NCBI GenBank assembly: GCA_963837345.1 | Contig: CAWIMX010000001.1 | Location: 1,539,823 to 1,603,822, forward strand | Source of the DNA: an uncultured Acidobacteriota bacterium | Lineage (GTDB): Bacteria > Acidobacteriota > Vicinamibacteria > Vicinamibacterales > CAVVIG01 | DNA length: 64,000 bases | Direction of reading: 5' to 3' | Part shown: positions 1-64,000 of the stretch, piece after piece | Layout of the letters: each line of letters opens with the position of its first letter | Position numbering within the stretch: the stretch's first letter is position 1 | Made by a program: the position numbers and the translations under genes | Notes under the pieces: generated by a model | Told to the model about the DNA's origin: nothing | Seen by the model: only the letters and a program-made list of their open reading frames with translations | Databases searched by the model: none

Positions 1-448
1 ACCACGAGCTCTTCGAACAGCGGCGCCGGTGGAACGGGCGGCTCCGCCGGAGTGAGTGGCTGCACCTCAGCGGCGAGCGGCGGCGCCTCGGGAAGCACGG
101 GCTCGGCGACCGGCGCCGGATCCGTCTGCGCGGGCTCGGTCGCAGGCGCCTGTGCCCGCAGAGGCGCCGGTCGCGCCGCTGCGGAGGTTGCCGGCCGTTC
201 CGCTGACCGCCTGACCGGGGCTGGCGTCGCCCGCTCGGCCACTGGCGGCGCCGCCGCCGGTGCGGCCGGCGTATCGCTGTCGGCTGTCGGTTGCGGGACG
301 GCAGCGGCCGTCGCCGGTGTCTCTGTGACGACGCTCTTCGCAGCCGCCTGGGCCGGCGCGCTCTGGCGCGTGGCGACGTAGCCGCCAACGCCCGCCGCGA
401 GCACGCATCCGACGGCGACGGCCGCGAATGCCAATCGGTTCGCAATCA
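1..448 (-). CDS. hypothetical membrane-anchored Pro/Ala-rich protein (N-terminal part; runs off the window start)
   Basis: Open-ended, so absent from the ORF track. Reverse-strand ATG at 448-446 is preceded by AAGGAG. Translates MIANRLAFAAVAVGCVLAAGVGGYVATRQ... (one TM helix, then P/A-rich low complexity) with no stop before position 1. Confidence 0.5.
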
Positions 449-591
449 TGGCACCTACTCCTTCAATCCCGCTGGCCACTCACGCAAGCCGCGTGCCCGG
501 GCAGACGTCGCCTGGAGTTGTGTAAACGCCTGCAGAAATGGAGCTTACCAGATTCTTTCGCGCGATTCGACTGTCCTGAAGGCTGGAACGG

Positions 592-1746
592 GTGTCCTCG
601 AAACTGGCCCTGTGCACTTTCGATAAGATCGTACCCGTGGCTCGCGACGTGGTCGTCATCGGGTCCGGGGTGATTGGGTGCGCCGTCGCGTTCGAGCTGG
701 CTCGTCGGGGGGCCTCGGTCGAAGTCGTGGACACGAGGCCCGCCGGCATGGGCGCCACGCAGGCGTCGGCCGGCGTGCTGGCGCCGTATCTCGAGGCGCG
801 CGAAGGCACGGCCCTCTTCGCACTGGGCGCCCGGAGTCTCGAGCTGTACGACGACTTCATCGCGCACGCCAGTGGGGCGAGCGGCGTCACGATTCCGTAC
901 CGTCGCACTGGCACGCTCGAAGTGGCGGCGTCAGAAGACACCATGGCCCGGCTGCGGCAAACCTCGGAATCGCTGGCGCGGCTCGGCATCGCGGGGGAAG
1001 CGCTTTCGGCCGCCGAGGCACGCTCCGAGGAACCGCAGCTCGCCAACGACGTGGCCGGCGGATTATTCGTCCCGTCGCACGGGTACGTCGCGGCGGGCGA
1101 GCTCACTCGCGCGCTCGTCACCGCTGCACGGCGTCACGGCGCGCAGATCGTCGAAGGCGGATCCGTGCGACGCATTTCGAGGGATGGCGCCGATTTGGCC
1201 GTGGAGACCGACCGCGGCCCGCTCAGCGGCGATGCGGTCGTTCTGGCAGCCGGCAGCTGGTCCGGGCAGATCGAGGTTGGCGGAGCGCCGCGTCGCGTGC
1301 CCGTTCGGCCCGTTCGCGGGCAGCTGTTGCACCTGGCGTGGAGCGGACCGGCGCTCCGGCGGGTGATCTGGGGCGAGCAGTGCTATCTCGTGCCGTGGGG
1401 CGACGGCACCCTGCTCGTGGGCGCGACGATGGAGGATGCGGGTTTCGATGAACGGACGACAGTGGCCGGTGTGGCGGGCCTGCTGGAGGCCGCCACGGGC
1501 CTCGTGCCGCACGTGGAGGCGGCGGGCTTCATCGGGGCGCGCGCCGGGTTGCGACCGGGCACACCCGACGACCTTCCAGTCATCGGCCCGTCGACGATGA
1601 TGCCGAATCTCGTCTATGCGACTGGACACTTTCGAAATGGCGTACTGCTGGCGCCGCTGACGGCTCAGCTCGTCGCCGACGCGCTTCTCGCCGGCCGAAC
1701 GGACCAGGCCTTCGAGGCCGTCGGTCCGAAGAGGTTCGGGCTGTGA
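592..1746 (+). CDS. thiO: FAD-dependent glycine oxidase ThiO-like oxidoreductase (DAO family)
   Basis: 384-aa ORF. Dinucleotide-binding motif VVVIGSGVIGCAVAFELARRG. C-terminal GHFRNGVLLAP resembles ThiO. GTG start at 592, alternative GTG at 637. Confidence 0.7.
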   Translation: MSSKLALCTFDKIVPVARDVVVIGSGVIGCAVAFELARRGASVEVVDTRPAGMGATQASAGVLAPYLEAREGTALFALGARSLELYDDFIAHASGASGVTIPYRRTGTLEVAASEDTMARLRQTSESLARLGIAGEALSAAEARSEEPQLANDVAGGLFVPSHGYVAAGELTRALVTAARRHGAQIVEGGSVRRISRDGADLAVETDRGPLSGDAVVLAAGSWSGQIEVGGAPRRVPVRPVRGQLLHLAWSGPALRRVIWGEQCYLVPWGDGTLLVGATMEDAGFDERTTVAGVAGLLEAATGLVPHVEAAGFIGARAGLRPGTPDDLPVIGPSTMMPNLVYATGHFRNGVLLAPLTAQLVADALLAGRTDQAFEAVGPKRFGL

Positions 1747-2108
1747 CCACGCGGACGATTGGTGGCATCGCGTACCGCCTGGTGACGACCGAGCGCGACG
1801 GCCAGTGGACGGCCCGGGCCGAACGCGTCGACAATGGGGACCGGTTCGGCGTCGAGGCGATCGGGACGTCGGAAGCCGACGCGGCGGCCCGCCTCACGGC
1901 CTGGCTCGAGTGGCAGGATGAGCATCGGGCGGCCCTTGCCGCGCTGCAGGAGGCCGAGCACGACTTCCATCGGGTGGTGGCCGGCAGCGCCTTTGCAAAT
2001 CCGACGGAGGGGCCGACGCCGACCGAGATGCAGCAGGCGGCGCTCAATCGCGTCGAGGCCGCGCGAGTGCATCTGGACGAAGTGCGCGGTCGCCGGCCCG
2101 AACTGTGA
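1743..2108 (+). CDS. hypothetical protein
   Basis: 121-aa ORF. Its GTG start overlaps the thiO stop (GTGA), suggesting coupling. No domain recognised. Confidence 0.45.
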   Translation: MTTRTIGGIAYRLVTTERDGQWTARAERVDNGDRFGVEAIGTSEADAAARLTAWLEWQDEHRAALAALQEAEHDFHRVVAGSAFANPTEGPTPTEMQQAALNRVEAARVHLDEVRGRRPEL

Positions 2109-2136
2109 GCCGACGTGTCCAGCGAGGAGGTGTGGT

Positions 2137-2415
2137 ATGGCCAGGCTCACGCAGGCCGAGATCGAGCAGCGCCTCGCCCAGCTCTCGGGGTGGACGCTCG
2201 CAGGCGATGCGATCCGCAAGCAGTTCGAATTCCAGTCGTTCCCCGACGCGGTCGCCTTCGTCAACCGCCTGGTGCCGATGGCCGAGTCGGCGGATCATCA
2301 TCCCGACATCCTGATCAACTACCGCCGCGTCACGCTGACGTATTCGACCCATAGCGAAGGCGGCCTCACGGCGAAGGATTTCGCCGGCGCCGCCGCTGCC
2401 GAACGACTCGCCTGA
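2137..2415 (+). CDS. 4a-hydroxytetrahydrobiopterin (pterin-4a-carbinolamine) dehydratase
   Basis: MARLTQAEIEQRLAQLSGWTL...ADHHPDILINYRRVTLTYSTH is typical of PCD, 92 aa. ATG 2137 is preceded by GAGGAGG. The upstream part of the 193-aa track ORF is spurious. Confidence 0.85.
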   Translation: MARLTQAEIEQRLAQLSGWTLAGDAIRKQFEFQSFPDAVAFVNRLVPMAESADHHPDILINYRRVTLTYSTHSEGGLTAKDFAGAAAAERLA

Positions 2416-2424
2416 CGCACATCC

Positions 2425-2889
2425 GTGCGACTGAAGAAGACGTACGGCGCCCGCGAAGTGGCCGCGCTCACCGGGTTGAGCGCGCGACAGCTGCAGCTCT
2501 GGGACACGGGCGGCCTGGTGGCGGCCCCTGTTCCGCCGCGGCGCACGGCCGCAGGCGGCTACACCGAACGGCGGTATACGCCGATCGAGCTCTTCGAGCT
2601 CCTCGTGCTGGCCGATCTGCGTCGTCGCGGGTTCACGATGTCGCAGCTGCACGACATCGTGCGAATCCTGAAGCAGCAGTTCTCCGTGCGCCTGTTCGAA
2701 GCGACCGGCGGGGGCGGTGCCGTACAGCTCCTCACCGACGGCCGCGAGATCTACGCGCGCACCAGCCAGGGCGACATCTTCAACCTGCTGCTGGCGCCGG
2801 ATCAGCCGCTGCTGGTCGTCGGCAACGAAGGTCTGCTGAGGGAGTTGAGCGGAAAGGTTCGACGTCGCAAGCCGCGCCGGCAACCGTAG
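2425..2889 (+). CDS. MerR family transcriptional regulator
   Basis: N-terminal HTH YGAREVAALTGLSARQLQLWDTGGLV. 154 aa, GTG start. Confidence 0.75.
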   Translation: MRLKKTYGAREVAALTGLSARQLQLWDTGGLVAAPVPPRRTAAGGYTERRYTPIELFELLVLADLRRRGFTMSQLHDIVRILKQQFSVRLFEATGGGGAVQLLTDGREIYARTSQGDIFNLLLAPDQPLLVVGNEGLLRELSGKVRRRKPRRQP

Positions 2890-2906
2890 GGGGGTGCGCG
2901 TCCCCC
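2889..2906. terminator. GC hairpin between convergent genes (possible bidirectional terminator)
   Basis: GGGGGG-TGCGCGT-CCCCC lies between the MerR stop (2889) and the BMC-H stop (2911). No clear U-tract. Confidence 0.3.
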
Positions 2907-2910
2907 ATCG

Positions 2911-3207
2911 TCATCCGATCGGAAAGACCTTTTCGAGATCGTCGGCGGGTCGCGGGATCACGTGAACGCCGACCAGCTCGCCGACGCGGCGCGCGGCAGC
3001 CGCACCGGCGTCGGTCGCCGCCTTGACCGATCCCACGTCGCCGCGGACGATCGCCGTCACGAGTCCGGCATCCACCTTCTGCCAGCCCACGAACACGACG
3101 TTGGCCGTCTTGCACATCGCGTCGGCGGCCTCGATCATCCCGACCAGCCCGCGCGTCTCGACCATGCCGAGCGCGTCGCCCACCTCCCGCTTGTGCTTGT
3201 CGGCCAC
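2911..3207 (-). CDS. BMC-domain shell protein (BMC-H, PduA/EutM/CcmK-like)
   Basis: [59 protein letters not shown] is a canonical Pfam00936-type BMC sequence. I take GTG 3207 as start (98 aa). The rest of the 202-aa track ORF overlaps the upstream gene. Confidence 0.85.
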
Positions 3208-3218
3208 GTCGGCGTAGT

Positions 3219-4340
3219 CTACGCGATTTTCCCGCGAGCGGCGACGGGAATGACGTCCACGACCTCGTCTCCCTCGACCAGGTGAACCGCGTCCACCAGA
3301 TTCGACACGACGCACGAATGGTTCGGAAGGACACGGACTCGATCGCCGGGCTCCAGGCGGCGGACGCCTGCGGAACGTACCACGGCATGCTCCTCGGACA
3401 GGCGCTCGATCGTCAGCGAGTCGTCCACCGATTCGCCCTCTGTCGAGAGGACGGCGCCGAATCCCTCCGTGCGGCCAAAGCCGCGTGCCGGATCGCTCGA
3501 GAGCGTCTTGCTGCCGCAATCGAGGATCACGCGATCCGCGGCCGGCGTTGACACCACCATCGCCAGCACGGTCAGCGCGCAGTCGTCGGTGGTCGCAGCC
3601 CCCAGGCCCACCTGCGTCCGGTCGAAGTAGACATAGTTGCCCGGTCTGAGCTCGGTCGGGCCCACCACCTTCGCGCTGTAGCGCAGGGTCGGGGTGGCGC
3701 CGACGCTGATCTCCTCGATCGCCACGCCAGCCGCCTCGGCCGATCGCTTCAGTCCGTTCAGGAGCTCGGCCTCGCGTTCCGCCACTCGTCGAAGATCGTC
3801 GTCCGAGCGAGCGGCATAGCCCTGACCCGCATGGCTGAGCAGGCCCTTGAGCTGAAGGCCGGGCAGCCTGGCAACGTGGCGCACGAACGCCACCGCGTCG
3901 GCGTGTTCGGGATCGATGCCGCAGCGGTGAAAGCCGACGTCCACTTTGATCAGGACGTCCAGGACGCGGCTCGCGCGCCGCATCTCGTCGGACCAGGCGC
4001 GCGCGACGGCCGGATGGTCCACGACGATCGACATCGTCGCGCGGTCCATCAGGGCCAGAAGTCGCGAGGCGTTCGAAGGCTGGACGGGGTAGGCGATCCG
4101 GATGTCGGTGAGGGCTCCGGCGGCAAAGACCTCGGCTTCGCCGATCTTCGCGCAGCAGATCCCGCGCGCGCCTGCACGAAGCTGCCAGCCGGCGATGTCG
4201 GGTGATTTGTGCGTCTTGACGTGCGGCCTGAGCGACATGCCGGCGTGATCCGCGAGCGCCTGGATCCGCCCGATGTTCCGCTGGAGGCGTGAACGGTCGA
4301 CGAGGACGGCGGGAGTGGGGAGCGACGAGATCCGTGTCAC
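3219..4340 (-). CDS. D-TA family PLP-dependent enzyme (alanine racemase N-terminal fold; D-threonine aldolase / D-serine dehydratase-like)
   Basis: [48 protein letters not shown] carries the PLP-lysine context (HVKTHK). GTG 4340 overlaps the DUF1501 stop (GTGA). The track Met at 4514 would overlap the upstream gene. Confidence 0.75.
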
Positions 4341-5584
4341 CCCACCATCATGCCCGGAAAGCGCGACGGGCTGACCGTGTGTCCCGGGAAGATCGGGGCC
4401 GCGTCGGCCACGCCGAGGTGCCGCACCACGATCTCGGCGAACACGTCGCGGAAGTCGGTGGTGACGGCCAGATCGCGCTGGTCGTATCGCTGGTCGAGGG
4501 CCAGCCCGGGCCACCGCCCGTAGACGCGGCCGCCCTTGACGTCGCCGCCGATCACGAACATCGCGTTCCCGTGGCCGTGATCGGTGCCGCGGTTGCCGTT
4601 TTCGTTCACCGCCCGGCCGAACTCCGACATCGTCAGTACGACAGTGTCGGCCATGAGATCGCCCAGGTCGGTGACGAGGGCCGAGATGCCGCGGGAGAAA
4701 TCGTCGAGTCTCGCTGCCAGCTGTCCCTGCGCGGCGCCCTGATTGACGTGGGTGTCCCAGCCGCCGAGATCGGCAAACGCCACTTCGAGGCCGAGGTCGG
4801 CCTTGGCGAGCTGCGCAATCTGCTGCAGGGCCTGGCCGAAGGGGCTCCGCGGATACTCCGCTCCCCGTTCCGGTCGATAGCGGGAAGGGTCCGTGCGCTG
4901 CAGCATGTTCATCGCGTCGAACGCCTCGCGGCCGGCGCCGTTCAGCACGTGATCGGCGGCCGCGGCGTACTGTTGCTCGAAGGACAGGGCGACCGGGTTC
5001 GAGCGGCCGCCGCGGATGCCGAACTGATCGAGCTGGCGCACGGCCAGCGCCGGCGCGGCCCCCTGGAGCGCACGCGGCAGCTGTGACGTGAGCGCGACGG
5101 CGCGGAATGGCGTCTGCTCCTGTTCGCGGCGCGCCTGCAGGTAGCGGTTCAGCCAGCCGTCGGACGTGCTTTTCACGCCCGGCGTCGCCGTTTCCATGTA
5201 GTCCTGCGCGTCGAAGTGGCTGCGCGTGCTGTCGGGCGACCCGCAGGCGTGGACGATGGCGAGGCTGCCGGCCTTCCAGAAGGGCGCGAGCGGCGCGAGG
5301 CGGGGATTCAAGCCGAAGAAGCCGTCCAGATCCACCGCGGCGTCGGCGCCGGCGCCGGGGCGGGGAATCGCGATCGACGGCCGCGCGCGATAGTAGTCGG
5401 CGTCACCGAAGGGCACGACCATGCTCAGGCCGTCGACGGCGCCGCGCTGGAAGATCGCGATCAGGCGCTTCGCGCGACGGGTGCGCCCCTGCGCGAATGC
5501 GGTCCGCGCGAGAAACGACGGCGCGAAGCCGAGGCTGACCATGGCGATGGCGCCGTTCTTCAGGAAGATGCGTCGGGAAATCAT
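4337..5584 (-). CDS. DUF1501 domain protein (sulfatase-like fold) with Tat signal
   Basis: 415 aa. N-terminus [31 protein letters not shown] is a twin-arginine signal. GTDHGHGN motif. Classic pairing with DUF1800. Confidence 0.85.
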
Positions 5585-5587
5585 GGG

Positions 5588-7165
5588 CTACCGCCTCTGG
5601 AATTCCGGCGACCCGAGCGTCAGCGCCAGGCGCTGCTCCTCGGTGGTCGCTCTCGCAATTGTCGCGCGCGTCGCCTGGGAGACGTCGTCGGCCAGCACTT
5701 GCGTGATCACGGCGTCGCTGCGCGCCCCCGGCTGCCGGCTGCCGACGGCCGACTGGCGGCCCCCTCCGGTCAGCGCGAGCGCCACATTCATGCGCTCGAC
5801 GAGCGCGCCGGTGTTCACCCACACGTCCGCCGTGTCCTTGTAGCCCGTCGGCGGCTGGCATTGATAGAGCGGCTGCCCGAGCTGCTGTGCGGCGCGCACG
5901 AGCGGCAGCGGCCTCGCCGCGTCGGCGCCGAGCGCACGGACCGACGACACGACGAATTCGAACGGCGTCTTCACTTTGGCCCGGTACGCCTCGGGCGCGA
6001 AGAACTCGGGCGAGGTGACGATCGTCCGCATCACCTCGCGGAGGTCGCCGTGCGTGTGCTCGAAGGCGGCCGCGACGCGATCGACCAGGGCGACGGGCGG
6101 CGTATCGCTCACGAATCGGCGGCTCAGCTCGGTCGCGATGAACCGGGCGGTCGACGGATGCGACGCCAGGATGTCGAGCACCTGTTCGCCGTCGCGCTCG
6201 CCTCCGCCGGCCGCCAGGTGATGACCCAGCACGACCTTCGGCCCATCGTCATGGAGGCGCGGCTCGAAGCGGAAGCCTCCCCCCTGGCGCGGCTGATCGA
6301 TCGTCCATCCGGTGAACGCCCGGGCGACCTCGGTGACGTCCTTCTGCGTGTACCCGCCGTCCACGCCGAGCGTGTGCAACTCCATCAGCTCGCGGGCGTA
6401 GTTTTCGTTCAACCCACGCCGCGGGTTCTGGGCGTTCTGGGGCGGAGCCAGGGGCGCCAATCGACCACGCCCTCCACGACGCGCCGACGCGTCGGGGTCC
6501 ACGCTCAGCCAGTTGTCGAGATAGAAGAGCATCGCCGGGCTCTTGGCCGTGGCTCCCAGCAGGTCGCGAAACGATCCCAGCACATGAGGACGAATCGCCT
6601 CGCGCTCGTACTCGGTCAGCAGGAACCGGTCGGGGCCCTTTCGCGCATCGACGTTGAAATGGTTGAACCAGAAGTCCACCAGCACTTCCTGCAGCTGGCG
6701 CTCGCTGTAGATGGCGCGCTCCACCTTCTGCGCGGAGAGTTCCATCAGCACCTGATTCGCCTGCTGCATCGCGGGCGGCCGTTGAGACGGGTCCGGCGGC
6801 TGACCGGCCTTCTGATTCTGCTGCTGCCGGCGCCGCGCCTGCTGGAGCGGAATCGCATACTTCTGCGCGATTTCCCGCGAGCTCATCTCAATCGTGGTGA
6901 GATCGACGAGCCGCTGATCCATCGCGCCGTCCGGAATGCGCTCGGGATGGAGCTGGTCGTCGATATAGCGTTCGACGCCCAGATTGCGCACGCGCTCGAC
7001 GTCGCCAGGGCGCGGGCCGAAGGCGGTGCGATTGAGGAGATGCACGATCGCCTGGTCGTCGGTGGGAAAACCGGCCGCAGCGGGGCGCTGCGTGCTGGCG
7101 ATCGCGGCGGCCGCGATGGCTGCGGCCGCGACCAGTCCTGTCTGTATCCGCTTCGACACGCCCAT
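5588..7165 (-). CDS. DUF1800 domain protein
   Basis: 525 aa with a signal-like N-terminus. LHPERI...LVDFWFNHFNV is typical of DUF1800. 3-nt gap to DUF1501. Confidence 0.85.
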   Translation of the reverse strand: MGVSKRIQTGLVAAAAIAAAAIASTQRPAAAGFPTDDQAIVHLLNRTAFGPRPGDVERVRNLGVERYIDDQLHPERIPDGAMDQRLVDLTTIEMSSREIAQKYAIPLQQARRRQQQNQKAGQPPDPSQRPPAMQQANQVLMELSAQKVERAIYSERQLQEVLVDFWFNHFNVDARKGPDRFLLTEYEREAIRPHVLGSFRDLLGATAKSPAMLFYLDNWLSVDPDASARRGGRGRLAPLAPPQNAQNPRRGLNENYARELMELHTLGVDGGYTQKDVTEVARAFTGWTIDQPRQGGGFRFEPRLHDDGPKVVLGHHLAAGGGERDGEQVLDILASHPSTARFIATELSRRFVSDTPPVALVDRVAAAFEHTHGDLREVMRTIVTSPEFFAPEAYRAKVKTPFEFVVSSVRALGADAARPLPLVRAAQQLGQPLYQCQPPTGYKDTADVWVNTGALVERMNVALALTGGGRQSAVGSRQPGARSDAVITQVLADDVSQATRATIARATTEEQRLALTLGSPEFQRR

Positions 7166-7307
7166 GGAGCTCTCCTGCCTAACGAGCTTAGACCGGGCGG
7201 GCCGTGAAAGCGTTTAAAAGGGCGCGACGAGCTTCAGGTCGACCGCTTTCGCTTCGCCTTCTCCGAGGGTGAACAGCGTGGCCAGCTCAGATGCGGCGCC
7301 TCTTGCG

Positions 7308-8882
7308 TTACCGGATTCGCACGCGGCTCTGTTCGCGCATGAACTGCTGCACGTAGTAGGGGCCGCCGCTGCCACGGCCCGTGGAGCCGCTCGCCTTCCA
7401 GCCGCCGAACGAATTCACGCCGGGCCAGGCGCCTGTTGTCGCCCCGGCCCGGCGATTGGCGTACGTGACGCCGGCCTGGATGCGTTCGAAGAAGCGCGAG
7501 AGCTCGCTTTCGTCTTCGGAAAAGATGCCGGCCGTGAGGCCGTATTCCGTGCGATTGGCGAGCTCGATCGCGTCGTCCAGCGTGACCACGTCGGCGACAA
7601 GCGTGATCGGCACGAACAGCTCTTCGCGGAACAGCGGATGCCCGGCGGGAAGGCCGTCGATGACGGTCGGCTCCACATACCAGCCGTGCGCGAATTCGCC
7701 GTCGGTGAGCCGGCGGCCGCCTGCGAGCACGTGGCCGCCGTCCGCCCGCGCCTGGGCCACGGCGCGCTCGAACGTGCGGACGGCCGCTTCGTTGATGACC
7801 GGGCCGAGGTACACGCCGCGCTTCAGCGGATTGCCGACGGTGATCTGTTTCGTCTTCTCGACCAGACGCCGCACGAATTCGTCGCGGATGGTCGTGTCGA
7901 TATAGACGCGCGAGCATGCCGAGCACTTCTGACCCTGCGCGCCGAACGCTGACCGCATCACGCCGTCGCTCGCCTTGTCGAGATCGGCGGAGCGCATGAT
8001 GATGGCGGGATTCTTGCCGCCCATTTCGATGACGAGCGGACGCGGAACTGTGCGCGCCGCGTTCTCGCGAATCAGGTGCATGCCCACGGCCTTCGAACCC
8101 GTGAACACGATGCCGTCGACATCCGCGTTGTCGATGAGCTCCTGACCGGCCGTGCTCCCGCCGCCGGTGACGAAGTTGAAGACGCCGGCGGGGAGGCCGG
8201 CCGCCGCGGCAATCTCGTAGAAGCGGTGCGCGATCGTCGGCGTCGCCGATGCCGGCTTGAGCACGATGGTGTTGCCGGCGACCATCGCGGCGCCGGCCGG
8301 GCCGGCCGCCAGCGCCATCGGGAAGTTGAAGGGCGAGATCACCCCCCACACGCCGTACGGACGCATGACGCTGGCGTTCTCTTCACCGGGGCCGAGCGCG
8401 CCGAGGGCCACGTGGAAACCATCGTGGGTCTCGACCTGATCGCAGTAGTAGGCGATGAGATCGGCCGCTTCCTCGACGTCGCCGACGCACTCGAGACGGT
8501 TCTTGCCGGCTTCGTAGCCCATCAAGGCGGCCAGATCCCACCGATGCTCACGAATGCCGTCGGCCACCCGCCGCAGGAGCGCGACGCGCTCGCGCCAGGG
8601 CCGCGCGCTCCATGCCGGATAGGCGGCGCGGGCTGCGGCGATCGCCTGTCGCATCTCGTCGCGACCGCCTGCCTGGCACCGGCTGATCAGGATGCGGGTG
8701 TCGATCGGACTGCGCACCTCGAACTCGGTTGCCGCCCGCACGGGCTTGCCGTCGATCGCCAGCGGCACGGAGGCGCCAAAATCCTTCTTCACGCGCTCGA
8801 TGGCGGCGTCGAGCGCGCGATGGAGATCTTCCATCTGATCGCCGCTCATCGTCGCGTAGGTGATCTTGGTTTGTGTCGCCAT
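7308..8882 (-). CDS. pruA: aldehyde dehydrogenase family, L-glutamate gamma-semialdehyde (P5C) dehydrogenase-like
   Basis: ALDH motifs FTGSKAVG, EMGGKNPAIIM and FGAQGQKCSACSRVYI (catalytic Cys; GQKCSA is typical of P5CDH). ATG 8882 with GAAGGGGG upstream. Confidence 0.8.
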   Translation of the reverse strand: MATQTKITYATMSGDQMEDLHRALDAAIERVKKDFGASVPLAIDGKPVRAATEFEVRSPIDTRILISRCQAGGRDEMRQAIAAARAAYPAWSARPWRERVALLRRVADGIREHRWDLAALMGYEAGKNRLECVGDVEEAADLIAYYCDQVETHDGFHVALGALGPGEENASVMRPYGVWGVISPFNFPMALAAGPAGAAMVAGNTIVLKPASATPTIAHRFYEIAAAAGLPAGVFNFVTGGGSTAGQELIDNADVDGIVFTGSKAVGMHLIRENAARTVPRPLVIEMGGKNPAIIMRSADLDKASDGVMRSAFGAQGQKCSACSRVYIDTTIRDEFVRRLVEKTKQITVGNPLKRGVYLGPVINEAAVRTFERAVAQARADGGHVLAGGRRLTDGEFAHGWYVEPTVIDGLPAGHPLFREELFVPITLVADVVTLDDAIELANRTEYGLTAGIFSEDESELSRFFERIQAGVTYANRRAGATTGAWPGVNSFGGWKASGSTGRGSGGPYYVQQFMREQSRVRIR

Positions 8883-8957
8883 CGGTGTGCCCCCTTCGCG
8901 TGACGTTACCACGCGCCCGGCCGGCGCTGCCTCAGCCGAATCGCGCGAATCCGGACA

Positions 8958-9629
8958 TCAGCGGCCGAGCAGCGGCTCGTTGAGGAAACGGATGAGCGGC
9001 GCCACCTGTCTGAAGGTGCCAATCAGCGTCCGGTAGAAGCCGGCGCGAATCGCCGCGGCCGGCGGCAGCTGGCGACCTGCCAGAAACTGTCGAAACTTCA
9101 GATATTCCGCGGCGGGATGATCCTTCGCGAACGCGAGGGGCACGCGCTGCAGCCGCTCGCCTTCGAGCGCGCCCAGGCGTCGCCGGAACGCGGGCGACTC
9201 GACAATCGAGGCAAACCGGCGCGCGTTGGTCGCGATGTGCTCCCGGACGGCGTGCAGCTGCGGCGTGGGCGGCGCGTACATGCCGCCGCCGATCCAGACC
9301 TCGTCCGGAGCGATGTGGAAATAGAGGCCCGCGCCCTCATGCTTCGGGAGATGGCGGCACGGGAAGATCGCCGCGACGTGGGTCTTGTAGGGGGCCTTGT
9401 TGGCCGAGAACCGCACGTCGCGATAGATGCGGTACATCGAGCGTTTCGGATCGGCGAGGAGATCGGGGGCAAACGGCCGGAGATCGCCGGCGAGCCGCTC
9501 GATGGTGGCCTGCATGGGCGCGCGCACGAACGCGTCGTACTCGTCGCGGTGGGCGAGAAACCAGTCGCGACGATTGTTGCGCTTGAGCGCCCGCAGGAAT
9601 TTCAGCGTGTCCGCGGTAAACGCCTGCAT
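8958..9629 (-). CDS. DUF2461 (TIGR02453) family protein
   Basis: MQAFTADTLKFLRALKRNNRRDWFLAHRDEYDAFVRAPM...RIYRDVRFSANKAPYKTH is typical of the family. Alternative start at 9659. Confidence 0.75.
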   Translation of the reverse strand: MQAFTADTLKFLRALKRNNRRDWFLAHRDEYDAFVRAPMQATIERLAGDLRPFAPDLLADPKRSMYRIYRDVRFSANKAPYKTHVAAIFPCRHLPKHEGAGLYFHIAPDEVWIGGGMYAPPTPQLHAVREHIATNARRFASIVESPAFRRRLGALEGERLQRVPLAFAKDHPAAEYLKFRQFLAGRQLPPAAAIRAGFYRTLIGTFRQVAPLIRFLNEPLLGR

Positions 9630-9673
9630 GGTCTGCCGCCGCCCGAGTGTGCGCACCACATCGGCGGGAACGC

Positions 9674-10231
9674 CTACGGCCGGGCCGCCTGCGCCCGTGC
9701 GCCCGCCGCGTGCGCCATTCGCTCCTGCTGCCGACGCGTGATGTGCGGGACCAGGCCGATCATGCGCTGGGCCACCATCAGCTGCGCGCGATGGTGCATC
9801 TCATGTTCCTTGACCGACAGCAGCATCTCGAACCGGCTCTTCGTGGCCGGCGTGGCGCCCTCCGGCATCTTGACCGGCTCGGCCAGGAACAATTCGGGCA
9901 GGCTCTCGAGGTAGGCAGCGAACTTCTCGCCTTCCGCGTTCAAGGTCGCGATCACATCGGCCTTGGTGCGCGGCATCGCCTCTTCGGCCTGGAGGCGCTG
10001 GACGATCTGTCCGAAGTTCACCTTGGCGAGGTCGTCGATCTGCCGGCCGTGGATTTCCGTCTGAAAAGCCGGAAGAAACGCGATGTGGGCCAGCGTGCGG
10101 GCGATGGTGCGCGATTCAGGCGACGCCTTGAAGTCGTACCGATCTTCCGGGATCTCTTCGGCAATCTGAATCGTATTGCCGCGGACGGTCCGGAAGGCCG
10201 CTGCCATTTCTTTTCCGCCGTAGTACGTCAT
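9674..10231 (-). CDS. DinB family protein
   Basis: Only the last 185 aa of the 311-aa track ORF look real: MTYYGGKEMAAAFRTVRGNTIQIAEEIPEDRYDF...VKEHEMHHRAQL (DinB-like His triad context). Confidence 0.7.
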   Translation of the reverse strand: MTYYGGKEMAAAFRTVRGNTIQIAEEIPEDRYDFKASPESRTIARTLAHIAFLPAFQTEIHGRQIDDLAKVNFGQIVQRLQAEEAMPRTKADVIATLNAEGEKFAAYLESLPELFLAEPVKMPEGATPATKSRFEMLLSVKEHEMHHRAQLMVAQRMIGLVPHITRRQQERMAHAAGARAQAARP

Positions 10232-10326
10232 GATGTGGGTGCCTCGCGAGAAGGGGTTCTCGCCACTATATGCAGGCGGGCCAACCGTTGTAAAGTTGCC
10301 GCGCCCGTTCAGAAGGAGAGACATCG

Positions 10327-11166
10327 ATGACCCCAGCAAGCACCCCGGTGCTCGTGACCACCGACTGGGTGGCCCAGCACGCCAAGGACCCCGGCGTTCG
10401 CGTTGTCGAAGTGGACGTCGACACCGCCGCCTACGATCAAGGACATATTCCGGGCGCCGTCGGATGGAACTGGTCCACCCAGCTCTGCGACACCCTCGTG
10501 CGCGACATCGTGCCGGCCAAGCAGCTCGAGGAGCTCCTCGGCCGGAGCGGCATCGACAACCAGACGACGGTGATTCTCTACGGCGACAACAACAACTGGT
10601 TCGCGGCATGGGCGTTCTGGCAGCTGAAAATCTATCGCCATGCGGACGTTCGCATCATGGACGGGGGGCGCAAGAAATGGCTGGCCGAGGGCCGCGAGCT
10701 GACGACGGAGAAGACGTCGGCGACGGCGAAATCGTACAAAGCCGGCGCGCCGGATTCCTCCCTTCGCGCGTTCCTCCCCGAAGTGCAGCAGGCCATGAAG
10801 AACAAGGCCGCATCCCTCGTGGACGTGCGAAGTCCGCAGGAGTTCACCGGGGAGATCCTCGCGCCTCCCGGACTTCCGGAGACGTGCCAGCGCGGCGGCC
10901 ACATTCCCGGCGCCAAGAACATCCCCTGGGCGAAGGCCTGCAACGATGACGGGACGTTCAAGAGTGCCGAGGAGCTGAAAGCGTTGTACGGCGCCCAGGG
11001 CGTCACCGCCGGCACGCCCGTGATTGCGTACTGCCGCATTGGCGAGCGATCGAGCCACACCTGGTTCGTCCTGAAGTACCTGCTCGGCTTCGACAACGTC
11101 AAGAACTACGACGGTTCGTGGACGGAGTGGGGCAATCTCGTGGGCGCGCCGGTCGAAAAGCCGTAG
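10327..11166 (+). CDS. sseA: thiosulfate/3-mercaptopyruvate sulfurtransferase (tandem rhodanese)
   Basis: 279 aa. LVTTDWVAQHAKDPGVRVVEVD...GHIPGA (twice), active-site loop CRIGERSSH. AAGGAGA SD. Confidence 0.85.
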   Translation: MTPASTPVLVTTDWVAQHAKDPGVRVVEVDVDTAAYDQGHIPGAVGWNWSTQLCDTLVRDIVPAKQLEELLGRSGIDNQTTVILYGDNNNWFAAWAFWQLKIYRHADVRIMDGGRKKWLAEGRELTTEKTSATAKSYKAGAPDSSLRAFLPEVQQAMKNKAASLVDVRSPQEFTGEILAPPGLPETCQRGGHIPGAKNIPWAKACNDDGTFKSAEELKALYGAQGVTAGTPVIAYCRIGERSSHTWFVLKYLLGFDNVKNYDGSWTEWGNLVGAPVEKP

Positions 11167-11168
11167 CG

Positions 11169-11390
11169 ATGAACGCCGAAGACTACTCGCGACGCGACCA
11201 GGAACTGGCGGGATGGGCAGTGTCGATCGAAACGTACCGGCTCGGGGCCGTCTACTACTGCACGATCTCCAACGTCGACCCCGGCGCGCGATTCGCGCGC
11301 GCTGAGGGCCCGACACGCGAAGCCGCGGAGCGGTCGGCGCTCGAGAAGGCCGAGCGGTACCTCGGGCAGACGCGCCGCTTCAACGTGTAG
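11169..11390 (+). CDS. hypothetical small protein
   Basis: 73-aa ORF starting 2 nt after the rhodanese stop. No domain recognised. Confidence 0.4.
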   Translation: MNAEDYSRRDQELAGWAVSIETYRLGAVYYCTISNVDPGARFARAEGPTREAAERSALEKAERYLGQTRRFNV

Positions 11391-11394
11391 CCAC

Positions 11395-11500
11395 AGCGCC
11401 ACGGAGGCACAGAGACAATGAACCACAGTGGCACTGGGACACGGAGGAGATCTTCTTCTCGGTGTCTCGGTGTCTCGGTGGTTGTGGATTGAAGATTCCG
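11395..11500. repeat. dispersed-repeat hairpin (CCACGGAGGCACAGAGACA facing GTGTCTCGGTGTCTCGGTGGTT)
   Basis: Forward and reverse copies of the same about 20-nt core form an imperfect inverted repeat in the intergenic gap. It belongs to the same family as 12620-14699 and 62823-62945. Confidence 0.7.
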
Positions 11501-11501
11501 G

Positions 11502-12332
11502 GTGCCCTCGGTGGTTCAGCCGCTGATCGTCTTCGTCGCCGGCGCCGTGGCCGGCTCGTTCGGGGCGCTGCTCGGCCTGGGCGGCGGCGTCTTCCTCGTG
11601 CCCTTTCTGAACCTCGGCATGCATCTGCCGATGACCGCGGCGGCGGGCATCAGCCTCGCGACGGTGATCGCCACGTCGACGCTCGTCTCGGCAGGTCGAA
11701 CCGGCAAGCACCTCATCAACATGCGCCTCGGGATGCTGCTCGAAGTGGCGACCGCGGCCGGCAGCGTCCTGGGCGGGCTCACGGCGCAGCTCCTCGCCCA
11801 GAGCACGCTGCAGCGGCTGTTCGGCGTCATGGCGGCGCTGTCGGCGATGGCGATGCTCGGCCGCCTCCGGCGCCGCAACGTGATTCTCGATCCGTCGGCC
11901 GAGCCGGGCCGCTTCGGCGGGCGCTATCACGAGGAGGAAAGCGGCGGGACAATCACCTATCGCGTCCGTCGCCTGCCGCTGGCAATCGCGGCGTCGTTCG
12001 TCGCCGGCAACGTGTCGTCACTGCTCGGTATCGGCGGCGGCATCATCAAGGTGCCCGTGCTCAACGCCTGGTGCGGCGTGCCCATGCGGGCGGCGGCCGC
12101 CACCAGCGCCTTCATGATCGGCGTGACCGCAACGGCCGGAGCCATCATCTACTACGGGCACGGACAGCTGATTCCCGAACTGGCCGCCGCGGCGGTGCTC
12201 GGCGTCCAGATCGGATCGCGAGCCGGCCTCCACTTCGGGGCCCGCGCGTCCGCGCTCTGGCTGAAGGTGCTCATGGCCGCCGTGCTGTTCGTGGTGGCCG
12301 CGCTGATGTTCTTTCGCGCGGGCGCGTCATGA
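11502..12332 (+). CDS. sulfite exporter TauE/SafE family membrane protein (DUF81)
   Basis: 276 aa, multi-TM, duplicated GALLGLGGGV / SSLLGIGGGII motifs. Confidence 0.85.
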   Translation: MPSVVQPLIVFVAGAVAGSFGALLGLGGGVFLVPFLNLGMHLPMTAAAGISLATVIATSTLVSAGRTGKHLINMRLGMLLEVATAAGSVLGGLTAQLLAQSTLQRLFGVMAALSAMAMLGRLRRRNVILDPSAEPGRFGGRYHEEESGGTITYRVRRLPLAIAASFVAGNVSSLLGIGGGIIKVPVLNAWCGVPMRAAAATSAFMIGVTATAGAIIYYGHGQLIPELAAAAVLGVQIGSRAGLHFGARASALWLKVLMAAVLFVVAALMFFRAGAS

Positions 12333-12619
12333 CGTCCCACCGCCTCGAGCAGGTCATCGGCGTCGTGTTTCGCGTCGGCATCGCCGTGAGTTCGGCGTGC
12401 CTGGCGGCCGGGCTTCTGCTGTCGTTGTCGGATCTGAGCGCGGAGATGGCGCCATGGCTGCTGCACGCCGGTCTGATCGTGCTGCTGGCCACACCCGTGG
12501 CGCGCGTCGTGGTGTCCGTCGTGGAGTACACGATCGAGCGCGACTGGACGTTTGCGGCGCTGACGTTGATCGTCCTGGTGGAACTGGCGGCGAGCGTGGT
12601 GGCGGCGGTGTCCCGCTGA
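12329..12619 (+). CDS. DUF1634 domain membrane protein
   Basis: ATGA overlap with the tauE stop. MTSHRLEQVIGVVFRVGIAVSSACLAAGLLL..., 96 aa, the usual partner of DUF81. The rest of the 385-aa track ORF is a shadow frame. Confidence 0.7.
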   Translation: MTSHRLEQVIGVVFRVGIAVSSACLAAGLLLSLSDLSAEMAPWLLHAGLIVLLATPVARVVVSVVEYTIERDWTFAALTLIVLVELAASVVAAVSR

Positions 12620-12835
12620 GGCGCCAACCACGGAGCCACCGGGGAAGGAACCACAGAGGCACGGAGACACCAGGGGCGGAGCCACAGAGACAGGGAGCCA
12701 CTGGAGGACGGAACCACCGAGGCGCGGAGACAGAGACACTGGCGGACTTGAACCACAGGGGCACGGAGACACTGCGGGCGGAACCACCGAGGCGCCGGGC
12801 ACCGGGAGACGGAACAACAGAGGCAGAAGGACTCT
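12620..12835 (+). repeat. degenerate about 40-bp repeat array (5-6 copies), forward orientation (AACCACAGAGGCACGGAGACAC)
   Basis: Copies at about 12650, 12712, 12750, 12791 and 12822 are spaced about 40 nt apart. Orientation is opposite to the large array at 13321-14699. Confidence 0.65.
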
Positions 12836-12915
12836 CAGGGGCAATTTGCCGAGGCACGAACGCGCCGCAGCGACAGACCAACCGACACGACACACAAAGA
12901 TCGACGAACACGGGA

Positions 12916-13287
12916 TCAGAGAATTAGACGCCTGATCCCATCCCGAAGGACCGCCGAATTGAAGTTGATCAGCAGGCCCACGCGGTTCCGTGTAAGGCGC
13001 AGATACGTCAACACCTGCGCCTCGAACACAGGGGAGAGCATGGCTACGCTCTTAACCTCGACCAGCACCCGCCCCTCGACCAGCAGATCCACGCGATACG
13101 CGCCAAGAAGGTGTCCCTTGTAGTAAGCCGGAATGGACAGCTGTCGATCGTGTGAAATCCCTTGTTCCTGGAGCTCGATTGACAACGCCTGCTCGTACAG
13201 CGGCTCGAGAAGCCCCGGGCCGAGGCCCCGATGGACTTCAATCGCCGCCGCAATCACGCGCGAGGTCGTTGCGTTGACCGCCGTCAT
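12916..13287 (-). CDS. GxxExxY protein (PD-(D/E)XK nuclease superfamily, PDDEXK_3)
   Basis: GPGLLEPLYEQAL contains the GxxExxY motif, and VDLLVEGRVLVEVKS gives D...ExK. ATG 13287 is preferred. The ORF extension to 13320 (MNRPRGHEDAE) is encoded by a repeat copy. Confidence 0.85.
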   Translation of the reverse strand: MTAVNATTSRVIAAAIEVHRGLGPGLLEPLYEQALSIELQEQGISHDRQLSIPAYYKGHLLGAYRVDLLVEGRVLVEVKSVAMLSPVFEAQVLTYLRLTRNRVGLLINFNSAVLRDGIRRLIL

Positions 13288-13320
13288 CTCCGCGTCCTCG
13301 TGCCCTCGTGGTCTGTTCAT

Positions 13321-14699
13321 ATCCGAGCCCCGTGTCTCTGTGCCCAGTGGGTTTGTCGAGCCCGAGCCTCTGTGTCTCGGCGCCTTGATGGTTTGTCGAG
13401 CCCGAACCTCTGTGTCTCGGTGCCTCAGTGGTTTGTCGAGCCCGAGCCTCCGTGTCTCGATGCCTCAGTGGTTTGTCGGGCCCGAGCCTCTGTGTCTCGG
13501 TGCCTCAGTGGTTTGTCGAGCCCGAGCCTCCGTGTCTCGGTGCCTCAGTGGTTTGTCGAGCCCGAGCCTCTGTGTCTCGGTGCCTCAGTGGTTTGTCGAG
13601 CCCGAGGCTCCGTGTCTCGGTGCCTCAGTGGTTTGTCGGCCCGAGCCTCCGCGTCTCGGTGCCTCAGTGGTTTGTCGAGCCCGAGCCTCCGTGTCTCGGC
13701 GCCTTGATGGTTTGTCGGGCCCGAGCCTCTGTGTCTCGGCGCCTTGATGGTTTGTCGGGCCCGAGCCTCCGTGTCTCGGTGCCTCGGTGGTTTGTCGAGC
13801 CCGAGTCTCCGTGTCTCGATGCCTCAGTGGTTTGTCGAGCCCGAGTCTCCGTGTCTCGGTGCCTCGGTGGTTTGTCGAGCCCGAGCCTCTGTGTCTCGGT
13901 GCCTCAGTGGTTTGTCGAGCCCGAGCCTCCGTGTCTCGGTGCCTCAGTGGTTTGTCGAGCCCGAGCCTCCGTGTCTCGGCGCCTTGATGGTTTGTCGAGC
14001 CCGAGCCTCCGTGTCTCGGTGCCTCAGTGGTTTGTCGAGCCCGAGCCTCCGTGTCTCGGCGCCTTGATGGTTTGTCAAGCCCGAGCCTCCGTGTCTCGGT
14101 GCCTCAGTGGTTTGTCGAGCCCGAGCCTCCGTGTCTCGGTGCCTCGGTGGTTTGTCGAGCCCGAGCCTCCGTGTCTCGGCGCCTCAGTGGTTTGTCGAGC
14201 CCGAGCCTCCGTGTCTCGATGCCTCAGTGGTTTGTCGAGCCCGAGCCTCCGTGTCTCGGTGCCTTGATGGTTTGTCGAGCCCGAGCCTCTGTGTCTCGGC
14301 GCCTTGATGGTTTGTCGAGCCCGAGGCTCTGTGTCTCGGCGCCTCAGTGGTTTGTCGGCCCGAGCCTCTGTGTCTCGGTGCCTCAGTGGTTTGTCGAGCC
14401 CGAGCCTCCGTGTCTCGGCGCCTTGATGGTTTGTCGAGCCCGAGCCTCCGTGTCTCGGCGCCTTGATGGTTTGTCGAGCCCGAGCCTCCGTGTCTCGGCG
14501 CCTTGATGGTTTGTCGAGCCCGAGCCTCTGTGTCTCGGCGCCTCAGTGGTTTGTCGGGCCCGAGCCTCTGTGTCTCGGCGCCTTGATGGTTTGTCGAGCC
14601 CGAGCCTCGGTGCCTCAGTGGTTTGTCGAGCCCGAGCCTCCGTGTCTCGATGCCTCGGTGGTTTGTCGAGCCTGAGGCTCTGTGGCCTCAGTGGTTGGT
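13321..14699 (+). repeat. tandem array, about 34 copies of a 40-bp unit (GTGTCTCGGTGCCTCAGTGGTTTGTCGAGCCCGAGCCTCC)
   Basis: Visible 40-nt periodicity over about 1.38 kb. Copies differ only at a few fixed positions (cctc[c/t]gtg; cg[g/a][t/c]gcct[c/t][a/g][g/a]tgg), with occasional 39-nt units. No unique spacers. Confidence 0.95.
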
Positions 14700-17600
14700 T
14701 CAACGCCCGGGCCTTTGAGCCTCCGTGGCAAATACCCGAAGCGCCTCATCCCGAATCTCGCGTTCGACCAGCGGAAACGTTCCAAGAACGTGCTCGAATT
14801 CGGGCGCGCTCAGCCTGTACAGACCGGCCACCGCTGCCTGGAGCTGGCAGTACGCCGCCCTCTGTGGCCCGCGGGCGAGCAGCCGCGCCAGGCCGGCGAT
14901 GCGGCCGAGCGCCCGAGGCTCGGTGGCAGGTGTCGGCGCCGGCAGCGCCTGCACGACGGCCGTCGTCACGTGGGTGGTGACGCGCTGGCGCACGAAGTAG
15001 TTCACGACGAAGCTGTTCAGCAGGGCGCACAGCGCGTGCTGCCGCTGCACCGGCATCGGCGTCCTCAGGCAGAAGACGGTGTGCGTCGTCACGCACCCGG
15101 CGGGGAGCAGCGCCGCGATGAGGGTGAGGCGGTTGGTGGCGCCGGCCACGTCGCGGTAGGCAAGCCTGACGCGCTCGAACGGCCGCGCGCGGAGAAGGCG
15201 ACCTGCGGTCGACGGGCTGATGGCCTGCCGCGTTCGCTGCAGATCGACGGCGAAGGGCCCGATGTGCTTGCCTTCGACGATCGGGAGCCCTGAGCCCGAC
15301 GGCACGAAATGGCGGCGGTCGTCGGTCGCGTTCAGCTCGCGTCCGAATCGAGCGCCCCAGCCGTGCCTGCTGCCGAGCGGCGGGAACAGCGCCGCGGCCC
15401 GTTCAGCCAGCGAGACGTCCATCGCGGATCGAAGATCGGGAATGGCGAAGGTGTCTCCCGACAACCGGCCGAGCAACTCCATCGACAGCTGGACGGGAAA
15501 GTCGGGCGACCGGGAGGCGCCATCGCCGAGGCGCTCGAGCACGGCCGGATCCCGCTCGCCCAATCGGCAGGCGATCGCGTGCGTCGGCGAGCCAGCTGAG
15601 GCGGTGACGAGCATGAAGCGCACGCTTCGATGAATCGGGAAGACGCCGTCGCGGTTGTCGAAGCCTGCGATGGCGTCGATGCTGGCCCGTGCGAACAGCT
15701 TCTGGCGAAGGGCGGCGCTGCCGTGATCGATCGCGACGCCGGAGGGCAGCACCAGCCCGAGGCGTCCGCCGGGCCGCGTGAGGTCGAGGGCGCGCTCGGC
15801 GAACAACTGGTAGCGATTGGGGTGGCCGGTCGTCGTGGCCGTATAGACGCCGGACGATCGCGCGAATCGAACGAGCGGACCGCCGTCGAGCCGCGCGCGT
15901 CTGCGGTCCTCGGGCGATCCGGCGTCGCCACGGACCATGTCCCAGGGCGGGTTCCCCAGCACGGCGTCGAAGCCGGGCGCGGGGAGGCGTGTGCCGGCCG
16001 GTGAAAAGAATACCTCCGGGAATTCGATCTCCCAGTGCAGGAAACGACGTCGCGTCGCGATGGCGTCGGCGTGGCCGAGGTATGCGGCGGCGGTGCCATC
16101 GGGTAGCGCGCCCCGGGCGGCGAGCACAGCGTCGGTGAGTGCGCCAAAGGCTTCCGGCGGTACGGGCGTCTCACTGGTCGAGAACCACGCGGCGCACCAC
16201 AGATCGGCGACGCGTCGCCACCGCTCCCACACATGCTGGCGACGGTGCAGCGTGGCCAGCGTCCGCTCCTTCTCGCGCACCCGCTCGATCGTGTCGCCCG
16301 GGACATTCTCGAGCGCGAATCGGAGCGGCAGAGTCGCTTCGATGGCCGGCCTCGCCGCCGCCTCGTCGAACAGCCGGGGTGGGTCGGGCCCCCCCTGCCG
16401 GCGCTCGCGGCCGGGTCGAGGCGGCCGCCCGAGTGCCGACAGCCACGCGCCGACCAGGCTGTCGCCGGTTCGCAGGCGATGATCGAGGAACGTGAGCGGC
16501 CGATCCGCGGCGAGAGTGGTCAGCCACAGCGACAGCCTGGCCAGCTGCACCGCCATCGGGTTGATGTCCACGCCGTACAGGCAGCGCTCGGCAATGGTGC
16601 GTCGAATGGTCGCCCGCTCCGCGTCGCCGATATCGGCCGGCAGACAGCCGCCGGCGTCGACGAGCGCCCGCTCGTACTCGCGCGCCAGATAGCGGCAGGC
16701 GGCAACGAGAAACGCCCCGCTGCCCATGGCGGGATCGAGCACGCGCAAGCCGAGAATTCGCTCGGGCGCCGCGTGGCGGACGAGGGGTTCGAGCGTGCGG
16801 CGCACGATGTAGTCGGCGATGGGCTGTGGCGTGTAGAAGGTGCCGCTTGCCTTCCGGAGGCCCGAGCCGGCCTCGAGCGCGACCCGCCGCCCCTCGATCT
16901 TCGGCCGGTAGTCGAGGATGGTCTCGTACACGGCGCCAAGCTGTTCGACGCCGAGGTCGTGATATCCGATGCGTTCGCGCGCGGCGCGATTGGCCGCCGG
17001 ACGGGTGGAGAGGGCCAGAACGGTTCGCCGCGCCGCCTCGTCGTCCAGGTCGCGGCGTTCGGCCAGCGGCGTGTGCGAGGGCGCGAACAGGCGGCCGTTG
17101 AACGGCGTCACGCGGAGATCGCCGGCTCGGCAGCCCGCATGCGCGAGGCGCGACATTGCCTGAAGCGCATCCCAGAAGCCCGTGGCGGCGCGCGGACGCT
17201 CGGCCATGGCGCGCAGCGCCTCGACGCTGTAGCTGTTTCGGTAGACGGGATGCCACAGCGGCATGAGCCCCCGCGCTTCGGCGAACAGGAGGAAGAGGAG
17301 GCGATAGACGATCGTCAGCGATTGTTCGTACGCACGATCGAGTGCCGACCCGTCGACCGCGCGCCGACCGCGCACGGCGAGCGAGGTCGCCACGTCGGAG
17401 GCCGCTTGCAGTACGCCATGACGAAGCGATCGACAGACGCCCGACGCGTGGCGGTCGGACGCATCCACGAGGTCGTGGAGTGCGGTCCGCGGCGGAACGC
17501 CGCCGCCGGCGAGCATCGAGGCGCGCGTCAACCGCAGGAACGCAGCCAACGCCCGGTCGTCTTCGAACGCGGCGTCGAGGTCCCATTCGAAATGCCTTCG

Positions 17601-18014
17601 CGCGTACACGCGCGCGCCGTCCACGACTCGAAGCTGGCAGCCGTTGAACAGCACACACCACGGCGACGAGCGATCGAAGGCCTGGGCCACTGCCGATGTC
17701 CACCACGATTCGAGTGGCTCGCACCAGCCCACCACGAGCAGGGCCACTCGGTGCGTCGCCGTGGCCAGAGTCGCCGCAACGGCGCGCTCCGATTCGCCGA
17801 TGGCGCACGGCGCATCGAAGCCGAGCGCTTCGGCCAGCGGACCGGCCCCGACGTCCAGTATGGCGCGCAGGCCCGACGCGGGACCCAGCGTCTGGCATCG
17901 CTCGCGCCACGCGAGCAGCCGACGCCCGGCTTCGCGATGGCGCTCGTCGCCACCTGCCGGCGTTGTCGCCAGAAACCGTTCAGAGAGAAGGTCGCCGCTG
18001 AATCCGGGCAGCAT
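14700..18014 (-). CDS. Eco57I/PglX-like N6-adenine DNA methyltransferase, 1104 aa (type IIG / BREX / DISARM-DrmMI-like architecture)
   Basis: Motif I VLDPAMGSGAFLV, motif IV LGNPPWD. Helical N-domain LTIVYRLLFLLFAEARGL. TaqI-like C-terminal specificity region. ATG 18014 lies 4 nt after the helicase stop. The first 265 codons of the 1369-aa track ORF overlap the helicase and are rejected. Confidence 0.85.
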   Translation of the reverse strand: MLPGFSGDLLSERFLATTPAGGDERHREAGRRLLAWRERCQTLGPASGLRAILDVGAGPLAEALGFDAPCAIGESERAVAATLATATHRVALLVVGWCEPLESWWTSAVAQAFDRSSPWCVLFNGCQLRVVDGARVYARRHFEWDLDAAFEDDRALAAFLRLTRASMLAGGGVPPRTALHDLVDASDRHASGVCRSLRHGVLQAASDVATSLAVRGRRAVDGSALDRAYEQSLTIVYRLLFLLFAEARGLMPLWHPVYRNSYSVEALRAMAERPRAATGFWDALQAMSRLAHAGCRAGDLRVTPFNGRLFAPSHTPLAERRDLDDEAARRTVLALSTRPAANRAARERIGYHDLGVEQLGAVYETILDYRPKIEGRRVALEAGSGLRKASGTFYTPQPIADYIVRRTLEPLVRHAAPERILGLRVLDPAMGSGAFLVAACRYLAREYERALVDAGGCLPADIGDAERATIRRTIAERCLYGVDINPMAVQLARLSLWLTTLAADRPLTFLDHRLRTGDSLVGAWLSALGRPPRPGRERRQGGPDPPRLFDEAAARPAIEATLPLRFALENVPGDTIERVREKERTLATLHRRQHVWERWRRVADLWCAAWFSTSETPVPPEAFGALTDAVLAARGALPDGTAAAYLGHADAIATRRRFLHWEIEFPEVFFSPAGTRLPAPGFDAVLGNPPWDMVRGDAGSPEDRRRARLDGGPLVRFARSSGVYTATTTGHPNRYQLFAERALDLTRPGGRLGLVLPSGVAIDHGSAALRQKLFARASIDAIAGFDNRDGVFPIHRSVRFMLVTASAGSPTHAIACRLGERDPAVLERLGDGASRSPDFPVQLSMELLGRLSGDTFAIPDLRSAMDVSLAERAAALFPPLGSRHGWGARFGRELNATDDRRHFVPSGSGLPIVEGKHIGPFAVDLQRTRQAISPSTAGRLLRARPFERVRLAYRDVAGATNRLTLIAALLPAGCVTTHTVFCLRTPMPVQRQHALCALLNSFVVNYFVRQRVTTHVTTAVVQALPAPTPATEPRALGRIAGLARLLARGPQRAAYCQLQAAVAGLYRLSAPEFEHVLGTFPLVEREIRDEALRVFATEAQRPGR

Positions 18015-18018
18015 CGGA

Positions 18019-20448
18019 CTAGGGCAGGAGCACCAGCAGCAGCTCGAACGGCCCCGACCGCACGGACGCCATCGCCTCCAGACAGGCCAGCCGATCCGCC
18101 GCGTCGGTCTCGATTCCGCGGGCCCAGTCGCTTTCGCGCTCGCGCTCGCGCTCGGCGCGCCGCGAGAAGAGCTCGGGCTGGAAGGAGGAGCCGGCCGGCT
18201 GGGCTGCCAGCGCGATCCGACGGGTCCGGTCGATCGCGGCTCGAGTGAATGCCCGTTGCGCCTCGGCGGCCCGGGCCTGCCAATCGGCGGTCGCACGCTG
18301 GAGCAGATCCGTGACGTCGTCAGAGCGTCCCTCGAGGGCAGCCTCCAGCAATTTCGACGATCGTGGCCATGTCGCGACAGGATCCACGGCGAGCGGCACG
18401 ACCAGCGACTCCACGCGTCGGCCGGCGCCATCCTCGATCGATACCCGGAAGACGGCGAGCGCGCGGCGGCCGAGCCATTGGCGCGTGCGGCGGCGGGCGC
18501 GCGCCCAGGCGGGCGCCGCCGGTGCGGGAACGCTCCCGCCGGTTGGGTTGTGCTGAAGTCGGCGAACTGTTTCGAGCCGGGCGGCCTCAGTCGAGGCGTC
18601 GCGGGCGAGCGAAACCTGATTGACCGCGGCCTCGCCCGTGAGCGCGTCGTCCGGCGCATCCGCCCGCGCAGCCTCGGGCCGCAGCCCTGCGATGGCGACG
18701 CGCGCCAGCGTGACCTCGTCCTGTCCGTCGAGCGGATCAGCGGTGCCCAGGTCGAGCCGGGCGCGGGCGATCCGGGATCGGAGATGCGCCACCAGCCGCG
18801 CTTCTCCACTGTCGGCCGCGATCAGATGAAAGACGTGCACCGTCCGCCGCTGTCCAATCCGGTCGACCCGGCCGATGCGCTGTTCGAGGCGCACCGGATT
18901 CCACGGCAGCTCGAGGTTCACGACGATCCGGCATCGCTCCTGTAGGTTCAGCCCTTCGGCCGCAGCATCGGTGGCGAGGAGCAGGCCTTGGCGGCCGCTC
19001 GTGAACTCGGCCACGACGCTGGTGCGCTCGGCGCGCGTCAGGCCGCCGTGCAGCACCGCGGCGCGGCGCGCGAGCCGCGTCAGCACGTATTCGAGCGTGT
19101 CCCGATACTCCGTGAAGACGATCGCCGGCTCGCGGGTACGGCGAAGCAGGCGAACGAGCGCGGACAGCTTGGAGCTCTCGCCCGACGCATCGAGCGCCGC
19201 CGCCGACAGGCGCTCGAGCAGGCTCCGCTCGCGCGCGGTGTTGCCCAGATCCAACGCGCCGGGCCACGCCGGCGCGCCGTCGTCGGTCGTGATCTCGCCG
19301 TCGCGATCGGTCAACGGAAGGAACAGCTGGCCGACCGGTGGTGCGCCAGGCGCCCCTTCGGCCAGCGCTTCCAGGCGACGGCCGACCGACTGATGCAAGG
19401 CAAAGGGACTCGACAGCGCTCTTTTGTGGAGCACGGCCAGGCCGAGCCATCGCTCCCGCAGATCGCCGCGGTGCGCCCGGCGGACGGCCCGGCCGAACGC
19501 GTCGAGCAGCGACAGCATGCGTCGTTCGGCCGCGCCCGTGGCGACGGGAAGCTGATGAATGCGGCGGCGGATGCCCAGCGGCACGTCGTGCCGCGTCCGT
19601 CGAAACACCAGCAGTGGATCGCCAGTCGATCCCACACCGCACAGCTCGCGAAACTGCTGGCGATCACCGCTGTGGGGCGTGGCCGACAGCAGCAGGACGT
19701 AGGGCGCCCGGCCCGCCAGCCTCGTTACCGCGCGCCGGCGATCGGTATCGCCGGCGACGGCGTGCGCTTCATCTACGATCACCACGTCCCATCGGCTCAG
19801 CGCGACCAGCGGAAGAACGTGAGCCTGCTTCACGTAGTCGATCGACGCGATCGCGATTGGCACGGTGGTCCATGGGTTGGCGGAGCGCGCGAGGCTGGCC
19901 GACCGCCGTCGCAGCGCGGCGCCATCCAGAACGACGGCGTCCAGCTGGAATCGCGCCGCGAGCTCTCCGGCCCACTGATCACGCAAACCCGCCGGGGCGA
20001 GAATCAGCACGCGGGCGGCCGCGCCGCGAGCCATCAGCTCCACCGTGACCAGGGCCGCCTGAATCGTCTTCCCCAGACCCACACCATCGGCGAGCAGGAC
20101 GCGGCATCCGAGCCCGCGAGCCACCGCCAGAGCAGGTTCGAGCTGGTGTGGCCGAAGCTCGATCCGTGCGCGATGTCCTGCCTTGAGCGAGCCTGGCGGC
20201 GCGCTTTCAACCAGCCACTGCCGGCACGCCCGAGCCCAGACCCGAGAGCGCGCATGTCTCAGGCCTGTCCGGCGCCCAACGGACTCGACGATGTCGAACG
20301 GTGTGAGCACCCGCTGTTGCACGCCCAGATTGGTGGCGCCCACGCCCACGAGCGTGAGCTCCGAACACGCTGCATGCGCGCGACGGTCGACGATGCGCCA
20401 GCGCTGCCGGCGGACGCGCACCAGATCCCCGGGGTGTCGAATCTGCAT
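18019..20448 (-). CDS. SNF2/RapA-like superfamily-2 helicase, 809 aa
   Basis: Motif I LLADGVGLGKTIQA, motif II VVIVDEAHAV, motif III LLLSATPHSG, motif VI LEQRIGRVDRIGQ. N-terminal GDLVRVRRQRWRIVD resembles a RapA-type Tudor-like domain. About 250-aa uncharacterised C-terminal tail. Confidence 0.85.
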   Translation of the reverse strand: MQIRHPGDLVRVRRQRWRIVDRRAHAACSELTLVGVGATNLGVQQRVLTPFDIVESVGRRTGLRHARSRVWARACRQWLVESAPPGSLKAGHRARIELRPHQLEPALAVARGLGCRVLLADGVGLGKTIQAALVTVELMARGAAARVLILAPAGLRDQWAGELAARFQLDAVVLDGAALRRRSASLARSANPWTTVPIAIASIDYVKQAHVLPLVALSRWDVVIVDEAHAVAGDTDRRRAVTRLAGRAPYVLLLSATPHSGDRQQFRELCGVGSTGDPLLVFRRTRHDVPLGIRRRIHQLPVATGAAERRMLSLLDAFGRAVRRAHRGDLRERWLGLAVLHKRALSSPFALHQSVGRRLEALAEGAPGAPPVGQLFLPLTDRDGEITTDDGAPAWPGALDLGNTARERSLLERLSAAALDASGESSKLSALVRLLRRTREPAIVFTEYRDTLEYVLTRLARRAAVLHGGLTRAERTSVVAEFTSGRQGLLLATDAAAEGLNLQERCRIVVNLELPWNPVRLEQRIGRVDRIGQRRTVHVFHLIAADSGEARLVAHLRSRIARARLDLGTADPLDGQDEVTLARVAIAGLRPEAARADAPDDALTGEAAVNQVSLARDASTEAARLETVRRLQHNPTGGSVPAPAAPAWARARRRTRQWLGRRALAVFRVSIEDGAGRRVESLVVPLAVDPVATWPRSSKLLEAALEGRSDDVTDLLQRATADWQARAAEAQRAFTRAAIDRTRRIALAAQPAGSSFQPELFSRRAERERERESDWARGIETDAADRLACLEAMASVRSGPFELLLVLLP

Positions 20449-20582
20449 CGCTCTCGCGCCCGGTCCGACGCAATAGCTGCTGTGCGCCTGCTGGACTTCG
20501 ACGAATGGCTAGCGATTCCGGCGCTCGAGGATCGGGCGCCGCGAAGAGTGGCAAGGGCCGTGCCCGGACGTCGCGGCCGCGG

Positions 20583-23156
20583 TCACCGAGACGTCAGGAG
20601 GGCGTTGAAAAGAAGCCGGAACGTGGCGAGCGATTGTCCACGGTGCTGCACGCGAAAGCCGAGGAGGACGACCCGACCACGGCCCACAGTCACGTCAACG
20701 ACGGCCGGCCGGCCCGCGATCACGCCGCCGCCCTGCAGAAAACCGCTGAGGAGAGGGTCGCCGGCTCCGTAGCGCGCCACGACGGTCACCGAGTCGGCGC
20801 CGGGCTTCACCTCGTACGCCGAACTGAAGAGGAAGAAGCCCGCCGTTTCCGGCGGCATGCCGAAGGCCAGCTGTCGGGTCGGGTCGAGGTCGAGGCGGAG
20901 AATCGAACCGGGACCGAAAAGCTCCCGACTGTCCAGGCCCTCCGCGATGTCGGTGACGGGCAGCTGCAGCGCGTCCAGCGCGAGGCGGCCGGACCGGTCG
21001 AGACAGACCAGAGTACCGCCTCCGGCCACGAACGACTTGATCGCGTCGAGCCCCGCCTCGCCGAGCCCGCCGGCGTACTCGGCCGGCACCACGTTCGGGT
21101 CGAATCCGCTCAGGAGTGATTGCGCCGGCGCCGACGGCAGAATCAGGACGTCGAAACGCTCGTTCAACCCGCCCGTCCGGATCACGGCGTTGCCGACGCT
21201 CGTGAACGGAAACTGGTACTGCTCGAGCACCCACCGCGTCCACCCTTCGTCGATCCCGTCGAGCCACGGCTTGTACAAGGCGATGCGCGAGCGGCGAAGG
21301 GGTTGGGCGTCGGGCGTCCGGCCCCGCACGCCGTCGGCGCGGAGCCCGTACGTGCGCGCCAGCGTCTCGACCGCGCTCTTGACCTCGCTCGATGCCTCGA
21401 CGACCAGCGAGCCTGGCGCATAGCTGTACCCGCCGACAGCGAACGCGCCAGTCACCCAGGATACGCTCCGGGACACCGCGAGCAGCCGGTTGGCGGCGAT
21501 GGCGCCGGCGGTCCCGCGCGCGTCGACGATGTAGAAGGACGGCCTCGATTCCCCCCAGACTCGCGCCGGCTGCACGGTGGCGTCCGTCAGCCGCGACATG
21601 GGAGGCGCTTCGAACCATCGTTCGATTTCGTTCACGGCGACGCCCATCTGCGCGGGCAGCGTCCAGGCGGTGACGTCGTAGGGGCGGGCGAGCGTGCCGT
21701 CGGCGTTCTGCGCCACGGGATAGCGCTGGCGCTCGAGGAGCGTCTTGACGTACGCCCGGTATGGCTGGGCCAGGAAAATCACATCCGTGCCGGCGGGATA
21801 CGGATCGCCATCGGCGCGGAACGGCTCGAGCGCCCGCTGAATTTCCACGCCGCCCTGCAGCAACAGCTCTTCGAGCTTGCGCGCGGCCGACGGATCGGGC
21901 TGGTCGGGGGGCACGATGAAGGCAAACGGGCCGCCGTGCTCGCCTTCGGCCACGGCCCGGCGCGCCATCTCGTAGAAATTGCGGACGAGATCGCCGCGAT
22001 AGAACGCGGCCGCCCGGAGCAGGCCCCGGGCCGCGGTGAGGTCGTACTCCACGACGTCGCGCAGCTTCCACGCGCCGCCCGGCCACGGATTGGGAAAGTT
22101 GACGTGGGGCGCAAGGTCGGGCAGGCCTCTGGCGTCGACGTTCAGCCGATCGGCCGGCACGTCGACGGGCGACGCGACGCGGACGCTCGCCGCTTCCGTG
22201 AGGAGGCACACCGTGTTGTGCCCGAGCGGCGCCGAGTCCTCGTAGCCGGGCCAGTAGTAGTCGTAGATCGCGTTCGAGGCGACGCCCGTTCGCCCTTCCT
22301 GCGACAGCTCGAGGGTGATCGCGCTGCCGAGGAGACCGGCCTCCCGCCAGAGGACCGGATCGCTGTTCGGGGCCACGGGATCGGCATTGGGCGGCGCGAA
22401 GAAACGCGGTCCGTCGGCCGCCATCTGATGCATCGACAGAAAGACCTGCGGATGCCACTCGGCCTGGAAGAACCGCGAGAGATTCCGGCTCTCGGGCAGG
22501 TTCATCATGAACGCGTCGCGATTGATGTCGTGGCCCGCGTACGGATGATCGAGGCCGGGCATCGGGCCGCCGTCGTACGCCGTGCCCCGGTGCGCGTCGT
22601 ACCATCCCGCGACGCGACGGTACCCGTCGGGATTGAGCGAGGGAATCAGGATGAGAACCACGTTCCGCAGGACGGCGGTGGTCTCCGGATCGTCTGCGAC
22701 GGCGAGTCGGTAGAGCAGCTCGTTCGCCGCCTGGGTGGCGCCGACCTCTGACGCGTGAATGCTGCACCCGATGGCCACGACTACCGGATGCCCGGCGATG
22801 AGGCCTGCCGCCGCATCGGGCGCGACGCCCCGCGGATCGGAGAGCTGCTGGTTGACATCGCGAATCTGGTCGAGGCGGGCCGCGTTCTCGGCGGACGTGA
22901 CGATGGCTGCGATGGTGCGGTGGCCTTCCGTCGTGGAGCCGATCTCGGCGATCGTCACGCGATCGGAACGGGAGGCGACGAGCTCGAAATAGCGCTCGAT
23001 CGCGTCCATATCGGCCAGCCGCCCGTCGGCGCCCATCTGGAATCCGAAATGTGTCTCGGGCGGCGGAATCTGCGCGGCGGCGGCTCGCGCCAGGACGAGC
23101 GCGAACACCGTCGGAACGACGAGCCGGGTGCGCGCATGGATGAGGGAAAAGCGCAT
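20583..23156 (-). CDS. M14 family zinc carboxypeptidase, secreted, 857 aa
   Basis: Signal peptide MRFSLIHARTRLVVPTVFALVLARAAAAQ. GCSIHASEVG...LIPSLNPDGY is an M14 Zn-site context. Long C-terminal extension. Confidence 0.8.
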   Translation of the reverse strand: MRFSLIHARTRLVVPTVFALVLARAAAAQIPPPETHFGFQMGADGRLADMDAIERYFELVASRSDRVTIAEIGSTTEGHRTIAAIVTSAENAARLDQIRDVNQQLSDPRGVAPDAAAGLIAGHPVVVAIGCSIHASEVGATQAANELLYRLAVADDPETTAVLRNVVLILIPSLNPDGYRRVAGWYDAHRGTAYDGGPMPGLDHPYAGHDINRDAFMMNLPESRNLSRFFQAEWHPQVFLSMHQMAADGPRFFAPPNADPVAPNSDPVLWREAGLLGSAITLELSQEGRTGVASNAIYDYYWPGYEDSAPLGHNTVCLLTEAASVRVASPVDVPADRLNVDARGLPDLAPHVNFPNPWPGGAWKLRDVVEYDLTAARGLLRAAAFYRGDLVRNFYEMARRAVAEGEHGGPFAFIVPPDQPDPSAARKLEELLLQGGVEIQRALEPFRADGDPYPAGTDVIFLAQPYRAYVKTLLERQRYPVAQNADGTLARPYDVTAWTLPAQMGVAVNEIERWFEAPPMSRLTDATVQPARVWGESRPSFYIVDARGTAGAIAANRLLAVSRSVSWVTGAFAVGGYSYAPGSLVVEASSEVKSAVETLARTYGLRADGVRGRTPDAQPLRRSRIALYKPWLDGIDEGWTRWVLEQYQFPFTSVGNAVIRTGGLNERFDVLILPSAPAQSLLSGFDPNVVPAEYAGGLGEAGLDAIKSFVAGGGTLVCLDRSGRLALDALQLPVTDIAEGLDSRELFGPGSILRLDLDPTRQLAFGMPPETAGFFLFSSAYEVKPGADSVTVVARYGAGDPLLSGFLQGGGVIAGRPAVVDVTVGRGRVVLLGFRVQHRGQSLATFRLLFNALLTSR

Positions 23157-23181
23157 GGACGGCTCCGAACTGCGGGAGCCG

Positions 23182-25054
23182 TCATCTTACCAGAGGATCT
23201 TCCGGCGCTTCGTTCTCCTCCTTTTCGGTGGCTTCCTTCAGCTTGTCGAGAAGCGCCGCGAAACCGCACTGCGCGGGATCGAAGAGGCCCCACTCGTCCT
23301 GAACCGGCGGGCGGGGCGCCTCGGCCTTCTTTCGCGCTTTGGCCCGCTCGCGGCGCCGCGTCTCCTTCGCTGCCTCGGCCGATCCCGCGTCGGGTGGATC
23401 CGGGGACGCGGCGGGAGCGGCCGGCGCCGGCGATGCGGCGGGCGCCAGTGTCGCCGCGGCCGGGGCTGCAGGCGGCACAGCCGTGGGAACGGCCGCCGCG
23501 ACGGGCGCGGCGGAAACCGGCACGGGCGCGGCACGCGTCGACCGAACGGGTGGCGGAAGCGCAGAGGGTGCCGGCGGGGCGGCCGCCGCAACAGGCGCAA
23601 CCACGGGCGCCGCCGGTGCGAAGACGGCTGGTGCCGCCGGCGGTGGCACGACGACCGGCCGCGGCGTGACCGGCGGACGCGCGACCCGGACCGGCCGCGG
23701 CACCACGATGGGCGCGAGCGGCTCGAGCGGCTTGGGGCGTTCGGCGGCTCTCAGATGCTCCACGTCGCGCCGCAGGCGCTCGAGGATCTCCTTCCACTCG
23801 GGCACGCGGCTTTCGCTCGCCGCCGGCGTAGCCGCTCGTGTTGCGCGCGGTGCGGCCACCGTCGGGGCTTGCACGGGCGGGGCGGCCACCGTCGGAGCCT
23901 GAACGGGCGGAGCGGCCACCGTCGGGGCCTGCACGGGAGGCGCCACCGTCGGCGGCGGCGCGACCGTCATGCCGCCTTCGAGCTTCGGCCACAGGCGAAG
24001 CAGGCCCGAGTGCATCGGGATCCACAACTCCGAGTGCTTGCGGCGCGCCACGGGCGCCTCGGCCGGTTGAGCGGGGATCGGCTCGACCGATTCCGCCGGC
24101 GCGACAGACGGCTCGATCGCCACGAGCGGAGCCGGAGCCTCCTCGGGCTCGTCGAGCGTGTCCGTCGCCTCCGCGACCTCGCCGGCAACCGAGACCTCCT
24201 CCAGAGCGTCGATGCCCTCCACCGGCGCTGGCGAGGCGATCGAATCGACGGCGGCCAGGGCGTCGGCCGCTTCATGCGACGCGCTCGCTTCCTGCTCCTG
24301 GATCGCGTGGACGGCTTCGACGGCCTGGGCCGGTTCGACAGCGTCGACCATCACCGCCTCGTCGAGCGTCTCGACGGCTGCCAGCGACTCGTACGGCGCG
24401 GCTTCCTCGATTCGGCGTGGTGAGGTCGACGGGATCGGGCGCGACCACGTCGAGTGCGTCGGCGAGCTCGACCGGCGGCACCGCGTCGGTCGCTGCGACC
24501 AGCGGCAGATCGTCGAAGTCGGCATCCGGACGGTCGGCGACCGGCTCGTCGGCGGTCAGGACGACATCGCTCTCCGTGTCGTCGGCAGTCGCCGCAGCGG
24601 CGTCGTTGTGCCAGCCCTTGAGCTCGAGGAGCTCGGCGACTTCTGCGCGCTCGGCGGCGGCGCGTTCGAGATAGGACGCAATCTGGTCCACGAACACCGC
24701 CGGATCGCAGCCGCCGTTGTTCGATTCGACCGAGCGATTGCGGCGGAGCGCCGAGAGCATGCCGCGCTTGTGGGGCTTGCGCTGCGACGCCGACCCGAGC
24801 ACCGGAATCGTGAGCGTCTGCACGTGGGCCGCGCTCGTGCCCAGCTGCCGGAGCCAGTCGGCCAACGCCGCATCGTCTTTGGGCGAGAGCAGCGCCGTCG
24901 TCAGGATCAGATCGGGCACGCGGCCGGCGAGCCGGGGCAGCGCCTGTTCGGCCGAGGCTTCGAGCACCACGTCGGCATCCAGACGTCCCTGGACCGAGCT
25001 GGCGAGGGTGGCTGCCTGCCGGCGGTCGGGTTCGATTGCCAGGATGAGAGCCAT
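23182..25054 (-). pseudogene. CheY-like (pseudo-receiver) and acidic/Pro-rich protein, split by one +1 frameshift near 24409-24413
   Basis: Track ORFs 24272..25054 and 23182..24525 join as ...PVDLTTP|IEEAAPYESLAAVETLDEAV if one base of GAATC (coding strand) is removed. The N-terminal receiver fold has T where the phospho-Asp is expected (PDLILTTALLS). Confidence 0.5.
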
Positions 25055-25062
25055 CGGGCGCG

Positions 25063-25371
25063 TCAGCTCCGGAGCATGAAGAGCACGAGCACGGTGGCGG
25101 CGAGCACGAAGATCATCAACGGCGCATGGTCGAGCGTCTGATCGCGCGCGGTCTCGAGCAGGACGAGCGCCAGGTCGCGCGCGCGCCAGCCGGCGTCGAC
25201 CACGCCGGCGGCCGGACGTCCCCCGCTGAAGGCCAGCACGTCACGGACACGCTGGTCCAGCCCGACGAGCACCGTGACGAGCAGGGTCAGGGCGCCCACC
25301 GAGATTGCCGTATCGCGCAACGCCGGAGATCGCCGCGGATTTCTCATCGCCCTGTCACAGACCTCGATCAT
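25063..25371 (-). CDS. hypothetical membrane protein
   Basis: 102-aa ORF with two hydrophobic helices (ISVGALTLLVTVLVGL; LMIFVLAATVLVLFML). 8 nt upstream of the next gene. Confidence 0.45.
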   Translation of the reverse strand: MIEVCDRAMRNPRRSPALRDTAISVGALTLLVTVLVGLDQRVRDVLAFSGGRPAAGVVDAGWRARDLALVLLETARDQTLDHAPLMIFVLAATVLVLFMLRS

Positions 25372-25633
25372 CTAGTAGGCCGCCCGCAAGACCCGTTCCT
25401 GGACGCCATGTCGGGGGCGAATCGCCCTCGGCCTCGATTTCCCAGCGATTTGGCGCCAGGGCGCCGGCGGCGTTCCGTTCGGCGACGGCGGCCCTCCAAC
25501 GGTTCTGGCGAACCCGGTTACGAAACTGCTCGGTCCGACGGCCGTCGCGGGAGGGACTTCCGGGGGCTCGCCGGCATCTCCAGCGGCGCTAAGTGCCTCG
25601 GGACGCACGTGTTCTCGGCCGGCCGGCGATTCG

Positions 25634-25648
25634 TGGCATGGCCGTTGC
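25634..25648 (+). promoter_or_regulatory. candidate sigma-54 (-24/-12) promoter of the flp/tad operon
   Basis: TGGCATGGCCGTTGC matches TGGCAC-N5-TTGC with correct GG/GC spacing, 100 nt upstream of the flp ATG. Confidence 0.5.
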
Positions 25649-25714
25649 CATTCCGTGGAGTGCGTCGCGAGTTCACGCGGGGGTGCGTGACCGCATCTGG
25701 GACACCACGGTTAT

Positions 25715-25733
25715 GCGCGTCGGTGCGACGCGC
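25715..25733 (+). promoter_or_regulatory. perfect 8-bp stem-loop in the flp 5' leader
   Basis: GCGCGTCG-gtg-CGACGCGC lies immediately upstream of the GGAGGA SD of flp. Confidence 0.4.
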
Positions 25734-25747
25734 GCGGAGGACAGGTT

Positions 25748-25936
25748 ATGGAATTCATCAATCGGTTGCGGACGCTGATGCGCGAGGAGAGCGGGCAGGA
25801 CCTGCTCGAGTACGCGCTGCTCGTCGCTCTGATCGCGATCGTCGCGGTCGGCGCGGTCGGGTTGGCCGGCACGTCGGTCAACAACATCTTCACCTCGATC
25901 GGCAACACGCTCAGCGGTCTCGTCCCGGCCGCCTAG
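25748..25936 (+). CDS. flp: Flp family type IVb pilin
   Basis: 62 aa. EESGQDLLEYALLVALIAIVAV is the Flp motif (G/xxxxEY processing site). Confidence 0.9.
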   Translation: MEFINRLRTLMREESGQDLLEYALLVALIAIVAVGAVGLAGTSVNNIFTSIGNTLSGLVPAA

Positions 25937-26053
25937 TTCGAGGGATTGCGCCCGATTGTGGTCATGGCCGCGTCCGCCGTCCCCTCGGATGGCGGGCGCG
26001 GCGCTTCAACCGGACGGACTGACAGAGATGACGTGGGCATGCGGGGGGTTGAC

Positions 26054-26227
26054 ATGAGCATCGTGGCCTTGGCCGTCCGGCGGCTCGTCGCCCGTGAAGA
26101 CGGCCAGGATCTTCTGGAGTACGGCGTTCTCATGGTCCTGATTGCCATCGTCGCCATCGTCAGCGTGACGTACGTCGGCAACACGATTCACACGGTGCTC
26201 TGGGACTACGTCGTTGCGAGTTTCTAG
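26054..26227 (+). CDS. flp: Flp family type IVb pilin (second paralog)
   Basis: MSIVALAVRRLVAREDGQDLLEYGVLMVLIAIVAIV, 57 aa. ATG 26054 after GCGGGGGG. Confidence 0.85.
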   Translation: MSIVALAVRRLVAREDGQDLLEYGVLMVLIAIVAIVSVTYVGNTIHTVLWDYVVASF

Positions 26228-26723
26228 CGCCATCGAGCTGGCGGCGGTGACGGGCGGTGGAGGCACCGGGGCCGTCATCGATTTGTACACGCGCCGCGTG
26301 CCGAATCTGCTGACGCTCGGCCTGGCCGGAGCCGGCCTGGCCTTCGCCGCGCTGCGGATCAGCACCATCGGCCTGGGCGGCGCGGTTGCGGGATTTGGAC
26401 TCGGATTCGTGCTGATGCTGCCGGGACATCTGCTGGGCGCGACCGGCGCCGGCGACGTCAAGCTGCTCGCCGCCGTCGGCGCGTGGCTCGGTCCGGCGCG
26501 AACGGGTCAGGCGTTCTTCTACACCGCCATCGCGGGCGGCGTGCTGGCGGTGGTCGTCGCAATTCGGCGGCGGCGGCTGCGCGAAACGATGGAGCGGACG
26601 GCCGCGCTCGTCCGGTCGGGCGGAGGGAACGTGACCGAGATCGAGGCGCCCACCTCCGACAATCGCTTCGCATACGCACCGGCGATTGCCGTCGGCGCGT
26701 TCATCGCCGCGCTCGGGGTGTGA
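26214..26723 (+). CDS. cpaA: A24 family prepilin peptidase CpaA/TadV
   Basis: VIDLYTRRVPN...GAGDVKLLAAVGAWLG carries the two catalytic Asp contexts. TTG start is uncertain. Confidence 0.85.
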   Translation: MRVSSAIELAAVTGGGGTGAVIDLYTRRVPNLLTLGLAGAGLAFAALRISTIGLGGAVAGFGLGFVLMLPGHLLGATGAGDVKLLAAVGAWLGPARTGQAFFYTAIAGGVLAVVVAIRRRRLRETMERTAALVRSGGGNVTEIEAPTSDNRFAYAPAIAVGAFIAALGV

Positions 26724-26788
26724 CGGTGGCGACCGAGTTGCGACTGGGGACTGACTGCCGACTGCCGACTTGCGACTGAGGGATTGAT

Positions 26789-27649
26789 ATGGCTCGCATC
26801 CGCATCATGCTCGTGCTTGCGCTGGCGCTCACCGCGGGCGGCGTGTTCGCCTACGGCACCTACGCCTACGTGCAGCAGAAAGGTTCGGCGGTCCAGACCG
26901 TGTCGATTCCGACCCGCCCGGTCGTTGTCGCCGCGACTGACCTCGACGTGGGCGCCGAACTGTCTCGCGACAACATCCGCATGATCGACTGGCCGGCGAA
27001 CGCCATGCCGGCCAACGCGATCGGCAGCGCCGACGAGGTGATCGGCCGCGGGTTGATCATGCCCGTCGTGCAGAACGAACCGATTCTGCCGATGAAGCTC
27101 GCCTCGCCCGAGGAGGGCAGCGGGCTGCCGCCGATCATTCCGCCCGGGCTCCGCGCGATGTCGGTGCGGGTGAACGAGGTGATCGGCGTGGCCGGCTATG
27201 TGCTCCCCGGCACGCGCGTCGACGTCGTCACGACGCTCAGCCCGACGCAGAATGCGTCGGATACGACGTCGAAGGTGATCCTGACCAACGTGCAGGTGCT
27301 GGCCGCAGGCACCCGCTTCGAGCAGGACACCGAAAAGGACAAACCGATGCCGGTGAGCGTGGTCACGCTGCTCGTCGATCCCGATCAGGCCGAGCGCCTG
27401 ACGCTGGCGAGCACCGAGGGCAAGATCCAGCTCGCGCTTCGCAATCCCATGGACAAGAACACGCCTGAGACCCGCGGCATCAAGCCCGCGGCCCTGATGG
27501 GGACGCCGTCCACGACGCCGCGGGCGCTGCCGCGGCGGGGACAGGCGGCGCCGCCGGTGGCCGAAGTGCGTCCACCGGAGAAGAAGCCACTCACCGTTGA
27601 AATGATCCGCGGCGACAAGCGTGAAGAGAGCGTCGTCCCACAGGATTGA
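26789..27649 (+). CDS. cpaB: Flp pilus assembly protein CpaB/RcpC
   Basis: 286 aa. N-terminal TM, SAF-like VVVAATDLDVGAELSRDNI, RcpC domain. Confidence 0.9.
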   Translation: MARIRIMLVLALALTAGGVFAYGTYAYVQQKGSAVQTVSIPTRPVVVAATDLDVGAELSRDNIRMIDWPANAMPANAIGSADEVIGRGLIMPVVQNEPILPMKLASPEEGSGLPPIIPPGLRAMSVRVNEVIGVAGYVLPGTRVDVVTTLSPTQNASDTTSKVILTNVQVLAAGTRFEQDTEKDKPMPVSVVTLLVDPDQAERLTLASTEGKIQLALRNPMDKNTPETRGIKPAALMGTPSTTPRALPRRGQAAPPVAEVRPPEKKPLTVEMIRGDKREESVVPQD

Positions 27650-27653
27650 GGCC

Positions 27654-29443
27654 ATGACCCGAAAAATTCTGATCTTCGTGATTGCCGTCATCTGGCCGCA
27701 CATCGTGATCGCGGCCGACGAGGCCGCGGCCGTGCGGCTCCTCGTGGGCCGATTCGACCGTGGTCGACGTCGGCTCGCCCATCACGCGCGTCTCGCTCAC
27801 GAGCGCCGACGTGGCCGACGCGCTGGTTACGGCCCCCGACGAGCTTCTGGTGAACGGCAAGACGCCCGGCAGCGTGTCGATGTTCGTGTGGAGCAAGTCG
27901 GGCACGATCCGGCGCTACGAGGTGATCGTGCAGCGCGACCTGTCGCGCCTCGCCGAGCAGGTCAAGACGTTCTTCCCTGGCGAGCAGATCGCCGTCGAAG
28001 GCAACGGCCGCAACGTCGTCCTGTCGGGGATGGTCTCGAGCAAGGCCGTCATCGAGAATGTCGTCAACCTCGCGGCCGGCTACGTCGAGAAGCGCGACGA
28101 GGTCGTGACCCTGCTGCAGCTCCAGGAAGACGCGCCGAGCAACCAGGTGCTGCTCCGCGTGCGCTTCGCCGAGGTCAGCCGCAGCGCCCTGACCGAGCTG
28201 GGCGCCTCGTTCTTCACGAGCCCGACCGGGGTCAAGAACACCATCGGCCGCGTCACGACGCAGCAGTTCCCGGCGCCCGGCTACGACGGGCTGAAGTACA
28301 CGAAGGACAGCAGCGACTTCGGATTCCGACGTCACCAGCGCCGAGGGGCAGTTCACGTTCAGCGACTTCCTGAACCTGTTCCTGTTCAGTGAGAAGTACG
28401 ACCTTGGCGCGATGATTCGAGTGCTGCAGACGAAGGGCATGTTCCAGAGCCTCGCCGAGCCGAACCTCGTCGCGGAGAGCGGCAAGGAAGCGAGCTTCCT
28501 GGCGGGTGGCGAGGTGCCCATTCCCATCGCGCAAGGAACCGGCGGCAACGTGGCGATCAGCGTCCAGTACAAGGAGTTCGGCATCCGCCTGAACTTCACG
28601 CCCGTCGTCAACGGCGACCGGATCCACCTGAAGGTCCGGCCCGAAGTGAGCTCGCTCGATTTCAACAACGCGGTCGTCCTGCAGGGATTCCGGATCCCGG
28701 CGCTCAGCACCCGGCGCACCGAGACCGAACTCGAGCTGCGCAACGGCCAGACGTTCGCCATCGCCGGTCTGCTCAACAGCACCGTCATGGAGTCGCTCGA
28801 AAAAGTGCCCGGGCTGGGCGACATCCCGATTCTCGGGCTGCTGTTCCGCAGCAAGGCCGCGCAGAAGCAGCGGACCGAGCTGGTCGTGATGATCACGCCG
28901 GAGATTCTGCCGAACAACTCGCCGGGCGTCACGCCGGACCTGCCGCGCATGCCGCAGCCGTTCCTGCCGCCATACCCGGAGAATCAGTCGCAGCCGATGC
29001 CAGGCCCGGCGTTCGAGTCGCGGCCGTCGGGCAGCGCGAGCGCGCAGCCGATGATCACGCCGGACGCGACCCGGCCCGCGCCGGCGGCGTCGGCCGCCTC
29101 GGCGGCCGCGGCCGTGTCGGCGCTGGCGCCGTCCAGCCCGAAGATCATCATGCCGACGGCGACCAGCGCCGCTGATCAGCCGACGGCATCGCCCGACTCG
29201 GCAGTCGTGCCGCCGGAGCCGGAGGTCGCGCCGGCCGCGGAGCCGGCTCTCTCGCCCGCTCCCGTTGCAGCGAGCGATTCGACGCCGGTCACGCCGGAGG
29301 AATTCGGCGCGAGCACCAGTTTGGAACCGTTGCCGTCTTCCGCGTCGGCCGGGCCGGCCAGTTTCATCCGGCCGCTCACCCCGGAAGAGCTCGAGCGGAT
29401 TGAGAAGGCCCGCCAGGAAGAGGCGGCCGCGCGCGGTCGATAA
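27654..29443 (+). pseudogene. cpaC: Flp pilus secretin CpaC/RcpA, interrupted by two +1 frameshifts (27751-27755 and 28322-28326)
   Basis: Signal peptide MTRKILIFVIAVIWPHIVIAA (frame 0), BON/N-domains (frame 1, 27760..28392) and secretin domain LAEPNLVAESGKEASFLAGGEVP...GLGDIPILGLLFRS (frame 2, 28412..29443). Removing one T from each GATTC gives VGRSTVVDVGSP and DFGSDVTSAEGQ. About 190-aa P/A/S-rich tail. Confidence 0.85.
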
Positions 29444-29450
29444 GATCACC

Positions 29451-30626
29451 ATGGCACATCTCGTCGGGTTGATCGTCAGCGAGGACGAAGACTTTCGGAA
29501 GCAGGTCGGACGGCTGCTGCGCCTGGGCTCGCTGCCCGTGAGCGTCATCGACGACCGTCAGGGCCGCGACGTGTCGTCGGCGGACGTCATGATTGTCGAC
29601 GTGCGCCGCGACGCGACCTCCGCCATGGGCGTGATCGAACGGCTCCGCGCCGCGTCGGCGACGGCCGGGATTTTCGCCGTCGCGTCGGAGGCGGATCCCA
29701 ATCTCATCCTGCAGGCGATGCGGGCCGGCGCCAACGAGTTCTTCACCTGGCCGCCGCAGGACGAAACCTTTCAGGGCGCGATTCGACGATCGGCGGCCCG
29801 GCGCGAGACGGCACACGGCGGATCGCCAGCCGCCACCACGCTGGTGTTCTTCGGCGCGAAGGGCGGTGCCGGCACCACGACCGTGGCCGTGAATTGCGGC
29901 GTCGAGCTGGCCCGTCTCAGCAAGCGCGCGACGGTCATCATCGACCTCAAGCCCGGTCTCGGCGAAGTCGCGCTCTTCCTGGGCGTCCGGCCGCGGTTCA
30001 GCGTCCTCGACGCGATCGACAACCTGCACCGCCTCGATCGCGAGTTCATGCGCGAGCTGGTCGTGAAGCACAAGTCCGGCCTCGAGATTCTGGCCGGCTC
30101 CGATCAGTTCGATCGCCCGGGCGCCAACGACGGCGGCGCGCTCGAGGAGCTGTTCCGCCTGCTGACGCGGCAGTACGACTACATCCTCGTCGACGCCGGC
30201 AGCCAGATCAACTCGTGCACCGTGCCGGCGCTGTACACGGCCGATACGATCTTTCTGGTGGCCAATCCCGACGTGCCCTCGGTGCGCAACGCGCAGCGGC
30301 TGCTCGACCGCGTGCGCCAGATCGGCGCGGGCGCCGAACGCGCGCGTCTGCTCCTCAACCGCGCCGCCGAGCCGTACCCGATTCCGCCCAAGCAGATCGA
30401 AGCCGCGGTCGGGCATCCGATTCATCACACGTTCCCGAGCGACTACAAGACCGTCTCGAGCGCGCTCAACTCGGGCGTGCCCCTGGCGCTGGCGGGCGAC
30501 TCGGAAATCGCCACACAGTTCGATCGCTTCACCCGCTCGATCCTGGACCCCTCGGCCGTCGAACCGACGGCGCCGGAAGCCAAGAAGAAGGTGCTCGGCC
30601 TCGAACGTCTCGCGTCCATCTGGTAG
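29451..30626 (+). CDS. cpaE: CpaE/TadZ: receiver-like domain plus MinD/ParA-type ATPase
   Basis: MAHLVGLIVSEDEDF... (REC-like), deviant Walker A FFGAKGGAGTTTVAVN. Confidence 0.85.
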   Translation: MAHLVGLIVSEDEDFRKQVGRLLRLGSLPVSVIDDRQGRDVSSADVMIVDVRRDATSAMGVIERLRAASATAGIFAVASEADPNLILQAMRAGANEFFTWPPQDETFQGAIRRSAARRETAHGGSPAATTLVFFGAKGGAGTTTVAVNCGVELARLSKRATVIIDLKPGLGEVALFLGVRPRFSVLDAIDNLHRLDREFMRELVVKHKSGLEILAGSDQFDRPGANDGGALEELFRLLTRQYDYILVDAGSQINSCTVPALYTADTIFLVANPDVPSVRNAQRLLDRVRQIGAGAERARLLLNRAAEPYPIPPKQIEAAVGHPIHHTFPSDYKTVSSALNSGVPLALAGDSEIATQFDRFTRSILDPSAVEPTAPEAKKKVLGLERLASIW

Positions 30627-30632
30627 CCGACC

Positions 30633-31976
30633 ATGAGCTCCGCTGCGACCACCGTTCCCACCGCGCCCTCGAAGCCCGCCACGCCGGCCGCTCAGCCGCC
30701 GCGGCCGCAGTATCTCGAGCTCAAGGGCAACGTCCATCGCAAGCTGCTCAACCGGCTCAATCTCGAGGCCCTGGCGCAGGCCGACCGGTCGCGCGCCGAG
30801 AGCGAGATTCGCACGCTGCTGGGGCAGTTGCTCGCCGAGGAGAACACGCCCATCAGCCTCGCCGAGCGCGAAACGCTCTTCGTCGAGCTCCTCGACGACG
30901 TGTTCGGGCTCGGCCCGCTCGAGCCGCTCCTCCGCGACCCGTCGGTGAGCGACATTCTGGTCAACACCTACAAGACCGTGTTCGTCGAGCGCAGCGGCAT
31001 GCTCGAGCGTGTGTCGACGACGTTCCAGGACGACCGGCACCTGATGCGGGTCATCGATCGCATCGTGAGCGGCGTCGGGCGCCGCGTGGACGACAGCTCG
31101 CCGATGGTGGACGCGCGGCTCGAAGACGGCTCGCGCGTGAACGCGATCATCCCGCCGCTCGCCGTGGATGGCCCGCTCCTGTCGATCCGGCGCTTTCCGG
31201 CCGAGCGACTGAAAGCCGACGACCTCGTCACGCTTCGCGCGGCGACGCGGCCGATGCTGGATTTCCTGGCCCACTGCGTCCGCGCGCGCCTGAACTGCCT
31301 CATCAGCGGCGGCACCGGCGCCGGCAAGACGACGCTCCTCAACGTACTCTCGAGCTTCATCTCGGAGCGTGAGCGCATCGTGACCATCGAGGATGCCGCC
31401 GAGCTTCAGCTGCACCAGGAGCACGTCGTCCGTCTCGAGACGCGGCCGCCGAACGTGGAAGGCAAGGGAGCCATCCGTCAGCGACAGCTCGTGGTCAATG
31501 CCCTCCGTATGCGTCCCGACCGCATCGTGGTCGGCGAGGTCCGCAGCGAGGAAGCGCTCGACATGCTCCAGGCCATGAACACGGGCCACGACGGATCGCT
31601 CACGACCGTCCACGCGAATTCGCCGCGCGACGCCCTGTCGCGTATCGAAACGATGATCGCGATGGGCGCCACGAATCTGCCTGAACGGGCGATGCGGCAG
31701 CAGATCTCGTCGGCGATCCAGATCGTCGTCCAGCAGACACGTCTGAGCGACGGCTCGCGCAAGTTGACCAGCGTGTCGGAGATCACGGGCATGGAAGGCG
31801 ACGTGATCACGATGCAGGAGATCTTCCTCTTCGAAAAAGTGGGCGTCACCCAGGACGGCAAGGTGATCGGCCGGTTCCGCGCCACCGGCGTGAGGCCCAA
31901 GTGCTGCGAACGCCTCAAGGCGTCGGGCATCCACCTTCCCGCCGACATGTTCGAAGGCGTGACGGAGGTGCGGTAG
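30633..31976 (+). CDS. cpaF: CpaF/TadA secretion ATPase
   Basis: 447 aa. Walker [15 protein letters not shown], Walker [12 protein letters not shown], His box [12 protein letters not shown]. Confidence 0.92.
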
Positions 31977-32953
31977 TGCTGCCCGCCCTGATCGTGTTCC
32001 TGTTCGTTGCCGGAGCCGTCATCGGCGCCTACTGGGCCGTGACGGAGGTTCCCGGCATACTCGCCGCGCGACGGCTCGATCGCCGCCTGCGCGACGTGTC
32101 GAATGCCACCTTCGAGACACCTGGCGCCGAGGGGGCCGACTCGACCGTGGTCAAGCGTCTGGAATCGGGTCCGCTGCCGGCCGTCGATCGGTTCATGTCG
32201 GGCACGCGGGCGGGGTCGGGGCTTGCGCGGCTGATCGAGCAATCGGGTGTCCGCACCACGCCGAGCGCGGTCGTGATGCTGAGCATGCTTTCGGCCGCGG
32301 TCGCGGGCGCGGCCGGCTGGCTGTTCGTGAAGCAGCCGATTGCGGTGCCGGTGGCCGCCGTGTTCGGCGCCCTGGTGCCGTACATGTGGCTGAAGCACAA
32401 GCGGTCGGTGCGGCTGAAGCGCTTCGAAGAGCAGTTCCCCGAGGCCCTCGATCTGCTGTCGCGGGCGATCCGCGCCGGCCATGCGTTCCAGAGCGCGATG
32501 GGCATGGTGGCGAGCGAGCTGCGCGATCCGGTCGGCCCCGAATTCAAGAAGATGTTCGATCAGCAGAACTTCGGCTTGCCGCTGCGCGACGCGCTCAACG
32601 AGCTGAGCGACCGCGTTCCAAATCTGGACGTGCGGTTCTTCGTGACGGCGGTGCTGATCCAGCGCGATACGGGCGGCAATCTGGCGGAGATTCTCGACAA
32701 CCTCGCGCAGGTCGTCCGCGAGCGGTTCAAGATTCTCCGGCAGGTCCGCGTGCATACGGCCCACGGGCGGTTCACCGCCTGGGTGCTGCTCGCGCTGCCG
32801 GCCGCGCTGGCTGTCGCGCTTCAGCTCATCAACCCCGAGCACATGCAGACGCTGTTCCGCGAGCGAATGGGACAGATGCTGATCATCGTCGCCGTCGTCC
32901 TGGAAGCGGTGGGATACATCTGGATCCGCAAGGTCATCAAGATCGAGGTGTAA
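31976..32953 (+). CDS. tadB: type II secretion system F family protein TadB
   Basis: GTG overlaps the cpaF stop (TAGTG). Membrane protein with a T2SSF domain ([22 protein letters not shown]). Confidence 0.85.
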
Positions 32954-32956
32954 ATC

Positions 32957-33868
32957 ATGACGCTCCTGCTCCCGGTCGTCGCCTTCGCGCTCGCCTCGAT
33001 TCTCGTGCTGGCGGTCGCCTACGCCTTTGCGTCGGGCGGCGGGTCGGCGATCGAACGGCGCCTGGCCGAGGTGTCGGCGCCGCGCGAGCGCCTGCACGTC
33101 GAAAGCCCCGGCTACGGACAGGCGTTCGTCGACGCCTTCAGGCAGATCGGCAGCCATGCGCCGCGGTCGGAATCGGAGGTGGGGAAGCTGCGGCAGCGCC
33201 TGCTCGCCGCGGGTTATCGCCGCAACGAGGCACTGGTCGTGTTCCACGGCGTCCGGATCGGGGTCGCCGTGCTGTTCTTTCTGCTGCTGTCGACGCCGAT
33301 CTTCATTCGTCCGAATATTCTGCTGGCGCTCGCCGGCTCCGCGATTGGCTATGTGCTGCCCGCCATGGTGCTGGCGCGGATGGCCAAGCGCCGGCAGCAC
33401 CGCATCCGGCTCGGTCTGGCCGACGTGCTCGACCTCCTGGTCGTCAGCGTGGAGGCCGGCCTGGGGCTCGATCAGGCGATCCAGCGGGTCAGCGAAGAGC
33501 TCGCCTTCGCGCATCCCGATCTGTCCGACGAGCTGCGCATGGTGAACCTGGAGCTGCGCGCCGGGAAGGCGCGCGTGGAAGCGCTCCGCAACCTCGCCGA
33601 TCGCACGGGCGTGGACGACATCTCGTCGCTCGTGGCGATGCTGGTTCAGACCGACAAGTTCGGCACGAGCGTGGCGCAGTCGCTCCGGGTGCACGCGGAA
33701 ACAGTCCGGACGAAGCGCCGCCAGCGCGCCGAAGAGGCGGCGGCGAAGACCGGCGTGAAGATGGTGTTTCCGCTGGTGTTCTGCATCTTTCCGGCGATCT
33801 GGGTGGTAACGATCGGGCCCGCGGCCATCAAGTTCGTCCAGGTGCTCGGTCCGATGTCGCAGCAGTGA
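32957..33868 (+). CDS. tadC: type II secretion system F family protein TadC
   Basis: 303 aa. [22 protein letters not shown] is a T2SSF motif. Confidence 0.85.
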
Positions 33869-33875
33869 CACGCCC

Positions 33876-35249
33876 ATGACGCTGACCACCACCGCCGCCA
33901 CGACGACGTTCCCCGAGCCGCGTTCGACGGCCCAGGCGCCGCCCGTTCCGGAAACGCTCGAAGCCACGGGGCTGGCGATCGATCAGATCGAGCACCTGCT
34001 GGTGAAGACGCTCTTCGCCGGCGAGCTGACCGGCCTGGCGCTCGCGGACCGCGTGCGCCTGCCGTACGCGATTCTCGAGCCGCTCGTCGAGCGCGTCCGG
34101 GCCGAGCGTCAGGTGGAGGTCAAGGGCGCCACCGGTTCTGGCACGGCCGGCTATCGCTACGCGCTGACGGACCTCGGACGCGATCGCGCGTTGCAGTATC
34201 TCGACGTCAATCAGTACGTCGGCCCGGCGCCGGTGCCGCTCGCCACCTATGTCGCGACGATGAACGCGCTGGCCGCCGTGCGGGGCTATATCGACCGCGA
34301 CCGGCTGCGGTCGGGCTTTTCGAACCTCGTCGTGGACGACGCCATGCTCGAGCAGCTCGGCCCGGCGGTCAACGCCGGCAAGGCGGTGTTCCTCTATGGC
34401 CCGCCCGGAAACGGCAAGACCGTGCTGGCCGAAGGCATGGGCCGGGCCCTCGGTGGCGACCTGTACGTGCCGCATGCCATCGACGTCGATCGCAGCATCA
34501 TCACGGTGTTCGACCCGATCAACCACCAGTCGCTCGAGGGCGAGGCCGATTCGACCAGCATCGTGAGCGGCGCGCGGCGCGACCGCCGCTGGGTCCGGAT
34601 TCGCCGCCCCGTGGTGATGGTCGGCGGCGAGCTCACGCTCGACATGCTCGATCTGTCGTTCAACCCGATTTCGAAATTCTACGAAGCGCCCATTCAGCTC
34701 AAGGCCAACGGCGGCGTGTTTCTGGTGGACGACTTCGGGCGCCAGCGGATTCGCCCCGCAGATCTCCTGAACCGCTGGATCGTGCCCCTCGAGAACCGCG
34801 TGGACTACCTCACGCTGCATACGGGCAAGAAGTTCCAGGTGCCGTTCGACGTCCTCATCGCCTTCGCCACGAACCTGAAGCCGGAGTCGCTGGCCGACGA
34901 AGCGTTCCTGCGCCGGATCCCCTACAAGATCGGCGTGGGCGACCCGTCGGTGGCCGAGTTCACCGAGATCTTCGAGATCAATTGCCGGCGCCGGCATCTC
35001 AAGTTCCACCAGGTGCTGGTGGCGTACCTTCTTCGGCGCCATTATCTGCCGCACGCCCGCCCGCTCCGCGCGTGTCATCCGCGCGATCTGCTCGATCAGG
35101 TCGTGGCGCTGTGCCGGTATCGCGGCATCGCGCCGATGATTTCCCGCGAGCTCCTCGACGCGGCCTGTGCCGCCTACTTCGTCGGCGACATCGAGGAGGC
35201 GCACGTGCCGGGTCGGCCGGAGCCGATGCGGCAGCTGAATGTGCACTGA
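33876..35249 (+). CDS. AAA family ATPase (unassigned subfamily) co-transcribed with tad genes
   Basis: 457 aa. Walker [11 protein letters not shown], Walker [11 protein letters not shown], arginine-finger region [11 protein letters not shown]. Starts 7 nt after the tadC stop. Confidence 0.75.
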
Positions 35250-35253
35250 CGGC

Positions 35254-35901
35254 ATGTCTACGACCGAACAGGTGCTGGTTCGGCCCCGGCTCGACCGGGA
35301 GGCCACCGCCGACTTCCTGGCGCGCAGCCTGATCGTGACGCTCTTCACGCTGCTGGCCGTCAACCTCGTCGGCGAGTTCGTCCGCACCGGACACCTGACG
35401 GGCCTCCTCATGCTCGTCAGCGAGTCGATGGTCGTGGCGCTCACGATCGTCCGGCGGCGGGCGTCCATCGTCGATCGATCGACGATGGCGCGGCTCGTGA
35501 CGGCGGTCTCGGCCGTCGGTCCGCCGCTTCTGCGTGCGGGCGGCGGAGCGCGACTCGCCCCCGACGTGGTCACGGCGGCGATTTCCGCGGCCGGACTCCT
35601 CGTGGCCATCGCGGCGACGGCCACACTCGGGCGGAGCCTGGGGTTCGTGCCCGCGAATCGAGGACTCGTTGAGCGGGGTCTGTACACGGTCGTGCGGCAC
35701 CCCGTCTATGCGGGGTACCTCGTGACGCACCTTGGATTTCTGATGGCGTATCCCAACGCGTGGAACGTGGGGGTTGCCGTCGTGGCGGATGCGGCGCTTG
35801 TCAGCCGGGCGTTCCTCGAAGAGCGCCTCCTCCGCCAAGATCGCGGATATCAGGACTACTGCCGTCGTGTCCGATGGCAGTTCGTGCCGGGAGTGCTCTG
35901 A
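35254..35901 (+). CDS. isoprenylcysteine carboxyl / phospholipid methyltransferase family membrane protein
   Basis: GLVERGLYTVVRHPVYAGYLVTHLGFLM...EERLL is the ICMT/PEMT signature. Starts 4 nt after the AAA gene stop. Confidence 0.75.
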   Translation: MSTTEQVLVRPRLDREATADFLARSLIVTLFTLLAVNLVGEFVRTGHLTGLLMLVSESMVVALTIVRRRASIVDRSTMARLVTAVSAVGPPLLRAGGGARLAPDVVTAAISAAGLLVAIAATATLGRSLGFVPANRGLVERGLYTVVRHPVYAGYLVTHLGFLMAYPNAWNVGVAVVADAALVSRAFLEERLLRQDRGYQDYCRRVRWQFVPGVL

Positions 35902-36248
35902 TGCTCCTCAATGAACGCACGCGCCAGGTGGTGGCGCGCGATGTCGAGATCGCCGACACGCGACAGGCGCGCCGGCGGGGTCTGCTCGGTCGTGACGGCC
36001 TTGCGGGCTCGTCGGCTCTCGTGATCACGCCGTGCTTTGCGATTCACACCGCCTTCATGCGATTCGCCATCGACGTGATCTTCATGACCCGCGAGGGTCG
36101 GGTGCTGCGCGTGGTTCGCGGGCTGCCCCCCTGGCGCATGGCCGTCGCGCCCCGGGCGCACCGCGTCGCCGAGCTCGCCGCGGGCAGCCTCGCCGAGGGC
36201 GCCGTGGCCGTCGGCGACCGCCTGGTCATCGATTCGTCTGCGGCGTGA
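35901..36248 (+). CDS. DUF192 domain protein
   Basis: TGATG overlap with the upstream gene. ADTRQARRRGLLGRDGLAGSSALVITPCFAIHTAFMRFAIDVIF is typical of DUF192. Confidence 0.8.
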   Translation: MLLNERTRQVVARDVEIADTRQARRRGLLGRDGLAGSSALVITPCFAIHTAFMRFAIDVIFMTREGRVLRVVRGLPPWRMAVAPRAHRVAELAAGSLAEGAVAVGDRLVIDSSAA

Positions 36249-36493
36249 TCCGCGCAACCGTCGCGCCCAGGTGCGCCTGCGGATCGTCCCAAAACTCCTC
36301 GACGAGCGGATGACGGTCGAGCGCGGCCTGGACGATGCCCCGCTGTACGCCGCGTCCGCGGCCGTGAACGAGGCGCACGAGGCGCAACCCGACTCGGGCG
36401 GCCGCCTGAACGTACTCGTCGACGACCGACGCGAATCTCGCCAGGCGCGAAGGCATGGAGATCGAGCTCGGGTTCGATGGGGACGTTGTGCAA
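36226..36493 (-). pseudogene. Smr/MutS2 C-terminal domain protein, one +1 frameshift at 36433-36437
   Basis: ELDLHAFAPGEI (frame of 36044..36493) continues as ASVVDEYVQAAARVGLRLVRLVHGRGRGVQRGIV (frame of 36226..36699) when one base of GATTC (coding strand) is removed. LDLHG...HGKG-like Smr motifs. Confidence 0.6.
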
Positions 36494-36500
36494 CTGGCGA

Positions 36501-36851
36501 CTAGCGGGGCTTGACGTAGGTGGCCGTCACGACCGTGCTCATGCCGCCACGCACGGAAAAGTCGCCGACGACCGTCAGGCGCCGCGGCGCGAGCGCCGAC
36601 GCCAGGTCGTCGAGGATCTGATTGGTGGCCGCTTCGTAGAAGATGCCGCGGTTTCTGAACCCGATCAGGTAATACTTCAGCGATTTGAGCTCGACGCAAA
36701 GGGCTTCCGGAGTGTAGGTGATCCGGATTTCGCCGAAATCGGGCAGCCCGGTCTTCGGGCAGACCGACGTGAACTCCGGGCAGCGAATCGCGATCTCGTA
36801 GTCGCGCTCGGGACGGGGGTTGGGGAAGGTCTCGATCGTCCCGCTTGACAT
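36501..36851 (-). CDS. queF: NADPH-dependent 7-cyano-7-deazaguanine (preQ0) reductase QueF, type I
   Basis: MSSGTIETFPNPRPERDYEIAIRCPEFTSVCPKTGLPDFGEIRITYTP...SLKYYL is the canonical QueF motif with catalytic Cys. Confidence 0.9.
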   Translation of the reverse strand: MSSGTIETFPNPRPERDYEIAIRCPEFTSVCPKTGLPDFGEIRITYTPEALCVELKSLKYYLIGFRNRGIFYEAATNQILDDLASALAPRRLTVVGDFSVRGGMSTVVTATYVKPR

Positions 36852-37032
36852 GGTCGAAATTCTAGCATTCCGCCCAGCAAAACCGGGGTTTCGTGGCGTG
36901 CCCGCGTTTGACACTGCCGGGAGCGCACGCTAGCATACGGCGATTTTTGGAACAAAACCGCGATCCTCGCTGCGCGCGCGGCGATCGCCGGTGACACCAC
37001 CGCGCGTTGTGGAAACTAAGGGGGGAACGCCC

Positions 37033-37332
37033 ATGGCAGACGCCCGCAGGATGGGCAAGTCCGAGCTCTTCTCGCACTTCGCCGAACGCTTCGACGTCAA
37101 GCGTACCCAGGCTCGTGAATTCTTCGACGAGCTGACGGCGCTCTCGGAAAAGGAGCTGAAGCGATCGGGAGAGTTCGTACTGCCTGGCATGGTGAAGCTG
37201 GTCGTGCAGAAGCGGAAGGCGCGGATGGGCCGAAATCCCGCGACGGGCGAGGCCATCAAGATTCCCGCCAAGACCGTCGTGAAGGCACGAATCGCGAAGC
37301 AGCTGAAAGACGCAGTGCTGCCGAAGAAGTAG
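37033..37332 (+). CDS. hup: HU family DNA-binding protein
   Basis: KSELFSHFAERFDVKRTQAREFFDELT...RMGRNPATGEAIKIPAKTVVKARIAKQLK. 99 aa. AAGGGGGG SD. Confidence 0.9.
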   Translation: MADARRMGKSELFSHFAERFDVKRTQAREFFDELTALSEKELKRSGEFVLPGMVKLVVQKRKARMGRNPATGEAIKIPAKTVVKARIAKQLKDAVLPKK

Positions 37333-37359
37333 GCGGGCGCGGCGTGGCGTCGATGGACG

Positions 37360-37605
37360 CTACGCCGCTGTCGCGCGCCGAGCGGCGAGGGCGCGGCTGT
37401 AGATGGTGGCCGGCACCAGCCGCTCCGATCGCGCCTCCAGGTTCGTCACCGAATCATCGTCCAGAATGATACGGTCGTCGGGGCCGAGCACAATCTCGGC
37501 GCTGTAGCGCCGCGCGCCGCGCAGCGTCTTCGTTTCGAAATACCTGACCGGGAAGCTCTGGCGCTCCACCAGCACAACCCCGGTCTTCACGAGCGTGCGA
37601 AACAT
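37360..37605 (-). CDS. hypothetical protein (81 aa)
   Basis: MFRTLVKTGVVLVERQSFPVRYFETKTLRGARRYSAEIVLGPDDRIILDDD...; GAGGA lies about 10 nt upstream. The longer track ORF reads through the 90-bp repeats and is rejected. Confidence 0.45.
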   Translation of the reverse strand: MFRTLVKTGVVLVERQSFPVRYFETKTLRGARRYSAEIVLGPDDRIILDDDSVTNLEARSERLVPATIYSRALAARRATAA

Positions 37606-37614
37606 CTTCTTATC

Positions 37615-38135
37615 CTCGCGGGGCCCCACCCCCGCTCGTTGCCGTCGCTTCCGCTCCGGATCTTGATACGGGCGGCAATCCCGCCCGCGGTCGCCACTCT
37701 CTCCCCGGCTCGCGGGCCCGTCCCCGCTCGTTGCCGTCGCTTCCGCTCCGGATCTTGATACGGGCGGCGATCCCGCGCGGTCGCCACTCTCTCCCCGGCT
37801 CGCGGGCCCGTCCCCGCTCGTAGCCGTCGCTTCCGCTCCGGATCTTGATACGGGGGGCGATCCCGCGCGGTCGCCACTCTCTCCCCGGCTCGCGGGCCCG
37901 TCCCCGCTCGTTGCCGTCGCTTCCGCTCCGGATCTTGATACGGGCGGCAATCCCGCGCGGTCGCCACCCTCTCCCCGGCTCGCGGGCCCGTCCCCGCTCG
38001 TAGCCGTCGCTTCCGCTCCGGATCTTGATACGGGGGGCGATCCCGCGCGGTCGCCACTCTCTCCCCGGCTCGCGGGCCCGTCCCCGCTCGTTGCCGTCGC
38101 TTCCGCTCCGGATCCTGAGACGGGCGGCGACCCGG
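37615..38135. repeat. tandem repeat, about 5.8 copies of a 90-bp unit with an alternating A/B (180-bp) higher-order pattern
   Basis: Unit starts at about 37630, 37721, 37811, 37901, 37991 and 38081. Subtypes ttgccg...cgggcggc and tagccg...cggggggc alternate. The repeat lies between the kinase stop and the 81-aa ORF. Confidence 0.9.
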
Positions 38136-38146
38136 TCCCTGATTCG

Positions 38147-39893
38147 CTAGCTGGCCGCCGCCTGAGCGGCCTTGTCGTCGCGCGCCGGGAAGCGCATCGT
38201 GAACACGGTGCCCTTGCCCACTTCGCTCTCGACGACGATGGTGCCGTCCAGCTGCTCGACGATCCGCTTGCTGATGGCGAGGCCCAGCCCGAGGCCGCGC
38301 CGTTTCGTCGTCACGAAGTCCTCGAAAATCGCTCCGAGGCGCTCCGGCGGAATGCCCGATCCGGTGTCGGCGACCGTCACCACCACCTGGTCGCCCTGCC
38401 GGGCCGTCCGGATGGTGACCTTGCCGCCCGGCTGCGTGGCCTGAATCGCGTTCGTCACCAGGTTGCGATAGACCCGGCCGAGCGCGAAGCGGTCGCCCTC
38501 GATGACGAGCGGCCCGGTCGCGTAGTCGGTCTCCACGGTCACGCCGTTCCGCTCGCCCTCGGGCTTCATCGGATCGACGATCTCCGCGACCGACACGTTG
38601 ACGTCCATCGCAAACCGCTCGATGGGCTTGGGCTTGACGATGTTGCGCAGGTCGTCCATGAAGCGGCGGAGCGTCTCGAGCTCGCGCTCGATCGTGCGGT
38701 GGAACAGGTCGCGCGATTCGGCGTCGAGGTCGTCCCGGAGCAGCAGGCGGGTGCTGTTGCCGATGTTCTGAATCGGATGCGACAGATCGTGAACGAGTCC
38801 GGCGGCCACGCGGCCGAACATGGCATGGCGCTCCTGACGCTTCACGTCTTCCTGCAGCTCGACCAGACGATCCGCCATCGTGTTGAACGACGCGCCCAGT
38901 TCGCTGAACTCGTCGCCGGTGTCGATCTCCACGCGGGTGTGGAGATTCCCTGCGGCGATCGAATGAGTGCCGCGCTGGAGCTTGTAGATCGGATGGATCA
39001 TGAAGCGCCGGCCGAAGAAGTAGCCCGCCGACACCATCACGAGCAGCCCGAGGGAAATCGCCACCACCAGCTGGCGCGCGAGCTCGGTGGACGTCGCAAA
39101 GGCCTCGTTCGTCGGCTGTTCTACCACGACCGTCCATCCGAGCGCGGGAATCGCGGCGCCGACGGCGAGCATGTTTCTGCCCGCCGCATCGGTGTACTCG
39201 GCTTCGGTCGGTCCGCCGCCAAAGAGCGGATGATCGCGCATGTTGGCGGACTGCGCCACCAGGGCCTTCTGGTCGGGATCGCCGTGTGCGATCAGATCGC
39301 CGTTCGGCGCGAGCACGAGGGCATAGCCGCGCTGGCCGAGGCGGATCTGATCGACCATGCGCCACATCTCTTCGAGGCGGAATTCGCCGACCAGCCACCC
39401 GGCCGGACGATTGAGTCGCAGGAGATGGATCGCGAACACCGTGGTCGGCAGCTGGTCTTCGTCGAGCTCGATGGGCGACATGCTGACGCCTTCGAGCGCA
39501 AGCTGGCGGTCCGACTCGGCCGGAATCCCGGTGCTCGGCGGCCCGACGCGGCTCGTCGCCAGGACCGAACCGTCCTCGTTGAAGAGCGTGACCTCGCGGA
39601 ACTCCCGGAACTCGAGGACGTAGTTCTTGAGGATGCGGTCCTGCTGCCAGCTGGCGAGCTCGGTATCCTGCAGGTCGGCCGAGAGCGCTTTGAGAAGCTT
39701 GGCGTTGGTGCTGATGTAGCGGCGGATTTCCTCGGCGGCGCGTTCGGCGACGTTCTGCATTGCCCGCGATGACCGATTCCCGCGTGCCGCGCTGCAGGGA
39801 CACGATCGAGACGATGCCGTAGACGACCAGGGGCGCGACGGCGGCGACCGCCAGGAGCAGGGCGAAGCGGGTGGCGATGTGTCGGATCGTCAT
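38147..39893 (-). pseudogene. sensor histidine kinase (TM, periplasmic domain, TM, HAMP, HisKA, HATPase_c), one +1 frameshift at about 39757-39780
   Basis: TM1 MTIRHIATRFALLLAVAAVAPLVVYGIVSIVSL is in the frame of ORF 37587..39893. The rest (MQNVAERAAEEIRRYIS..., HAMP, H-box AAGLVHDLSHPIQNI, G-boxes DTGSGIP / GLGLGLAI) is in 38147..39760. A GATTC lies at 39775-39779. Confidence 0.8.
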
Positions 39894-39909
39894 CGCGGCG
39901 GGGAACGGA

Positions 39910-41383
39910 TCAGTTTTCGCTGGACATCATCGCAGCTTCGTCGGCCGGGCGCCAGAGGCGCAGATACGGCCAGACGTCGGCGCCGACGTTGGGCAGCGTG
40001 AACCGGTTGCTCACGGCCCGGATGCGTTCGCCCCAGGCCAGGAAGATGGCGGGCGGGTCGGCGGCAATGGCACGCTGAAAGGCGGCCACGCCTCCCTTGT
40101 AGTCATCGTCGCTCGTGGCGTGCCGAATGGCGTCCAGCGCCGTGTCCACGGCCGCGTCGCTGTAGTGTCCAAAGTTGACTGGACCTCCCGTGTGCCAGAA
40201 CCAGATAGGGTCGCACCAGATTCGGACCTTGAACAAAGTCCGAGAGGATGGCGTCGAAATCGCCGGCCTCCCATTCGGCGACCACGGTTTCCGGCGGGAG
40301 CGCCTCGAGCTGCAGGTCCACGCCAACTTCGACGAGCTGCTTCTGGAGCGCCAGGGCGAGGCGCTCCCTGGACGCGTCGGCGCCGAAGAGACACTTGATG
40401 GTCAACGGGTGCGCCGCGGTTCCGAGCGGTGTCGGATCGTAGACCCCCTGGCCGACAGCGGAATCGTACGCCCAGTGGTCCGGCCAGACTGGCCCGTCTG
40501 CGGCCGTGGCGTGTCCGTCCAGGCCCTCAGCGACAAGGCGATTCCTGTCGATGGACGCGTTGATTGCCTGGCGCACCTTTGCCGATCGGAGCTGCGGCTT
40601 GTCAACATTGAGGATGAGCATGTGTTGATAGGAGCTGCGCATACGGAATATCGAGACGCTCCGGGATGGCTGCAGCGAGTCGTACGCCTCGAGGCCGACT
40701 TCATACAGCATGTCGAGCTGGCCTCTCAGGAGCTCCGCCCACGCCGCACGAGCCGACGGATAGGGCCTCATGACGATCTTGTCGATGGCCGGCCGGCCCA
40801 GGTAGTAGTTGTCGCTGGCGGTCAGTTCAATCGTCTGGTCAGCGGTCTTTTCCAGGTAGAACGCACCACTTCCATCGGTTGGCGAGTCGTGTTTCCGGAT
40901 GGGAACGTCCAGCGCTTCGATCAAGAAGGCCGAAGGCTGCTTGAGTGCAACTTCCAACTCCGTCTCGGACAGGACGCGAACCTCGCGGATGTCCTCGAAC
41001 GCAGGGCCGAGCGTATTGGGAAGTTGGCTCTCGAGCGTGTCTCGAACCGCCTTGGCGTCGAGAGGGGAGCCGTCGTGAAAAGTGGCGCCCTCGCGGATGT
41101 GGAACACCCACTTGAGCGAATCTGGCGAAATGGACCAGCGATCGGCGAGCCATGGCATCGCACGACCGTCGCCCCCGGGTCGCACCAAGCCTTCGAGCAC
41201 GGCATACGCGGCGGCCTGTTGCATGCCCCTCGACGGATCGGTAGTTGGAAGGGGACCGAAGCCGACGCGCAAAGTCGTCCGAAGCTCCGACCGAGCGTCC
41301 TGAACTTCGGGACGGGCGCAGGTGGCCAGGAAGATCAGGAAGACCGGCGCAAGCGGGCGCCAAAACTTCCTGATCTCACCCAT
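39910..41383 (-). pseudogene. ABC-type family-5 (Opp/Dpp-like) substrate-binding lipoprotein, orphan, one +1 frameshift at 40219-40223
   Basis: Lipobox FLATC. LADRWSISPDSLKWVFHIREGATFHDGSPLDAKAV is typical of SBP_bac_5. The C-terminus continues in ORF 39910..40326 (WFWHTGGPVNFGHYSDAAVDTALD). Removing one base of GAATC gives QGPIWCDPIWFWHTGG. Confidence 0.8.
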
Positions 41384-41398
41384 GCCCTACATTATCGG

Positions 41399-41497
41399 CT
41401 ACTTCGTCGGGTTCCAGCCACCGTCGTCCAGGAACGTGGTGCAGTAGTTGCTCGGTTTCGCCTTGACCGTACCCTTGTTGACGACCTTGATTTTCAT
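41399..41497 (-). CDS. candidate RiPP precursor peptide, 32 aa (unannotated small ORF)
   Basis: Hand translation gives MKIKVVNKGTVKAKPSNYCTTFLDDGGWNPTK*. GGGAG lies 7 nt upstream. The ORF starts 11 nt after the rSAM stop and ends 15 nt before the SBP start. Confidence 0.55.
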   Translation of the reverse strand: MKIKVVNKGTVKAKPSNYCTTFLDDGGWNPTK

Positions 41498-41508
41498 GAT
41501 GACACTCC

Positions 41509-42942
41509 CTACGCGGCGCTAGCCACGTCATGGGCCAGCGAAACAAGCGCCGATTCAAACGTTCGCTTGTGACATGTCGGCGCGTTCATGTCGCCAAGCT
41601 GGATGTGCGACGCGGTCACGCAACCGCCGGCGCAGACCGGGATGAAGGCACACTCCCCGCACTCTTTCCACGGACTCAGCCGCAGAAACCGCTCCCGGAC
41701 CGACTCTCGCGCCGGATCGCGGCGGTCGTCGATATGACCGACCGACATCGCCTGCTCGCCGGTGAACCCGGGGCAGGCGTAGAGAGAACCGTCTGGTCCC
41801 ACCGTGCGCGCGTTGCTGTAGTGGACGTGGCACGGGCCCACGTGAACGCCGTCGGAGGTGGCGAAGCCGTGCTTCTTCGTCTCCTCGCGCAGGAAATCCA
41901 TCTTGTCGTCGAGCAGGTTGCAGGCGTCGCAGCTCGATCCACCGCCCTTGCCCACCGACGTCATGCACGTGCCGTTCAGCGAATTGGCCGGCTTGCCGTC
42001 GGCGCCGACCGGCGTCAGCGCGATCATGCCCGTCGCGCTGACAGTGGCCGGAGCCGGCGCGTTGTCTTCCCGCACGATCGGCTTGAAGCTGACGCGCATC
42101 AGCCGATCCGCGAACTCCTGCTCCTTCAGGAAGTCGAGGAGCTCCGGAAAACTGTCCATCGACGTCTCGTCGAAATTGCCCCCGATGTTGATGCGGACCC
42201 TGTGGGCCACCCGGCGGATGTTATCGATGATGCGGTCGAAAGTGCCCTGGCCGCCACGGAGCGGGCGCATGCGATTGTGCGCGTCGCGGTCGCCGTCGAG
42301 CGTGATCTTGACGCTCTGCAGTCCCAGGGGCGCCAGCCGATCGACGATCTCTTCGGTGAGCAGCAGCCCGTTGGTGATGATGCTGATCCGGAGCGGCAGT
42401 CCCCGCGTTTCCGCCGACCGGTGCACGCGCTCCGACAGGTAGTACAGAACCGGGAGGTTGAGGAGCGGCTCGCCGCCAAAGAACGTGAGCACCACCTTCT
42501 CGGGGCCGACGCGATCGAGCTCGCGGTCGATCCAGGCCGCGACTTTCACGGCCGTCTCGATCGACATCTTCTCGGCGAACTTGTTGTAGTCGCCGTGGTC
42601 GCCCTGGTAGCAGTAATCGCAGGCGAAGTTGCACTGGAGGGTCGTGAGCACCGTGACGTTCAGCTCCGACCGATCGTTCCGCACCATGTCGAAGTACCGG
42701 TCGAGCGACTGATGATCGACCTCGCGGCCCGCCACCAGGAACCCGTTCTCGGCCAGCACTTTCACCGCGTCCCGCTCCTCGTCGGAGAAGCCGCCCGGCT
42801 GTGACGCGGCGGTCGCGCAGCGATCGAGCAAGTCGGCCACGTCCGTCGAGACCACAAGCTGCGCGTCGGTCAGCGTGTTCATCAGGAACACTTCGTTCCG
42901 CTCAGGGAGCGGCACGCGCAGGTTGAACATCGACGGTTGCAT
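41509..42942 (-). CDS. radical SAM/SPASM domain peptide-modifying enzyme (477 aa) with an about 100-aa N-terminal RRE-like extension
   Basis: CNFACDYC (CX3CX2C) at residues about 104-111. FFGGEPLL. C-terminal Cys-rich SPASM region (CDACN..., GPCHV..., YACPG..., CGECAFIPVCAGGC). ATG 42942 follows AGGAG. The track Met at 43068 would cover the promoter. Confidence 0.9.
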   Translation of the reverse strand: MQPSMFNLRVPLPERNEVFLMNTLTDAQLVVSTDVADLLDRCATAASQPGGFSDEERDAVKVLAENGFLVAGREVDHQSLDRYFDMVRNDRSELNVTVLTTLQCNFACDYCYQGDHGDYNKFAEKMSIETAVKVAAWIDRELDRVGPEKVVLTFFGGEPLLNLPVLYYLSERVHRSAETRGLPLRISIITNGLLLTEEIVDRLAPLGLQSVKITLDGDRDAHNRMRPLRGGQGTFDRIIDNIRRVAHRVRINIGGNFDETSMDSFPELLDFLKEQEFADRLMRVSFKPIVREDNAPAPATVSATGMIALTPVGADGKPANSLNGTCMTSVGKGGGSSCDACNLLDDKMDFLREETKKHGFATSDGVHVGPCHVHYSNARTVGPDGSLYACPGFTGEQAMSVGHIDDRRDPARESVRERFLRLSPWKECGECAFIPVCAGGCVTASHIQLGDMNAPTCHKRTFESALVSLAHDVASAA

Positions 42943-43023
42943 GAAATCTCCTGTGACTCGGGGCTTTCTGGGAAACGCTGGGACGGATTCGATGGATATG
43001 GCCCTCGCGTTGCGACCAAACTT

Positions 43024-43039
43024 TGCAACCGGTGTTCCA
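43024..43039 (-). promoter_or_regulatory. candidate sigma-54 (-24/-12) promoter of the rSAM-peptide operon
   Basis: The reverse strand reads TGGAACACCGGTTGCA, with GG and GC at consensus spacing (TGGCAC-N5-TTGCA), about 80 nt upstream of ATG 42942 and downstream of the sigma-54 activator gene. Confidence 0.55.
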
Positions 43040-43150
43040 TCCGCGCACGCGAAAACCACGCCGTTCACAAGGACGCGAGTTCATTCAGGAAATGCGCGCG
43101 TGCCGGCGGCAGGCGCGCGAACGCGCTCGGGACGAAACGTTCACGACACG

Positions 43151-43164
43151 GACAAGTAGTTGTC
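43151..43164. promoter_or_regulatory. palindrome GACAAGTAGTTGTC (candidate enhancer/UAS)
   Basis: A perfect 5-4-5 palindrome about 115 bp upstream of the -24 element. Related arms GAGACAAC (43228-43235) and GTTGTCTC (43259-43266) are nearby. Confidence 0.3.
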
Positions 43165-43269
43165 CGCAGCGATCGCTCAGGTCGGGCGATCGGCCGTTAT
43201 CGATGTGTAATCAGGGAATTGCGGCGAGAGACAACACGTTGGCCGGACGAGTCAAGTTGTTGTCTCAAG

Positions 43270-44658
43270 TCAGGCGCCGCGCAACCGCTTCGCAAGTTGT
43301 CGCACGTCGAGCTTGTCCATCTTGTATTTCAACGTGCTCAAAGGTATTCCGAGGTACTCTGCGGTCCCTGTCACGTTCCAGCCGCACCGCTCGAGCGCTC
43401 GCAGGATGAAGTTGCGCTCGAACGTGTTGGTGGCGTCCTCGAACAGGCTGTCCGACGAGGAACCCACCGGCTCGAGCTGAGCGAAGTGGAACTCGAGGGG
43501 CAGGTCCTCTTCCGAGATGAAGGTCTTGTCGCTCACCGCGACCAGGCGCTCGATGAGGTTCTCCAGCTCGCGGATGTTGCCCGGCCACCAGTACCGTTTG
43601 AGCATCGCCATGGTGGCGTCCGTGATGCCCTGAATGTTCTTGCGAAAACGGCCGTTGTAGCGCTTGAGGAAGAACTCGGCGAGCTGCGGCACGTCTTCGG
43701 TCCGCTCGCGCAGCGGCGGAAGCTTGATCGGGATGACGTTCAGCCGGTAGTAGAGGTCCTCGCGAAAGCGGCCTTCCTTCACGGCCTTGTCGAGGTCGAT
43801 GTTCGTGGCGGCAATGAGACGAAACTCCGTCTTGATCGGCTTACCGCCCCCGACGCGCTCGATCTCGCCCTCCTGAATCGCGCGCAGCAGCTTCGATTGA
43901 AGATCGAGGCGCAGATCGCCAATCTCATCCAGGAACAGCGTGCCGCCCGAGGCGAGCTCGAACTTCCCGAGCTGCTGCCGAAGCGCTCCGGTGAAGGAGC
44001 CGCGCTCGTGGCCGAAGAGCGTGCTTTCGACCAGTTCGCGCGGAATCGCGGCCAGGTTGACGGGGATGAACGGCGACTCGGCGGTGCCTGATGCACGGTG
44101 GATCAGGCGGGCCAGGAGCTCCTTGCCGGTCCCGCTCTCGCCGAGGATCAGGACCGTCGCCGACAACTTGGCGATCTTGTGGACGAGATCGATGATCTCG
44201 CGGGTGATGCGACTCGGCCCCACGATGAACTCGCGCTCCGACTGATCGGCCACCTGGGCGCTCAACGTCAGCACCTGGCGGTTGAGGTCCTGCCGCTCGC
44301 TCGCGTTGCGCACGAGCGATCGCAACTGGTCGTAGTCGAAATCCTTGTTGATGTAGTGATAGGCGCCGTGCTTCATTGCCTGCACGGCCGTCTCGACCTC
44401 GTTGATGGCCGAGATCATGATCACCTCGATGAGGCTGTAGTTCTCCTTGACGATGCGCAGAACTTCGAAGCCGCTGATCCCGGGAAGGCGAACGTCGAGC
44501 AGCATGAGGTCGACGTCTTCGCGATTCAGGATTGGCAGGGCCGCCTCGCCGCTGGCGACCCGCAGAACGCGGTACTCCCGCTTGAGGATCGCCGTCAGCG
44601 TGTCCCGCATCCCCTCGTCGTCGTCCACGACGAGCACGGTTTTGGGCTTCTGGCTCAT
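43270..44658 (-). CDS. sigma-54-dependent Fis family response regulator (REC, AAA+, HTH; NtrC class)
   Basis: REC KTVLVVDDDEGMRDTL...DLMLLDVRLPGISG. Walker A LGESGTGKE, GAFTGA-like GSFTGA, ESTLFGHE. C-terminal HTH AEYLGIPLSTLKYKM. ATG 44658. Confidence 0.9.
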   Translation of the reverse strand: MSQKPKTVLVVDDDEGMRDTLTAILKREYRVLRVASGEAALPILNREDVDLMLLDVRLPGISGFEVLRIVKENYSLIEVIMISAINEVETAVQAMKHGAYHYINKDFDYDQLRSLVRNASERQDLNRQVLTLSAQVADQSEREFIVGPSRITREIIDLVHKIAKLSATVLILGESGTGKELLARLIHRASGTAESPFIPVNLAAIPRELVESTLFGHERGSFTGALRQQLGKFELASGGTLFLDEIGDLRLDLQSKLLRAIQEGEIERVGGGKPIKTEFRLIAATNIDLDKAVKEGRFREDLYYRLNVIPIKLPPLRERTEDVPQLAEFFLKRYNGRFRKNIQGITDATMAMLKRYWWPGNIRELENLIERLVAVSDKTFISEEDLPLEFHFAQLEPVGSSSDSLFEDATNTFERNFILRALERCGWNVTGTAEYLGIPLSTLKYKMDKLDVRQLAKRLRGA

Positions 44659-44748
44659 GGGGGTGAGCTGCGCGAGCGGGCGTATTGTGGCAGGCCGCGA
44701 GGGGGGAATCAAGAAACCGTTGTCGCAGATTGTCGGCGTGTCCGCGCC

Positions 44749-44778
44749 TTGACAGGGCGGCGAAGCGTCCGCTAAGGT
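44749..44778 (+). promoter_or_regulatory. sigma-70-like promoter candidate (TTGACA, 18-nt spacer, TAAGGT)
   Basis: Perfect -35 hexamer at 44749-44754 and a TAnnnT -10 at 44773-44778, upstream of the small ORF and lpdA. Confidence 0.4.
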
Positions 44779-44785
44779 ACGGCGT

Positions 44786-45028
44786 TTGTTGGCTTTATCG
44801 TGGTTGCTCACCGCCGCCGCACTCGTGGCTGCCGTGGCCGCACTGGTGCGGGCGCGTCGTCTGGCCCGACGGTTGGAGCAATTGACCGAGTCTTACTGGG
44901 AGCTTCGGTACGAGCAGGGCCAGATGCGCGCTCGCATCGGTCGGCTCGAACCGGGCCCTGCCGCGCCCGAGCCGACGGCCGCATCGGTCCCCACCACCTT
45001 CGTGCCCCTTTCTTCGATCAAGCGTTAG
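44786..45028 (+). CDS. hypothetical small membrane protein
   Basis: 80-aa ORF, TTG start, one TM (LSWLLTAAALVAAVAALV) then a coiled-coil-like segment. Weak support. Confidence 0.35.
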   Translation: MLALSWLLTAAALVAAVAALVRARRLARRLEQLTESYWELRYEQGQMRARIGRLEPGPAAPEPTAASVPTTFVPLSSIKR

Positions 45029-45036
45029 CGCCGACC

Positions 45037-46470
45037 ATGCCAGCGTCCAGCGAATACGACGTCGTCGTGATTGGAGCGGGAACCGGCGGCTACGTGGCGG
45101 CGATCCGCGCCGCGCAGCTCGGCCTGAGCGTGGCGGTGGTGGAAAGGCAGAAGGCGCTCGGCGGGACCTGCCTGCTGTGGGGTTGCATTCCCACCAAAGC
45201 GCTGCTCGAACACGCTCACGCCCTCAAAGTGGTCCAGCACGCCGGCGAGTGGGGCGTAACGGCGGGCGGCGCACCGATCCCCGCGGCGGCGATCGACATG
45301 GCGCAGGTGCAGGCGCGGAAGAACAAGATCGTGGCGGGTCTGTCGAAGGGCGTCGAGTTCCTGTTCAAGAAGAACAAGATCGAACGGATCGAGGGGACGG
45401 CTCGTCTCGCCGGGCGCGGGAGCGTGGAGGTGAGCGGCGCCGAGTCTCGTGCCCTTCGCGCGCGGAAGGACATCATCCTGGCCACGGGTTCCGCTCCCCG
45501 TGGGGTGCCCGGCATCAAGATCGATCGGAAGCGCGTGATCACCAGCGACGAGGCCGTCGGGCTGGCGGAGGTGCCGAAGGCCGTCGTGATCCTCGGCGCG
45601 GGGGCGGTCGGGGTCGAGTTCGCGTCGATCTTCCGACGCTTTGGCAGCGAGGTCACGATCGTGGAGCTGCTGCCGCGTCTCGTCCCGGTCGAAGACGAGG
45701 CCGTATCCGCCGAGCTGGAAAAGTCGTTCCGCAAGCAGGGGATTACGAGCCACACAGGCGCCCGCGCGACCGGCGCGCGAGCGGCGGCCGCCGGGGTCGA
45801 GGTGGACGTGCAGCTGGCGGACGGCTCGCACAGGACGCTGCCGGCCGACTACCTGCTGGTGGCCACGGGCCGCGGACCGGTCACCGACGGTCTCGACATC
45901 GAGCGGGCGGGCGTGGACGTCGAGAAGGGCTACGTCAAGGTCGACGCGCTCTATCGCACGACCGCGCCCGGCATCTCCGCGATCGGCGACGTCATCACCC
46001 TCGGCGGCGGCGCGCATCCGCAGCTCGCCCACGTGTCCTCGGCGGAAGGGATCGTGGCGGCGGAACGCATCGCGGGACGCGACGTCCGGCCGATCAACTA
46101 CGACCACGTGCCGGGCTGCACCTACTGCGATCCGGAGATCGGCAGCGTCGGGTTGACCGAGCAGGAAGCCCGCGACCGTGGCTATGACGTGCGGGTGGGC
46201 ACGTTTCCCTTCGGCGTGCTGGGGCGCGCGAAAATCGCCGGCGAACAGGAAGGCTTCGTGAAGATCGTGGCCGAAACGAAGTACGACGAGCTCCTGGGGG
46301 TTCACATGATCGGACCGCGGGCGACCGAGCTCGTCGCCGAGGCGACCGTCGCGCTGCGGCTCGAGTCCACGGTCGAGGAGCTGATCCGCACGATTCACGC
46401 CCATCCGACGATGGCCGAGGCCATCGGCGAGGCGGCGCACGCCGCTCACGGCGCCGCCATTCACATATAG
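45037..46470 (+). CDS. lpdA: dihydrolipoyl dehydrogenase (E3)
   Basis: YDVVVIGAGTGGYVAAIRAAQLG...GGTCLLWGCIPTK (redox-active disulfide). 477 aa. C-terminal HAHPTMAE. Confidence 0.92.
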   Translation: MPASSEYDVVVIGAGTGGYVAAIRAAQLGLSVAVVERQKALGGTCLLWGCIPTKALLEHAHALKVVQHAGEWGVTAGGAPIPAAAIDMAQVQARKNKIVAGLSKGVEFLFKKNKIERIEGTARLAGRGSVEVSGAESRALRARKDIILATGSAPRGVPGIKIDRKRVITSDEAVGLAEVPKAVVILGAGAVGVEFASIFRRFGSEVTIVELLPRLVPVEDEAVSAELEKSFRKQGITSHTGARATGARAAAAGVEVDVQLADGSHRTLPADYLLVATGRGPVTDGLDIERAGVDVEKGYVKVDALYRTTAPGISAIGDVITLGGGAHPQLAHVSSAEGIVAAERIAGRDVRPINYDHVPGCTYCDPEIGSVGLTEQEARDRGYDVRVGTFPFGVLGRAKIAGEQEGFVKIVAETKYDELLGVHMIGPRATELVAEATVALRLESTVEELIRTIHAHPTMAEAIGEAAHAAHGAAIHI

Positions 46471-46480
46471 AATCAAGGCC

Positions 46481-47803
46481 ATGGCCACCGACGTCGTGAT
46501 GCCGCAGATGGGCGAATCGATTGCCGAGGGGACCATCGTTCGCTGGATCAAGAAGGTCGGCGACCCGGTCGATCGTGACGAGCCGCTCTTCGAAATTTCC
46601 ACGGACAAGGTCGACGCCGAGATCCCGTCGCCGGCCGCCGGCGTCGTCACCGAGATCCGCGCGAAAGAGGGCGAGACCGTCGCGGTGAACAGCGTGGTCG
46701 CCGTCATCGGCTCGGCCTCGTCCGAGACGGCTGCCGTTCCCGGGACCCAGGCTGCGCCGGAGGTGACGCCACCGCCTCGGGAGTCGGCCGCCGCCCCCGC
46801 CGTGCTCGCGCCCCCGCCGCCGGTGAGCCACGCCGACGTCGCGAGACCCTCGGGCGCAGCGGCTGTGGACGGCGGTGATCGCCGTCGAACGTCGCCGCTC
46901 GTGCGGCGCATCGCCAAGGAGCGGAACGTCGATCTTTCGCAGGTGCCCGGCACGGGCGACGCGGGCCGCGTCACCAAGCAGGACATCCTGCAGTACCTCG
47001 AGGCCGCGCCGACGGCGGCGCCCCCCGGGGCGCCGCGCGCCGCGCGTCCCGCCCCGCCTCCGCTTCCCAACGCTCCAGTGGTCGAACGCCCCGTCTTCGC
47101 GGGCGACGACAACACGACGTCGGTGCCCCTGTCGGTGATGCGCAAGCGGATCGCCGAACACATGGTGCTCAGCCGGCGGACGTCGGCTCACGTGCATTCC
47201 GTCTTCGAGGTCAATTTCTCGCGCGTGGATCAGGCACGCCGGGCCCGGAAGGCGGAATTCGAGCGCGCCGGCGCGAAGCTCACGTTCATGTCGTTCATCG
47301 CGCGCGCCGCCGTGGACGCGCTGCACGCGATTCCCGTCGTGAACGCCTCCCTCGACGGCGAACAGATCGTCTATCACCGCGACGTGAATATCGGCATTGC
47401 GGTGGCGCTCGACTGGGGTCTCATCGTTCCGGTGGTGAAGCGAGCCGATCAGCTGAACCTGCTCGGCCTGAGCGTCGCGATCGCGGACCTTGCCGCGCGC
47501 GCGCGCCACAAGCGCCTGGCGCCGGACGATGTGGCCGGCGGCACGTTCACGATCACGAATCCCGGCGTTTTCGGCGCGCTCTTCGGCATGCCCATCATCA
47601 ACCAGCCGCAAGTCGCGATCCTCGGCGTCGGCAGCATCGAAAAGCGGCCGATCGTCGTGAACGATGCGATTGCGATCCGGTCGATGGCCTACCTCACGCT
47701 GGGCTACGACCACCGCCTGATCGACGGCGCCGTGGCGGATCAATTCATGTCGCACCTGAAGCACACCCTGGAGCAGTGGCCGCTCGACGATGAAGGCGCT
47801 TGA
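46481..47803 (+). CDS. 2-oxo acid dehydrogenase E2 (dihydrolipoamide acyltransferase)
   Basis: Lipoyl domain VVMPQMGESIAEGTIVRWIKKVGD...EISTDKVDAEIPS. PSBD. Catalytic LTLGYDHRLIDGA. Confidence 0.9.
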   Translation: MATDVVMPQMGESIAEGTIVRWIKKVGDPVDRDEPLFEISTDKVDAEIPSPAAGVVTEIRAKEGETVAVNSVVAVIGSASSETAAVPGTQAAPEVTPPPRESAAAPAVLAPPPPVSHADVARPSGAAAVDGGDRRRTSPLVRRIAKERNVDLSQVPGTGDAGRVTKQDILQYLEAAPTAAPPGAPRAARPAPPPLPNAPVVERPVFAGDDNTTSVPLSVMRKRIAEHMVLSRRTSAHVHSVFEVNFSRVDQARRARKAEFERAGAKLTFMSFIARAAVDALHAIPVVNASLDGEQIVYHRDVNIGIAVALDWGLIVPVVKRADQLNLLGLSVAIADLAARARHKRLAPDDVAGGTFTITNPGVFGALFGMPIINQPQVAILGVGSIEKRPIVVNDAIAIRSMAYLTLGYDHRLIDGAVADQFMSHLKHTLEQWPLDDEGA

Positions 47804-48473
47804 GGTTCGAGATCTGGGACGCCTGGCGTACGCCGACGCGCTCGACCTTCAGCGCCGGCTGGTCGAAGAGCGCCGCGCGGGACGTGTGGACGACCTGCTG
47901 TTGTTCGTCGAACATCCACACGTCCTCACGCTCGGGGTGAAGGGCGACGGCGGCCGTGGCCACATCCTGGCCGGGCCCGAACGCCTGGCGGCGCTCGGCG
48001 TCACCGTGCACGAGGCGGGCCGCGGCGGCGACATCACCTACCACGGGCCCGGGCAGATCGTCGGGTACCCCATCCTCGACCTGAGACCCGACCGCTGCGA
48101 CGTGCATCGCTACGTGCGCGATCTCGAAGAGGTGATGATTCGCACGCTCGCCGACTACCACGTCCAGGCCCGCCGCGTGAAGGGCCTCACCGGCGTGTGG
48201 GTGGGGGCCGACAAGCTGGCCGCGATCGGCGTCCGCATCTCGCGGTGGGTCACCAGCCACGGCTTCGCGTTCAACGTGGCCACCGATCTCGATTACTTCG
48301 GGTTGATCGTCCCGTGCGGCATTGCCGATCGCGGCGTCACGTCGCTCGCGCGCGTGCTCGGGCGTTCAATCGATCGCGCCGAGGTGCAGGAACGCCTCGT
48401 GTCGCACTTCTGCGACGTCTTCGACCGGGCGCCCGCGCGCGAGCCGGCCGCCGCCGCGAAAGGCGTCAGGTGA
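47790..48473 (+). CDS. lipB: lipoyl(octanoyl) transferase
   Basis: LLLFVEHPHVLTLG...RGGDITYHGPGQIVGYPIL...KLAAIGVRISRWVTSHGFA is the LipB signature. Confidence 0.9.
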   Translation: MKALEVRDLGRLAYADALDLQRRLVEERRAGRVDDLLLFVEHPHVLTLGVKGDGGRGHILAGPERLAALGVTVHEAGRGGDITYHGPGQIVGYPILDLRPDRCDVHRYVRDLEEVMIRTLADYHVQARRVKGLTGVWVGADKLAAIGVRISRWVTSHGFAFNVATDLDYFGLIVPCGIADRGVTSLARVLGRSIDRAEVQERLVSHFCDVFDRAPAREPAAAAKGVR

Positions 48474-49186
48474 GCGAGTCGTCTCCGGTCCGCATGGTCG
48501 CCCCGACGCGCCTGACCTGGGGCGTCGTCGGCCTCACCGCCGGCGTCGTCGCGTTCAGCATGGCATTCCTTCTCGCGCGCTACACCGCGCTGCCCGATAT
48601 TCTTCCGGTTCGCTTCAACGCGGCACGCCACGCCAACGGTTGGCAGTACAAGACCTATGCGCGGGTGTTCATGCCCGTCCTCGTACAACTGGTGCTGGTC
48701 ACCGTGTTCGGCGCCGTGGCCGCGCTGTTGCTCTCGCGCCCGCATCGGTCCCAGGGACACCGCTCGGCCGACATGGATGCCGCCGCCGTGGCAGCCGAAG
48801 CGGTCGCCCTCGTCGCGCTCGTCTGGGTGGCCTTTCAGGGCTACGCGGCCGTGGCGCTCGCCACGATGTGGCAGCGCGGATTCGGCGGGCTCGGGCGCGT
48901 CTACACGCTCATCATGTGGATCGGCTTCGGGCTGACCGCGCTCGTGTTCATTCGGGCGCAGCGCGGCCTCGGACGTCCCGATCCGCAGCCTTTCGACCCG
49001 AGCCACTGGCGCTTCGGCGCCCTGTATCGAAACGCGGCGGACCCGGCGCTGTTCGTGCCGACTCGCGATGGAACCCGCTGGACCCTCAACTTCGGACGTC
49101 CGGTCGCGGCGGCGCTCATGGGGTTGATTCTGGCCCTCGGCATCCTCGGCCCGACGATCATCCTCGGCCTGCTCCTCCGCTCCTAG
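48470..49186 (+). CDS. DUF1648/DUF5808 membrane protein
   Basis: GTGA overlap with lipB. LPDILPVRFNAARHANGWQYK (DUF1648-like) and ADPALFVPTRDGTRWTLNFGRP (DUF5808-like). Confidence 0.6.
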   Translation: MSESSPVRMVAPTRLTWGVVGLTAGVVAFSMAFLLARYTALPDILPVRFNAARHANGWQYKTYARVFMPVLVQLVLVTVFGAVAALLLSRPHRSQGHRSADMDAAAVAAEAVALVALVWVAFQGYAAVALATMWQRGFGGLGRVYTLIMWIGFGLTALVFIRAQRGLGRPDPQPFDPSHWRFGALYRNAADPALFVPTRDGTRWTLNFGRPVAAALMGLILALGILGPTIILGLLLRS

Positions 49187-49323
49187 CCGTCGACCTTCCT
49201 CAGGCGGGATCGTCCATCCGTCAATCCAATGCAAGTCCATTAGATACAGGTATTTATAGGTAATAGTTCACGTGTGGAATATTTTGGCCGCCCGCCGTGT
49301 TCTACCACCACATGGGGGCTTCC

Positions 49324-49947
49324 ATGCGGGACCTGCATTCCGACCGGGCGCTGCTCACGCGGCTGCAGTCGGGCGACGAAAGCGCCGTCGCCGAGCTGGC
49401 GGAGACGTACGGCTCGAAGATCTACCAGCTGGCCTTTCGACACCTGCGGAACAAGGAAGACGCCGAGGAAGTGGCGCAGGACGTTCTGTTCAAGGTGTAT
49501 CGCAAGATCGGCGCGTTTCGAGGCGACGCCGCGCTGTCGTCGTGGATCTATCGGATCACGTTCAACGCGGCCATGTCCCGGCTGCGCACGTCGAGCTACC
49601 AGCGATCGCAGGACAGCCTTCGCCAGTCGCCGGCGGAGGGCCAGGATCCCGCGACGCGGCCGGCCCTCGAGCCCGCCGACTGGTCGCACATGGGCGACGA
49701 GCGGGTGCTGCGTGCCGAGATGCGGCGTCAGGCGCTGCGCGCGATTCTCGCGCTGCCGGCGATCTATCGCGCACCGGTCGTGCTGCGAGACCTGCAGGGC
49801 ATGTCCACCGAGGAGGCGAGCGCGGTGCTGCAGGTCAAGGATCAGACGCTCAAGTCGCGCCTGCATCGCGGCCGCATGATCCTGCGCCGGCAGCTGGCGG
49901 CGTTCGCCGGCGGCCTCACCCTGCACCGGCCCGTCTACGGCGTGTAG
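49324..49947 (+). CDS. ECF-type RNA polymerase sigma-70 family factor
   Basis: Region 2 DAEEVAQDVLFKVYRKIGAFRGDAALSSWIYRITFNAA. Region 4 LPAIYRAPVVLRDLQGMSTEEASAVLQVKDQTLKSRLHRGR. Earlier starts at 49297 or 49312 are possible. Confidence 0.85.
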   Translation: MRDLHSDRALLTRLQSGDESAVAELAETYGSKIYQLAFRHLRNKEDAEEVAQDVLFKVYRKIGAFRGDAALSSWIYRITFNAAMSRLRTSSYQRSQDSLRQSPAEGQDPATRPALEPADWSHMGDERVLRAEMRRQALRAILALPAIYRAPVVLRDLQGMSTEEASAVLQVKDQTLKSRLHRGRMILRRQLAAFAGGLTLHRPVYGV

Positions 49948-49968
49948 ACGGAGGCGGCCCCGCCGAAT

Positions 49969-50808
49969 CTACCGCAAGCAGGCGTTGTCGAAGGCCACCT
50001 GATCGCGCGCGTTCAAATGGAGCGCGATCGGCATGGCCCCTTCCGGCCCCAGCCGCGCCGGAATGGCGACGGCGCGCGCCTTGACACCCAACGAATCGTC
50101 GGGCGCCAGGAACATGCTGAGGGTGCGCCTGGTGCGGCCCGCGATCGCGTCGACCGCAAGAGCGGCCGCAGACGCCAGGGCATAGGGGCCGGGTGGCCAC
50201 AGCGCCGGCAGCTTTGCCGCGAGCCGTCGCCGCGTTGGGTCGTCCAGAACGCGCACCAGGCTGATCCCGTGAGCCGTGGCGTCTTCCCAGGGAATCACGA
50301 CTGGAGCGGGCGGCGTGCCGACCAACGCGAGCGAGACGTCGGACGGCGACCCTCCGACTTCGAGCGCGACAAGCGCTCGCACGGCGGCGGCCAGCGCTTC
50401 GGGCGACGTCCCGACCAGCCGTCGCCGGTCGAGCCGAAGCTCGCGGACGCTCTGCTCGACGAGGTCGCTCGACGCGGCGTGCGCGCAGAGAACGACGGCC
50501 AGAGGCGCCGCCCGCATCAGCCGCTGGATCAACGGCGGCAGCGTTCCGTCCGGCCAGGCGGCCGAAGTCGCCGGGTCGGCGAGCACGATCGCGTCGACCC
50601 CGGCGGCCGCCGCCAGGTCGCTCGAACCCACGATCTCCGTGGCGAAGCACTCGACGGGCGCGGCCTCGGCGATGTCGAGCGCCTTGCCTTCCGCCACCCG
50701 CCCTCGTTCGTCGATGAGGCGCACCACGCGCGCGGCGCCGCGCCGGGCGATCTGATGCGCGCACAGGCCGCCCAGTTCGCCGGCCCCGACGACCGCCACC
50801 TCGTGCAT
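49969..50808 (-). CDS. lactate/malate dehydrogenase family-like protein (divergent)
   Basis: N-terminal Rossmann VAVVGAGELGG and overall LDH/MDH-like length (279 aa). The assignment is weak. Confidence 0.5.
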   Translation of the reverse strand: MHEVAVVGAGELGGLCAHQIARRGAARVVRLIDERGRVAEGKALDIAEAAPVECFATEIVGSSDLAAAAGVDAIVLADPATSAAWPDGTLPPLIQRLMRAAPLAVVLCAHAASSDLVEQSVRELRLDRRRLVGTSPEALAAAVRALVALEVGGSPSDVSLALVGTPPAPVVIPWEDATAHGISLVRVLDDPTRRRLAAKLPALWPPGPYALASAAALAVDAIAGRTRRTLSMFLAPDDSLGVKARAVAIPARLGPEGAMPIALHLNARDQVAFDNACLR

Positions 50809-50891
50809 GCGCCCGCTATTGTATGCGGAGGGCGGCCGCCGCTCGTCGGATGCGGCCCGCCGAGGCGCGCCGACTGCGCTAAAGTGTGACC

Positions 50892-51611
50892 ATGTCAGAG
50901 GGCTTGAACGGCAAGGTGGCCGTCGTCACCGGTGGCTCGCGCGGGATCGGGCTCGCCATCGCGAGCGCGCTGTGCGCCGAGGGCGTGCATGTGGCGATTA
51001 CGGGCCGGAACGAAGCCCGTCTGGCGGCCGCCCGGCCGCTCATCGAACGGTCAGGACCGGGATCGGTCGAATCGCTCTGTGCCGACGTGCGGCGGTTCGA
51101 CGAAATCGCGCGGGCCGTGGATGCCGCGGCGTCGCGATTCGGCGGACTGGACATGCTGGTGAACAACGCCGGCGTCGGACGGTTTGCCGATGTCGCCGAC
51201 ATGACGCTCGAGGACTGGTCGCAGGTGATCGACACGAACCTGACCGGCGTCTTCTTCGCCTGCCGCGCGGCCCTCCCGCACCTCAAGCGTCGGGGGAGCG
51301 GGTACATCGTCAACATCAGCAGTCTGGCCGGCAAGAATCCCTTCGTCCACGGGGGCGCGTACTGCGCGTCGAAGGCCGGCTTGAACGCGTTCAGCGAAGC
51401 GCTGATGCAGGAAGTCCGGTACGACAACATCCGGGTGAGCTACGTGCTGCCGGGGTCCGTGGCCACCGAGTTCACCGGCGACGCCGCGCGCGGCGCCGAG
51501 TGGAAGATGGCGGCGAGCGACGTGGCGGACATCGTCGTGGACCTTCTGAAGCATCCGTCGCGCAGCCTGGCGAGCCGGGTCGAAATGCGTCCGGCGAAGC
51601 CACGCAAGTAG
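50892..51611 (+). CDS. SDR family oxidoreductase
   Basis: GKVAVVTGGSRGIG, NNAG, and a YCASKAG catalytic Tyr/Lys. Confidence 0.85.
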   Translation: MSEGLNGKVAVVTGGSRGIGLAIASALCAEGVHVAITGRNEARLAAARPLIERSGPGSVESLCADVRRFDEIARAVDAAASRFGGLDMLVNNAGVGRFADVADMTLEDWSQVIDTNLTGVFFACRAALPHLKRRGSGYIVNISSLAGKNPFVHGGAYCASKAGLNAFSEALMQEVRYDNIRVSYVLPGSVATEFTGDAARGAEWKMAASDVADIVVDLLKHPSRSLASRVEMRPAKPRK

Positions 51612-51628
51612 CCACGCGAGCATTCGCG

Positions 51629-53470
51629 ATGCAGGATGCCCTCGGCCACTACAAGATCCTCGAGCATGTCGGCAGCAGCGGTCTCGGCGACGTGTACCGT
51701 GCGCGGGACACCCAGCTCGGGCGCACGGTTGCGATCAAAGTGCTGCCCGCATCACTGACCGACGATCCCCGCACGCGCGACCGTTTTCTGCGCGACGCGC
51801 GCATGGCCACGGCTCTCTCGCATCCGAATATCGCCGCCCTGTATGAAGTGGGCGAGGACCATGGCCAGCTGTTCCTCGCCTGCGAATTCGTGCCCGGGGA
51901 ATCCCTGAAGACGACGATGGCCGGGCATGCGATGAATCCCCGCCGCGCGATCGATTTCGCGGTGCAGGTCGCCGACGCCCTCGCCGACGCCCACGCCGCC
52001 GGGATCGTCCACGGGCACCTCACGGCCGACACGATCAGGGTGACGTCCAAGGGCAGCGCGAAGCTGCTCGACTTCGGGCTGTCCGGGTGGGCCCTGTCCG
52101 GCGGTGGCACCGACGCCCTGGCCAAGTATCGCGACGACATCGCGGCGCTCGGCCGCGTGCTGTTCGAGATGTTGACCGGCGCCCCGCCGCCCACGCCCCC
52201 GCGGGCGCCCAGCACGCTCAATCGCCACGTCCCCGGCGAGCTGGATGCGATCGTGCTGAAGGCGCTCGCGCCCGCCGACACGCCGGGGTACCAGTCGGCG
52301 GCCACCCTGGCGGCCGAGCTGCGCGCCGTCCGCGCGATCATCGACGTGCGCACCGACGCCGAGGCCGTGGTGCCGCCACGAGCGCGCGCGGGCGGCCCGC
52401 GCCTCGCGGCATGGACGCTCGCCGCGCTCGCCCTGATCGGGGTCGCGGCCTGGCTGGCACGCGAGCCGGCACGGCGGCTCTGGGAATCCGCCTTTCGGCC
52501 GCCTCCGGCGCCCGTGATCGGCGTGCTGCCGCTCGAGCTCGAGACGGCGGATCGCTCCGAGACCTATTTTGCGGACGGCGTCGCCGAAGGGCTCGCCAGG
52601 CGCCTCGGAGCGATTCCAGGAGTGCTCGTCCTGGGGCGGTCTGGACTCAGGCGCGACCGCGGACGCACACCGACCGATCTGGCGCGCGCGCTCGGGGCTC
52701 GCGTGGTTCTGACCGGCCGCATCCGTCCGCAGGCGAGTCCGTTGTCGATGTCGCTCGAGCTGATCGATCCGGCGGGAGAGTCCATCTGGTCGGCCACCTA
52801 TTCACGCGATCCCTCACAGCTGCTCGCGCTCCAGGCCCAGGCGGCCGGCGAGGTCGCCTCGGCGCTGGGCGTGGATGTCGAGCCGACCGCCGCCGGCGCC
52901 AGGGCGGAGGCCAGGGTGGTCGACCCGGCCGCCTATCGCGCGTACCTCGAGGGCCGTCAGGCGGCAGCCGACGGGCGCCTGTCGGATGCGGTCGCGTTCT
53001 ACCAGCAGGCGGCCGATCGCGATGCCGGCCTGGCCGAAGCGCTGGCCGCTCTCGCGCTGGCTATCGACACGACCGAGGAGTCGCCGACCGACGTGCAGCG
53101 GCGCGACGATGCCGCCACGCGGGCGTACCAGCTGGATCCGGACCTCCCCGACGCGAATGCCGCGATGGCGCTCGGCGCCGCCGATCTGGAGAAGGCGCTC
53201 GGCTATCTGCGCCATGGTGTGGAGGTCGATCGATCCTGGGGCGACGGATACCGGCGAATCGCCGATCGAATCCGTCCGTTCGACCCGGTTCGCGCCGCCG
53301 CTTTCTACCAGGCCTCGCTCGCCGTCGATCCCCGGCTCGCCGCCAGCCGCGCCGGGTTGAGCGAGGCGCAGGGCATGCAGCCGCCCGACGACGCGCGCCT
53401 CGAGCGCGAACGGATCGCGACCGCGGTCGGTGGACTGATCGAGCGACCGGCCGAGCCTGGTCAGCGCTGA
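51629..53470 (+). CDS. Ser/Thr protein kinase-like protein (probable pseudokinase) with TM and periplasmic/TPR-like C-terminal region
   Basis: G-loop VGSSGLGDVY, VAIKVL and DFG are present. HRD/DLKPxN is replaced by IVHGHLTADTI, and the activation loop/APE segment is very short. TM LAAWTLAALALIGVAAWLA. Confidence 0.8.
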   Translation: MQDALGHYKILEHVGSSGLGDVYRARDTQLGRTVAIKVLPASLTDDPRTRDRFLRDARMATALSHPNIAALYEVGEDHGQLFLACEFVPGESLKTTMAGHAMNPRRAIDFAVQVADALADAHAAGIVHGHLTADTIRVTSKGSAKLLDFGLSGWALSGGGTDALAKYRDDIAALGRVLFEMLTGAPPPTPPRAPSTLNRHVPGELDAIVLKALAPADTPGYQSAATLAAELRAVRAIIDVRTDAEAVVPPRARAGGPRLAAWTLAALALIGVAAWLAREPARRLWESAFRPPPAPVIGVLPLELETADRSETYFADGVAEGLARRLGAIPGVLVLGRSGLRRDRGRTPTDLARALGARVVLTGRIRPQASPLSMSLELIDPAGESIWSATYSRDPSQLLALQAQAAGEVASALGVDVEPTAAGARAEARVVDPAAYRAYLEGRQAAADGRLSDAVAFYQQAADRDAGLAEALAALALAIDTTEESPTDVQRRDDAATRAYQLDPDLPDANAAMALGAADLEKALGYLRHGVEVDRSWGDGYRRIADRIRPFDPVRAAAFYQASLAVDPRLAASRAGLSEAQGMQPPDDARLERERIATAVGGLIERPAEPGQR

Positions 53471-53805
53471 AGGATGTCCGCGAGGCGCTGGGTGAACGCC
53501 GAGCGCGGCAGCACGTCGCCGATGCCGGCGTTCCGCGCGGCTTCGATGAGCTCGCTCTGCACGTGCGAGACGTAGCCGAGCGTGGGAATTGGCGCCAGCG
53601 CCGCGTCGGCCTTCATGGCGGCCACGATGCCCACGGCATCGACGCGGGCGTTCAGGTCGAAAATCACCAGCGACGGCGCGCCCTTGCGCATCTCGTCGAG
53701 CGCGGCCTCCGAAGAACGGGCGAACACCACCAACACGCCGAGCTGCGACGCCGCCGTCCGGATTCTGGACGTGAACATCAGGTCGTCGACGACAGCGAGT
53801 ATCAT
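53461..53805 (-). CDS. single-domain response regulator (CheY-like)
   Basis: MILAVVDDLMF...SLVIFDLN...; 114 aa. Only the C-terminal part of the 294-aa track ORF is real. Confidence 0.75.
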   Translation of the reverse strand: MILAVVDDLMFTSRIRTAASQLGVLVVFARSSEAALDEMRKGAPSLVIFDLNARVDAVGIVAAMKADAALAPIPTLGYVSHVQSELIEAARNAGIGDVLPRSAFTQRLADILQR

Positions 53806-53817
53806 GAGCGCTCCACC

Positions 53818-54456
53818 ATGATAGTGGAGTCGCGGGCCGTCGGCCCGTTCTTCAAGAACGGCTTCCTGGTCGGCTGCGAAACGACGCGTGACGCCGTGAT
53901 CATCGATCCGGGCGACGAGGTCCGCGATCTGCTCGGAATCGCCGAACGCGAGCGCCTGGCCATCAGGCACATCCTGCTGACACACGCGCATGTGGACCAC
54001 GTCACCGGCGTCGCAGCAGCCAAGCGCGCCCTGGGCGTGCCGATCTACCTGCACAAGGACGATCTCTTCCTCTACGAGGAGGCCGTCGAGAGCGGTGCCA
54101 TCTTCGGTCTCGACGTCGAGCCGCAGCCTCCGATCGACGTGTACTACACGCCGGGTCAGGTGATCAGGTTCGGAGAGTACGAGGTGCGCCCGCATCACAC
54201 GCCGGGCCACTGCCCGGGCGGCGTCTGTCTGCAGGTGGGCCGTGCCGGCTCGACCGGCAGGGACCTGTTCGTCGGGGACACGCTCTTTGCCGGGTCGATC
54301 GGCCGGACCGACCTGCCGGGAGGCGACTCCGACGTGCTGATCCAATCAATCCGCACCGTCCTCTTCGCGTTCGGCGACGACTGCGTCGTCTATCCGGGCC
54401 ACGGGCCCACGACGACCATCGGCCGCGAGCGCCGCACTAATCCATTCCTAGTGTGA
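53818..54456 (+). CDS. MBL-fold metallo-hydrolase (glyoxalase II-like)
   Basis: LLTHAHVDHVTG (HxHxDH), HTPGHCPGG, GDTLFAGSIGRTD. 212 aa. Confidence 0.85.
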   Translation: MIVESRAVGPFFKNGFLVGCETTRDAVIIDPGDEVRDLLGIAERERLAIRHILLTHAHVDHVTGVAAAKRALGVPIYLHKDDLFLYEEAVESGAIFGLDVEPQPPIDVYYTPGQVIRFGEYEVRPHHTPGHCPGGVCLQVGRAGSTGRDLFVGDTLFAGSIGRTDLPGGDSDVLIQSIRTVLFAFGDDCVVYPGHGPTTTIGRERRTNPFLV

Positions 54457-54748
54457 GCTCGACCCGACCGACGCGCAGGCGGTCGCCCGTGCGCAGCTCC
54501 GCCTTGTTCACCCGTGTGTCGTTCACGTAGGTGCCGTTCGTGCTCGTGGAATCGACCACGTCGACGTGATCGTCGAAGGCGGTGAGACGGCAATGCAGAC
54601 GCGACACCAGGGGCGCATCCACGATGAAGTCGGCGCGCGGCGCGCGCCCGACCGTTCTGGTTGCGCCGGGCCGCAGGCGGAAGGTGAGGGCATCGGGCCC
54701 GGCGCCGGCGCCCAGGACCCACATCGCCGGGACAGGCGGTCCGCTCAT
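54437..54748 (-). CDS. FHA domain protein
   Basis: TVGRAPRADFIVDAPLVSRLHCRL...DSTSTNGTYVND is the FHA signature. ATGA overlap with the upstream hydrolase. Confidence 0.8.
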   Translation of the reverse strand: MSGPPVPAMWVLGAGAGPDALTFRLRPGATRTVGRAPRADFIVDAPLVSRLHCRLTAFDDHVDVVDSTSTNGTYVNDTRVNKAELRTGDRLRVGRVELTLGMD

Positions 54749-56433
54749 CGCCGGGCGGGCAGCGCCGTCGTCAGCCACGCCGCCACGGCTTCGGCGATGT
54801 TCGGACTGATCGACTCGTCCGAGAGCGACGCGTACTCGCCCACCTCGCCGGTCGTCGCGGGCACCAGCAGATGATTGATGCCGGCCAGCTTCACCACTTC
54901 CGGCGAGGGCGCCCCCTTGCGCGCGGCGGCCAGCTCGGCGAGTCGATCGGCATTCGACGGTTCGACCTGGCTGTCGACCTCGCCCTGGACGATCAGGATC
55001 GGCTGATCGATGTCCCGCATGAGGCGCGCGGGGTCGAATGCGAGAAAGCTCTTGAACCACGGCGTATCGGCCCGGGCTCGCAGCTCGGGCTCGATGTCTT
55101 CCCAGCCCTTCCCGGTGAGGACGGCCTCCTGGATCTTCCGTTGCAGCTGAAGGGTCGCGTCGAGCTGGTCGCCGGATCGGCCGGCGAGGGCGTTCGCGTG
55201 CTGGATCTGCGCCATGTTCAGCTCGGCGCCCGTGACGCCCGGCGATGCCACGAGCACGAGCGCGCGGATCTTCTTTTCCTTGTCCGCCGCAATCATGGCC
55301 ACCATGCCGCCCTCGCTGTGGCCGACGACGGCGATGCGCCGGTCGTCGACGTCTTTGCGGTCCGCCACGAATTTCACGGCGGCGCGGAGGTCGTCGGCAT
55401 AGTCGGCGAGGGTGGCGGATTCCGGGCGGCCGCCGCTCTGGCCGACGCCGCGCTTGTCGTATCGCAGCACGAGAAATCCATCGTCGGCGAGCGCCGAGGA
55501 GAGCTCGGCGAAGATCGGAATGCCGTAGACTGTCTCGTCGCGGTCGGTCGGGCCGGATCCGCCAACGAGCACGATGGCCGGCAGCGGCGCGGCGCTGGCG
55601 TCCGCGGGCCTGGAAATGGTTCCCGCCAGGGAGAAACCGACTGCGGGGATGCGGACCTGTTCGTCGTTGGGCCGCGCCATCACGACGCGGCGCGCGGCCA
55701 CCGATCCCACGTCCTCGCGGACGACCTCGAGGCCCTGCGCCGGTACGCTCAGCCGCAGCAGGCGACCCGTCGAGTCGGCCCACACGTCCATGTCGAGGGG
55801 CGGGGCGCCCGGGAGCAGCAGCTGCACAGCCGTGCGGCGCGCGTCGATCAGTTGGGCCGCCGTCTGGATCTGCTCCGACGTCGATCCGCCGACCTTCGCC
55901 GTATACGCGCCGTGCGGACCGCTGTAGATCGGCACGATCGCGCCGTCAGGCGCGGTGCGGAGGCGCACCGCCAGCGCCTCGAAGGCGCCGAAAAACGGAT
56001 TCGGCAGGAAAATCGCCGTGTCGTCGATCGGTTCCGTGACGTTCTGGGCCTGGGCGCCGCCGCCCACCGCCGTCGTGGCGTTCGCGCCCTCGACCCGCGT
56101 ATGAATCGACACCGGTTGTCCGCCCGCCGTCGCATCGATCGTGACCTCGAGAGGACGCCAGCTCGCGTCGTACCGCACGTCGAGCAGTCGTGTCACGACA
56201 TTCAGGGGCGCGCCGATACGACCCGAGCTGGTGATCCGCCAGCCTGCGGCGTCGCGCGTCAGACGGACGTCGGTGGTTCCGATCTGCGACGAGCGGAGGA
56301 AAATCTTGAAGCTGCTCGCGCCCGCCGCCGGAACGACGGCCGGGGCCTGCGGAGCGGCCGCCGCGGAGCCGGCGAGGGCTGAGGCGCAGACGAGCGCGCG
56401 GATACAATGGCTCCACGACATCCGTTTCAGCAT
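54745..56433 (-). CDS. secreted alpha/beta hydrolase (S9-like) with N-terminal beta-rich domain
   Basis: Signal peptide. Nucleophile elbow VVGHSEGG. C-terminal GEVDSQV...NHLL. Confidence 0.75.
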   Translation of the reverse strand: MLKRMSWSHCIRALVCASALAGSAAAAPQAPAVVPAAGASSFKIFLRSSQIGTTDVRLTRDAAGWRITSSGRIGAPLNVVTRLLDVRYDASWRPLEVTIDATAGGQPVSIHTRVEGANATTAVGGGAQAQNVTEPIDDTAIFLPNPFFGAFEALAVRLRTAPDGAIVPIYSGPHGAYTAKVGGSTSEQIQTAAQLIDARRTAVQLLLPGAPPLDMDVWADSTGRLLRLSVPAQGLEVVREDVGSVAARRVVMARPNDEQVRIPAVGFSLAGTISRPADASAAPLPAIVLVGGSGPTDRDETVYGIPIFAELSSALADDGFLVLRYDKRGVGQSGGRPESATLADYADDLRAAVKFVADRKDVDDRRIAVVGHSEGGMVAMIAADKEKKIRALVLVASPGVTGAELNMAQIQHANALAGRSGDQLDATLQLQRKIQEAVLTGKGWEDIEPELRARADTPWFKSFLAFDPARLMRDIDQPILIVQGEVDSQVEPSNADRLAELAAARKGAPSPEVVKLAGINHLLVPATTGEVGEYASLSDESISPNIAEAVAAWLTTALPARR

Positions 56434-56439
56434 AGCACC

Positions 56440-57442
56440 ATGGTTTCAGCCGCCTCGATCGATGCCTATCATGCAGCCCGTCAACGGGCTGCCGTGCTGG
56501 ATCGGTCCTCTCGCGGGCGCCTTGTCCTGTCGGGTCGCGACCGCCGCTCCTACCTTCAGGGCCTCCTGACGAACGACATCACTGCGCTCGGGCCGGGTGA
56601 GGGCTGTTACGCGGCCTACCTCACGCCTCAAGGGCGAATGATCGCCGATCTCTTCGTCTACGAGCTGGCCGACGCGATTCTCGTTTCGACGATCGGGGAC
56701 GTGAAGGACCTGCTGGCCGCGCGGCTCGACGAGTTGATCTTTTCGGAAGACGTCCAGGTGACGGACGTCACGACCACGTTCGCGCAGGTGGCCGTCGTGG
56801 GTCCCGACGCGGCGGCCATCGTCGCGCCGATCGCGAGCATCGCGCGTTCAGTGCTGGAGGCGATGCCTGAACATGCGTGTCGGCGCACCGTCGTCGCCGA
56901 CGCACCGGGCATCGTCACGCGTATCGTCGACGTCGGCGAGCCGGGGTTCGACCTCTATGTCTCGTCGGCCGGGGGCGCGAGTCTGCTGGCCGCGATCCGG
57001 GAGGCGGGCGCGAGCCCGCTCGACCAGGCGGCCGCGGACGCGCTTCGGATCGAGGCCGGCGTCCCGATGTTCGGCCAGGACATGGATCAGGACACGATTC
57101 CGCTCGAAGCTGGCATCGAAGATCGCGCGATCAGCTTCACGAAGGGCTGCTACGTCGGCCAGGAAGTGATCGTGCGCGTGTTGCAGCGTGGCCACGGTCG
57201 CATCGCCCGCAAGCTGGTGGGCGTGCGGCTCGAGGCGAATGAACCGCCCGCGCGGGGCGCGCCGATCCGCCATGAGGGGCGCGACGTGGGCCGCGTCACG
57301 AGCGGCGCCTGGTCGCCCGCGCTCGGGGCGGCGATTGCGCTCGGCTACGTGCCGCGTGACCTGGCCGCCCCGGGATCGCCGCATGACCGTCGACAACGTC
57401 GCCGCCTTCGTCATCGCCCTGCCGATTGGCGCAGGCGCCTGA
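56440..57442 (+). pseudogene. folate-binding YgfZ / GcvT-family protein, one +1 frameshift near 57374-57386
   Basis: AAVLDRSSRGRLVLSGRDRRSYLQGLLTNDI...ISFTKGCYVGQEVIVR is typical. The C-terminus (MTVDNVAAFVIALPIGAGA*) lies in the next frame. Confidence 0.75.
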
Positions 57443-57805
57443 TCAGCTGCAGCGTCGGCCGGCGGGAACGTGTCCTCGTCCAGATCGGCACACGGCGTCC
57501 AGGCAAGCTCCTGACCGAGGCGGCCCGCGGGCTCGCCGCGAAGGTCGCACCGGAGGAAATGCAGCTCGACGCGCCGGTCTTCGTAGTCGTGCATGACGCT
57601 GAACACCTCGGGTCCCACGTCGGCGTCCACGTCGAGCTCCTCCCGCAGCTCGCGCCGCAGGCAGGCTTCGAGCGTTTCGCCCGCCTCACACTTTCCGCCG
57701 GGGAACTCCCAGCATCCCGCCAGATGCACGCCCGGCTGCCGTCTCGTGACGAGCAGGCGCCCGTCGTCGCTCGACAAGGGCGGCCGAGACGACGACGGTC
57801 GTCAT
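57411..57805 (-). pseudogene. mutT: NUDIX hydrolase MutT-like (8-oxo-dGTP diphosphatase), two apparent +1 frameshifts
   Basis: Nudix box GGKCEAGETLEACLRRELREELDV. The N-terminus MTTVVVSAALVE is in another frame. The likely C-terminus ...LIRRLRQSAGR* is in a third frame. ATGA overlap with the mutY stop. Confidence 0.65.
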
Positions 57806-58543
57806 CGGCGCGCGCGTCTCTTGCGCGGCGGGGGGACCGCCAACGAGTAGGCCCGGCAGTCGGCGCGCATCGGGCAGTCCGGACAGGCCGGATTGCGCGC
57901 GGCGCACACCGTGGCCCCGAAATCCATCAGCGCCTGGTTGAAATCGAACACGCGGCGCATCGGCACGAGCGCGTCGGAGACGGCCCACAGATGGCGCCGC
58001 GTCGCATGGCGCTTGGGGTCGCCCTTGGCCGAGGAAGACGCGAAAGAGGACGCGCGCCACATTGGTGTCGAGAATCGCGGCGCGCTCGCGAAACGCGAAG
58101 CTTCGAATGGCCCCGGCCGTGTACGCGCCAATGCCTTTGAACGACAGCAGCGTCGCCTCGTCCGACGGCAGCTGTCCGCCGTACCGTTCCACGGCTTCCC
58201 GCGCGATGGCCTGAAGACGACGCGGACGGATGTTGTAGCCGAGCGGATACCACGTGCGCGTCACGTCCTCATCGGGCGCACCGGCAAGCGCGTGGAGCGA
58301 CGGATACTTGCCCAGCCACTCGTGGTACTTCGGCAGCACCCGGTCGACCTGCGTCTGCTGCAGCATGATTTCCGAGACGAGGATGTGATACGGGTCGACG
58401 TCTTGCGCCAGGGCAAGTCGCGGCCGTGGCGTGCGTACCACGTCAGCAGGCGCCGGCGGAACGTGCGGCGTTCCTCGGGGCGACGGGAGCCCGAGTGGAG
58501 AGCGGGTCCGACGGGTGATCCGCGGTCGTTGCGAGTTGGCCAT
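57802..58543 (-). pseudogene. mutY: A/G-specific adenine glycosylase (MutY/EndoIII family), one +1 frameshift at about 58037-58040
   Basis: [20 protein letters not shown], HhH FKGIGAYTAGAI..ILDTNV, and the FeS cluster loop CAARNPACPDCPMRADC in the following frame. Confidence 0.8.
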
Positions 58544-58559
58544 CCCGTATAATTCGCCC

Positions 58560-59098
58560 GTGAAACTCTACACGCGAACGGGCGACGCTGGCGAGACGTC
58601 GCTGTTCGACGGCACCCGCGTCAGGAAGGACGACGCGCGCGTCGCCGCGTACGGCGACGTGGACGAGTTGCACGCCTGGCTGGGGTTCGTCGCGATCGCT
58701 GCGGCTGGACGACGATCTGGATGGCGAAGTCGTTCAGATCCAGCGGGACCTGTTCGCCCTCGGGGCGCAGCTCGCCGATCCGGCCCATCGGATCGCCGAC
58801 CGCGTGACGAAAGCCGCGCTCGACGACGACGACGTGACGCGGCTGGAGCGGCTGATTGATCGGCTCGACGCGGCGGTGCCGCCGCTGCGCCGGTTCATTC
58901 TCGCCGGCGGCAGCCCGACCGGCGCCGCGCTTCACGTGGCGCGAACGGTGTGCCGACGGGCCGAGCGCCGCATCGTCGTCTCTGGACCCCGCCCCCGACG
59001 CCGTCCTGCTCCGATACGTCAATCGCCTGTCCGATCTGCTGTTCGCGCTGGCCCGCGCGGTCAACGCGCGGGCCGGCTCGCCGGAGATCGAATGGTGA
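58560..59098 (+). pseudogene. PduO-type ATP:cob(I)alamin adenosyltransferase, two +1 frameshifts (about 58688-58700 and about 58975-58985)
   Basis: [36 protein letters not shown] / [13 protein letters not shown] / LLRYVNRLSDLLFALAR lie in three successive frames. Confidence 0.8.
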
Positions 59099-59117
59099 CC
59101 TTCTCCCGCGTCGGTTC

Positions 59118-59618
59118 CTAAGATGCCGCGGCGTCTCGCGATTCGAGGTCGCGTTTCACGGCATCGAAGATCGCGCGTGCCAGCTCCTGCGAAACCCGTT
59201 CCCGAATCGCGCCGCATTCGAGCAGCAGGGTGCCTCCGGTCGCTTCGATTGCCACGTCCCAGCGGTCGCGCGCTATGCCCTCCGGCCGGTCCTCGAAGCT
59301 CGTCGGATGAACGGCCGCGGCCCGGGGATGCCGCTGCGAGACGTACGCGGCGATCGGCGATCCGTTGATCAGCACGCGGACGGCGCCAATCGCCGTCTTT
59401 TCGACCGATCGCGGTCCGTAGTGAAAGCACGAAGCGTCTTCGGTGAAGAGCACGAGGTCCTCGTCTCCGGGGATCTCGGCGATGATCCGCCGCCCGGCGT
59501 GTTCTTCGTCCGCGCGGGCGTCGGCGCGCCGGCGTCGCGCCCAGTGGAGCGTCGTCGACAGGCTGAGGGCGACGAACAGCAGCGCGAGCGCCACGAGACC
59601 GGCGACGGCGTCACGCAT
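59118..59618 (-). CDS. hypothetical membrane-anchored protein
   Basis: 166 aa, N-terminal TM AVAGLVALALLFVALSL. No SD, and the start is uncertain. Confidence 0.45.
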   Translation of the reverse strand: MRDAVAGLVALALLFVALSLSTTLHWARRRRADARADEEHAGRRIIAEIPGDEDLVLFTEDASCFHYGPRSVEKTAIGAVRVLINGSPIAAYVSQRHPRAAAVHPTSFEDRPEGIARDRWDVAIEATGGTLLLECGAIRERVSQELARAIFDAVKRDLESRDAAAS

Positions 59619-59622
59619 GAGA

Positions 59623-59721
59623 CGGGTTCGGCGGGTTCGACGGGTTCGACGGGTTCGACGGGTTCGACGGGTTCGAAGGGTTCGGGCGGTTCGGGCGGTT
59701 CGGAAGGTTCAAGGAGTTCAC
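59623..59721. repeat. 9-bp tandem repeat (CGGGTTCGA) x about 11 in a divergent intergenic region
   Basis: The five central copies are identical and the flanking copies are degenerate. The repeat lies between the start of 59118..59618 (-) and hpnC (+). Confidence 0.9.
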
Positions 59722-59736
59722 GTATAGAATGCGGCG

Positions 59737-60633
59737 GTGCCCCGCCGGGGAGAGCCGCTCGATCGCGCGTATCGCGCCTGTGAGGGGCTGGCGCGCGCGC
59801 ATTACGAGAATTTTCCGGTGGCCTCGCACCTGCTGCCGCGCGCGATGCGTCCCCATGTGGCCGCCGTCTACGCCTTCGCGCGCGTGGCCGACGACTTCGC
59901 CGACGAAGGAACCGAGGCGCCGTCCGAACGACGCGCGCGCCTGGCTGCGTGGCAGAGCCGGCTCCACGCCGCCGCCGCGAAGCCGCCCGTTCCCCGCGAA
60001 GACGACTCCGCGGAGAACCTGATCTTCGCGGCGCTCGGGCACTCGATTCATGCGCTCGATCTGCCGATTTCCCTGTTCGACGACCTCCTGAGCGCGTTCG
60101 GTCAGGATACCATGACGATGCGCTACGCTTCGTGGGAGGACGTGCTGGACTACTGCCGCCGATCGGCCAATCCGGTCGGCCGACTCGTGCTGCGCATCGC
60201 GGGGTATCGCGACGGCGCGCTGGATCGATCGTCTGACGCGCTCTGCACCGCGCTGCAGCTGACCAACTTCTGGCAGGACTTCGGGCGCGACTGGCGGGCG
60301 GGGCGCCTCTACGTGCCCCGCGACGTCGTCGAGGCGTGCGGCGCCTCGGAAGCCGCGCTGGCAGGCTCGCGTCTCGACGCACCCTGGATCGCGGCGCTCG
60401 GCCGGGCGGCCGCCTTCACGCGCCAGCAGTTCGCTGCCGGCCGTGCCGTCTGCGACGGCGTCGGCGGCCGGCTTCGGTTCGAGCTGCGGCTCACCTGGCT
60501 CGGTGGATCGCGCATCCTCGATCGCGTCGAGGCGCAACGCGGCGACCTGCTCGCGGCTCGCCCGACCCTCGGGCTGTCCGACGTGCCGATCCTCTGCTGG
60601 GGCGCGCTCCGGTGGCGGCGGCAGGACGGCTGA
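59737..60633 (+). CDS. hpnC: squalene synthase HpnC
   Basis: YENFPVASHLLPRAMRPHVAAVYAFARVADDFADE... and LQLTNFWQDFGRD, 298 aa, GTG start. Part of the hpnCDE set. Confidence 0.85.
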   Translation: MPRRGEPLDRAYRACEGLARAHYENFPVASHLLPRAMRPHVAAVYAFARVADDFADEGTEAPSERRARLAAWQSRLHAAAAKPPVPREDDSAENLIFAALGHSIHALDLPISLFDDLLSAFGQDTMTMRYASWEDVLDYCRRSANPVGRLVLRIAGYRDGALDRSSDALCTALQLTNFWQDFGRDWRAGRLYVPRDVVEACGASEAALAGSRLDAPWIAALGRAAAFTRQQFAAGRAVCDGVGGRLRFELRLTWLGGSRILDRVEAQRGDLLAARPTLGLSDVPILCWGALRWRRQDG

Positions 60634-61436
60634 TGGCCCGGAAGACCAGCTTCTACTACTCCTTTCTCGTGCTGCCGACCGAGCAGCGCCGCGCCATCTT
60701 CGCCGTCTGGGATTTCTGTCGGGCCGTCGACGATGCCGTGGACGAGCGGCCCGGCGAGCGGGCGCCGCAGGGGCGCGCCGCCGTCGAGTTCTGGCGGCGC
60801 TGAGCTCTCGCGCTGCTACGACGGCACGCCGCCCCGACACCGTCGAGGCGAGGCGGCTGCAGCCGCTCGTCGCCCGGTTCGACCTGCCCCGGCAGGCGTT
60901 CGAGGACGTGATCGACGGCGTGGCCATGGATCTCGATACGACGCGATACCAGACCTTCGAGGATCTGCTCGAGTACTGCCGCCGCGTCGCATCGGCGGTC
61001 GGGCTGATCTGCATCCGCATCTTCGGGTGCCGCAGCGCAGGCGCCGCGTGTGTATGCGCTCGACCTCGGCGTCGCGCTGCAGCTGACCAACATCGTCCGG
61101 GACATCCCTGAAGACCTCGCGCGGGGTCGCCTCTATCTCCCGCTCGACGACCTGGCCGCATGCGGCTGCACGCCTGAGGACATTGCCGGCGGCGTCCTGA
61201 CGCCGCCCGTGAAGGCCCTCATCGCGTTCGAGTGCGATCGGGCGCGCACGTTCTACCGCCGGGCCGTCGAGGCACGCCCCGACGAAGACCGCGGCCGCCT
61301 CGTTGCCGCGGAAATCATGCGTGCCGTGTACTTCGAGACGCTTCGCCGCATCGAACGGCACGGCTACGACGTGTTCACGGCGAGGGCGCGGCCGCCGCGG
61401 GCCGTGCAGGCCGCCATCGCGCATCAGGCAATGGTT
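60633..61436 (+). pseudogene. hpnD: presqualene diphosphate synthase HpnD, three +1 frameshifts (about 60800, 60832-60835, about 61040-61050)
   Basis: TSFYYSFLVLPTEQRRAIFAVWDFCRAVDDAVDE (frame 0), ELSRCYDG (frame 1), DLPRQAFEDVIDGVAMDL...YCRRVASAVG (frame 2), ALQLTNIVRDIPEDL (frame 0). No stop before hpnE in the present sequence. Confidence 0.8.
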
Positions 61437-62822
61437 ATGGCCGTCCTGACAGAGGCTGTCGTCGTCGTCGGCGCGGGGTTCGCCGGCCTGAGTGCGGCCG
61501 TCCGGCTGGCGGCTGCGGGCCGGCGCGTGGTGGTGCTCGAGGCGCGGGCCCGCCTGGGCGGTCGCGCGACCGCGTTCGAAGACCGCGAGACCGGCGAGCT
61601 CGTGGACAACGGGCAGCACGTCCTCCTCGGGTGCTATGCCGACACGTTCGCCTTCCTGCAGGCGATCGGAGCCGCCGATGCCGTGCGCCTGCAGGCGGGG
61701 CTCGGCGTCACGATGATTGATCGGGCCGGGCGGCGCACGCGGCTGTCGTGCCCGTCGTTGCCCCCGCCGTTGCATCTGCTCGCGGGGGTGATGGAGTGGG
61801 AGGCGCTCGGCTGGCGCGATCGGCTGGCGGTGCTGCGCCTGGCGCCGGCGATTCGGCTCGCACGGCGAGCGATCGATCCGAACGCCGGTGTCATCGCCGC
61901 ATCGGCCGCCGAAACCGTCGAGCGCTGGCTCGAGCGCAACGGTCAGACCCCTCGACTGATCGAGATGCTGTGGCATCCGCTGGCGCTGGCGGCGCTCAAC
62001 CAGCCGCCGGATCGCGCCGCCGCGCCCGTGTTCGCTCGCGTTCTGGCGGAGATGTTCGGGTCGGCTCCACGCGCGGCCGCGATCGGATGGCCCACGCGGC
62101 CCCTGCATCTGATGTACGCAGAGCCGGCGCGATCGTGGCTCGAACGACACGACGCCGAGGTGCACACCGGGGTGGCGGCCCGTGTGATCCTCGCCGACGG
62201 CGCGGTCGACGCCGTCGAAGCCGCCGGCGAGCGGTGGCGGCCCGGCGCGGTGATCGTGGCCGTGCCCTGGTTCGCGCTGGGAGAGGTCCTCGCCGGCGAA
62301 ACGGCTCCGATGGCCCCTGTGCTGGGGCGCGCCGCACGCATGGAATCGTCGCCGATCGTGACCGTCAACCTCTGGTTCGATCGTGCCGTGATGGACGAGC
62401 CATTCGTCGGCCTGCCGGGCCGCCCCGTCCAGTGGGTCTTCGACAAGCGGAGCGTTCTCGGGGCATCGGCGTCGCACCTGTCGGTCGTGGCGAGCGGCGC
62501 GGCGGAGCTGGCGGCGCTGTCGAACGATCGCCTGATCCGCGTGGCGCACGGCGAGCTGCTGGACGCGATTCCGGCCGTCCGCCCGGCGGCGCTGACACGA
62601 GCGACCGTGATTCGTGAGCCGCGTGCGACGTTCTCGCTCGCGCCGGGCCAGCCCGCGCGCCCGCCGGCCGAAACGCCCGTGGATGGCCTTGTGCTCGCCG
62701 GCGACTGGATCGACACCGGCCTGCCAGCTACGATCGAGAGCGCCGTCCGGAGCGGCCACCGGGCGGCCGAGATCGTGTTGACCACCGGGGCGCGGCGCGA
62801 GGGAAATGACCACGGGAAATAA
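61437..62822 (+). CDS. hpnE: hydroxysqualene dehydroxylase HpnE (FAD-dependent amine oxidase fold)
   Basis: VVVVGAGFAGLSAAVRLAAAGRRVVVLEARARLGGRA...DNGQHVLLGCY. The start is taken at ATG 61437 (or 61431) inside the continuous track ORF 61050..62822. Confidence 0.85.
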   Translation: MAVLTEAVVVVGAGFAGLSAAVRLAAAGRRVVVLEARARLGGRATAFEDRETGELVDNGQHVLLGCYADTFAFLQAIGAADAVRLQAGLGVTMIDRAGRRTRLSCPSLPPPLHLLAGVMEWEALGWRDRLAVLRLAPAIRLARRAIDPNAGVIAASAAETVERWLERNGQTPRLIEMLWHPLALAALNQPPDRAAAPVFARVLAEMFGSAPRAAAIGWPTRPLHLMYAEPARSWLERHDAEVHTGVAARVILADGAVDAVEAAGERWRPGAVIVAVPWFALGEVLAGETAPMAPVLGRAARMESSPIVTVNLWFDRAVMDEPFVGLPGRPVQWVFDKRSVLGASASHLSVVASGAAELAALSNDRLIRVAHGELLDAIPAVRPAALTRATVIREPRATFSLAPGQPARPPAETPVDGLVLAGDWIDTGLPATIESAVRSGHRAAEIVLTTGARREGNDHGK

Positions 62823-62945
62823 CCACGGAGGAAAAACCACGGAAGAAAAACCACGGAGGCACAGAGACACAGAGAAGAGGGAGCATCTCGTGGCCCCCGT
62901 GTCTCCGTGGTGTCCTCTCTCCGCGGGCTCCGTGGTTGAGAGACG
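62823..62945. repeat. dispersed-repeat hairpin of the CCACGGAGGCACAGAGACAC family
   Basis: Three forward AACCACGGA(G/A)G copies face CCCGTGTCTCCGTGG...CTCCGTGGTT. The last codons of hpnE (NDHGK*) already lie in repeat sequence. Confidence 0.7.
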
Positions 62946-62948
62946 CGA

Positions 62949-64000
62949 ATGAACTCGATCGTCGTTCACTACAAGGAGCTCGCGCTCAAGGGCCGCAACC
63001 GGCCGTGGTTCATCGGGCAGCTCGTGCGTCACCTGCGCCGGGCACTCGAGGGGCTCCCGGTTCGCGCCGTGCGGCCCGTGATGGGACGGCTCGAGATCTC
63101 GCTCGACGATGAGGCGGCCTGGCCGGCGGCAGCCGAGCGGATTGGACGCGTCTTCGGCATCGCGAACTACTCGTTCGCCGGGTGGACGACGCACGACATG
63201 GAGACGATCGCGACGGCGATCCTCGCCGATCTGCGGGGACGCGAAGCGGCCTCCTTCCGCGTGAGCGTGCGCCGCGCCGACAAGCGTATCGCCCTGACCT
63301 CGCCGGAGCTCGAGCGCGAGATCGGCGGCCGCATCAAGCTCGCGCGCGGCTGGCGCGTGGACCTGAGCCATCCCTCGCTCACGATCCACGTGGAGATGCT
63401 GCCCGATGGAGCGTTCTACTTCTTCGGCAAGGAGCCCGGCGCCGGCGGGATGCCGACGGGCACCGGCGGCCGCGTGGCCTGTCTGCTCTCGGGCGGGATC
63501 GACTCGCCGGTGGCCGCCTATCGGATGATGCGGCGCGGGTGCCGCGTCGACTTGATCCATTTTCACAGCTATCCGATCCTGTCGCACGCATCGCAGGACA
63601 AGGTGCGGGAGATCGCGACGTTGCTCACCCGCTATCAGCTGCGATCGCGTCTGGCGCTCGTGCCGTTCGGCGATCTGCAGCAGCAGGTCGTGCTCAGCGT
63701 GCCTGCGGAGCTGCGGGTCGTCATCTACCGCCGGCTCATGCTGCGGATCGCGGGCGAGCTGGCCCGCGGCGCCGACGCCCGCGCGCTGGTCACCGGCGAA
63801 GCCATCGGGCAGGTGGCCTCGCAGACCCTCGAGAACCTGACGCTCATCGCCGAGGCCGCGCCGGTCGAGGTCCTGAGGCCGCTCATCGGCATGGACAAGG
63901 ACGAGATCGCCGGAGAGGCGCAGCGGATCGGGACGTATCCGATCTCGATCATTCCCGACCAGGATTGCTGTCAGCTGTTCACGCCGCGCCATCCGGCCAC
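62949..64000 (+). CDS. thiI: tRNA 4-thiouridine(8) synthase ThiI (3' end beyond window)
   Basis: Open-ended, so not in the track. Hand translation gives MNSIVVHYKELALKGRNRPWF..., a THUMP region, and the PP-loop ACLLSGGIDSPVAAY...LVTGEAIGQVASQTL. Confidence 0.9.
   Translation, partial: MNSIVVHYKELALKGRNRPWFIGQLVRHLRRALEGLPVRAVRPVMGRLEISLDDEAAWPAAAERIGRVFGIANYSFAGWTTHDMETIATAILADLRGREAASFRVSVRRADKRIALTSPELEREIGGRIKLARGWRVDLSHPSLTIHVEMLPDGAFYFFGKEPGAGGMPTGTGGRVACLLSGGIDSPVAAYRMMRRGCRVDLIHFHSYPILSHASQDKVREIATLLTRYQLRSRLALVPFGDLQQQVVLSVPAELRVVIYRRLMLRIAGELARGADARALVTGEAIGQVASQTLENLTLIAEAAPVEVLRPLIGMDKDEIAGEAQRIGTYPISIIPDQDCCQLFTPRHPA

Follow-up and report, generated by a model that had tools for sequence, protein, structure and literature searches.

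Satellite BMC loci have been defined as loci that carry PF00936 genes only or PF03319 genes only, never both (Axen et al. 2014, PMC4207490). In the accessible part of a catalogue of BMC loci, the ACI type is attributed to hosts within the Acidobacteria, mainly subdivisions 4 and 6, and a BMC-H gene found "by itself" is listed among the satellites that sometimes accompany ACI loci (Sutter et al. 2021, Nat Commun 12:3809, Supplementary Data 2). The main text of that paper describes CcmK3 and CcmK4 as hexamers whose separate expression is believed to adjust the permeability of the shell. Among individual shell proteins, PduA offers a structural reference: its tiling is governed by Lys-26 and Arg-79, according to the accessible text of one study (PMC4139245), and its GSG hairpin forms the pore constriction, at which the S40A replacement raises permeation 3-4 fold (PMC10514305).

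The present analysis concerns a 98-aa BMC-H protein encoded in a 64-kb window, i.e., the whole stretch of DNA under study. The identity of the gene, its clade structure and motifs, the purifying selection on it, its variable neighbours, and the coexistence of two locus classes in one MAG lead to the proposal, with a probability of roughly 0.7, that this protein is a functional hexamer and a satellite shell paralogue belonging to an ACI-type metabolosome, the main locus of which would lie elsewhere in the genome, as judged from its relatives. A lone BMC-H satellite is an already catalogued arrangement and the locus is otherwise ordinary; what is new here is modest, namely a solitary clade with fixed K-V-D-A-G and PRPA motifs that is under strong purifying selection.

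Gene content of the window

On the minus strand, the genes encoding a DUF1800 protein (5588-7165; 525 aa; PF08811, E 7.9e-147), a DUF1501 protein (4337-5584; 415 aa; PF07394, E 6.6e-42) with an N-terminal twin-arginine signal read directly from the sequence, a PLP enzyme of the D-threonine aldolase/D-3-hydroxyaspartate dehydratase family (D-TA; 3219-4340; 373 aa; PF01168 and PF14031), and the BMC-H shell protein (2911-3207; GTG start; PF00936, E 4.7e-28) follow one another in this order. Their spacing is tight, with a 3-nt gap between DUF1800 and DUF1501, a GTGA overlap shared by the DUF1501 TGA stop and the D-TA GTG start, and an 11-nt gap between the D-TA TAG stop (3221-3219) and the BMC-H GTG, so that the Pfam matches and coordinates bear out the gene identities and spacing given in the original prediction. 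Convergent on BMC-H, a plus-strand block (592-2889) encodes, according to Pfam, DAO, a hypothetical protein, pterin-4a-carbinolamine dehydratase (PCD), and MerR. Genes in the window were called with a codon log-odds caller; others, recognised from their translations only, included those for a Tad pilus, pyruvate dehydrogenase E2/E3, hopanoid, and other housekeeping functions.

The tblastn search of the whole 64-kb window revealed neither a BMC-P gene nor a second BMC-H gene, in line with the earlier claim that no BMC-P gene is present; the same EutN, CcmL, and PduN queries did detect BMC-P triplets in related loci. Exact-sequence look-ups of the window BMC-H and DUF1501 matched no record. No BMC core Pfam family was identified among the 28 window proteins scanned. 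With one PF00936 gene and zero PF03319 genes in 64 kb, the window corresponds to a satellite locus as defined by Axen et al. (2014). Moreover, the set that marks an ACI main locus, made up of a BMC-P triplet, a 2-hydroxyacid dehydrogenase, and a PF00596 aldolase whose C-terminus bears an encapsulation peptide, was not found in the window, which is thus at most the satellite part of such a system.

The prediction had further held that no aldehyde dehydrogenase is encoded here, which was incorrect, as a PF00171 enzyme (7308-8912, minus strand; 534 aa) lies directly upstream, though it is not of the BMC type. Judging from homology, it is an enzyme of the 1-pyrroline-5-carboxylate dehydrogenase (P5CDH) type and not a BMC core AldDh: it matched PRK03137 with 429 bits and the structure 3qan with E 1.5e-90, and it was only 21-29% identical to the AldDh proteins linked to BMC genes in L022, L080, and other loci. 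The alignment to 3qan (query 28-526 versus chain 17-508) displayed no encapsulation extension. Similarly, the Pfam domains of D-TA (Ala_racemase_N and D-ser_dehydrat) span residues 14-355 of 373, its best structure (3wqc, E 2.6e-50) aligns over query 5-352 versus chain 16-372, and non-BMC homologues match the protein along its full length while extending beyond it at either terminus. The check for an amphipathic encapsulation helix that had been suggested for D-TA accordingly found no N- or C-terminal extension in the Pfam span or the structure alignment, leaving an encapsulation peptide no room, and D-TA is probably a neighbour, not BMC cargo.

Solitary and main-locus BMC-H in relatives

Among the matches listed, the closest relatives of the window BMC-H were found in Vicinamibacterales/Acidobacteriota MAGs, which places it within the host range of the ACI type, Vicinamibacteria corresponding to subdivision 6 of the Acidobacteria. 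The genome scan listed 80 loci out of 437 relatives, among which two classes were distinguished: 16 loci with 81-95% identity, every one solitary, and about 55 loci with 66-76% identity, in which BMC-H is directly followed by three BMC-P genes. In L041 and L086-L096, the order is PF00596 class II aldolase, BMC-H, BMC-P, and then 2-Hacid_dh, and this main-locus order of the relatives is that of the published ACI description. The solitary clade was monophyletic in a neighbour-joining (NJ) tree of 87 columns (bootstrap 288/500, a modest 58%), with Vicinamibacterales main-locus BMC-H proteins nearest to it. Furthermore, one MAG, SMAG_U3631, carries both a solitary locus (L014; GC 66.2%) and a main locus (L041; GC 66.5%), and L041 ranked second of 76 loci by tetranucleotide correlation to L014. 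A search with a main-locus BMC-H consensus derived from the related loci yielded no longest contig shared with the contigs of solitary orthologues; P0018 (solitary, ERZ25039520) and P0209 (main locus, ERZ25039547) came from different samples, and the 10 places listed for P0131 included no shared sample with both locus classes.

A different reading, which we consider unlikely, is that the solitary BMC-H acts outside a polyhedral compartment, forming sheets, tubes, or a scaffold, perhaps in genomes without BMC-P. The solitary position itself would suit such a role, given that no other shell gene occurred within 10 kb in any of the 17 solitary loci and that the complete chromosome OZ252293 (L017) holds a clade member in yet another gene context, as would the derived pore and the loss of the PRPH histidine described below. 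Only 1 of the 13 genomes with a solitary orthologue had a main locus among the 80 of 437 loci listed; the other 12 might be cited for a non-compartment role, but with 80 of 437 relatives listed the missing main loci are uninformative and carry no weight, whereas in SMAG_U3631, the only MAG that informs on this point, both loci are present, a coexistence that is so far thinly documented. The clade is also restricted to an ACI-bearing order, is nearest to the BMC-H of that order, and retains the tiling residues, and the catalogue, in its accessible part, groups lone BMC-H genes with the ACI main loci of the same genomes (Sutter et al. 2021). Of the two options originally offered, a satellite for a distant BMC locus or a non-compartment function, the satellite is hence favoured by the ACI loci in Vicinamibacterales, the presence of both loci in SMAG_U3631, and the catalogue precedent.

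Fold, pore, and selection of the shell protein

The PF00936 match covers residues 12-87 and the complete profile (positions 1-75 of 75), indicating a single non-permuted domain, and the EutM-like protein (128 bits) aligns collinearly to the structures of PduA (3ngk, E 1e-35), EutM, and HO-5815. K33, N36, and R86 are present and equivalent to the tiling residues K26, N29, and R79 of PduA. At the edge motif P85-R86-P87-A88 (2944-2955, minus strand; identified from the translation and a motif table), the histidine of PRPH is gone: the window and 94 of the best 120 metagenome homologues have PRPA and the solitary clade has PRP[A/S/V/G], versus PRPH in every main-locus paralogue. Some orthologues also differ at P85 or R86 (ARPA, PHPA), and these changes, together with the loss of the histidine, could weaken tiling. 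The pore loop K44-V45-D46-A47-G48 (codons at 3064-3078, minus strand; from the translation aligned to PduA) is the equivalent of K37-I-G-S-G41 in PduA, with Asp for Gly and Ala for Ser. K-V-D-A-G was shared by all 16 sequences of the solitary clade, made up of the window copy and 15 relatives, and occurred in 0 main-locus paralogues, and the "DA" pair in 103 of the best 120 metagenome homologues.

The solitary BMC-H is under strong purifying selection, as evidenced by a dN/dS of 0.04-0.13 at a dS of 0.6-1.25 between the window copy and its orthologues. That it could be a decaying, non-functional leftover of a duplicated shell gene, as its isolation from other BMC genes, the loss of one interface histidine, and a Cys32 unique to the window copy might hint, is scarcely tenable: this idea is refuted by the selection signal, measured with synonymous sites near saturation, and further opposed by a reading frame intact in 17/17 loci, a pore motif invariant in the solitary clade, and a conservation against orthologues (82-94%) that exceeds that of the neighbouring MerR (47-77%) and D-TA (56-68%). 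In addition, thousands of BMC-H homologues with an identity of about 90% or higher were present in soil metagenomes.

Neighbouring genes and transcription

D-TA is located upstream of BMC-H in 12 of the 17 related loci. The D-TA/DUF1501/DUF1800 trio is missing from the other 5, where unrelated genes are found upstream instead, namely those for amine oxidases (L001), DinB/MFS, CarboxypepD_reg proteins, PadR with MacB, and FG-GAP proteins; in 3 further loci of the 17, other genes lie between D-TA and BMC-H, and the DUF1501-D-TA gap varies from 9 to 155 nt among relatives. Among the genes next to the solitary BMC-H in relatives, the MerR/PCD block is kept most consistently, with MerR and/or PCD downstream in 14 of the 16 loci L001-L016 and also in L085. 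The possibility raised beforehand that the four-gene synteny is not conserved in relatives was therefore only half borne out, the order being kept in many Vicinamibacterales and broken in others.

For transcription, a -10-like hexamer, TAGACT (3216-3221, minus strand; read from the sequence), is situated 8 nt 5' of the BMC-H GTG and overlaps the D-TA stop codon. A TAGAAT/TAGACT box is conserved 6-10 nt before the BMC-H start, and TANNNT occurs at this distance in 11 of 16 solitary-clade loci regardless of the upstream gene; within the window it also stands in front of 5 other genes, versus a background of 0.5%. A TANNNT located some 12 nt 5' of a start codon has been interpreted as a leaderless signal (PMC3160421). 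The conserved box at a fixed spacing from the start codon thus suggests that BMC-H has its own putative leaderless promoter. A strict sigma-70 -35/-10 scan of 2300-7400 gave no match, leaving the -10-like box as the one promoter candidate. Where BMC-H and MerR converge, no hairpin was detected between their stops (z = 0.18), and the minus strand showed no T-tract terminator. Co-transcription of BMC-H with D-TA is an assumption. The prediction had called the co-transcription of a shell gene with genes for periplasmic proteins odd; given that BMC-H probably has its own promoter, as the motif indicates, and that D-TA lacks an encapsulation peptide, this oddity dissolves.

These data also bear on whether BMC-H and the D-TA, DUF1501, and DUF1800 genes act together as a single functional operon, such as one for a minimal compartment or scaffold that houses an aldehyde-releasing D-amino-acid aldolase. 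D-threonine aldolases release acetaldehyde, and this family knowledge, along with the tight packing (GTGA overlap, 3- and 11-nt gaps), the position of D-TA 5' of BMC-H in 12/17 loci, and its replacement in L001 by amine oxidases that likewise form aldehydes, lends the idea some appeal. Nonetheless, it is very improbable and largely refuted by the variable synteny, with the trio absent from 5/17 loci, D-TA separated in 3 more, replacement neighbours (MacB permease, CarboxypepD_reg, DinB, FG-GAP) that share no chemistry, and an inconstant DUF1501-D-TA gap. DUF1501 would moreover be excluded from a cytoplasmic shell because it is predicted to be Tat-exported, D-TA lacks an extension at either end that could hold an encapsulation peptide, the window has no BMC-P, and BMC-H has a -10-like box of its own. 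Taking together the absence of the trio from 5/17 loci, the missing encapsulation peptide, and the BMC-H box, the linkage to D-TA, DUF1501, and DUF1800 is, on this comparative evidence, lineage synteny and not function. A broader theme of amino-acid or amine conversion to aldehyde, connecting D-TA, the L001 amine oxidases, DAO, and P5CDH, was considered as well and ruled out by the MacB, CarboxypepD_reg, DinB/MFS, and FG-GAP neighbours. For annotation, the lesson is that a shell gene packed behind genes for periplasmic proteins need not imply a common function.

Proposed role and comparison with known systems

If the protein is a satellite of an ACI-type metabolosome, the main locus in the window genome would be expected, from its relatives, to hold genes for BMC-H and a BMC-P triplet along with those for a 2-hydroxyacid dehydrogenase and a class II aldolase that carries an encapsulation peptide, and the paralogue would have originated in Vicinamibacterales as a duplicate of the main-locus BMC-H. 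Since K33, N36, and R86 are kept, the solitary BMC-H would most likely enter the shell facets as a minor tile. The fixed K-V-D-A-G, versus K-I-G-A/S-G elsewhere, would place six aspartates around the pore constriction and may thereby alter charge selectivity or permeability for part of the shell. With a separate -10 box and a leaderless mRNA, the cell could dose this tile independently, comparable to the cyanobacterial CcmK3/K4, and D-TA, DUF1501, and DUF1800 would be ordinary neighbours without a compartment role.

More tentatively, and on balance doubtfully, the K-V-D-A-G/PRPA clade might represent a separately transcribed "acidic-pore" tile that admits a cationic or amine substrate, or might work without BMC-P in some genomes. 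If true, such a tile would reverse the usual anion-favouring BMC-H pore and provide a handle on the substrate of the ACI compartment. ACI compartments occur widely in soil Acidobacteria, and to our knowledge no substrate has been assigned to them. A satellite hexamer that is conserved, under strong selection, and predicted to have six pore aspartates is a concrete clue to what crosses the ACI shell, and the solitary BMC-H would lend itself readily to shell-engineering or permeability experiments.

In comparison with PduA, the major hexamer of the 1,2-propanediol BMC of Salmonella/Citrobacter, the window BMC-H has about 71% core identity, the same non-permuted fold, the conserved counterparts of K26, N29, and R79, and a pore formed from the same beta-hairpin; it differs in having Asp at G39, Ala at S40, and Ala at H81, and in being encoded alone, whereas the PduA gene lies inside a locus of about 20 genes. 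The CcmK3/CcmK4 satellite of the beta-carboxysome is similar in that hexamer paralogues are coded apart from the main locus, but it belongs to a carboxysome, not a metabolosome, and comprises two genes versus one; its function is also backed by experiment, while that of the Vicinamibacterales BMC-H is predicted from sequence. The locus also resembles the lone BMC-H satellite of the ACI type (Sutter et al. 2021), with which it shares a subdivision 6 host and a main-locus architecture recovered in relatives, and its clade may correspond to the H_marine colour class of the catalogue; in its accessible part, the catalogue entry makes no mention of the K-V-D-A-G loop, PRPA, the MerR/PCD neighbourhood, or the -10 box that distinguish the solitary clade described here.

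Gene content of the window

The 64-kb window, with a G+C content of ~69%, carries four closely packed genes on the minus strand (2911-7165), encoding a DUF1800 protein (5588-7165, 525 aa; Pfam PF08811, E 7.9e-147), a DUF1501 protein with a twin-arginine motif at its N-terminus (4337-5584, 415 aa; PF07394), a D-threonine-aldolase (D-TA)/D-serine-dehydratase-like PLP enzyme (3219-4340, 373 aa; PF01168 and PF14031), and an EutM-like (128 bits) hexameric shell protein, BMC-H (2911-3207, 98 aa; PF00936, E 4.7e-28). Gene coordinates and Pfam bore out this array as originally predicted, including the GTGA start/stop overlap of DUF1501 and D-TA and the 11 nt that separate the D-TA stop codon (TAG) from the BMC-H GTG. 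A tblastn search across all 64 kb, using EutN, CcmL, and PduN queries together with the window BMC-H, revealed no second shell gene; only the BMC-H gene was matched, in agreement with the predicted lack of a vertex shell protein (BMC-P), and the same EutN, CcmL, and PduN queries readily picked up BMC-P triplets in related loci. Pfam scans of 28 window proteins likewise gave no BMC core family. The claim that the window holds no aldehyde dehydrogenase (AldDh) has to be corrected, as a PF00171 gene (7308-8912) lies directly upstream of the array, though it is of the 1-pyrroline-5-carboxylate dehydrogenase type (3qan, E 1.5e-90, residues 28-526 against 17-508, no extension) and only 21-29% identical to the AldDh adjoining BMC-H in relatives.

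Window genes beyond the 28 scanned proteins were recognised only from reading their translations, and include Tad pilus, pyruvate dehydrogenase E2/E3, hopanoid, and other housekeeping genes. The Tad/Flp pilus cluster (25748-33868, plus strand; translations only) comprises Flp pilins, a prepilin peptidase, CpaB/C/E/F, and TadB/C-like proteins. In addition, the minus-strand region 12916-20124 harbors genes for a PD-(D/E)XK nuclease-family protein (12916-13287), an Eco57I/MmeI-like N6-adenine methylase (14700-18014, 1104 aa), and an SNF2-family helicase (18019-20124, 701 aa), together suggestive of a restriction or defence pair.

Two classes of related loci

Protein searching returned thousands of soil-metagenome BMC-H at ~90% identity or more, one of these matches being named Vicinamibacterales. 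A scan using a single genome for each species yielded 80 loci, the listing covering 80 of 437 relatives; because the patterns used are common to most BMC-H, absence from this listing is uninformative. Comparison of the 80 loci with the window proteins and BMC-P queries separated those listed into two clean classes, solitary and BMC-P-linked. At least 16 loci (L001-L016), from Vicinamibacterales or unclassified Acidobacteriota MAGs, were solitary at 81-95% identity, none of the 16 having a shell gene besides BMC-H within 10 kb. In about 55 of the 80 listed loci (66-76% identity), three BMC-P genes immediately follow BMC-H, and Pfam scans and precomputed annotations gave the order class II aldolase (PF00596), BMC-H, three BMC-P, and 2-hydroxyacid dehydrogenase. 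This class is the ACI-type main locus of Sutter et al. (2021), described there as found solely in Acidobacteria, chiefly those of subdivisions 4 and 6. The BMC-H of L080 and L081 adjoins an AldDh of 558-589 aa, corresponding to the published AldDh satellite, and L022 contains the PRPF variant mentioned in the same catalogue. One solitary locus, L007 (CAYNUO010000015.1), is titled 'uncultured Bifidobacteriaceae bacterium', a label that is probably wrong; it carries a Vicinamibacterales-type solitary BMC-H (89-91% identity) with genes for MerR and pterin-4a-carbinolamine dehydratase (PCD) downstream.

Both classes were found in one relative, the MAG SMAG_U3631, which holds the solitary locus L014 (DUF1800, DUF1501, D-TA, and a BMC-H 88-89% identical to the window copy) and the main locus L041 (aldolase, BMC-H, and BMC-P, followed by the contig end). 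The two contigs have G+C contents of 66.2% and 66.5%, respectively, and L041 came second among 76 loci compared with L014 by tetranucleotide composition, making a binning error unlikely. Matching of sample accessions between the solitary and main-locus classes gave no further same-genome pairs. In the BMC catalogue, satellites and main loci that share a genome were merged (Sutter et al. 2021).

Neighbourhood of the solitary shell gene

That the four genes form a true functional module would fit their contiguity in the window and in L003/4, L005, L006, L009, L010, L011, and L014, where the synteny is kept; elsewhere it is interrupted or broken. A ~220-aa gene of unknown type (L015, L016) or PadR and a MacB/FtsX permease (L012) separate D-TA from BMC-H, L013 retains D-TA and BMC-H without the rest of the trio, and the whole trio is missing in L001/2, L007, L008, L017, and L085. 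The genes found upstream of BMC-H there encode two amine oxidases (L001/2), PEP-utilising, MFS, and DinB proteins (L007), CarboxypepD_reg proteins (L008), and FG-GAP/NHL proteins (L085), or lie on the opposite strand, including one for a RidA-like protein (L017), and have no chemistry in common. The GTGA coupling was seen only in the window, the DUF1501-D-TA gap being 9-155 nt elsewhere. Moreover, Pfam domains cover residues 14-355 of the 373 in D-TA, which aligns end to end with, and is shorter than, the structures of D-threo-3-hydroxyaspartate dehydratase and D-threonine aldolase, leaving no terminal room for an encapsulation peptide, as had been anticipated; DUF1501, being Tat-exported, cannot be a luminal partner. 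Operons with mixed exported and cytoplasmic products are commonplace. Given the variable, unrelated neighbours, the lack of a peptide, and the Tat export, a four-gene module is very improbable, and the array reflects synteny within the lineage, bordering a variable region, with D-TA, DUF1501, and DUF1800 as bystanders. The MerR/PCD side is the more constant neighbour: of the 16 loci L001-L016, 14 have MerR and/or PCD genes convergent with BMC-H, as does L085 (window block 592-2889, plus strand). DAO and hypothetical genes are annotated as part of this block in L001-L004, L085, and the window.

The DUF1800, DUF1501, and D-TA genes (window 3219-7165, minus strand; L003-L006 and L009-L016) are grouped in 10 or more Vicinamibacterales species, and this recurrent trio, in which a cytoplasmic D-amino-acid PLP enzyme accompanies two exported proteins, may merit its own study.

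Candidate promoter

Alignment of the sequences preceding the solitary BMC-H genes at 16 loci uncovered a TANNNT hexamer (in most cases TAGAAT or TAGACT) ending 6-10 nt before the start in 11 of them, whichever gene lies upstream. In the window, TAGACT (3221-3216) includes the D-TA stop codon TAG and lies 8 nt from the BMC-H GTG. The same arrangement precedes five other window genes (6 of 60 in total, versus 0.5% of random positions), including queF-like (start 36851), E2 acyltransferase (46481), and squalene/phytoene-synthase-like genes (59737), each with TAGAAT 6-7 nt before the start, and an Ldh-like gene (50808) with TAGAAT or TACAAT ending 6-9 nt ahead of it. A TANNNT motif located ~12 nt ahead of the start codon has been published as a hallmark of leaderless genes in high-GC bacteria (PMC3160421). 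No Shine-Dalgarno-like motif was found ahead of the BMC-H start and no terminator-like hairpin after the gene, and a strict -35/-10 scan found nothing. From these motifs, we infer that the shell gene has a -10 box of its own that would give a leaderless mRNA, possibly on top of read-through, and leaderless transcripts appear to be fairly frequent in this genome.

Descent, selection and pore residues

The solitary clade, including the more distant L017 (complete chromosome OZ252293), was monophyletic in a neighbour-joining tree (bootstrap 288/500, 87 columns) and nearest to Vicinamibacterales main-locus BMC-H, which fits a duplication inside the order. Among relatives, BMC-H, at 82-94%, is much more strongly conserved than D-TA (56-68%) or MerR (47-77%). 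Purifying selection on the solitary BMC-H is strong (dN/dS 0.04-0.13 at dS 0.6-1.25), and a decaying relic, for all the gene's isolation from other shell genes, is hardly credible.

The window BMC-H shares ~71% identity with PduA across the core, aligns without gaps with the PduA, EutM, and Haliangium BMC-H structures, and retains K33, N36, and R86, equivalent to PduA K26, N29, and R79; Lys-26 and Arg-79 are described as governing PduA tiling (PMC4139245). The pore hairpin is K-V-D-A-G and the edge motif PRP[A/S/V/G] in the solitary clade, versus K-I-G-A/S-G and PRPH in the main-locus paralogues among the loci listed; the best 120 metagenome homologues had the D-A pore in 103 and PRPA in 94. 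PduA has a GSG hairpin as its constriction and an anion-favouring pore, and metabolite permeation increases 3-4 fold in its S40A variant (PMC10514305), so that the Asp at G39 and Ala at S40 in the solitary clade should alter pore charge and permeability.

Three further sequence features were observed. Residue 32 of the window BMC-H (3112-3114, minus strand) is Cys, in D-A-M-C-K, compared with Val or Leu in 15/15 related solitary-clade sequences. A solitary BMC-H of a Pyrinomonadaceae MAG (L018:1156-1416) has a K-I-D-A-G pore and a PQPH edge motif, indicating that the Asp-pore variant also occurs in subdivision-4 Acidobacteria, by shared descent or convergence. The metagenome proteins P0001 and P0121 (161-162 aa) scored 244 and 290 bits against BMC-H queries, versus ~190 for full-length identical-class proteins, and may have BMC domains in tandem or in partial duplication, or may be chimeric assemblies.

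Comparison with known satellite loci

Of the two options in the original prediction, a satellite shell gene of a distant BMC locus is the better supported, with the main locus seen in the relative SMAG_U3631; a four-gene functional unit is not supported. We put at about 70% the probability that the window BMC-H is a satellite shell paralogue of an ACI-type metabolosome; it would be separately transcribed and would most likely serve in the facets as a minor acidic-pore tile. An autonomous role outside the shell, which the solitary setting would suit and beside which the retained tiling residues must be set, is unlikely. Satellite BMC loci have been defined since 2014 (PMC4207490) and a lone BMC-H satellite of ACI was already in the 2021 catalogue (Sutter et al. 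2021), so the arrangement itself is known. To these known systems, the present analysis would make small additions, namely a fixed Asp/Ala pore, a lost PRPH histidine, and a predicted leaderless-type promoter, which could help to probe the substrate of ACI compartments.

Follow-up and report, generated by a model that had tools for sequence, protein, structure and literature searches.

The array of 40-bp units that lies between a GxxExxY gene and a methyltransferase (MTase) gene in the analyzed DNA (a stretch of 64,000 nucleotides, hereafter the window) very probably represents the amplified end of a gene cassette. Judged by its sequence, the array is the cassette's own left terminal inverted repeat and no separate entity, and with nearly the same confidence we describe it as satellite-like DNA that arose when the end of a selfish cassette was amplified, and not as a functional RNA array. 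The 1.4-kb array is probably neutral, and we lean towards the view that it has no function of its own. The features considered are the following:

13321..14699, minus strand: array of 34 40-bp units with a degenerate module at its outer end (AAACC anchor split, Tandem Repeats Finder)
12626..12841, minus strand: 3' array of seven inverted modules (Tandem Repeats Finder, complementarity to the array units)
12916..13287, minus strand: gene of the GxxExxY protein, PD-(D/E)XK, 123 aa from M12 (TIGR04256, PF13366, AlphaFold2, Foldseek)
13288..13320, minus strand: degenerate gene-proximal 5' module, which reads as a leader if translation starts from 13320
14700..18809, minus strand: DrmMI/PglX-like N6-adenine MTase, a neighbour outside the element (profile and PADLOC matches)
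18019..20448, upstream of the MTase: DrmD-like SNF2 helicase (PADLOC match)
14712..14729, minus strand: module-like remnant GCCACGGAGGCTCAAAGG inside the last MTase codons (...VFATEAQRPGR*)
11392..11520, no strand assigned: gene-less hairpin 1, two forward and two reverse modules, folds with z = -4.9
62797..62945, no strand assigned: gene-less hairpin 2, folds with z = -3.5 / -5.9

Splitting at the AAACC anchor gave 34 head-to-tail units and a degenerate outer module as far as 14699, the base directly before the MTase stop codon (14700-14702), and Tandem Repeats Finder reported 34.3 copies of period 40 at 13323-14684 (90% matches, score 2071). The about 34 near-identical repeats of the preliminary description, reaching up to the base before this stop codon, were thereby recovered; the copy number of 34 comes from the one assembly that spans the array. 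On the sense strand of the GxxExxY gene the unit reads AAACCAC-TGAGG-CAC-CGAGA-CAC-GGAGG, followed by the linker CTCGGGCTCGAC, so that each unit is a whole 5' terminal inverted-repeat module of three CACNGAGN octamers plus a 13-nt linker. The pattern AACCAC-NGAGN-CAC-NGAGN-CAC-NGAG, or its complement, is present in each of the 34 + 7 modules of the window. With at most one mismatch, CACNGAGNCACNGAG has 69 matches in the window versus 0.57 expected, all confined to the two arrays and the two gene-less hairpins.

The units abut without spacers and their variation is limited to 10 of the 40 positions, as had been noticed before. There are 23 distinct sequences among the 34 units, the haplotypes CACTGAGGCACC and CATCAAGGCGCC are interspersed, and the identity between units is flat at every lag (0.91-0.93). 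The variants follow each other in non-periodic order, three units are of odd length, and about one third carry the variant CATCAAGG, which breaks the first octamer. Because of the 23 variants the expansion is not very recent; of the earlier statement that the array looks recently expanded or homogenised, a lineage-specific expansion stands (see below), but not its recent date. The array has no coding potential, and a promoter and terminator scan found no promoter-like or terminator-like sites.

On the other side of the gene, the modules begin on the plus strand at 12626, 12649, 12680, 12712, 12751, 12782 and 12813, and, read along the sense strand of the gene, each has ...CTCNGTGGTT(C) at its end. 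They lie in the opposite orientation to the array, with periods of 23-39 nt, and are 83-94% complementary to the array units over 16-29 nt. The inverted orientation given in the preliminary description is thus correct, while its five to six copies at 12620-12835 with about 40-nt spacing have to be replaced by these seven.

The whole GxxExxY open reading frame is intact and extends from 12916 to 13320 on the minus strand (134 aa), while the form in the record starts at M12 (13287) and has 123 aa; an exact-sequence look-up found the 123-aa form and nothing for the 134-aa form. The assignment of this gene to GxxExxY and the PD-(D/E)XK nucleases, previously made without database searches, is confirmed by TIGR04256 (135.5 bits, cut-off 35, profile positions 3-115 of 116) and by PF13366 (PDDEXK_3; 134.1 bits, cut-off 22), the only family found for the gene. 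A putative catalytic triad (D78, E88, K90) is intact in the window protein and invariant in 27 sequences. The AlphaFold2 model has a pLDDT of 90.7, and Foldseek places it closest to lambda exonuclease, Cas4 SSO0001 and LHK-Exo (TM ~0.48), a splicing endonuclease being also among the neighbours; a PDB sequence search gave no hit. The protein is a predicted nuclease of the PD-(D/E)XK fold with the D...E-x-K residues. The family is large, the profile matching 33,558 clusters (50% identity) at E <= 0.001 and 14,119 at E <= 1e-10, and literature searches with GxxExxY, PF13366 and TIGR04256 found no functional study. The module directly before M12 (ATG AAC AGA CCA CGA GGG CAC GAG GAC GCG GAG) would be translated as the leader MNRPRGHEDAE. 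The corresponding leader of homologues, MNxPQxHxxTE, is the translation of CCACAGAGNCACNGAGACACNGAG, i.e., a translated repeat.

The architecture of the cassette was defined from 80 GxxExxY loci of Acidobacteriota, Chloroflexota, Chlorobi, Leptospiraceae, Planctomycetota, Verrucomicrobiota, Bacteroidota, cyanobacteria, proteobacteria and archaea (GC 0.32-0.72). In about 60% of these loci the gene is preceded by three octamers and followed by three in inverted orientation. The density of CACNGAG is 5.25/kb upstream and that of its complement 5.07/kb downstream, against a background of 0.31/kb. Loci lacking CACNGAG show the same layout with CGCAGAG, CACGAAG, CACAAAG, CGCAAAG or CGCCAAG, and both arms bear the same octamer variant in 43 of 50 elements (16.1 +/- 2.5 when shuffled). 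There are usually exactly three octamers per side, tightly fitted between the adjoining genes. In 738 arms the terminal consensus is TTMRC followed directly by CACAGAGR, and 94% of the arms have C at -1. The cassette consists of an end of ~29 bp, TTMRC(CACNGAGN)x3, a gene of ~125 aa coding for a PD-(D/E)XK protein, and the inverted end. The window cassette follows this family plan in its CRCNRAG-N triplets, their inversion downstream and the TTMRC outer end.

The neighbours of GxxExxY vary from locus to locus (29 of the 80 loci with flanks displayed). Elements sit within operons and directly after stop codons, with the genes undisrupted; one of them lies between nuoF and nuoG in a nuo operon (L026). 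Between forward and reverse modules of the genome, viral and metagenome loci retrieved, GxxExxY was the only recognisable cargo; genes of the "four helix bundle" type (the 23S intervening-sequence protein) may share these ends as well. A crude clustering of the proteins gave no clean separation by octamer variant, and co-evolution of protein and repeat is therefore not supported. Literature searches with the motif strings, GxxExxY, PF13366 and TIGR04256 returned nothing about the octamer-triplet architecture, and no description of the cassettes or of gene-less hairpins was found in Rfam or the literature. The element family behind the array looks undescribed.

The history of the locus was followed in a relative (L152) whose flanks are both collinear with the window (TauE 90% identical, MTase 69% identical). 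Here the cassette has two modules only and its GxxExxY gene is a frameshifted, truncated pseudogene, which makes the 34-copy array a lineage-specific expansion. As the relative keeps the MTase while GxxExxY has decayed, the link between cassette and MTase is positional and not functional. The MTase of the relative ends in ...LFTTETRR*, which falls in that locus's own module. In the window, the true start of the MTase is probably near 18018. PADLOC matched the neighbours to DrmMI (1e-105) and DrmD (4e-86) and gave no match for GxxExxY; given this, the varying neighbours and the pseudogene beside a retained MTase, GxxExxY was rejected as a component of a DISARM-like helicase-MTase system.

Smaller expansions recur elsewhere. 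Tandem modules were found in at least 120 metagenome contigs, with many matches at contig ends and a median period of 41. In one locus (L176), six to seven modules of 41-42 bp stand directly upstream of an intact GxxExxY gene and at least three downstream; in a gene-less hairpin (L233), three octamers face about 37, a one-sided expansion; and in another locus (L085) a hairpin of 120 bp is repeated three times. Periods near 32 and 40-43 nt return in unrelated contigs, which hints at a constraint beyond plain slippage. Among the loci examined, the 34-unit array is the most extreme expansion.

Gene-less hairpins of the octamer repeat are common; they are intergenic, 70-150 nt long, and have a median loop of ~40 nt. 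The first hairpin of the window lies between the stop codon at 11388-11390 and the TauE gene, whose GTG start belongs to the GTGGTT with which the reverse arm ends. In the second, the outer octamer is amplified to about four copies at a period of 14 nt (AACCACGGAGGAAA). Upstream of TauE, the window has its longer hairpin where L152 has a short one and L153 a 23-nt spacer; the short state could be an empty site or a collapsed hairpin. Viral-class contigs (IMG/VR; 637 kb) contained more than 100 modules and no GxxExxY gene, and the hairpins may thus not depend on this nuclease; a plasmid collection gave only six matches. No target-site duplication was evident in the displayed flanks, where the complementary outer bases belong to the repeat, and no clean filled/empty pair was obtained for the gene-bearing cassette. 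Since neither a target-site duplication nor an unambiguous empty site is at hand, it is from the patchy distribution, the decay in the relative and the one polymorphic hairpin site that we infer the cassette to be mobile.

The preliminary description had suggested that a minus-strand transcript could form a very long stem with the nuclease gene in its loop. The geometry was confirmed, as in the predicted fold of the minus-strand RNA 12610-13600 about seven proximal units pair with the seven inverted modules and the reading frame occupies the loop (-482.8 kcal/mol versus -424 +/- 11 for shuffles, z = -5.35), and a gene in the loop of an inverted repeat is the standard plan of the GxxExxY family. 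However, some 27 of the 34 units are left unpaired for want of a counterpart opposite, so that there is no very long stem. The dyad CCGAG-N9-CTCGG is indeed present in the unit, yet the fold of three array units alone is no more stable than that of shuffled sequence (z = +0.15), and a structured RNA unit built on this dyad was rejected. Rfam gave nothing relevant at E <= 1 in 11000-16000, no family at gathering score anywhere in the window, and nothing relevant in 17 related loci.

An RNA element of the intervening-sequence type would nevertheless make use of such a stem: the arrays would pair, RNase III or the GxxExxY protein would cleave, the GxxExxY mRNA would be freed or controlled and the flanks insulated. 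It supposes in addition that the cassette is co-transcribed with the helicase and MTase genes and that the large number of units allows pairing in alternative registers. Besides the predicted long-range stem, the significant folding of both small hairpins in the window speaks for this reading, as do the sites in operons straight after stop codons with genes intact, the splicing-endonuclease fold among the Foldseek neighbours and the matching octamer variants of the two arms. We consider it improbable all the same. Inverted repeats acting as DNA predict matching arms equally well, no covariation beyond shuffled controls was observed at the variable arm positions, and on the sense strand G-U-compatible mismatches are no commoner than A-C (G-T versus A-C, 13 versus 13 and 64 versus 58). 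The unpaired majority of the units, the unstructured array and the missing Rfam match count against it as well. No sign of selection at the RNA level was found, and the arms appear to carry a DNA-level rather than an RNA-level signature.

Intervening sequences of 23S rRNA that contain a reading frame are known from Leptospira and Coxiella (S23p; PMC4990558). They share with the cassette an inverted-repeat stem with a small reading frame in the loop and a selfish character that is tolerated in a transcription unit. In contrast to them, the element studied here lies between protein-coding genes, with no LSU rRNA in the window or in the 17 related loci, so that the earlier likening to these elements did not hold; S23p is a four-helix bundle (PF05635) while the protein here is PF13366, and the stem here is an in silico prediction.

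Less probable still is an array of protein-binding sites, whose 34 + 7 modules would titrate or regulate GxxExxY or serve as structural DNA (centromere-like or BIME-type). Every unit keeps a complete three-octamer module and not a random fragment, multi-module arrays with periods of ~32 and 40-43 nt stand beside intact genes in unrelated contigs (L176, L223), and the relative with the decayed gene has just two modules. However, about one third of the units have the broken first octamer, the asymmetry of 34 versus 7 and the variable 3' periods look unselected, a similar one-sided expansion exists in a hairpin that has no gene, and binding of the protein to the repeat is itself putative.

The array or its copy number might also have been made by the assembler, as one assembly alone spans it and such repeats end many metagenome contigs. 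A separate short-read assembly (Logan ERR11718635, L001) contains an identical GxxExxY gene, and its contig breaks 92 nt upstream of this gene, inside the array; the break fits a real long repeat and says nothing firm on copy number. An artefact is very unlikely, because collapse or inflation does not produce 23 variants in non-periodic order with three units of odd length, the flanks are collinear with those of the relative, and the short-read contig agrees base for base on the innermost units. Finally, the array is hardly conceivable as a CRISPR-like one without spacers, as a source of small RNAs or as a plus-strand gene for a repeat protein: the repeats are regular, the unit size is near that of a CRISPR repeat and long plus-strand reading frames cross the array (e.g., 13428..14267, 279 aa), but there are no spacers, the unit has no stable fold, no Rfam CRISPR-repeat family matched even at E <= 1, the reading frames, already suspected to be misleading, change frame with every unit because 40 is not a multiple of 3, and the copies of this sequence elsewhere are clearly non-coding hairpin DNA.

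Among known systems, REP/RAYT elements (REPtrons/REPINs) and BIMEs resemble the cassette in that a small gene is bracketed by inverted short repeats, the repeat is also dispersed as single or clustered intergenic hairpin copies (here both gene-less hairpins), copies stand right after stop codons and arrays can build up. In contrast, the REPtron protein is an HUH/Y1 transposase of the IS200/IS605-like type while the protein here is PD-(D/E)XK (PF13366 only). The repeat here consists of three tandem octamers (CRCNRAG N), is purine-only on one strand and has no GTAG head as REPs do, and, unlike the lineage-specific REPs, it follows one octamer design in many phyla and in archaea. Unlike BIMEs, in which REPs alternate, the array is head-to-tail in one orientation.

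MITEs and insertion sequences likewise have terminal inverted repeats and an intergenic position, gene-less copies outnumber gene-bearing ones, and one site (upstream of TauE) varies among relatives in the size, and perhaps in the presence or absence, of its hairpin. However, no DDE, serine or tyrosine transposase is present here, no target-site duplication was evident in the displayed flanks, and the ends are internally periodic. The Geobacter MITE Chunjie, located inside an operon (21-bp ends, A+T-rich, 9-bp direct repeats; PMC3184786), was rejected as a match for its different properties. Integron attC cassettes share small promoter-less reading frames with imperfect inverted repeats, and a subset of ends has the form RYYYAAC...GTTRRRY (e.g., GCCTAAC/GTTAGGC in L098 and L126). 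They were rejected since the repeat here brackets the gene while attC follows it, the core is 8-nt periodic in place of R/L boxes, and the outer positions -3 to -7 are not generally RYYY; no integrase was seen adjoining the element.

The ends of Mu and Tn7 contain several transposase-binding sites, and TnsA of Tn7 is a PD-(D/E)XK nuclease, a precedent for a restriction-endonuclease-fold protein acting on transposon ends. The three repeated short sites at each inverted end of the cassette are similar. In contrast to Mu and Tn7, the element lacks an ATPase and a DDE partner (TnsB/MuA), has less than 0.6 kb and encodes a single protein of ~125 aa.

Within the reading of the array as an amplified cassette end, an ancestor of the lineage would have had the cassette between its DUF1634 and MTase genes. 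In the window genome the unit of module plus linker would then have increased to 34 copies on one flank of the gene and to seven on the other, by slipped-strand mispairing or unequal recombination, to which the ends are prone because of their internal 8-nt periodicity. The nuclease may recognise the octamer triplets as DNA, as transposases and homing nucleases do their ends, and breaks at the ends may stimulate expansions. That the GxxExxY protein acts on the octamer ends is quite conceivable, and we lean slightly against it. Still more tentatively, GxxExxY and the octamer-triplet hairpins might together form an undescribed selfish element that crosses phyla and is REP/RAYT-like on the basis of a minimal PD-(D/E)XK protein. 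The nuclease would recognise the (CRCNRAG-N)x3 ends and maintain or spread the cassette and the gene-less hairpins, also in phage genomes, and its breaks would drive one-sided expansions such as the 34-unit array; we regard this proposal as rather doubtful.

The array itself is a curiosity, and the interest lies in the element family behind it. GxxExxY genes are accompanied by two DNA ends of fixed and recognisable form, which are a concrete candidate substrate for the family, and the same ends exist without the gene, as hairpins, in large numbers. The octamer design spans Leptospira, Acidobacteria and methanogen-related archaea and is also found in viral contigs. Translation of the repeat accounts for the peculiar "MNxPQxHxxTE" N-termini as well as for many spurious annotated reading frames, and the accumulation of the repeat at the ends of metagenome contigs is consistent with its breaking short-read assemblies. 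The ends can also provide neighbouring genes with start codons, as for TauE here, and with C-terminal residues, as for the MTase.

Tandem Repeats Finder resolved positions 13323-14684 of the window as a single array with a period of 40, 34.3 copies and 90% matches, and splitting the minus strand at the AAACC anchors gave 34 units and one extra degenerate outer module, to 14699, the base preceding the stop codon of the DrmMI-like methyltransferase (MTase) gene. The array of about 34 near-identical 40-bp repeats up to this stop codon, proposed in a preliminary description, was thereby borne out, as was the variation between copies at few positions, which was limited to 10 of the 40. The array contains 23 distinct unit sequences; two unit haplotypes, CACTGAGGCACC and CATCAAGGCGCC, are intermixed along it, and unit-to-unit identity is constant over all lags (0.91-0.93). 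The inverted degenerate array beyond the GxxExxY gene was likewise present in the orientation described, but with seven modules (12626-12841) instead of five to six.

On the gene sense strand, the unit reads AAACCAC-TGAGG-CAC-CGAGA-CAC-GGAGG followed by CTCGGGCTCGAC, and thus consists of three CACNGAGN-type octamers and a linker. The two-octamer pattern CACNGAGNCACNGAG (≤1 mismatch) gave 69 matches in the window against 0.57 expected, all held by four sites: the two arrays and two hairpins, i.e., gene-less pairs of a forward and a reverse module. The gene and the hairpins are located as follows:
12916..13320, minus strand, GxxExxY / PDDEXK_3 gene, clear family match
11392-11520, intergenic, gene-less hairpin with octamer-pattern matches and a significant fold
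62797-62945, intergenic, gene-less hairpin with octamer-pattern matches and a significant fold
In the last of these, the outer octamer occurs about four times with a 14-nt period (62801-62859; AACCACGGAGGAAA), which adds a smaller, third type of end amplification to those in the window's genome.

The start of the GxxExxY protein in the public record is M12, giving 123 aa. In an alignment of 27 homologues, D78, E88 and K90 were invariant, and the 11-residue leader MNxPQxHxxTE, common to many homologues, proved to be translated repeat. While no solved structure for the family was detectable by sequence search, the AlphaFold2 model was confident (pLDDT 90.7), its nearest solved folds being lambda exonuclease, Cas4 SSO0001, LHK-Exo and archaeal splicing endonucleases (TM ~0.48). 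The family is absent from PADLOC, and its profile matched 33,558 clusters at E ≤ 0.001, and 14,119 at the stricter E ≤ 1e-10. Some of the matched proteins (P0241-P0248 and others) are ~276 aa long with two full domains in tandem, and could be fused dimers or two neighbouring cassettes read through a translated repeat.

The gene with its terminal inverted repeats is here called the cassette. With the homologue alignment as query, 80 GxxExxY loci were fetched from species-representative genomes with a GC of 0.32-0.72, including Acidobacteriota, Chloroflexota, Chlorobi, Leptospiraceae, Planctomycetota, Verrucomicrobiota, Bacteroidota, cyanobacteria, proteobacteria and archaea. CACNGAG was enriched 17-fold just upstream of the gene (5.25/kb vs 0.31/kb), and its complement just downstream (5.07/kb vs 0.31/kb): the ends seen in the window flank GxxExxY genes in many phyla. 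A typical locus runs from the upstream gene's stop codon through ..AAC-CACAGAGnCACAGAGnCACAGAG, the GxxExxY ORF and CTCTGTGnCTCTGTGnCTCTGTG-GTT.. to the next gene, and the consensus end is TTMRC|CACAGAGR (738 outermost arms). Loci without CACNGAG have the same layout with variant octamers (CGCAGAG, CACGAAG, CACAAAG, CGCAAAG, CGCCAAG, CGCGGAG). The same variant occupied both arms in 43 of 50 elements, compared with 16.1 ± 2.5 with shuffled partners; since homologues were picked via protein and hairpins via an exact DNA pattern, such fractions are descriptive and not population estimates. Among the few cassettes with differing arms is that of Westiellopsis (L081, 3860-4600; CGCAGAG upstream, CTTGGCG downstream), which may be a recombinant between elements. 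In a Geobacteraceae locus (L026, 1929-2687 and 4001-4444), modules and a GxxExxY cassette are found within the nuo operon, surrounding nuoE and following nuoF, whose reading frame stops within the repeat (..PQRHRGTEVNNAG*).

The exact 24-nt pattern retrieved 70 stretches in IMG/VR contigs (L082-L151), where nearly all forward-reverse pairs are hairpins (loop length 12-100 nt), several per contig and between genes. No GxxExxY gene was found in the 637 kb of these contigs classed as viral, and no recognisable cargo other than GxxExxY between forward and reverse modules in all fetched sequence; gene-less copies are commoner than the gene-bearing form.

We consider it very likely that tandem amplification of the cassette's 5' inverted-repeat module produced the array, most likely by slippage or unequal exchange in internally periodic sequence, and we lean towards an array without a function of its own. 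Expansions were also found elsewhere. Two adjacent modules occurred in at least 120 metagenome contigs, and among the matches listed many lay at contig ends and runs of 3-7 modules were frequent. In locus L176, six or seven modules, each of 41-42 bp, immediately precede an intact GxxExxY gene and at least three follow it, the linker being different in sequence, and in L085 an entire 120-bp hairpin is present three times. Two further hairpins (L233, 3238-3630; L205, 150-412) have three octamers in one arm and ~32-37 perfect octamers (CTCTGTGG / CTCTGTGT) in the other, ~37 in L233; here the octamers themselves have multiplied, to an extreme degree and on one side only. Module periods group near 30-32 and 40-43 nt (median 41). 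As longer arrays are beyond the span of short-read assemblies, the array in the window, at 1.4 kb, may stand out only by being visible.

The history of the locus was followed in relatives. By its TauE homologues, the organism falls within the Acidobacteria. L152 shares with the window the arrangement of TauE-DUF1634 with a converging MTase (TauE 90%, MTase C-terminus 69% identical), but all that its 250-nt gap retains is two modules and, ending at the codon for D78, a frameshifted GxxExxY, with no modules left downstream of this remnant. In both genomes the MTase frame enters a module (...ATEAQRPGR*, window 14703-14729; ...TTETRR*, L152 2881-2905), so that the cassette was already present in their common ancestor; by encoding the final MTase residues, the element rewrote its neighbour's C-terminus. 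The 34-unit array is younger than this ancestor and arose in the window's lineage; its earlier portrayal as recently expanded or homogenised is half right, the expansion being lineage-specific but, with 23 distinct units, not very recent. In L153, a second relative, DUF1634 is followed by a single module and then by the contig end; the more distant L154 lacks both element and MTase. Upstream of TauE, the site exists in three states, a 23-nt spacer (L153, 2880-2901), a short hairpin (L152, 1464-1513) and the longer two-module hairpin of the window (11392-11520), the TauE GTG start codon falling in the terminal GTGGTT of the hairpin's reverse arm.

Among the alternatives, RNA processing of the intervening-sequence type carries the most weight. 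For a 991-nt minus-strand RNA that contains seven units, the gene and the seven inverted modules, folding predicts a long-range stem (z = -5.35), in line with the stem geometry first envisaged. The array alone has no significant fold, and the idea of a structured unit was rejected. Against RNA processing, variable arm positions paired no more frequently than with shuffled partners, and G-T and A-C mismatches were equal (13 vs 13 in 18 gene cassettes, 64 vs 58 in 87 hairpins). As an RNA helix under selection on the sense strand should favour G-U, the lack of such a bias gives no support for RNA-level selection. The comparative signal is that of DNA inverted repeats; transcription or processing of the element is compatible with these data but unsupported by them. 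An array of binding sites ranks second. An assembly artefact ranks third; a separate short-read assembly contains an identical GxxExxY gene, and its contig breaks off within the array. A CRISPR-like or coding array comes last, and the array was rejected as a CRISPR array.

The tandemly amplified end belongs to a cassette that behaves like a selfish element, being patchy across phyla, decayed in a relative, tightly packed between genes and accompanied by many gene-less derivatives. Since gene and ends are in fixed association, the nuclease may recognise the octamer ends, the main caution being the gene-free hairpins in viral contigs. In its way of working, the closest analogue is REP/RAYT, from which the cassette is set apart by a protein other than an HUH transposase and by a different repeat. 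MITEs likewise have inverted ends and occur as gene-less copies, but target duplication was not seen for the cassette; 23S rRNA intervening sequences share the ORF-in-loop geometry, but the cassette is not in rRNA. An attC cassette was likewise rejected, as was membership of the neighbouring DrmD/DrmMI pair. Full-text literature searches, with subscription literature and ~1.4 million manuscripts outside their reach, returned no description of the GxxExxY/octamer-end architecture, which we provisionally regard as undescribed.

The DrmD-like SNF2 helicase and the DrmMI-like methyltransferase are adjacent at 14700-20448 (PADLOC 4e-86 and 1e-105), with no DrmA, DrmB or DrmC seen beside them and, as the next gene upstream, an M14 peptidase gene with a weak DUF4350 match below the Pfam cut-off; together the two genes may represent a module that is DISARM-related or type IIG-like. 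Another repeat of the window, a 90-bp unit present 5.6 times at 37630-38134 (95% identity, TRF score 922) and devoid of the octamer motif, fills the gap that follows, on its downstream side, a histidine-kinase-like gene (38147..39760, minus strand).

What the first reader, a model, noticed from the sequence alone, without database searches (positions are those of the whole stretch)
14700..20448. Translationally coupled SNF2 helicase and 1104-aa Eco57I/PglX-like N6-adenine methyltransferase: a two-gene, DISARM/BREX-reminiscent module lacking the other core genes
The helicase stop and the MTase ATG are 4 nt apart.

The MTase has motif I, an NPPW motif, a PglX/type-IIG-like helical N-domain and a TaqI-like target-recognition C-terminus. 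I see no convincing PD-(D/E)XK or other nuclease motif in its about 260-aa N-terminal region. The helicase has a RapA-like N-terminal domain and a 250-aa uncharacterised tail.

SNF2 plus adenine MTase is the DrmD/DrmMI pairing of class 1 DISARM. However, DrmA, DrmB and DrmC are absent, as are the BREX genes PglZ, BrxC and BrxL. Downstream there is instead a 1.4-kb repeat array and then a PD-(D/E)XK-family gene.

This could be a minimal or degenerate defence module, or an epigenetic (orphan) methylation system using a remodeller.
Basis: partly seen in the sequence, partly recalled or inferred. Interest (0 to 1): 0.7.

Follow-up and report, generated by a model that had tools for sequence, protein, structure and literature searches.

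The report
Lineage-fixed SNF2 helicase–adenine methylase operon
This is a real, intact two-gene operon (a RapA/DrmD-like SNF2 motor coupled to a nuclease-dead DrmMI/type-IIG-like adenine methyltransferase) that is not a broken phage-defence locus: it sits at the same chromosomal site across a large clade of soil Acidobacteriota, so it looks like a domesticated, restriction-free, ATP-coupled DNA-methylation module.

Summary
An 809-aa SNF2 helicase (18019-20448, minus strand) ends 4 nt before the ATG of a 1104-aa N6-adenine methyltransferase (14700-18014, minus strand).

- **Relation to known systems.** Both genes are remote homologues (about 33-34% identity over the shared domains) of the DrmD/DrmMI pair of class 1 DISARM. 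That pair is also the BrxHII/PglX-like pair of BREX-3 and ARMADA. Both proteins fall below NCBIfam's curated cut-offs. They are shorter than DrmD/DrmMI and have their own end domains.
- **Missing partners.** No DrmA/B/C, PglZ, BrxC or YprA partner is present in the window or in any syntenic relative.
- **Fixed location.** The pair lies in a housekeeping gene order (…HU-QueF-Smr-…-M14 peptidase-HEL-MT-…-TauE-rhodanese-DinB-DUF2461-Aldedh). Relatives at 40-69% identity, all named ones Acidobacteriota (Vicinamibacterales, Luteitalea), share that order.
- **Mode of evolution.** Divergence of the pair tracks that of its neighbour gene. All catalytic motifs are invariant. dN/dS is 0.13-0.20. The target-recognition domain is almost as conserved as the catalytic core.
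- **Mobility.** No relative was found on viral contigs; plasmid homologues are at most 32.5% identical.
- **Downstream features.** The repeat array and the PD-(D/E)XK gene form a separate GxxExxY cassette bracketed by REP-like inverted repeats. It is present, absent or decayed independently of the pair.

Best reading: a domesticated, restriction-free SNF2-coupled methylation module. It is a new variant of a known kind, and its function is untested.

The parts
18019..20448 (-). SNF2-family ATPase/translocase gene, 809 aa. It has three parts: a Tudor-like N-domain (aa 1-92, nt 20173-20448), a Swi2/Snf2 core (aa 93-575, nt 18724-20172), and a fast-evolving alpha+beta/coiled-coil tail (aa 576-809, nt 18022-18723).
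   Evidence: ORF and translation. Pfam SNF2-rel_dom and Helicase_C. PADLOC DrmD 3.9e-86. NCBIfam DrmD 323 bits, below the 610 cut-off. hhalign to Kribbella DrmD over aa 3-580 at 34% identity. AF2 pLDDT 81 with RapA as best PDB match. Motifs invariant in 30 homologues.
18015..18018 (-). 4-nt junction (tccg) between the helicase TAG and the methyltransferase ATG, implying tight translational and operon coupling.
   Evidence: Relatives have a 2-5 nt gap or an overlap.
14700..18014 (-). N6-adenine DNA methyltransferase gene, 1104 aa. It has four parts: a REase-like but catalytically empty N-domain (aa 1-150, nt 17565-18014), a helical domain shared with DrmMI (aa 151-380, nt 16875-17564), a gamma-class MTase core with motif I and NPPW (aa 381-800, nt 15615-16874), and a C-terminal target-recognition region (aa 801-1104, nt 14703-15614).
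20449..20582 (-). 134-nt intergenic region between the M14 peptidase stop and the helicase start. It is the probable promoter region of the operon; relatives have a similar gap of about 120-130 nt.
   Evidence: No sigma-70 consensus was found.
13323..14684 (-). 40-bp x 34 tandem array. It is not part of the module. It is an expanded copy of the left REP-like repeat that flanks the GxxExxY cassette, and it fills the whole gap between the MTase stop and the PDDEXK_3 start.
12916..13320 (-). GxxExxY / PDDEXK_3 small nuclease gene (134 aa, D...EVK motif intact). It is a separate cassette and not a core partner of the pair.
   Evidence: Pfam E 3.8e-39. TIGR04256. No PADLOC hit. Variable presence, and bracketing by inverted repeats.
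12629..12825 (+). Right-hand block of REP-like repeats, inverted relative to the array, closing the GxxExxY cassette.

Best explanation
**What it is (well supported).** This is a self-contained two-gene operon that is vertically inherited in a clade of Acidobacteriota (Vicinamibacterales/Luteitalea-type). It descends from the same helicase-methylase module that DISARM class 1 (DrmD-DrmMI), BREX type 3 (BrxHII-PglXI) and ARMADA (ArmA-ArmB) use. It has lost, or never had, every effector and sensor partner, and it has become a fixed chromosomal resident.

**How it most likely works (inferred).**
- The methyltransferase carries its own target-recognition domain. It N6-methylates adenine in one fixed, probably asymmetric, motif across the chromosome.
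- The co-translated SNF2 motor binds the methyltransferase, plausibly through the fast-evolving helicase tail and the dead-nuclease N-domain of the methyltransferase.
- The motor uses ATP-driven dsDNA translocation or remodelling to deliver or license methylation.
- No DNA is cut, because neither protein has a live nuclease.
- The methyl mark then serves the host as an epigenetic or 'self' mark rather than arming a linked restriction activity.

**Shown versus inferred.** Shown: gene structure, homology, intact motifs, purifying selection, fixed synteny, absence of partners. Inferred: complex formation, ATP-coupled methylation, and the absence of restriction.
For: **Coupling and intact motifs.**

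**Homology to genuine DISARM-1 proteins, limited to the shared domains.**
- Helicase aa 3-580 versus Kribbella DrmD: 34% identity.
- Methyltransferase aa 143-761 versus Kribbella DrmMI: 33% identity.
- That Kribbella locus has DrmA downstream.

**No partner genes.** No PADLOC hit in 10 neighbours. Pfam on neighbours and on the largest ORFs of the window shows only housekeeping genes.

**Fixed synteny.**
- L002, L003, L004, L087, L088, L089 and L170 share the gene order around the pair, and the window has the same order.
- 41 of 54 contigs anchored on the neighbouring M14 peptidase gene carry the pair directly downstream.
- Divergence of HEL and MT correlates with divergence of M14 (Spearman 0.77 and 0.78, n=22).

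**Purifying selection in every domain, including the TRD.** Whole-gene omega is 0.13-0.20 and TRD omega is 0.15-0.21.

**TRD nearly as conserved as the catalytic core.**
- Mean pairwise identity is 0.64 for the TRD and 0.69 for the core.
- The TRD/core identity ratio is 0.94. In long-form DrmMI-like genes from defence islands it is 0.51-0.97.

**No live nuclease.**

**Not on mobile elements.** No relative on viral contigs; plasmid homologues are at most 32.5% identical.

**Precedent for SNF2-dependent methylation.** Dnmt5 needs ATP hydrolysis by its SNF2 domain to methylate DNA (bioRxiv 10.1101/2020.01.05.895227).
Against: - No methylation, ATPase or interaction data exist for this family.
- Every characterised relative of the module (DISARM-1, ARMADA, BREX-3) is an anti-phage system. 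In ARMADA the SNF2 Walker motifs are required for defence (10.1101/2025.09.15.676423), so a defence role cannot be excluded.
- The pair evolves faster than core neighbours: HEL is 56% and MT 65% identical, against HU 98% and QueF 84% in the same comparison. The helicase tail is 0.33 and the MTase N-domain 0.51 in mean pairwise identity, which resembles conflict-driven evolution.
- The pair is not universal next to M14. About 10 of 54 contigs have another downstream context.
- The TRD-conservation contrast with defence-island homologues is only moderate.
Confidence: 0.45

Rival explanations
1. The pair is an autonomous, nuclease-free defence system, a minimal BREX/DISARM-like module. The methylase marks self DNA. 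The SNF2 motor, guided by the methylase's TRD, loads on unmethylated incoming DNA and blocks its replication or injection by translocation, without cutting it.
For: The best HMM hits are defence proteins: DrmD, BrxHII, DrmMI and type IIG. SNF2 plus PglX-like pairs are required for defence in ARMADA and contribute to it in DISARM-1. The end domains evolve fast. BREX shows that methylation-dependent exclusion does not need a classical nuclease (PMC12839542).
Against: - In every described system the pair needs further core genes (YprA/DrmAB, BrxC/PglZ, DUF499). None is present here.
- The locus is fixed and syntenic, is not in a defence island, and is not found on mobile elements.
- The TRD is conserved and under purifying selection. 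In ARMADA, by contrast, armB is the most variable gene.
Confidence: 0.25
2. The locus is a three-gene, split Type ISP-like ATP-dependent restriction-modification system. Its parts are the SNF2 translocase, the MTase-TRD, and the small GxxExxY PD-(D/E)XK protein acting as the nuclease subunit.
For: - The PDDEXK_3 gene has an intact D...EVK motif.
- It lies directly after the MTase, and overlaps its stop codon, in L002, L004, L013 and L087.
- Its divergence (53-62%) parallels that of the pair.
- No other copy occurs in the 64-kb window or in the fetched loci.
Against: - The gene is absent in L003 and in most M14-anchored loci, where only 4 of about 22 loci with a complete MTase have it. It is an internally deleted remnant in L088. 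The pair stays intact in all of these.
- It is always bracketed by inverted REP-like repeats, which also occur alone elsewhere in the window (11399-11481 and 62851-62910). It therefore behaves as an independent cassette.
- In the window it is separated from the MTase by a 1.4-kb array.
- It has no PADLOC hit.
Confidence: 0.08
3. The pair is a decaying remnant of a complete DISARM, ARMADA or BREX locus and has no function of its own.
For: The gene set is only a subset of known systems. The proteins are shorter than DrmD and DrmMI (809 versus about 1040 aa, and 1104 versus about 1360 aa).
Against: - dN/dS is 0.13-0.20.
- Catalytic motifs are invariant across 30-33 homologues at about 50-60% identity.
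- More than 150 clusters at 50% identity have the same length and architecture.
- No DISARM or BREX gene fragments lie nearby in any relative.
Confidence: 0.03
4. The helicase is this clade's RapA-type RNA-polymerase recycling factor, a housekeeping transcription protein. The methylase is an unrelated passenger that happens to be co-transcribed.
For: RapA is the best structural match, E 5e-26, aligned over more than 900 columns. The chromosomal context is housekeeping.
Against: - The sequence is closer to DrmD (323 bits) than to RapA (174 bits against a cut-off of 576).
- The strict adjacency at 2-5 nt, or overlap, with the MTase holds in every relative. HEL and MT divergences correlate at rho 0.83, which argues for a functional pair.
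Confidence: 0.07

Closest known systems
DrmD-DrmMI pair of class 1 DISARM (Ofir et al. 2018; Serratia system, bioRxiv 10.1101/2021.12.28.474362)
   Same: - The gene order is the same: an SNF2 helicase followed directly by an N6-adenine MTase.
- The Tudor-like N-domain and Swi2/Snf2 core of the helicase are homologous (34% identity).
- The helical domain and catalytic core of the MTase are homologous (33% identity).
- These are the best PADLOC hits.
   Different: - No DrmA, DrmB or DrmC is present.
- The helicase tail, the MTase N-domain and the TRD do not align.
- The proteins are about 230 and 260 aa shorter.
- The helicase falls below the NCBIfam DrmD cut-off.
- The locus is a fixed chromosomal site rather than a defence island.
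ArmA-ArmB of ARMADA I/II and BrxHII-PglXI of BREX type 3 and the BR systems (10.1101/2025.09.15.676423; PMC12839542)
   Same: - They share a RapA-like architecture: Tudor, Swi2/Snf2, then a degenerate REase-like alpha+beta tail.
- That helicase is paired with an adenine MTase.
- The MTase lacks a nuclease.
   Different: - Those systems always include a YprA-like helicase-nuclease, or BrxC/DUF499 ATPase plus PglZ or a nuclease.
- They ride on mobile islands.
- Their MTase is the variable gene.
- Here none of these applies.
Type ISP (LlaGI/LlaBIII) and Type IIG/IIL (MmeI, BpuSI) restriction-modification enzymes
   Same: The MTase and TRD lie in one polypeptide of the Eco57I/MmeI_Mtase type. The association with an SF2 translocase mirrors a Type ISP enzyme split into two genes.
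   Different: The N-terminal REase-like fold has no catalytic residues. No Mrr or PD-(D/E)XK active site is present in either protein. No significant fold match to BpuSI or MmeI was found.
E. coli RapA (HepA)
   Same: RapA is the best solved-structure match for the whole helicase (8spg, E 5e-26).
   Different: Identity is only 17%. The NCBIfam score is 174 bits against a cut-off of 576. The window's helicase has a single N-terminal domain rather than a tandem one, and it is coupled to an MTase rather than to RNA polymerase.
Eukaryotic SNF2-dependent DNA methylation (Dnmt5 SNF2-DNMT fusion; DDM1/HELLS)
   Same: The functional logic is the same: an SNF2 ATPase obligatorily paired with a DNA methyltransferase and no nuclease (10.1101/2020.01.05.895227). 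DDM1 and ISWI structures are among the fold matches.
   Different: The MTase class differs (cytosine-5 versus N6-adenine). One is a fusion and the other is two genes. No homology exists beyond the generic SNF2 core. This is an analogy only.

Membership tests
DISARM class 1 | DrmA (helicase), DrmB (DUF1998) and DrmC (PLD) core genes in the locus. PADLOC requires all five genes (PMC9252829). | tested here: not met
   No PADLOC hit in 10 neighbouring ORFs. Pfam on neighbours and on the 10 largest other ORFs shows only housekeeping genes. The same holds in syntenic relatives.
DISARM class 1 | DrmD-type SNF2 helicase | tested here: inconclusive
   PADLOC DrmD E 3.9e-86 over aa 4-574. hhalign gives 34% identity to Kribbella DrmD. 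But the NCBIfam equivalog score is 323 bits against a cut-off of 610, and the C-terminal third does not align.
DISARM class 1 | DrmMI-type adenine methyltransferase | tested here: inconclusive
   PADLOC DrmMI E 4.9e-106 for aa 384-756. hhalign gives 33% identity over aa 143-761. The N-domain and TRD are unrelated.
BREX (types 1-6) / BR systems | PglZ plus BrxC/DUF499 ATPase (and BrxL, BrxA, BrxB) alongside the PglX-type methylase | tested here: not met
   None was found. All NCBIfam PglX models score at most 47 bits against cut-offs of 400-900.
ARMADA | YprA-like helicase-nuclease ArmC next to the SNF2-MTase pair | tested here: not met
   The window has no ORF longer than 860 aa other than the pair. 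No DrmA-type or YprA-type hit was found.
Type IIG / Type ISP restriction-modification enzyme | Active nuclease domain (PD-(D/E)XK or Mrr) in the same polypeptide or system | tested here: not met
   The N-domain has REase-like topology, but aa 70-95 carry no conserved D or ExK. No Pfam nuclease domain was found. No significant PDB fold hit was found.
Type IIG / Type ISP restriction-modification enzyme | Gamma-class N6A MTase core with motif I and NPPW, plus a C-terminal TRD in one chain | tested here: met
   Pfam Eco57I, N6_Mtase and MmeI_Mtase. The motifs are invariant. TaqI_C matches only at E 0.09.
Orphan (solitary) DNA methyltransferase with a host function | No cognate restriction gene, persistence at one locus across a clade, and conserved specificity domain | tested here: met
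   No nuclease partner is present. Synteny is conserved. TRD identity is 0.64 against 0.69 for the core, and TRD omega is 0.15-0.21.
Orphan (solitary) DNA methyltransferase with a host function | Demonstrated genome-wide methylation of a motif and a regulatory or replication phenotype | not testable with these tools
   This needs methylome data and genetics.
RapA/HepA | Equivalog-level sequence match and RNA-polymerase binding | tested here: not met
   NCBIfam RapA scores 174 bits against a cut-off of 576. Only the fold is similar. RNAP binding cannot be tested here.

The most novel reading that the evidence does not exclude
The pair is a bacterial counterpart of eukaryotic SNF2-dependent DNA methylation (Dnmt5, DDM1/HELLS). 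On this reading it is an ancient, vertically inherited adenine-methylation system that needs ATP hydrolysis by a dedicated SNF2 motor, and that serves chromosome biology rather than immunity. Such roles could include epigenetic inheritance, replication/repair strand marking, or gene regulation on HU-compacted DNA. It would have been domesticated from a DISARM/BREX-type defence module in the ancestor of Vicinamibacteria-type Acidobacteriota.
Probability: 0.2. Interest if true: 0.8.

Novelty: new variant of a known kind. Interest (0 to 1): 0.55.

Why it matters
- **An open question about the SNF2 motor.** The SNF2-plus-PglX-like-methylase pair is the shared but least understood sub-module of BREX-3, DISARM-1, ARMADA and the BR systems. 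What the motor does for the methylase is unknown.
- **A minimal model.** Here nature supplies the pair stripped of all other components, intact and under selection, in one of the most abundant soil bacterial lineages. That makes it a two-protein model for testing helicase-methylase coupling.
- **A possible case of domestication.** If the pair acts for the host, it would be a clear case of a defence module domesticated into a lineage-wide epigenetic system. It would also be a prokaryotic parallel to SNF2-dependent methylation in eukaryotes.
- **An annotation consequence.** Tools that label isolated DrmD/DrmMI hits as partial DISARM would misread thousands of Acidobacteriota genomes.

Tried and rejected
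2. **Hidden DISARM/BREX genes in the window.** Pfam and PADLOC on the neighbours and on all large ORFs found none.
3. **The PDDEXK_3 gene as a third subunit.** Rejected as a core part, because it is variably present, REP-bracketed and decayed in L088.
4. **Carriage on a mobile element.** The viral-contig scan found no relative. Plasmid tblastn found only homologues at 32.5% identity or less.
5. **Occurrence outside Acidobacteriota.** The single 'Betaproteobacteria' MAG hit has the Acidobacteriota synteny and is probably misbinned.
6. **Guessing the target motif.** The MTase gives a weak Alw26I/Eco31I/Esp3I-family hit (88 bits against a cut-off of 353). GAGAC occurs 35 times in the array. Outside the array it is not skewed (104 observed, about 122 expected). 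No inference is possible.
7. **Rfam and promoter/terminator scans of the region.** Nothing was found.
8. **Measuring universality across species genomes.** Prevalence in the clade is therefore estimated only from M14-anchored metagenome contigs.
9. **Long-form pairs.** Pairs at about 30% identity in Streptomyces, Actinomadura, Phyllobacterium and Caldimonas sit in defence islands. Only the Kribbella locus showed DrmA within reach. They served as a contrast group and were not resolved further.
Full report
**1. The observation**

The window is about 69% G+C, so long spurious ORFs abound. I used codon-position GC and homologue starts to fix the genes.

The helicase ORF is 18019..20448 on the minus strand (809 aa, ATG start). 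Its TAG stop is followed by four bases (tccg) and then by the ATG at 18014 of a 1104-aa ORF that ends at 14700. Homologues of both proteins begin at the same residues, so these are the real starts.

Pfam finds SNF2-rel_dom and Helicase_C in the first protein, and Eco57I, N6_Mtase and MmeI_Mtase in the second. The following motifs are invariant in 30 and 33 homologues respectively:
- helicase: Walker A (GLGKT), DEAH, and motif VI;
- methyltransferase: motif I (DPAMGSGAF) and NPPW.

**2. What the two proteins are related to**

The best PADLOC hits are DrmD (3.9e-86) and DrmMI (4.9e-106). BrxHI/II, HmaA, DpdE and type IIG models follow.

I compared the pair with a genuine class 1 DISARM locus, L037 from Kribbella, which has DrmA directly downstream.
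- The helicase family aligns with DrmD over aa 3-580 at 34% identity. This covers the Tudor-like N-domain and the Swi2/Snf2 core, but not the C-terminal tail.
- The methylase family aligns with DrmMI over aa 143-761 at 33% identity. This covers the helical domain and the catalytic core, but not the first 140 residues or the C-terminal recognition region.

Neither protein reaches a curated NCBIfam cut-off. DrmD scores 323 bits against 610, RapA 174 against 576, and the best MTase model (the Alw26I family) 88 against 353.

The AF2 model of the helicase (pLDDT 81, pTM 0.80) is most similar to E. coli RapA (E 5e-26). This matches the published description of BrxHII, DrmD and ArmA as RapA-like proteins: Tudor domain, Swi2/Snf2 core, then a degenerate REase and an alpha+beta tail (PMC12839542; 10.1101/2025.09.15.676423).

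The AF2 model of MTase aa 1-380 (pLDDT 82) has an alpha-beta-beta-beta-alpha-beta core at aa 49-132, followed by a helical domain. The strands that would carry D...(D/E)xK hold no conserved acidic residue or lysine. No PDB fold or sequence match is significant. The fold looks like a dead restriction-endonuclease domain.

**3. Context: not a defence island and not a remnant**

Ten neighbouring ORFs give no PADLOC hit. By Pfam they include an M14 peptidase, TauE, a rhodanese, an aldehyde dehydrogenase, a Flp-pilus protein and PDDEXK_3; four have no Pfam family. Nine of the ten largest remaining ORFs of the window are metabolic or regulatory, and one has no Pfam family. Apart from the pair, no ORF exceeds 860 aa, so DrmA, BrxC and YprA-type genes are absent.

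The decisive result is synteny.
- Helicase homologues at 50-59% identity, from long soil-metagenome contigs, lie in the same gene order. The order is (sigma54 regulator-radical SAM-SBP-histidine kinase-HU-QueF-Smr)-[Tad pilus cluster in some]-M14 peptidase-HEL-MT-[GxxExxY]-DUF1634/TauE-rhodanese-DinB-DUF2461-Aldedh.
- The window has exactly this order.
- More distant loci with organism names are Vicinamibacterales, Luteitalea and unclassified Acidobacteriota. They keep the HEL (about 800 aa) plus MT (about 1100 aa) architecture, and some keep TauE downstream.
- The one hit labelled Betaproteobacteria has the Acidobacteriota synteny and is probably misbinned.

I then anchored a search on the neighbouring M14 peptidase gene in metagenome contigs.
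- 41 of 54 contigs with at least 800 bp downstream carry HEL (and MT where the contig is long enough) after M14.
- About three more end inside insertions that, in other contigs, lie between M14 and HEL.
- About ten have a different downstream context.

Across 22 loci, the divergence of HEL and MT from the window copy correlates with that of M14 (Spearman 0.77 and 0.78). HEL and MT correlate with each other at 0.83. This is the pattern of vertical co-inheritance. The caveat is that all distances are measured to a single reference.

No relative was found on IMG/VR viral contigs, and plasmid homologues are at most 32.5% identical.

**4. Selection and specificity**

For the closest available pairs, Nei-Gojobori dN/dS is 0.20 for the helicase and 0.13-0.19 for the methylase. 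Every domain is below 0.4, including the recognition domain at 0.15-0.21.

Mean pairwise identity within the methylase family:

| Region | Identity |
|---|---|
| catalytic core | 0.69 |
| helical domain | 0.69 |
| C-terminal recognition region | 0.64 |
| N-domain | 0.51 |

In the helicase the cores are 0.66-0.67 and the tail is 0.33.

As a control, I took long-form DrmMI-like genes from DISARM or defence-island loci. Their TRD/core identity ratio is 0.51-0.97, against a mean of 0.94 (minimum 0.78) here. The contrast points the expected way but is moderate.

An exhaustive HMMER search found more than 150 clusters at 50% identity of the short (about 770-870 aa) helicase form, aligned end to end. 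The family is therefore large, old and functional. The 'degenerate remnant' reading is rejected.

**5. The downstream array and PD-(D/E)XK gene**

The 134-aa gene at 12916..13320 is a GxxExxY/PDDEXK_3 protein with an intact D...EVK motif.

In relatives it sits immediately after the MTase, and often overlaps its stop codon. This at first suggested a third subunit. Three observations argue against that.
- It is always bracketed by inverted copies of a heptamer-type repeat (CCACNGAGRCACNGAG ... CTCNGTGYCTCNGTGG).
- It is missing cleanly in L003. In L088 it is reduced to an internally deleted stub, still bracketed by the repeats. It is present in only 4 of about 22 M14-anchored loci with a complete MTase.
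- The same palindromic repeat occurs on its own in other intergenic regions of the window, at 11399-11481 and 62851-62910.

It is therefore an independent REP-flanked cassette that landed at the 3' end of the MTase gene. The last codons of the MTase (…ATEAQR…) are in fact encoded by the left repeat.

In this window the left repeat has expanded into the 34 x 40-bp array (13323-14684), which exactly fills the gap between the MTase stop and the PDDEXK_3 start. A smaller expansion is visible in L005.

**6. How it most likely works**

The following are shown:
- a tightly coupled operon;
- an active-looking SNF2 ATPase;
- an active-looking gamma-class N6-adenine MTase with its own conserved recognition domain;
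- two dead nuclease-like folds and no live nuclease;
- no partner genes;
- vertical inheritance at a fixed housekeeping locus.

The following are inferred:
- the two proteins form a complex;
- the methylase marks one fixed motif genome-wide;
- the motor's ATP-driven translocation or remodelling is coupled to that methylation;
- nothing is cleaved.

The fast-evolving helicase tail and the MTase N-domain are the obvious candidates for the interface, or for sensing. I put this domesticated, restriction-free methylation module at 0.45. Its rivals are:

| Rival explanation | Confidence |
|---|---|
| autonomous nuclease-free defence (BREX-like exclusion) | 0.25 |
| split Type ISP-like R-M using the GxxExxY nuclease | 0.08 |
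| RapA-type transcription factor with a passenger methylase | 0.07 |
| decaying remnant | 0.03 |

The eukaryotic precedent is Dnmt5, whose SNF2 domain must hydrolyse ATP for methylation (10.1101/2020.01.05.895227), together with DDM1/HELLS. It shows that such coupling is mechanistically plausible, but it is an analogy only.

**7. Comparison with known systems, and novelty**

The pair works like, and descends from, the DrmD-DrmMI / BrxHII-PglXI / ArmA-ArmB sub-module. It is not a member of DISARM, BREX, BR or ARMADA, because their defining partner genes were tested for and are absent. It is not a Type IIG or ISP enzyme, because it has no active nuclease.

I found no description of a stand-alone, lineage-fixed version in the papers searched.

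I rate it a new variant of a known kind, with interest 0.55. It is not categorically new, but it is a natural minimal system for an open mechanistic question and a candidate example of domestication of a defence module.

**8. Limits**

- There are no functional data.
- The organism was inferred only from named homologues.
- The target motif is unknown. The weak Alw26I-family similarity and the GAGAC-rich array allow no inference.

Noticed in passing
window 12629-14684; also 11399-11481 and 62851-62910; L002, L004, L005, L012, L013, L087, L088, L089 downstream of the MTase: The GxxExxY/PDDEXK_3 gene is always bracketed by inverted copies of a REP-like heptamer-type repeat (CCACNGAGRCACNGAG). 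The same repeat forms stand-alone palindromes in other intergenic regions. L088 keeps the brackets around an internally deleted gene stub, and L003 has neither. This resembles the RAYT/REP relationship and may mean that GxxExxY nucleases are the cognate enzymes of these repeats.
   Followed up: partly
window 13323-14684: The 34 x 40-bp tandem array is an expansion of the cassette's left repeat. It comes in two unit variants (…CCACTGAGGCACCGAGACAC… and …CCATCAAGGCGCCGAGACAC…). The MTase's last codons (ATEAQRPGR*) lie in repeat-derived sequence. L005 shows a smaller expansion of about three units.
   Followed up: partly
window about 26000-36200 versus L003, L088, L089, L170: In the window and in L002, a Tad/Flp pilus cluster (RcpC/CpaB, TadZ-like ATPase, TadE and others) lies between Smr and the M14 peptidase gene. 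In several relatives Smr is followed directly by M14 or by the helicase. The pilus cluster is therefore a variable insertion in an otherwise conserved gene order.
   Followed up: no
L170 (GCA_050257855.1, JBLMXQ010000006.1): A contig from a MAG labelled Betaproteobacteria has the full Acidobacteriota synteny (SBP-HK-HU-QueF-Smr-HEL-MT-…-NrfD-molybdopterin). It is probably misbinned.
   Followed up: partly
L024, L025, L031, L032 (Streptomyces aureus, Actinomadura logoneensis, Phyllobacterium sp., Caldimonas manganoxidans): Long-form DrmD-like (about 1040 aa) plus DrmMI-like (1340-1830 aa) pairs sit among other defence genes (PD-T4-6 kinase, type I MTase, DrmMII-like C5 MTase, PifA). The genes directly downstream give no DrmA hit. 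These could be ARMADA-type or other undescribed arrangements.
   Followed up: partly
window 23847-23952: A 30-bp tandem repeat (3.6 copies, 84% matches) lies in the region between the M14 peptidase gene and the pilus genes. ORFs on both strands there have no Pfam or PADLOC hit.
   Followed up: no
L003, L005, L006, L088, L089, L170; window 36238-37329: HU, QueF and a small Smr-domain (nicking endonuclease-like) gene form a conserved trio upstream of the pair. In relatives that lack M14, Smr is the immediate upstream neighbour of the helicase. No functional link was tested.
   Followed up: no
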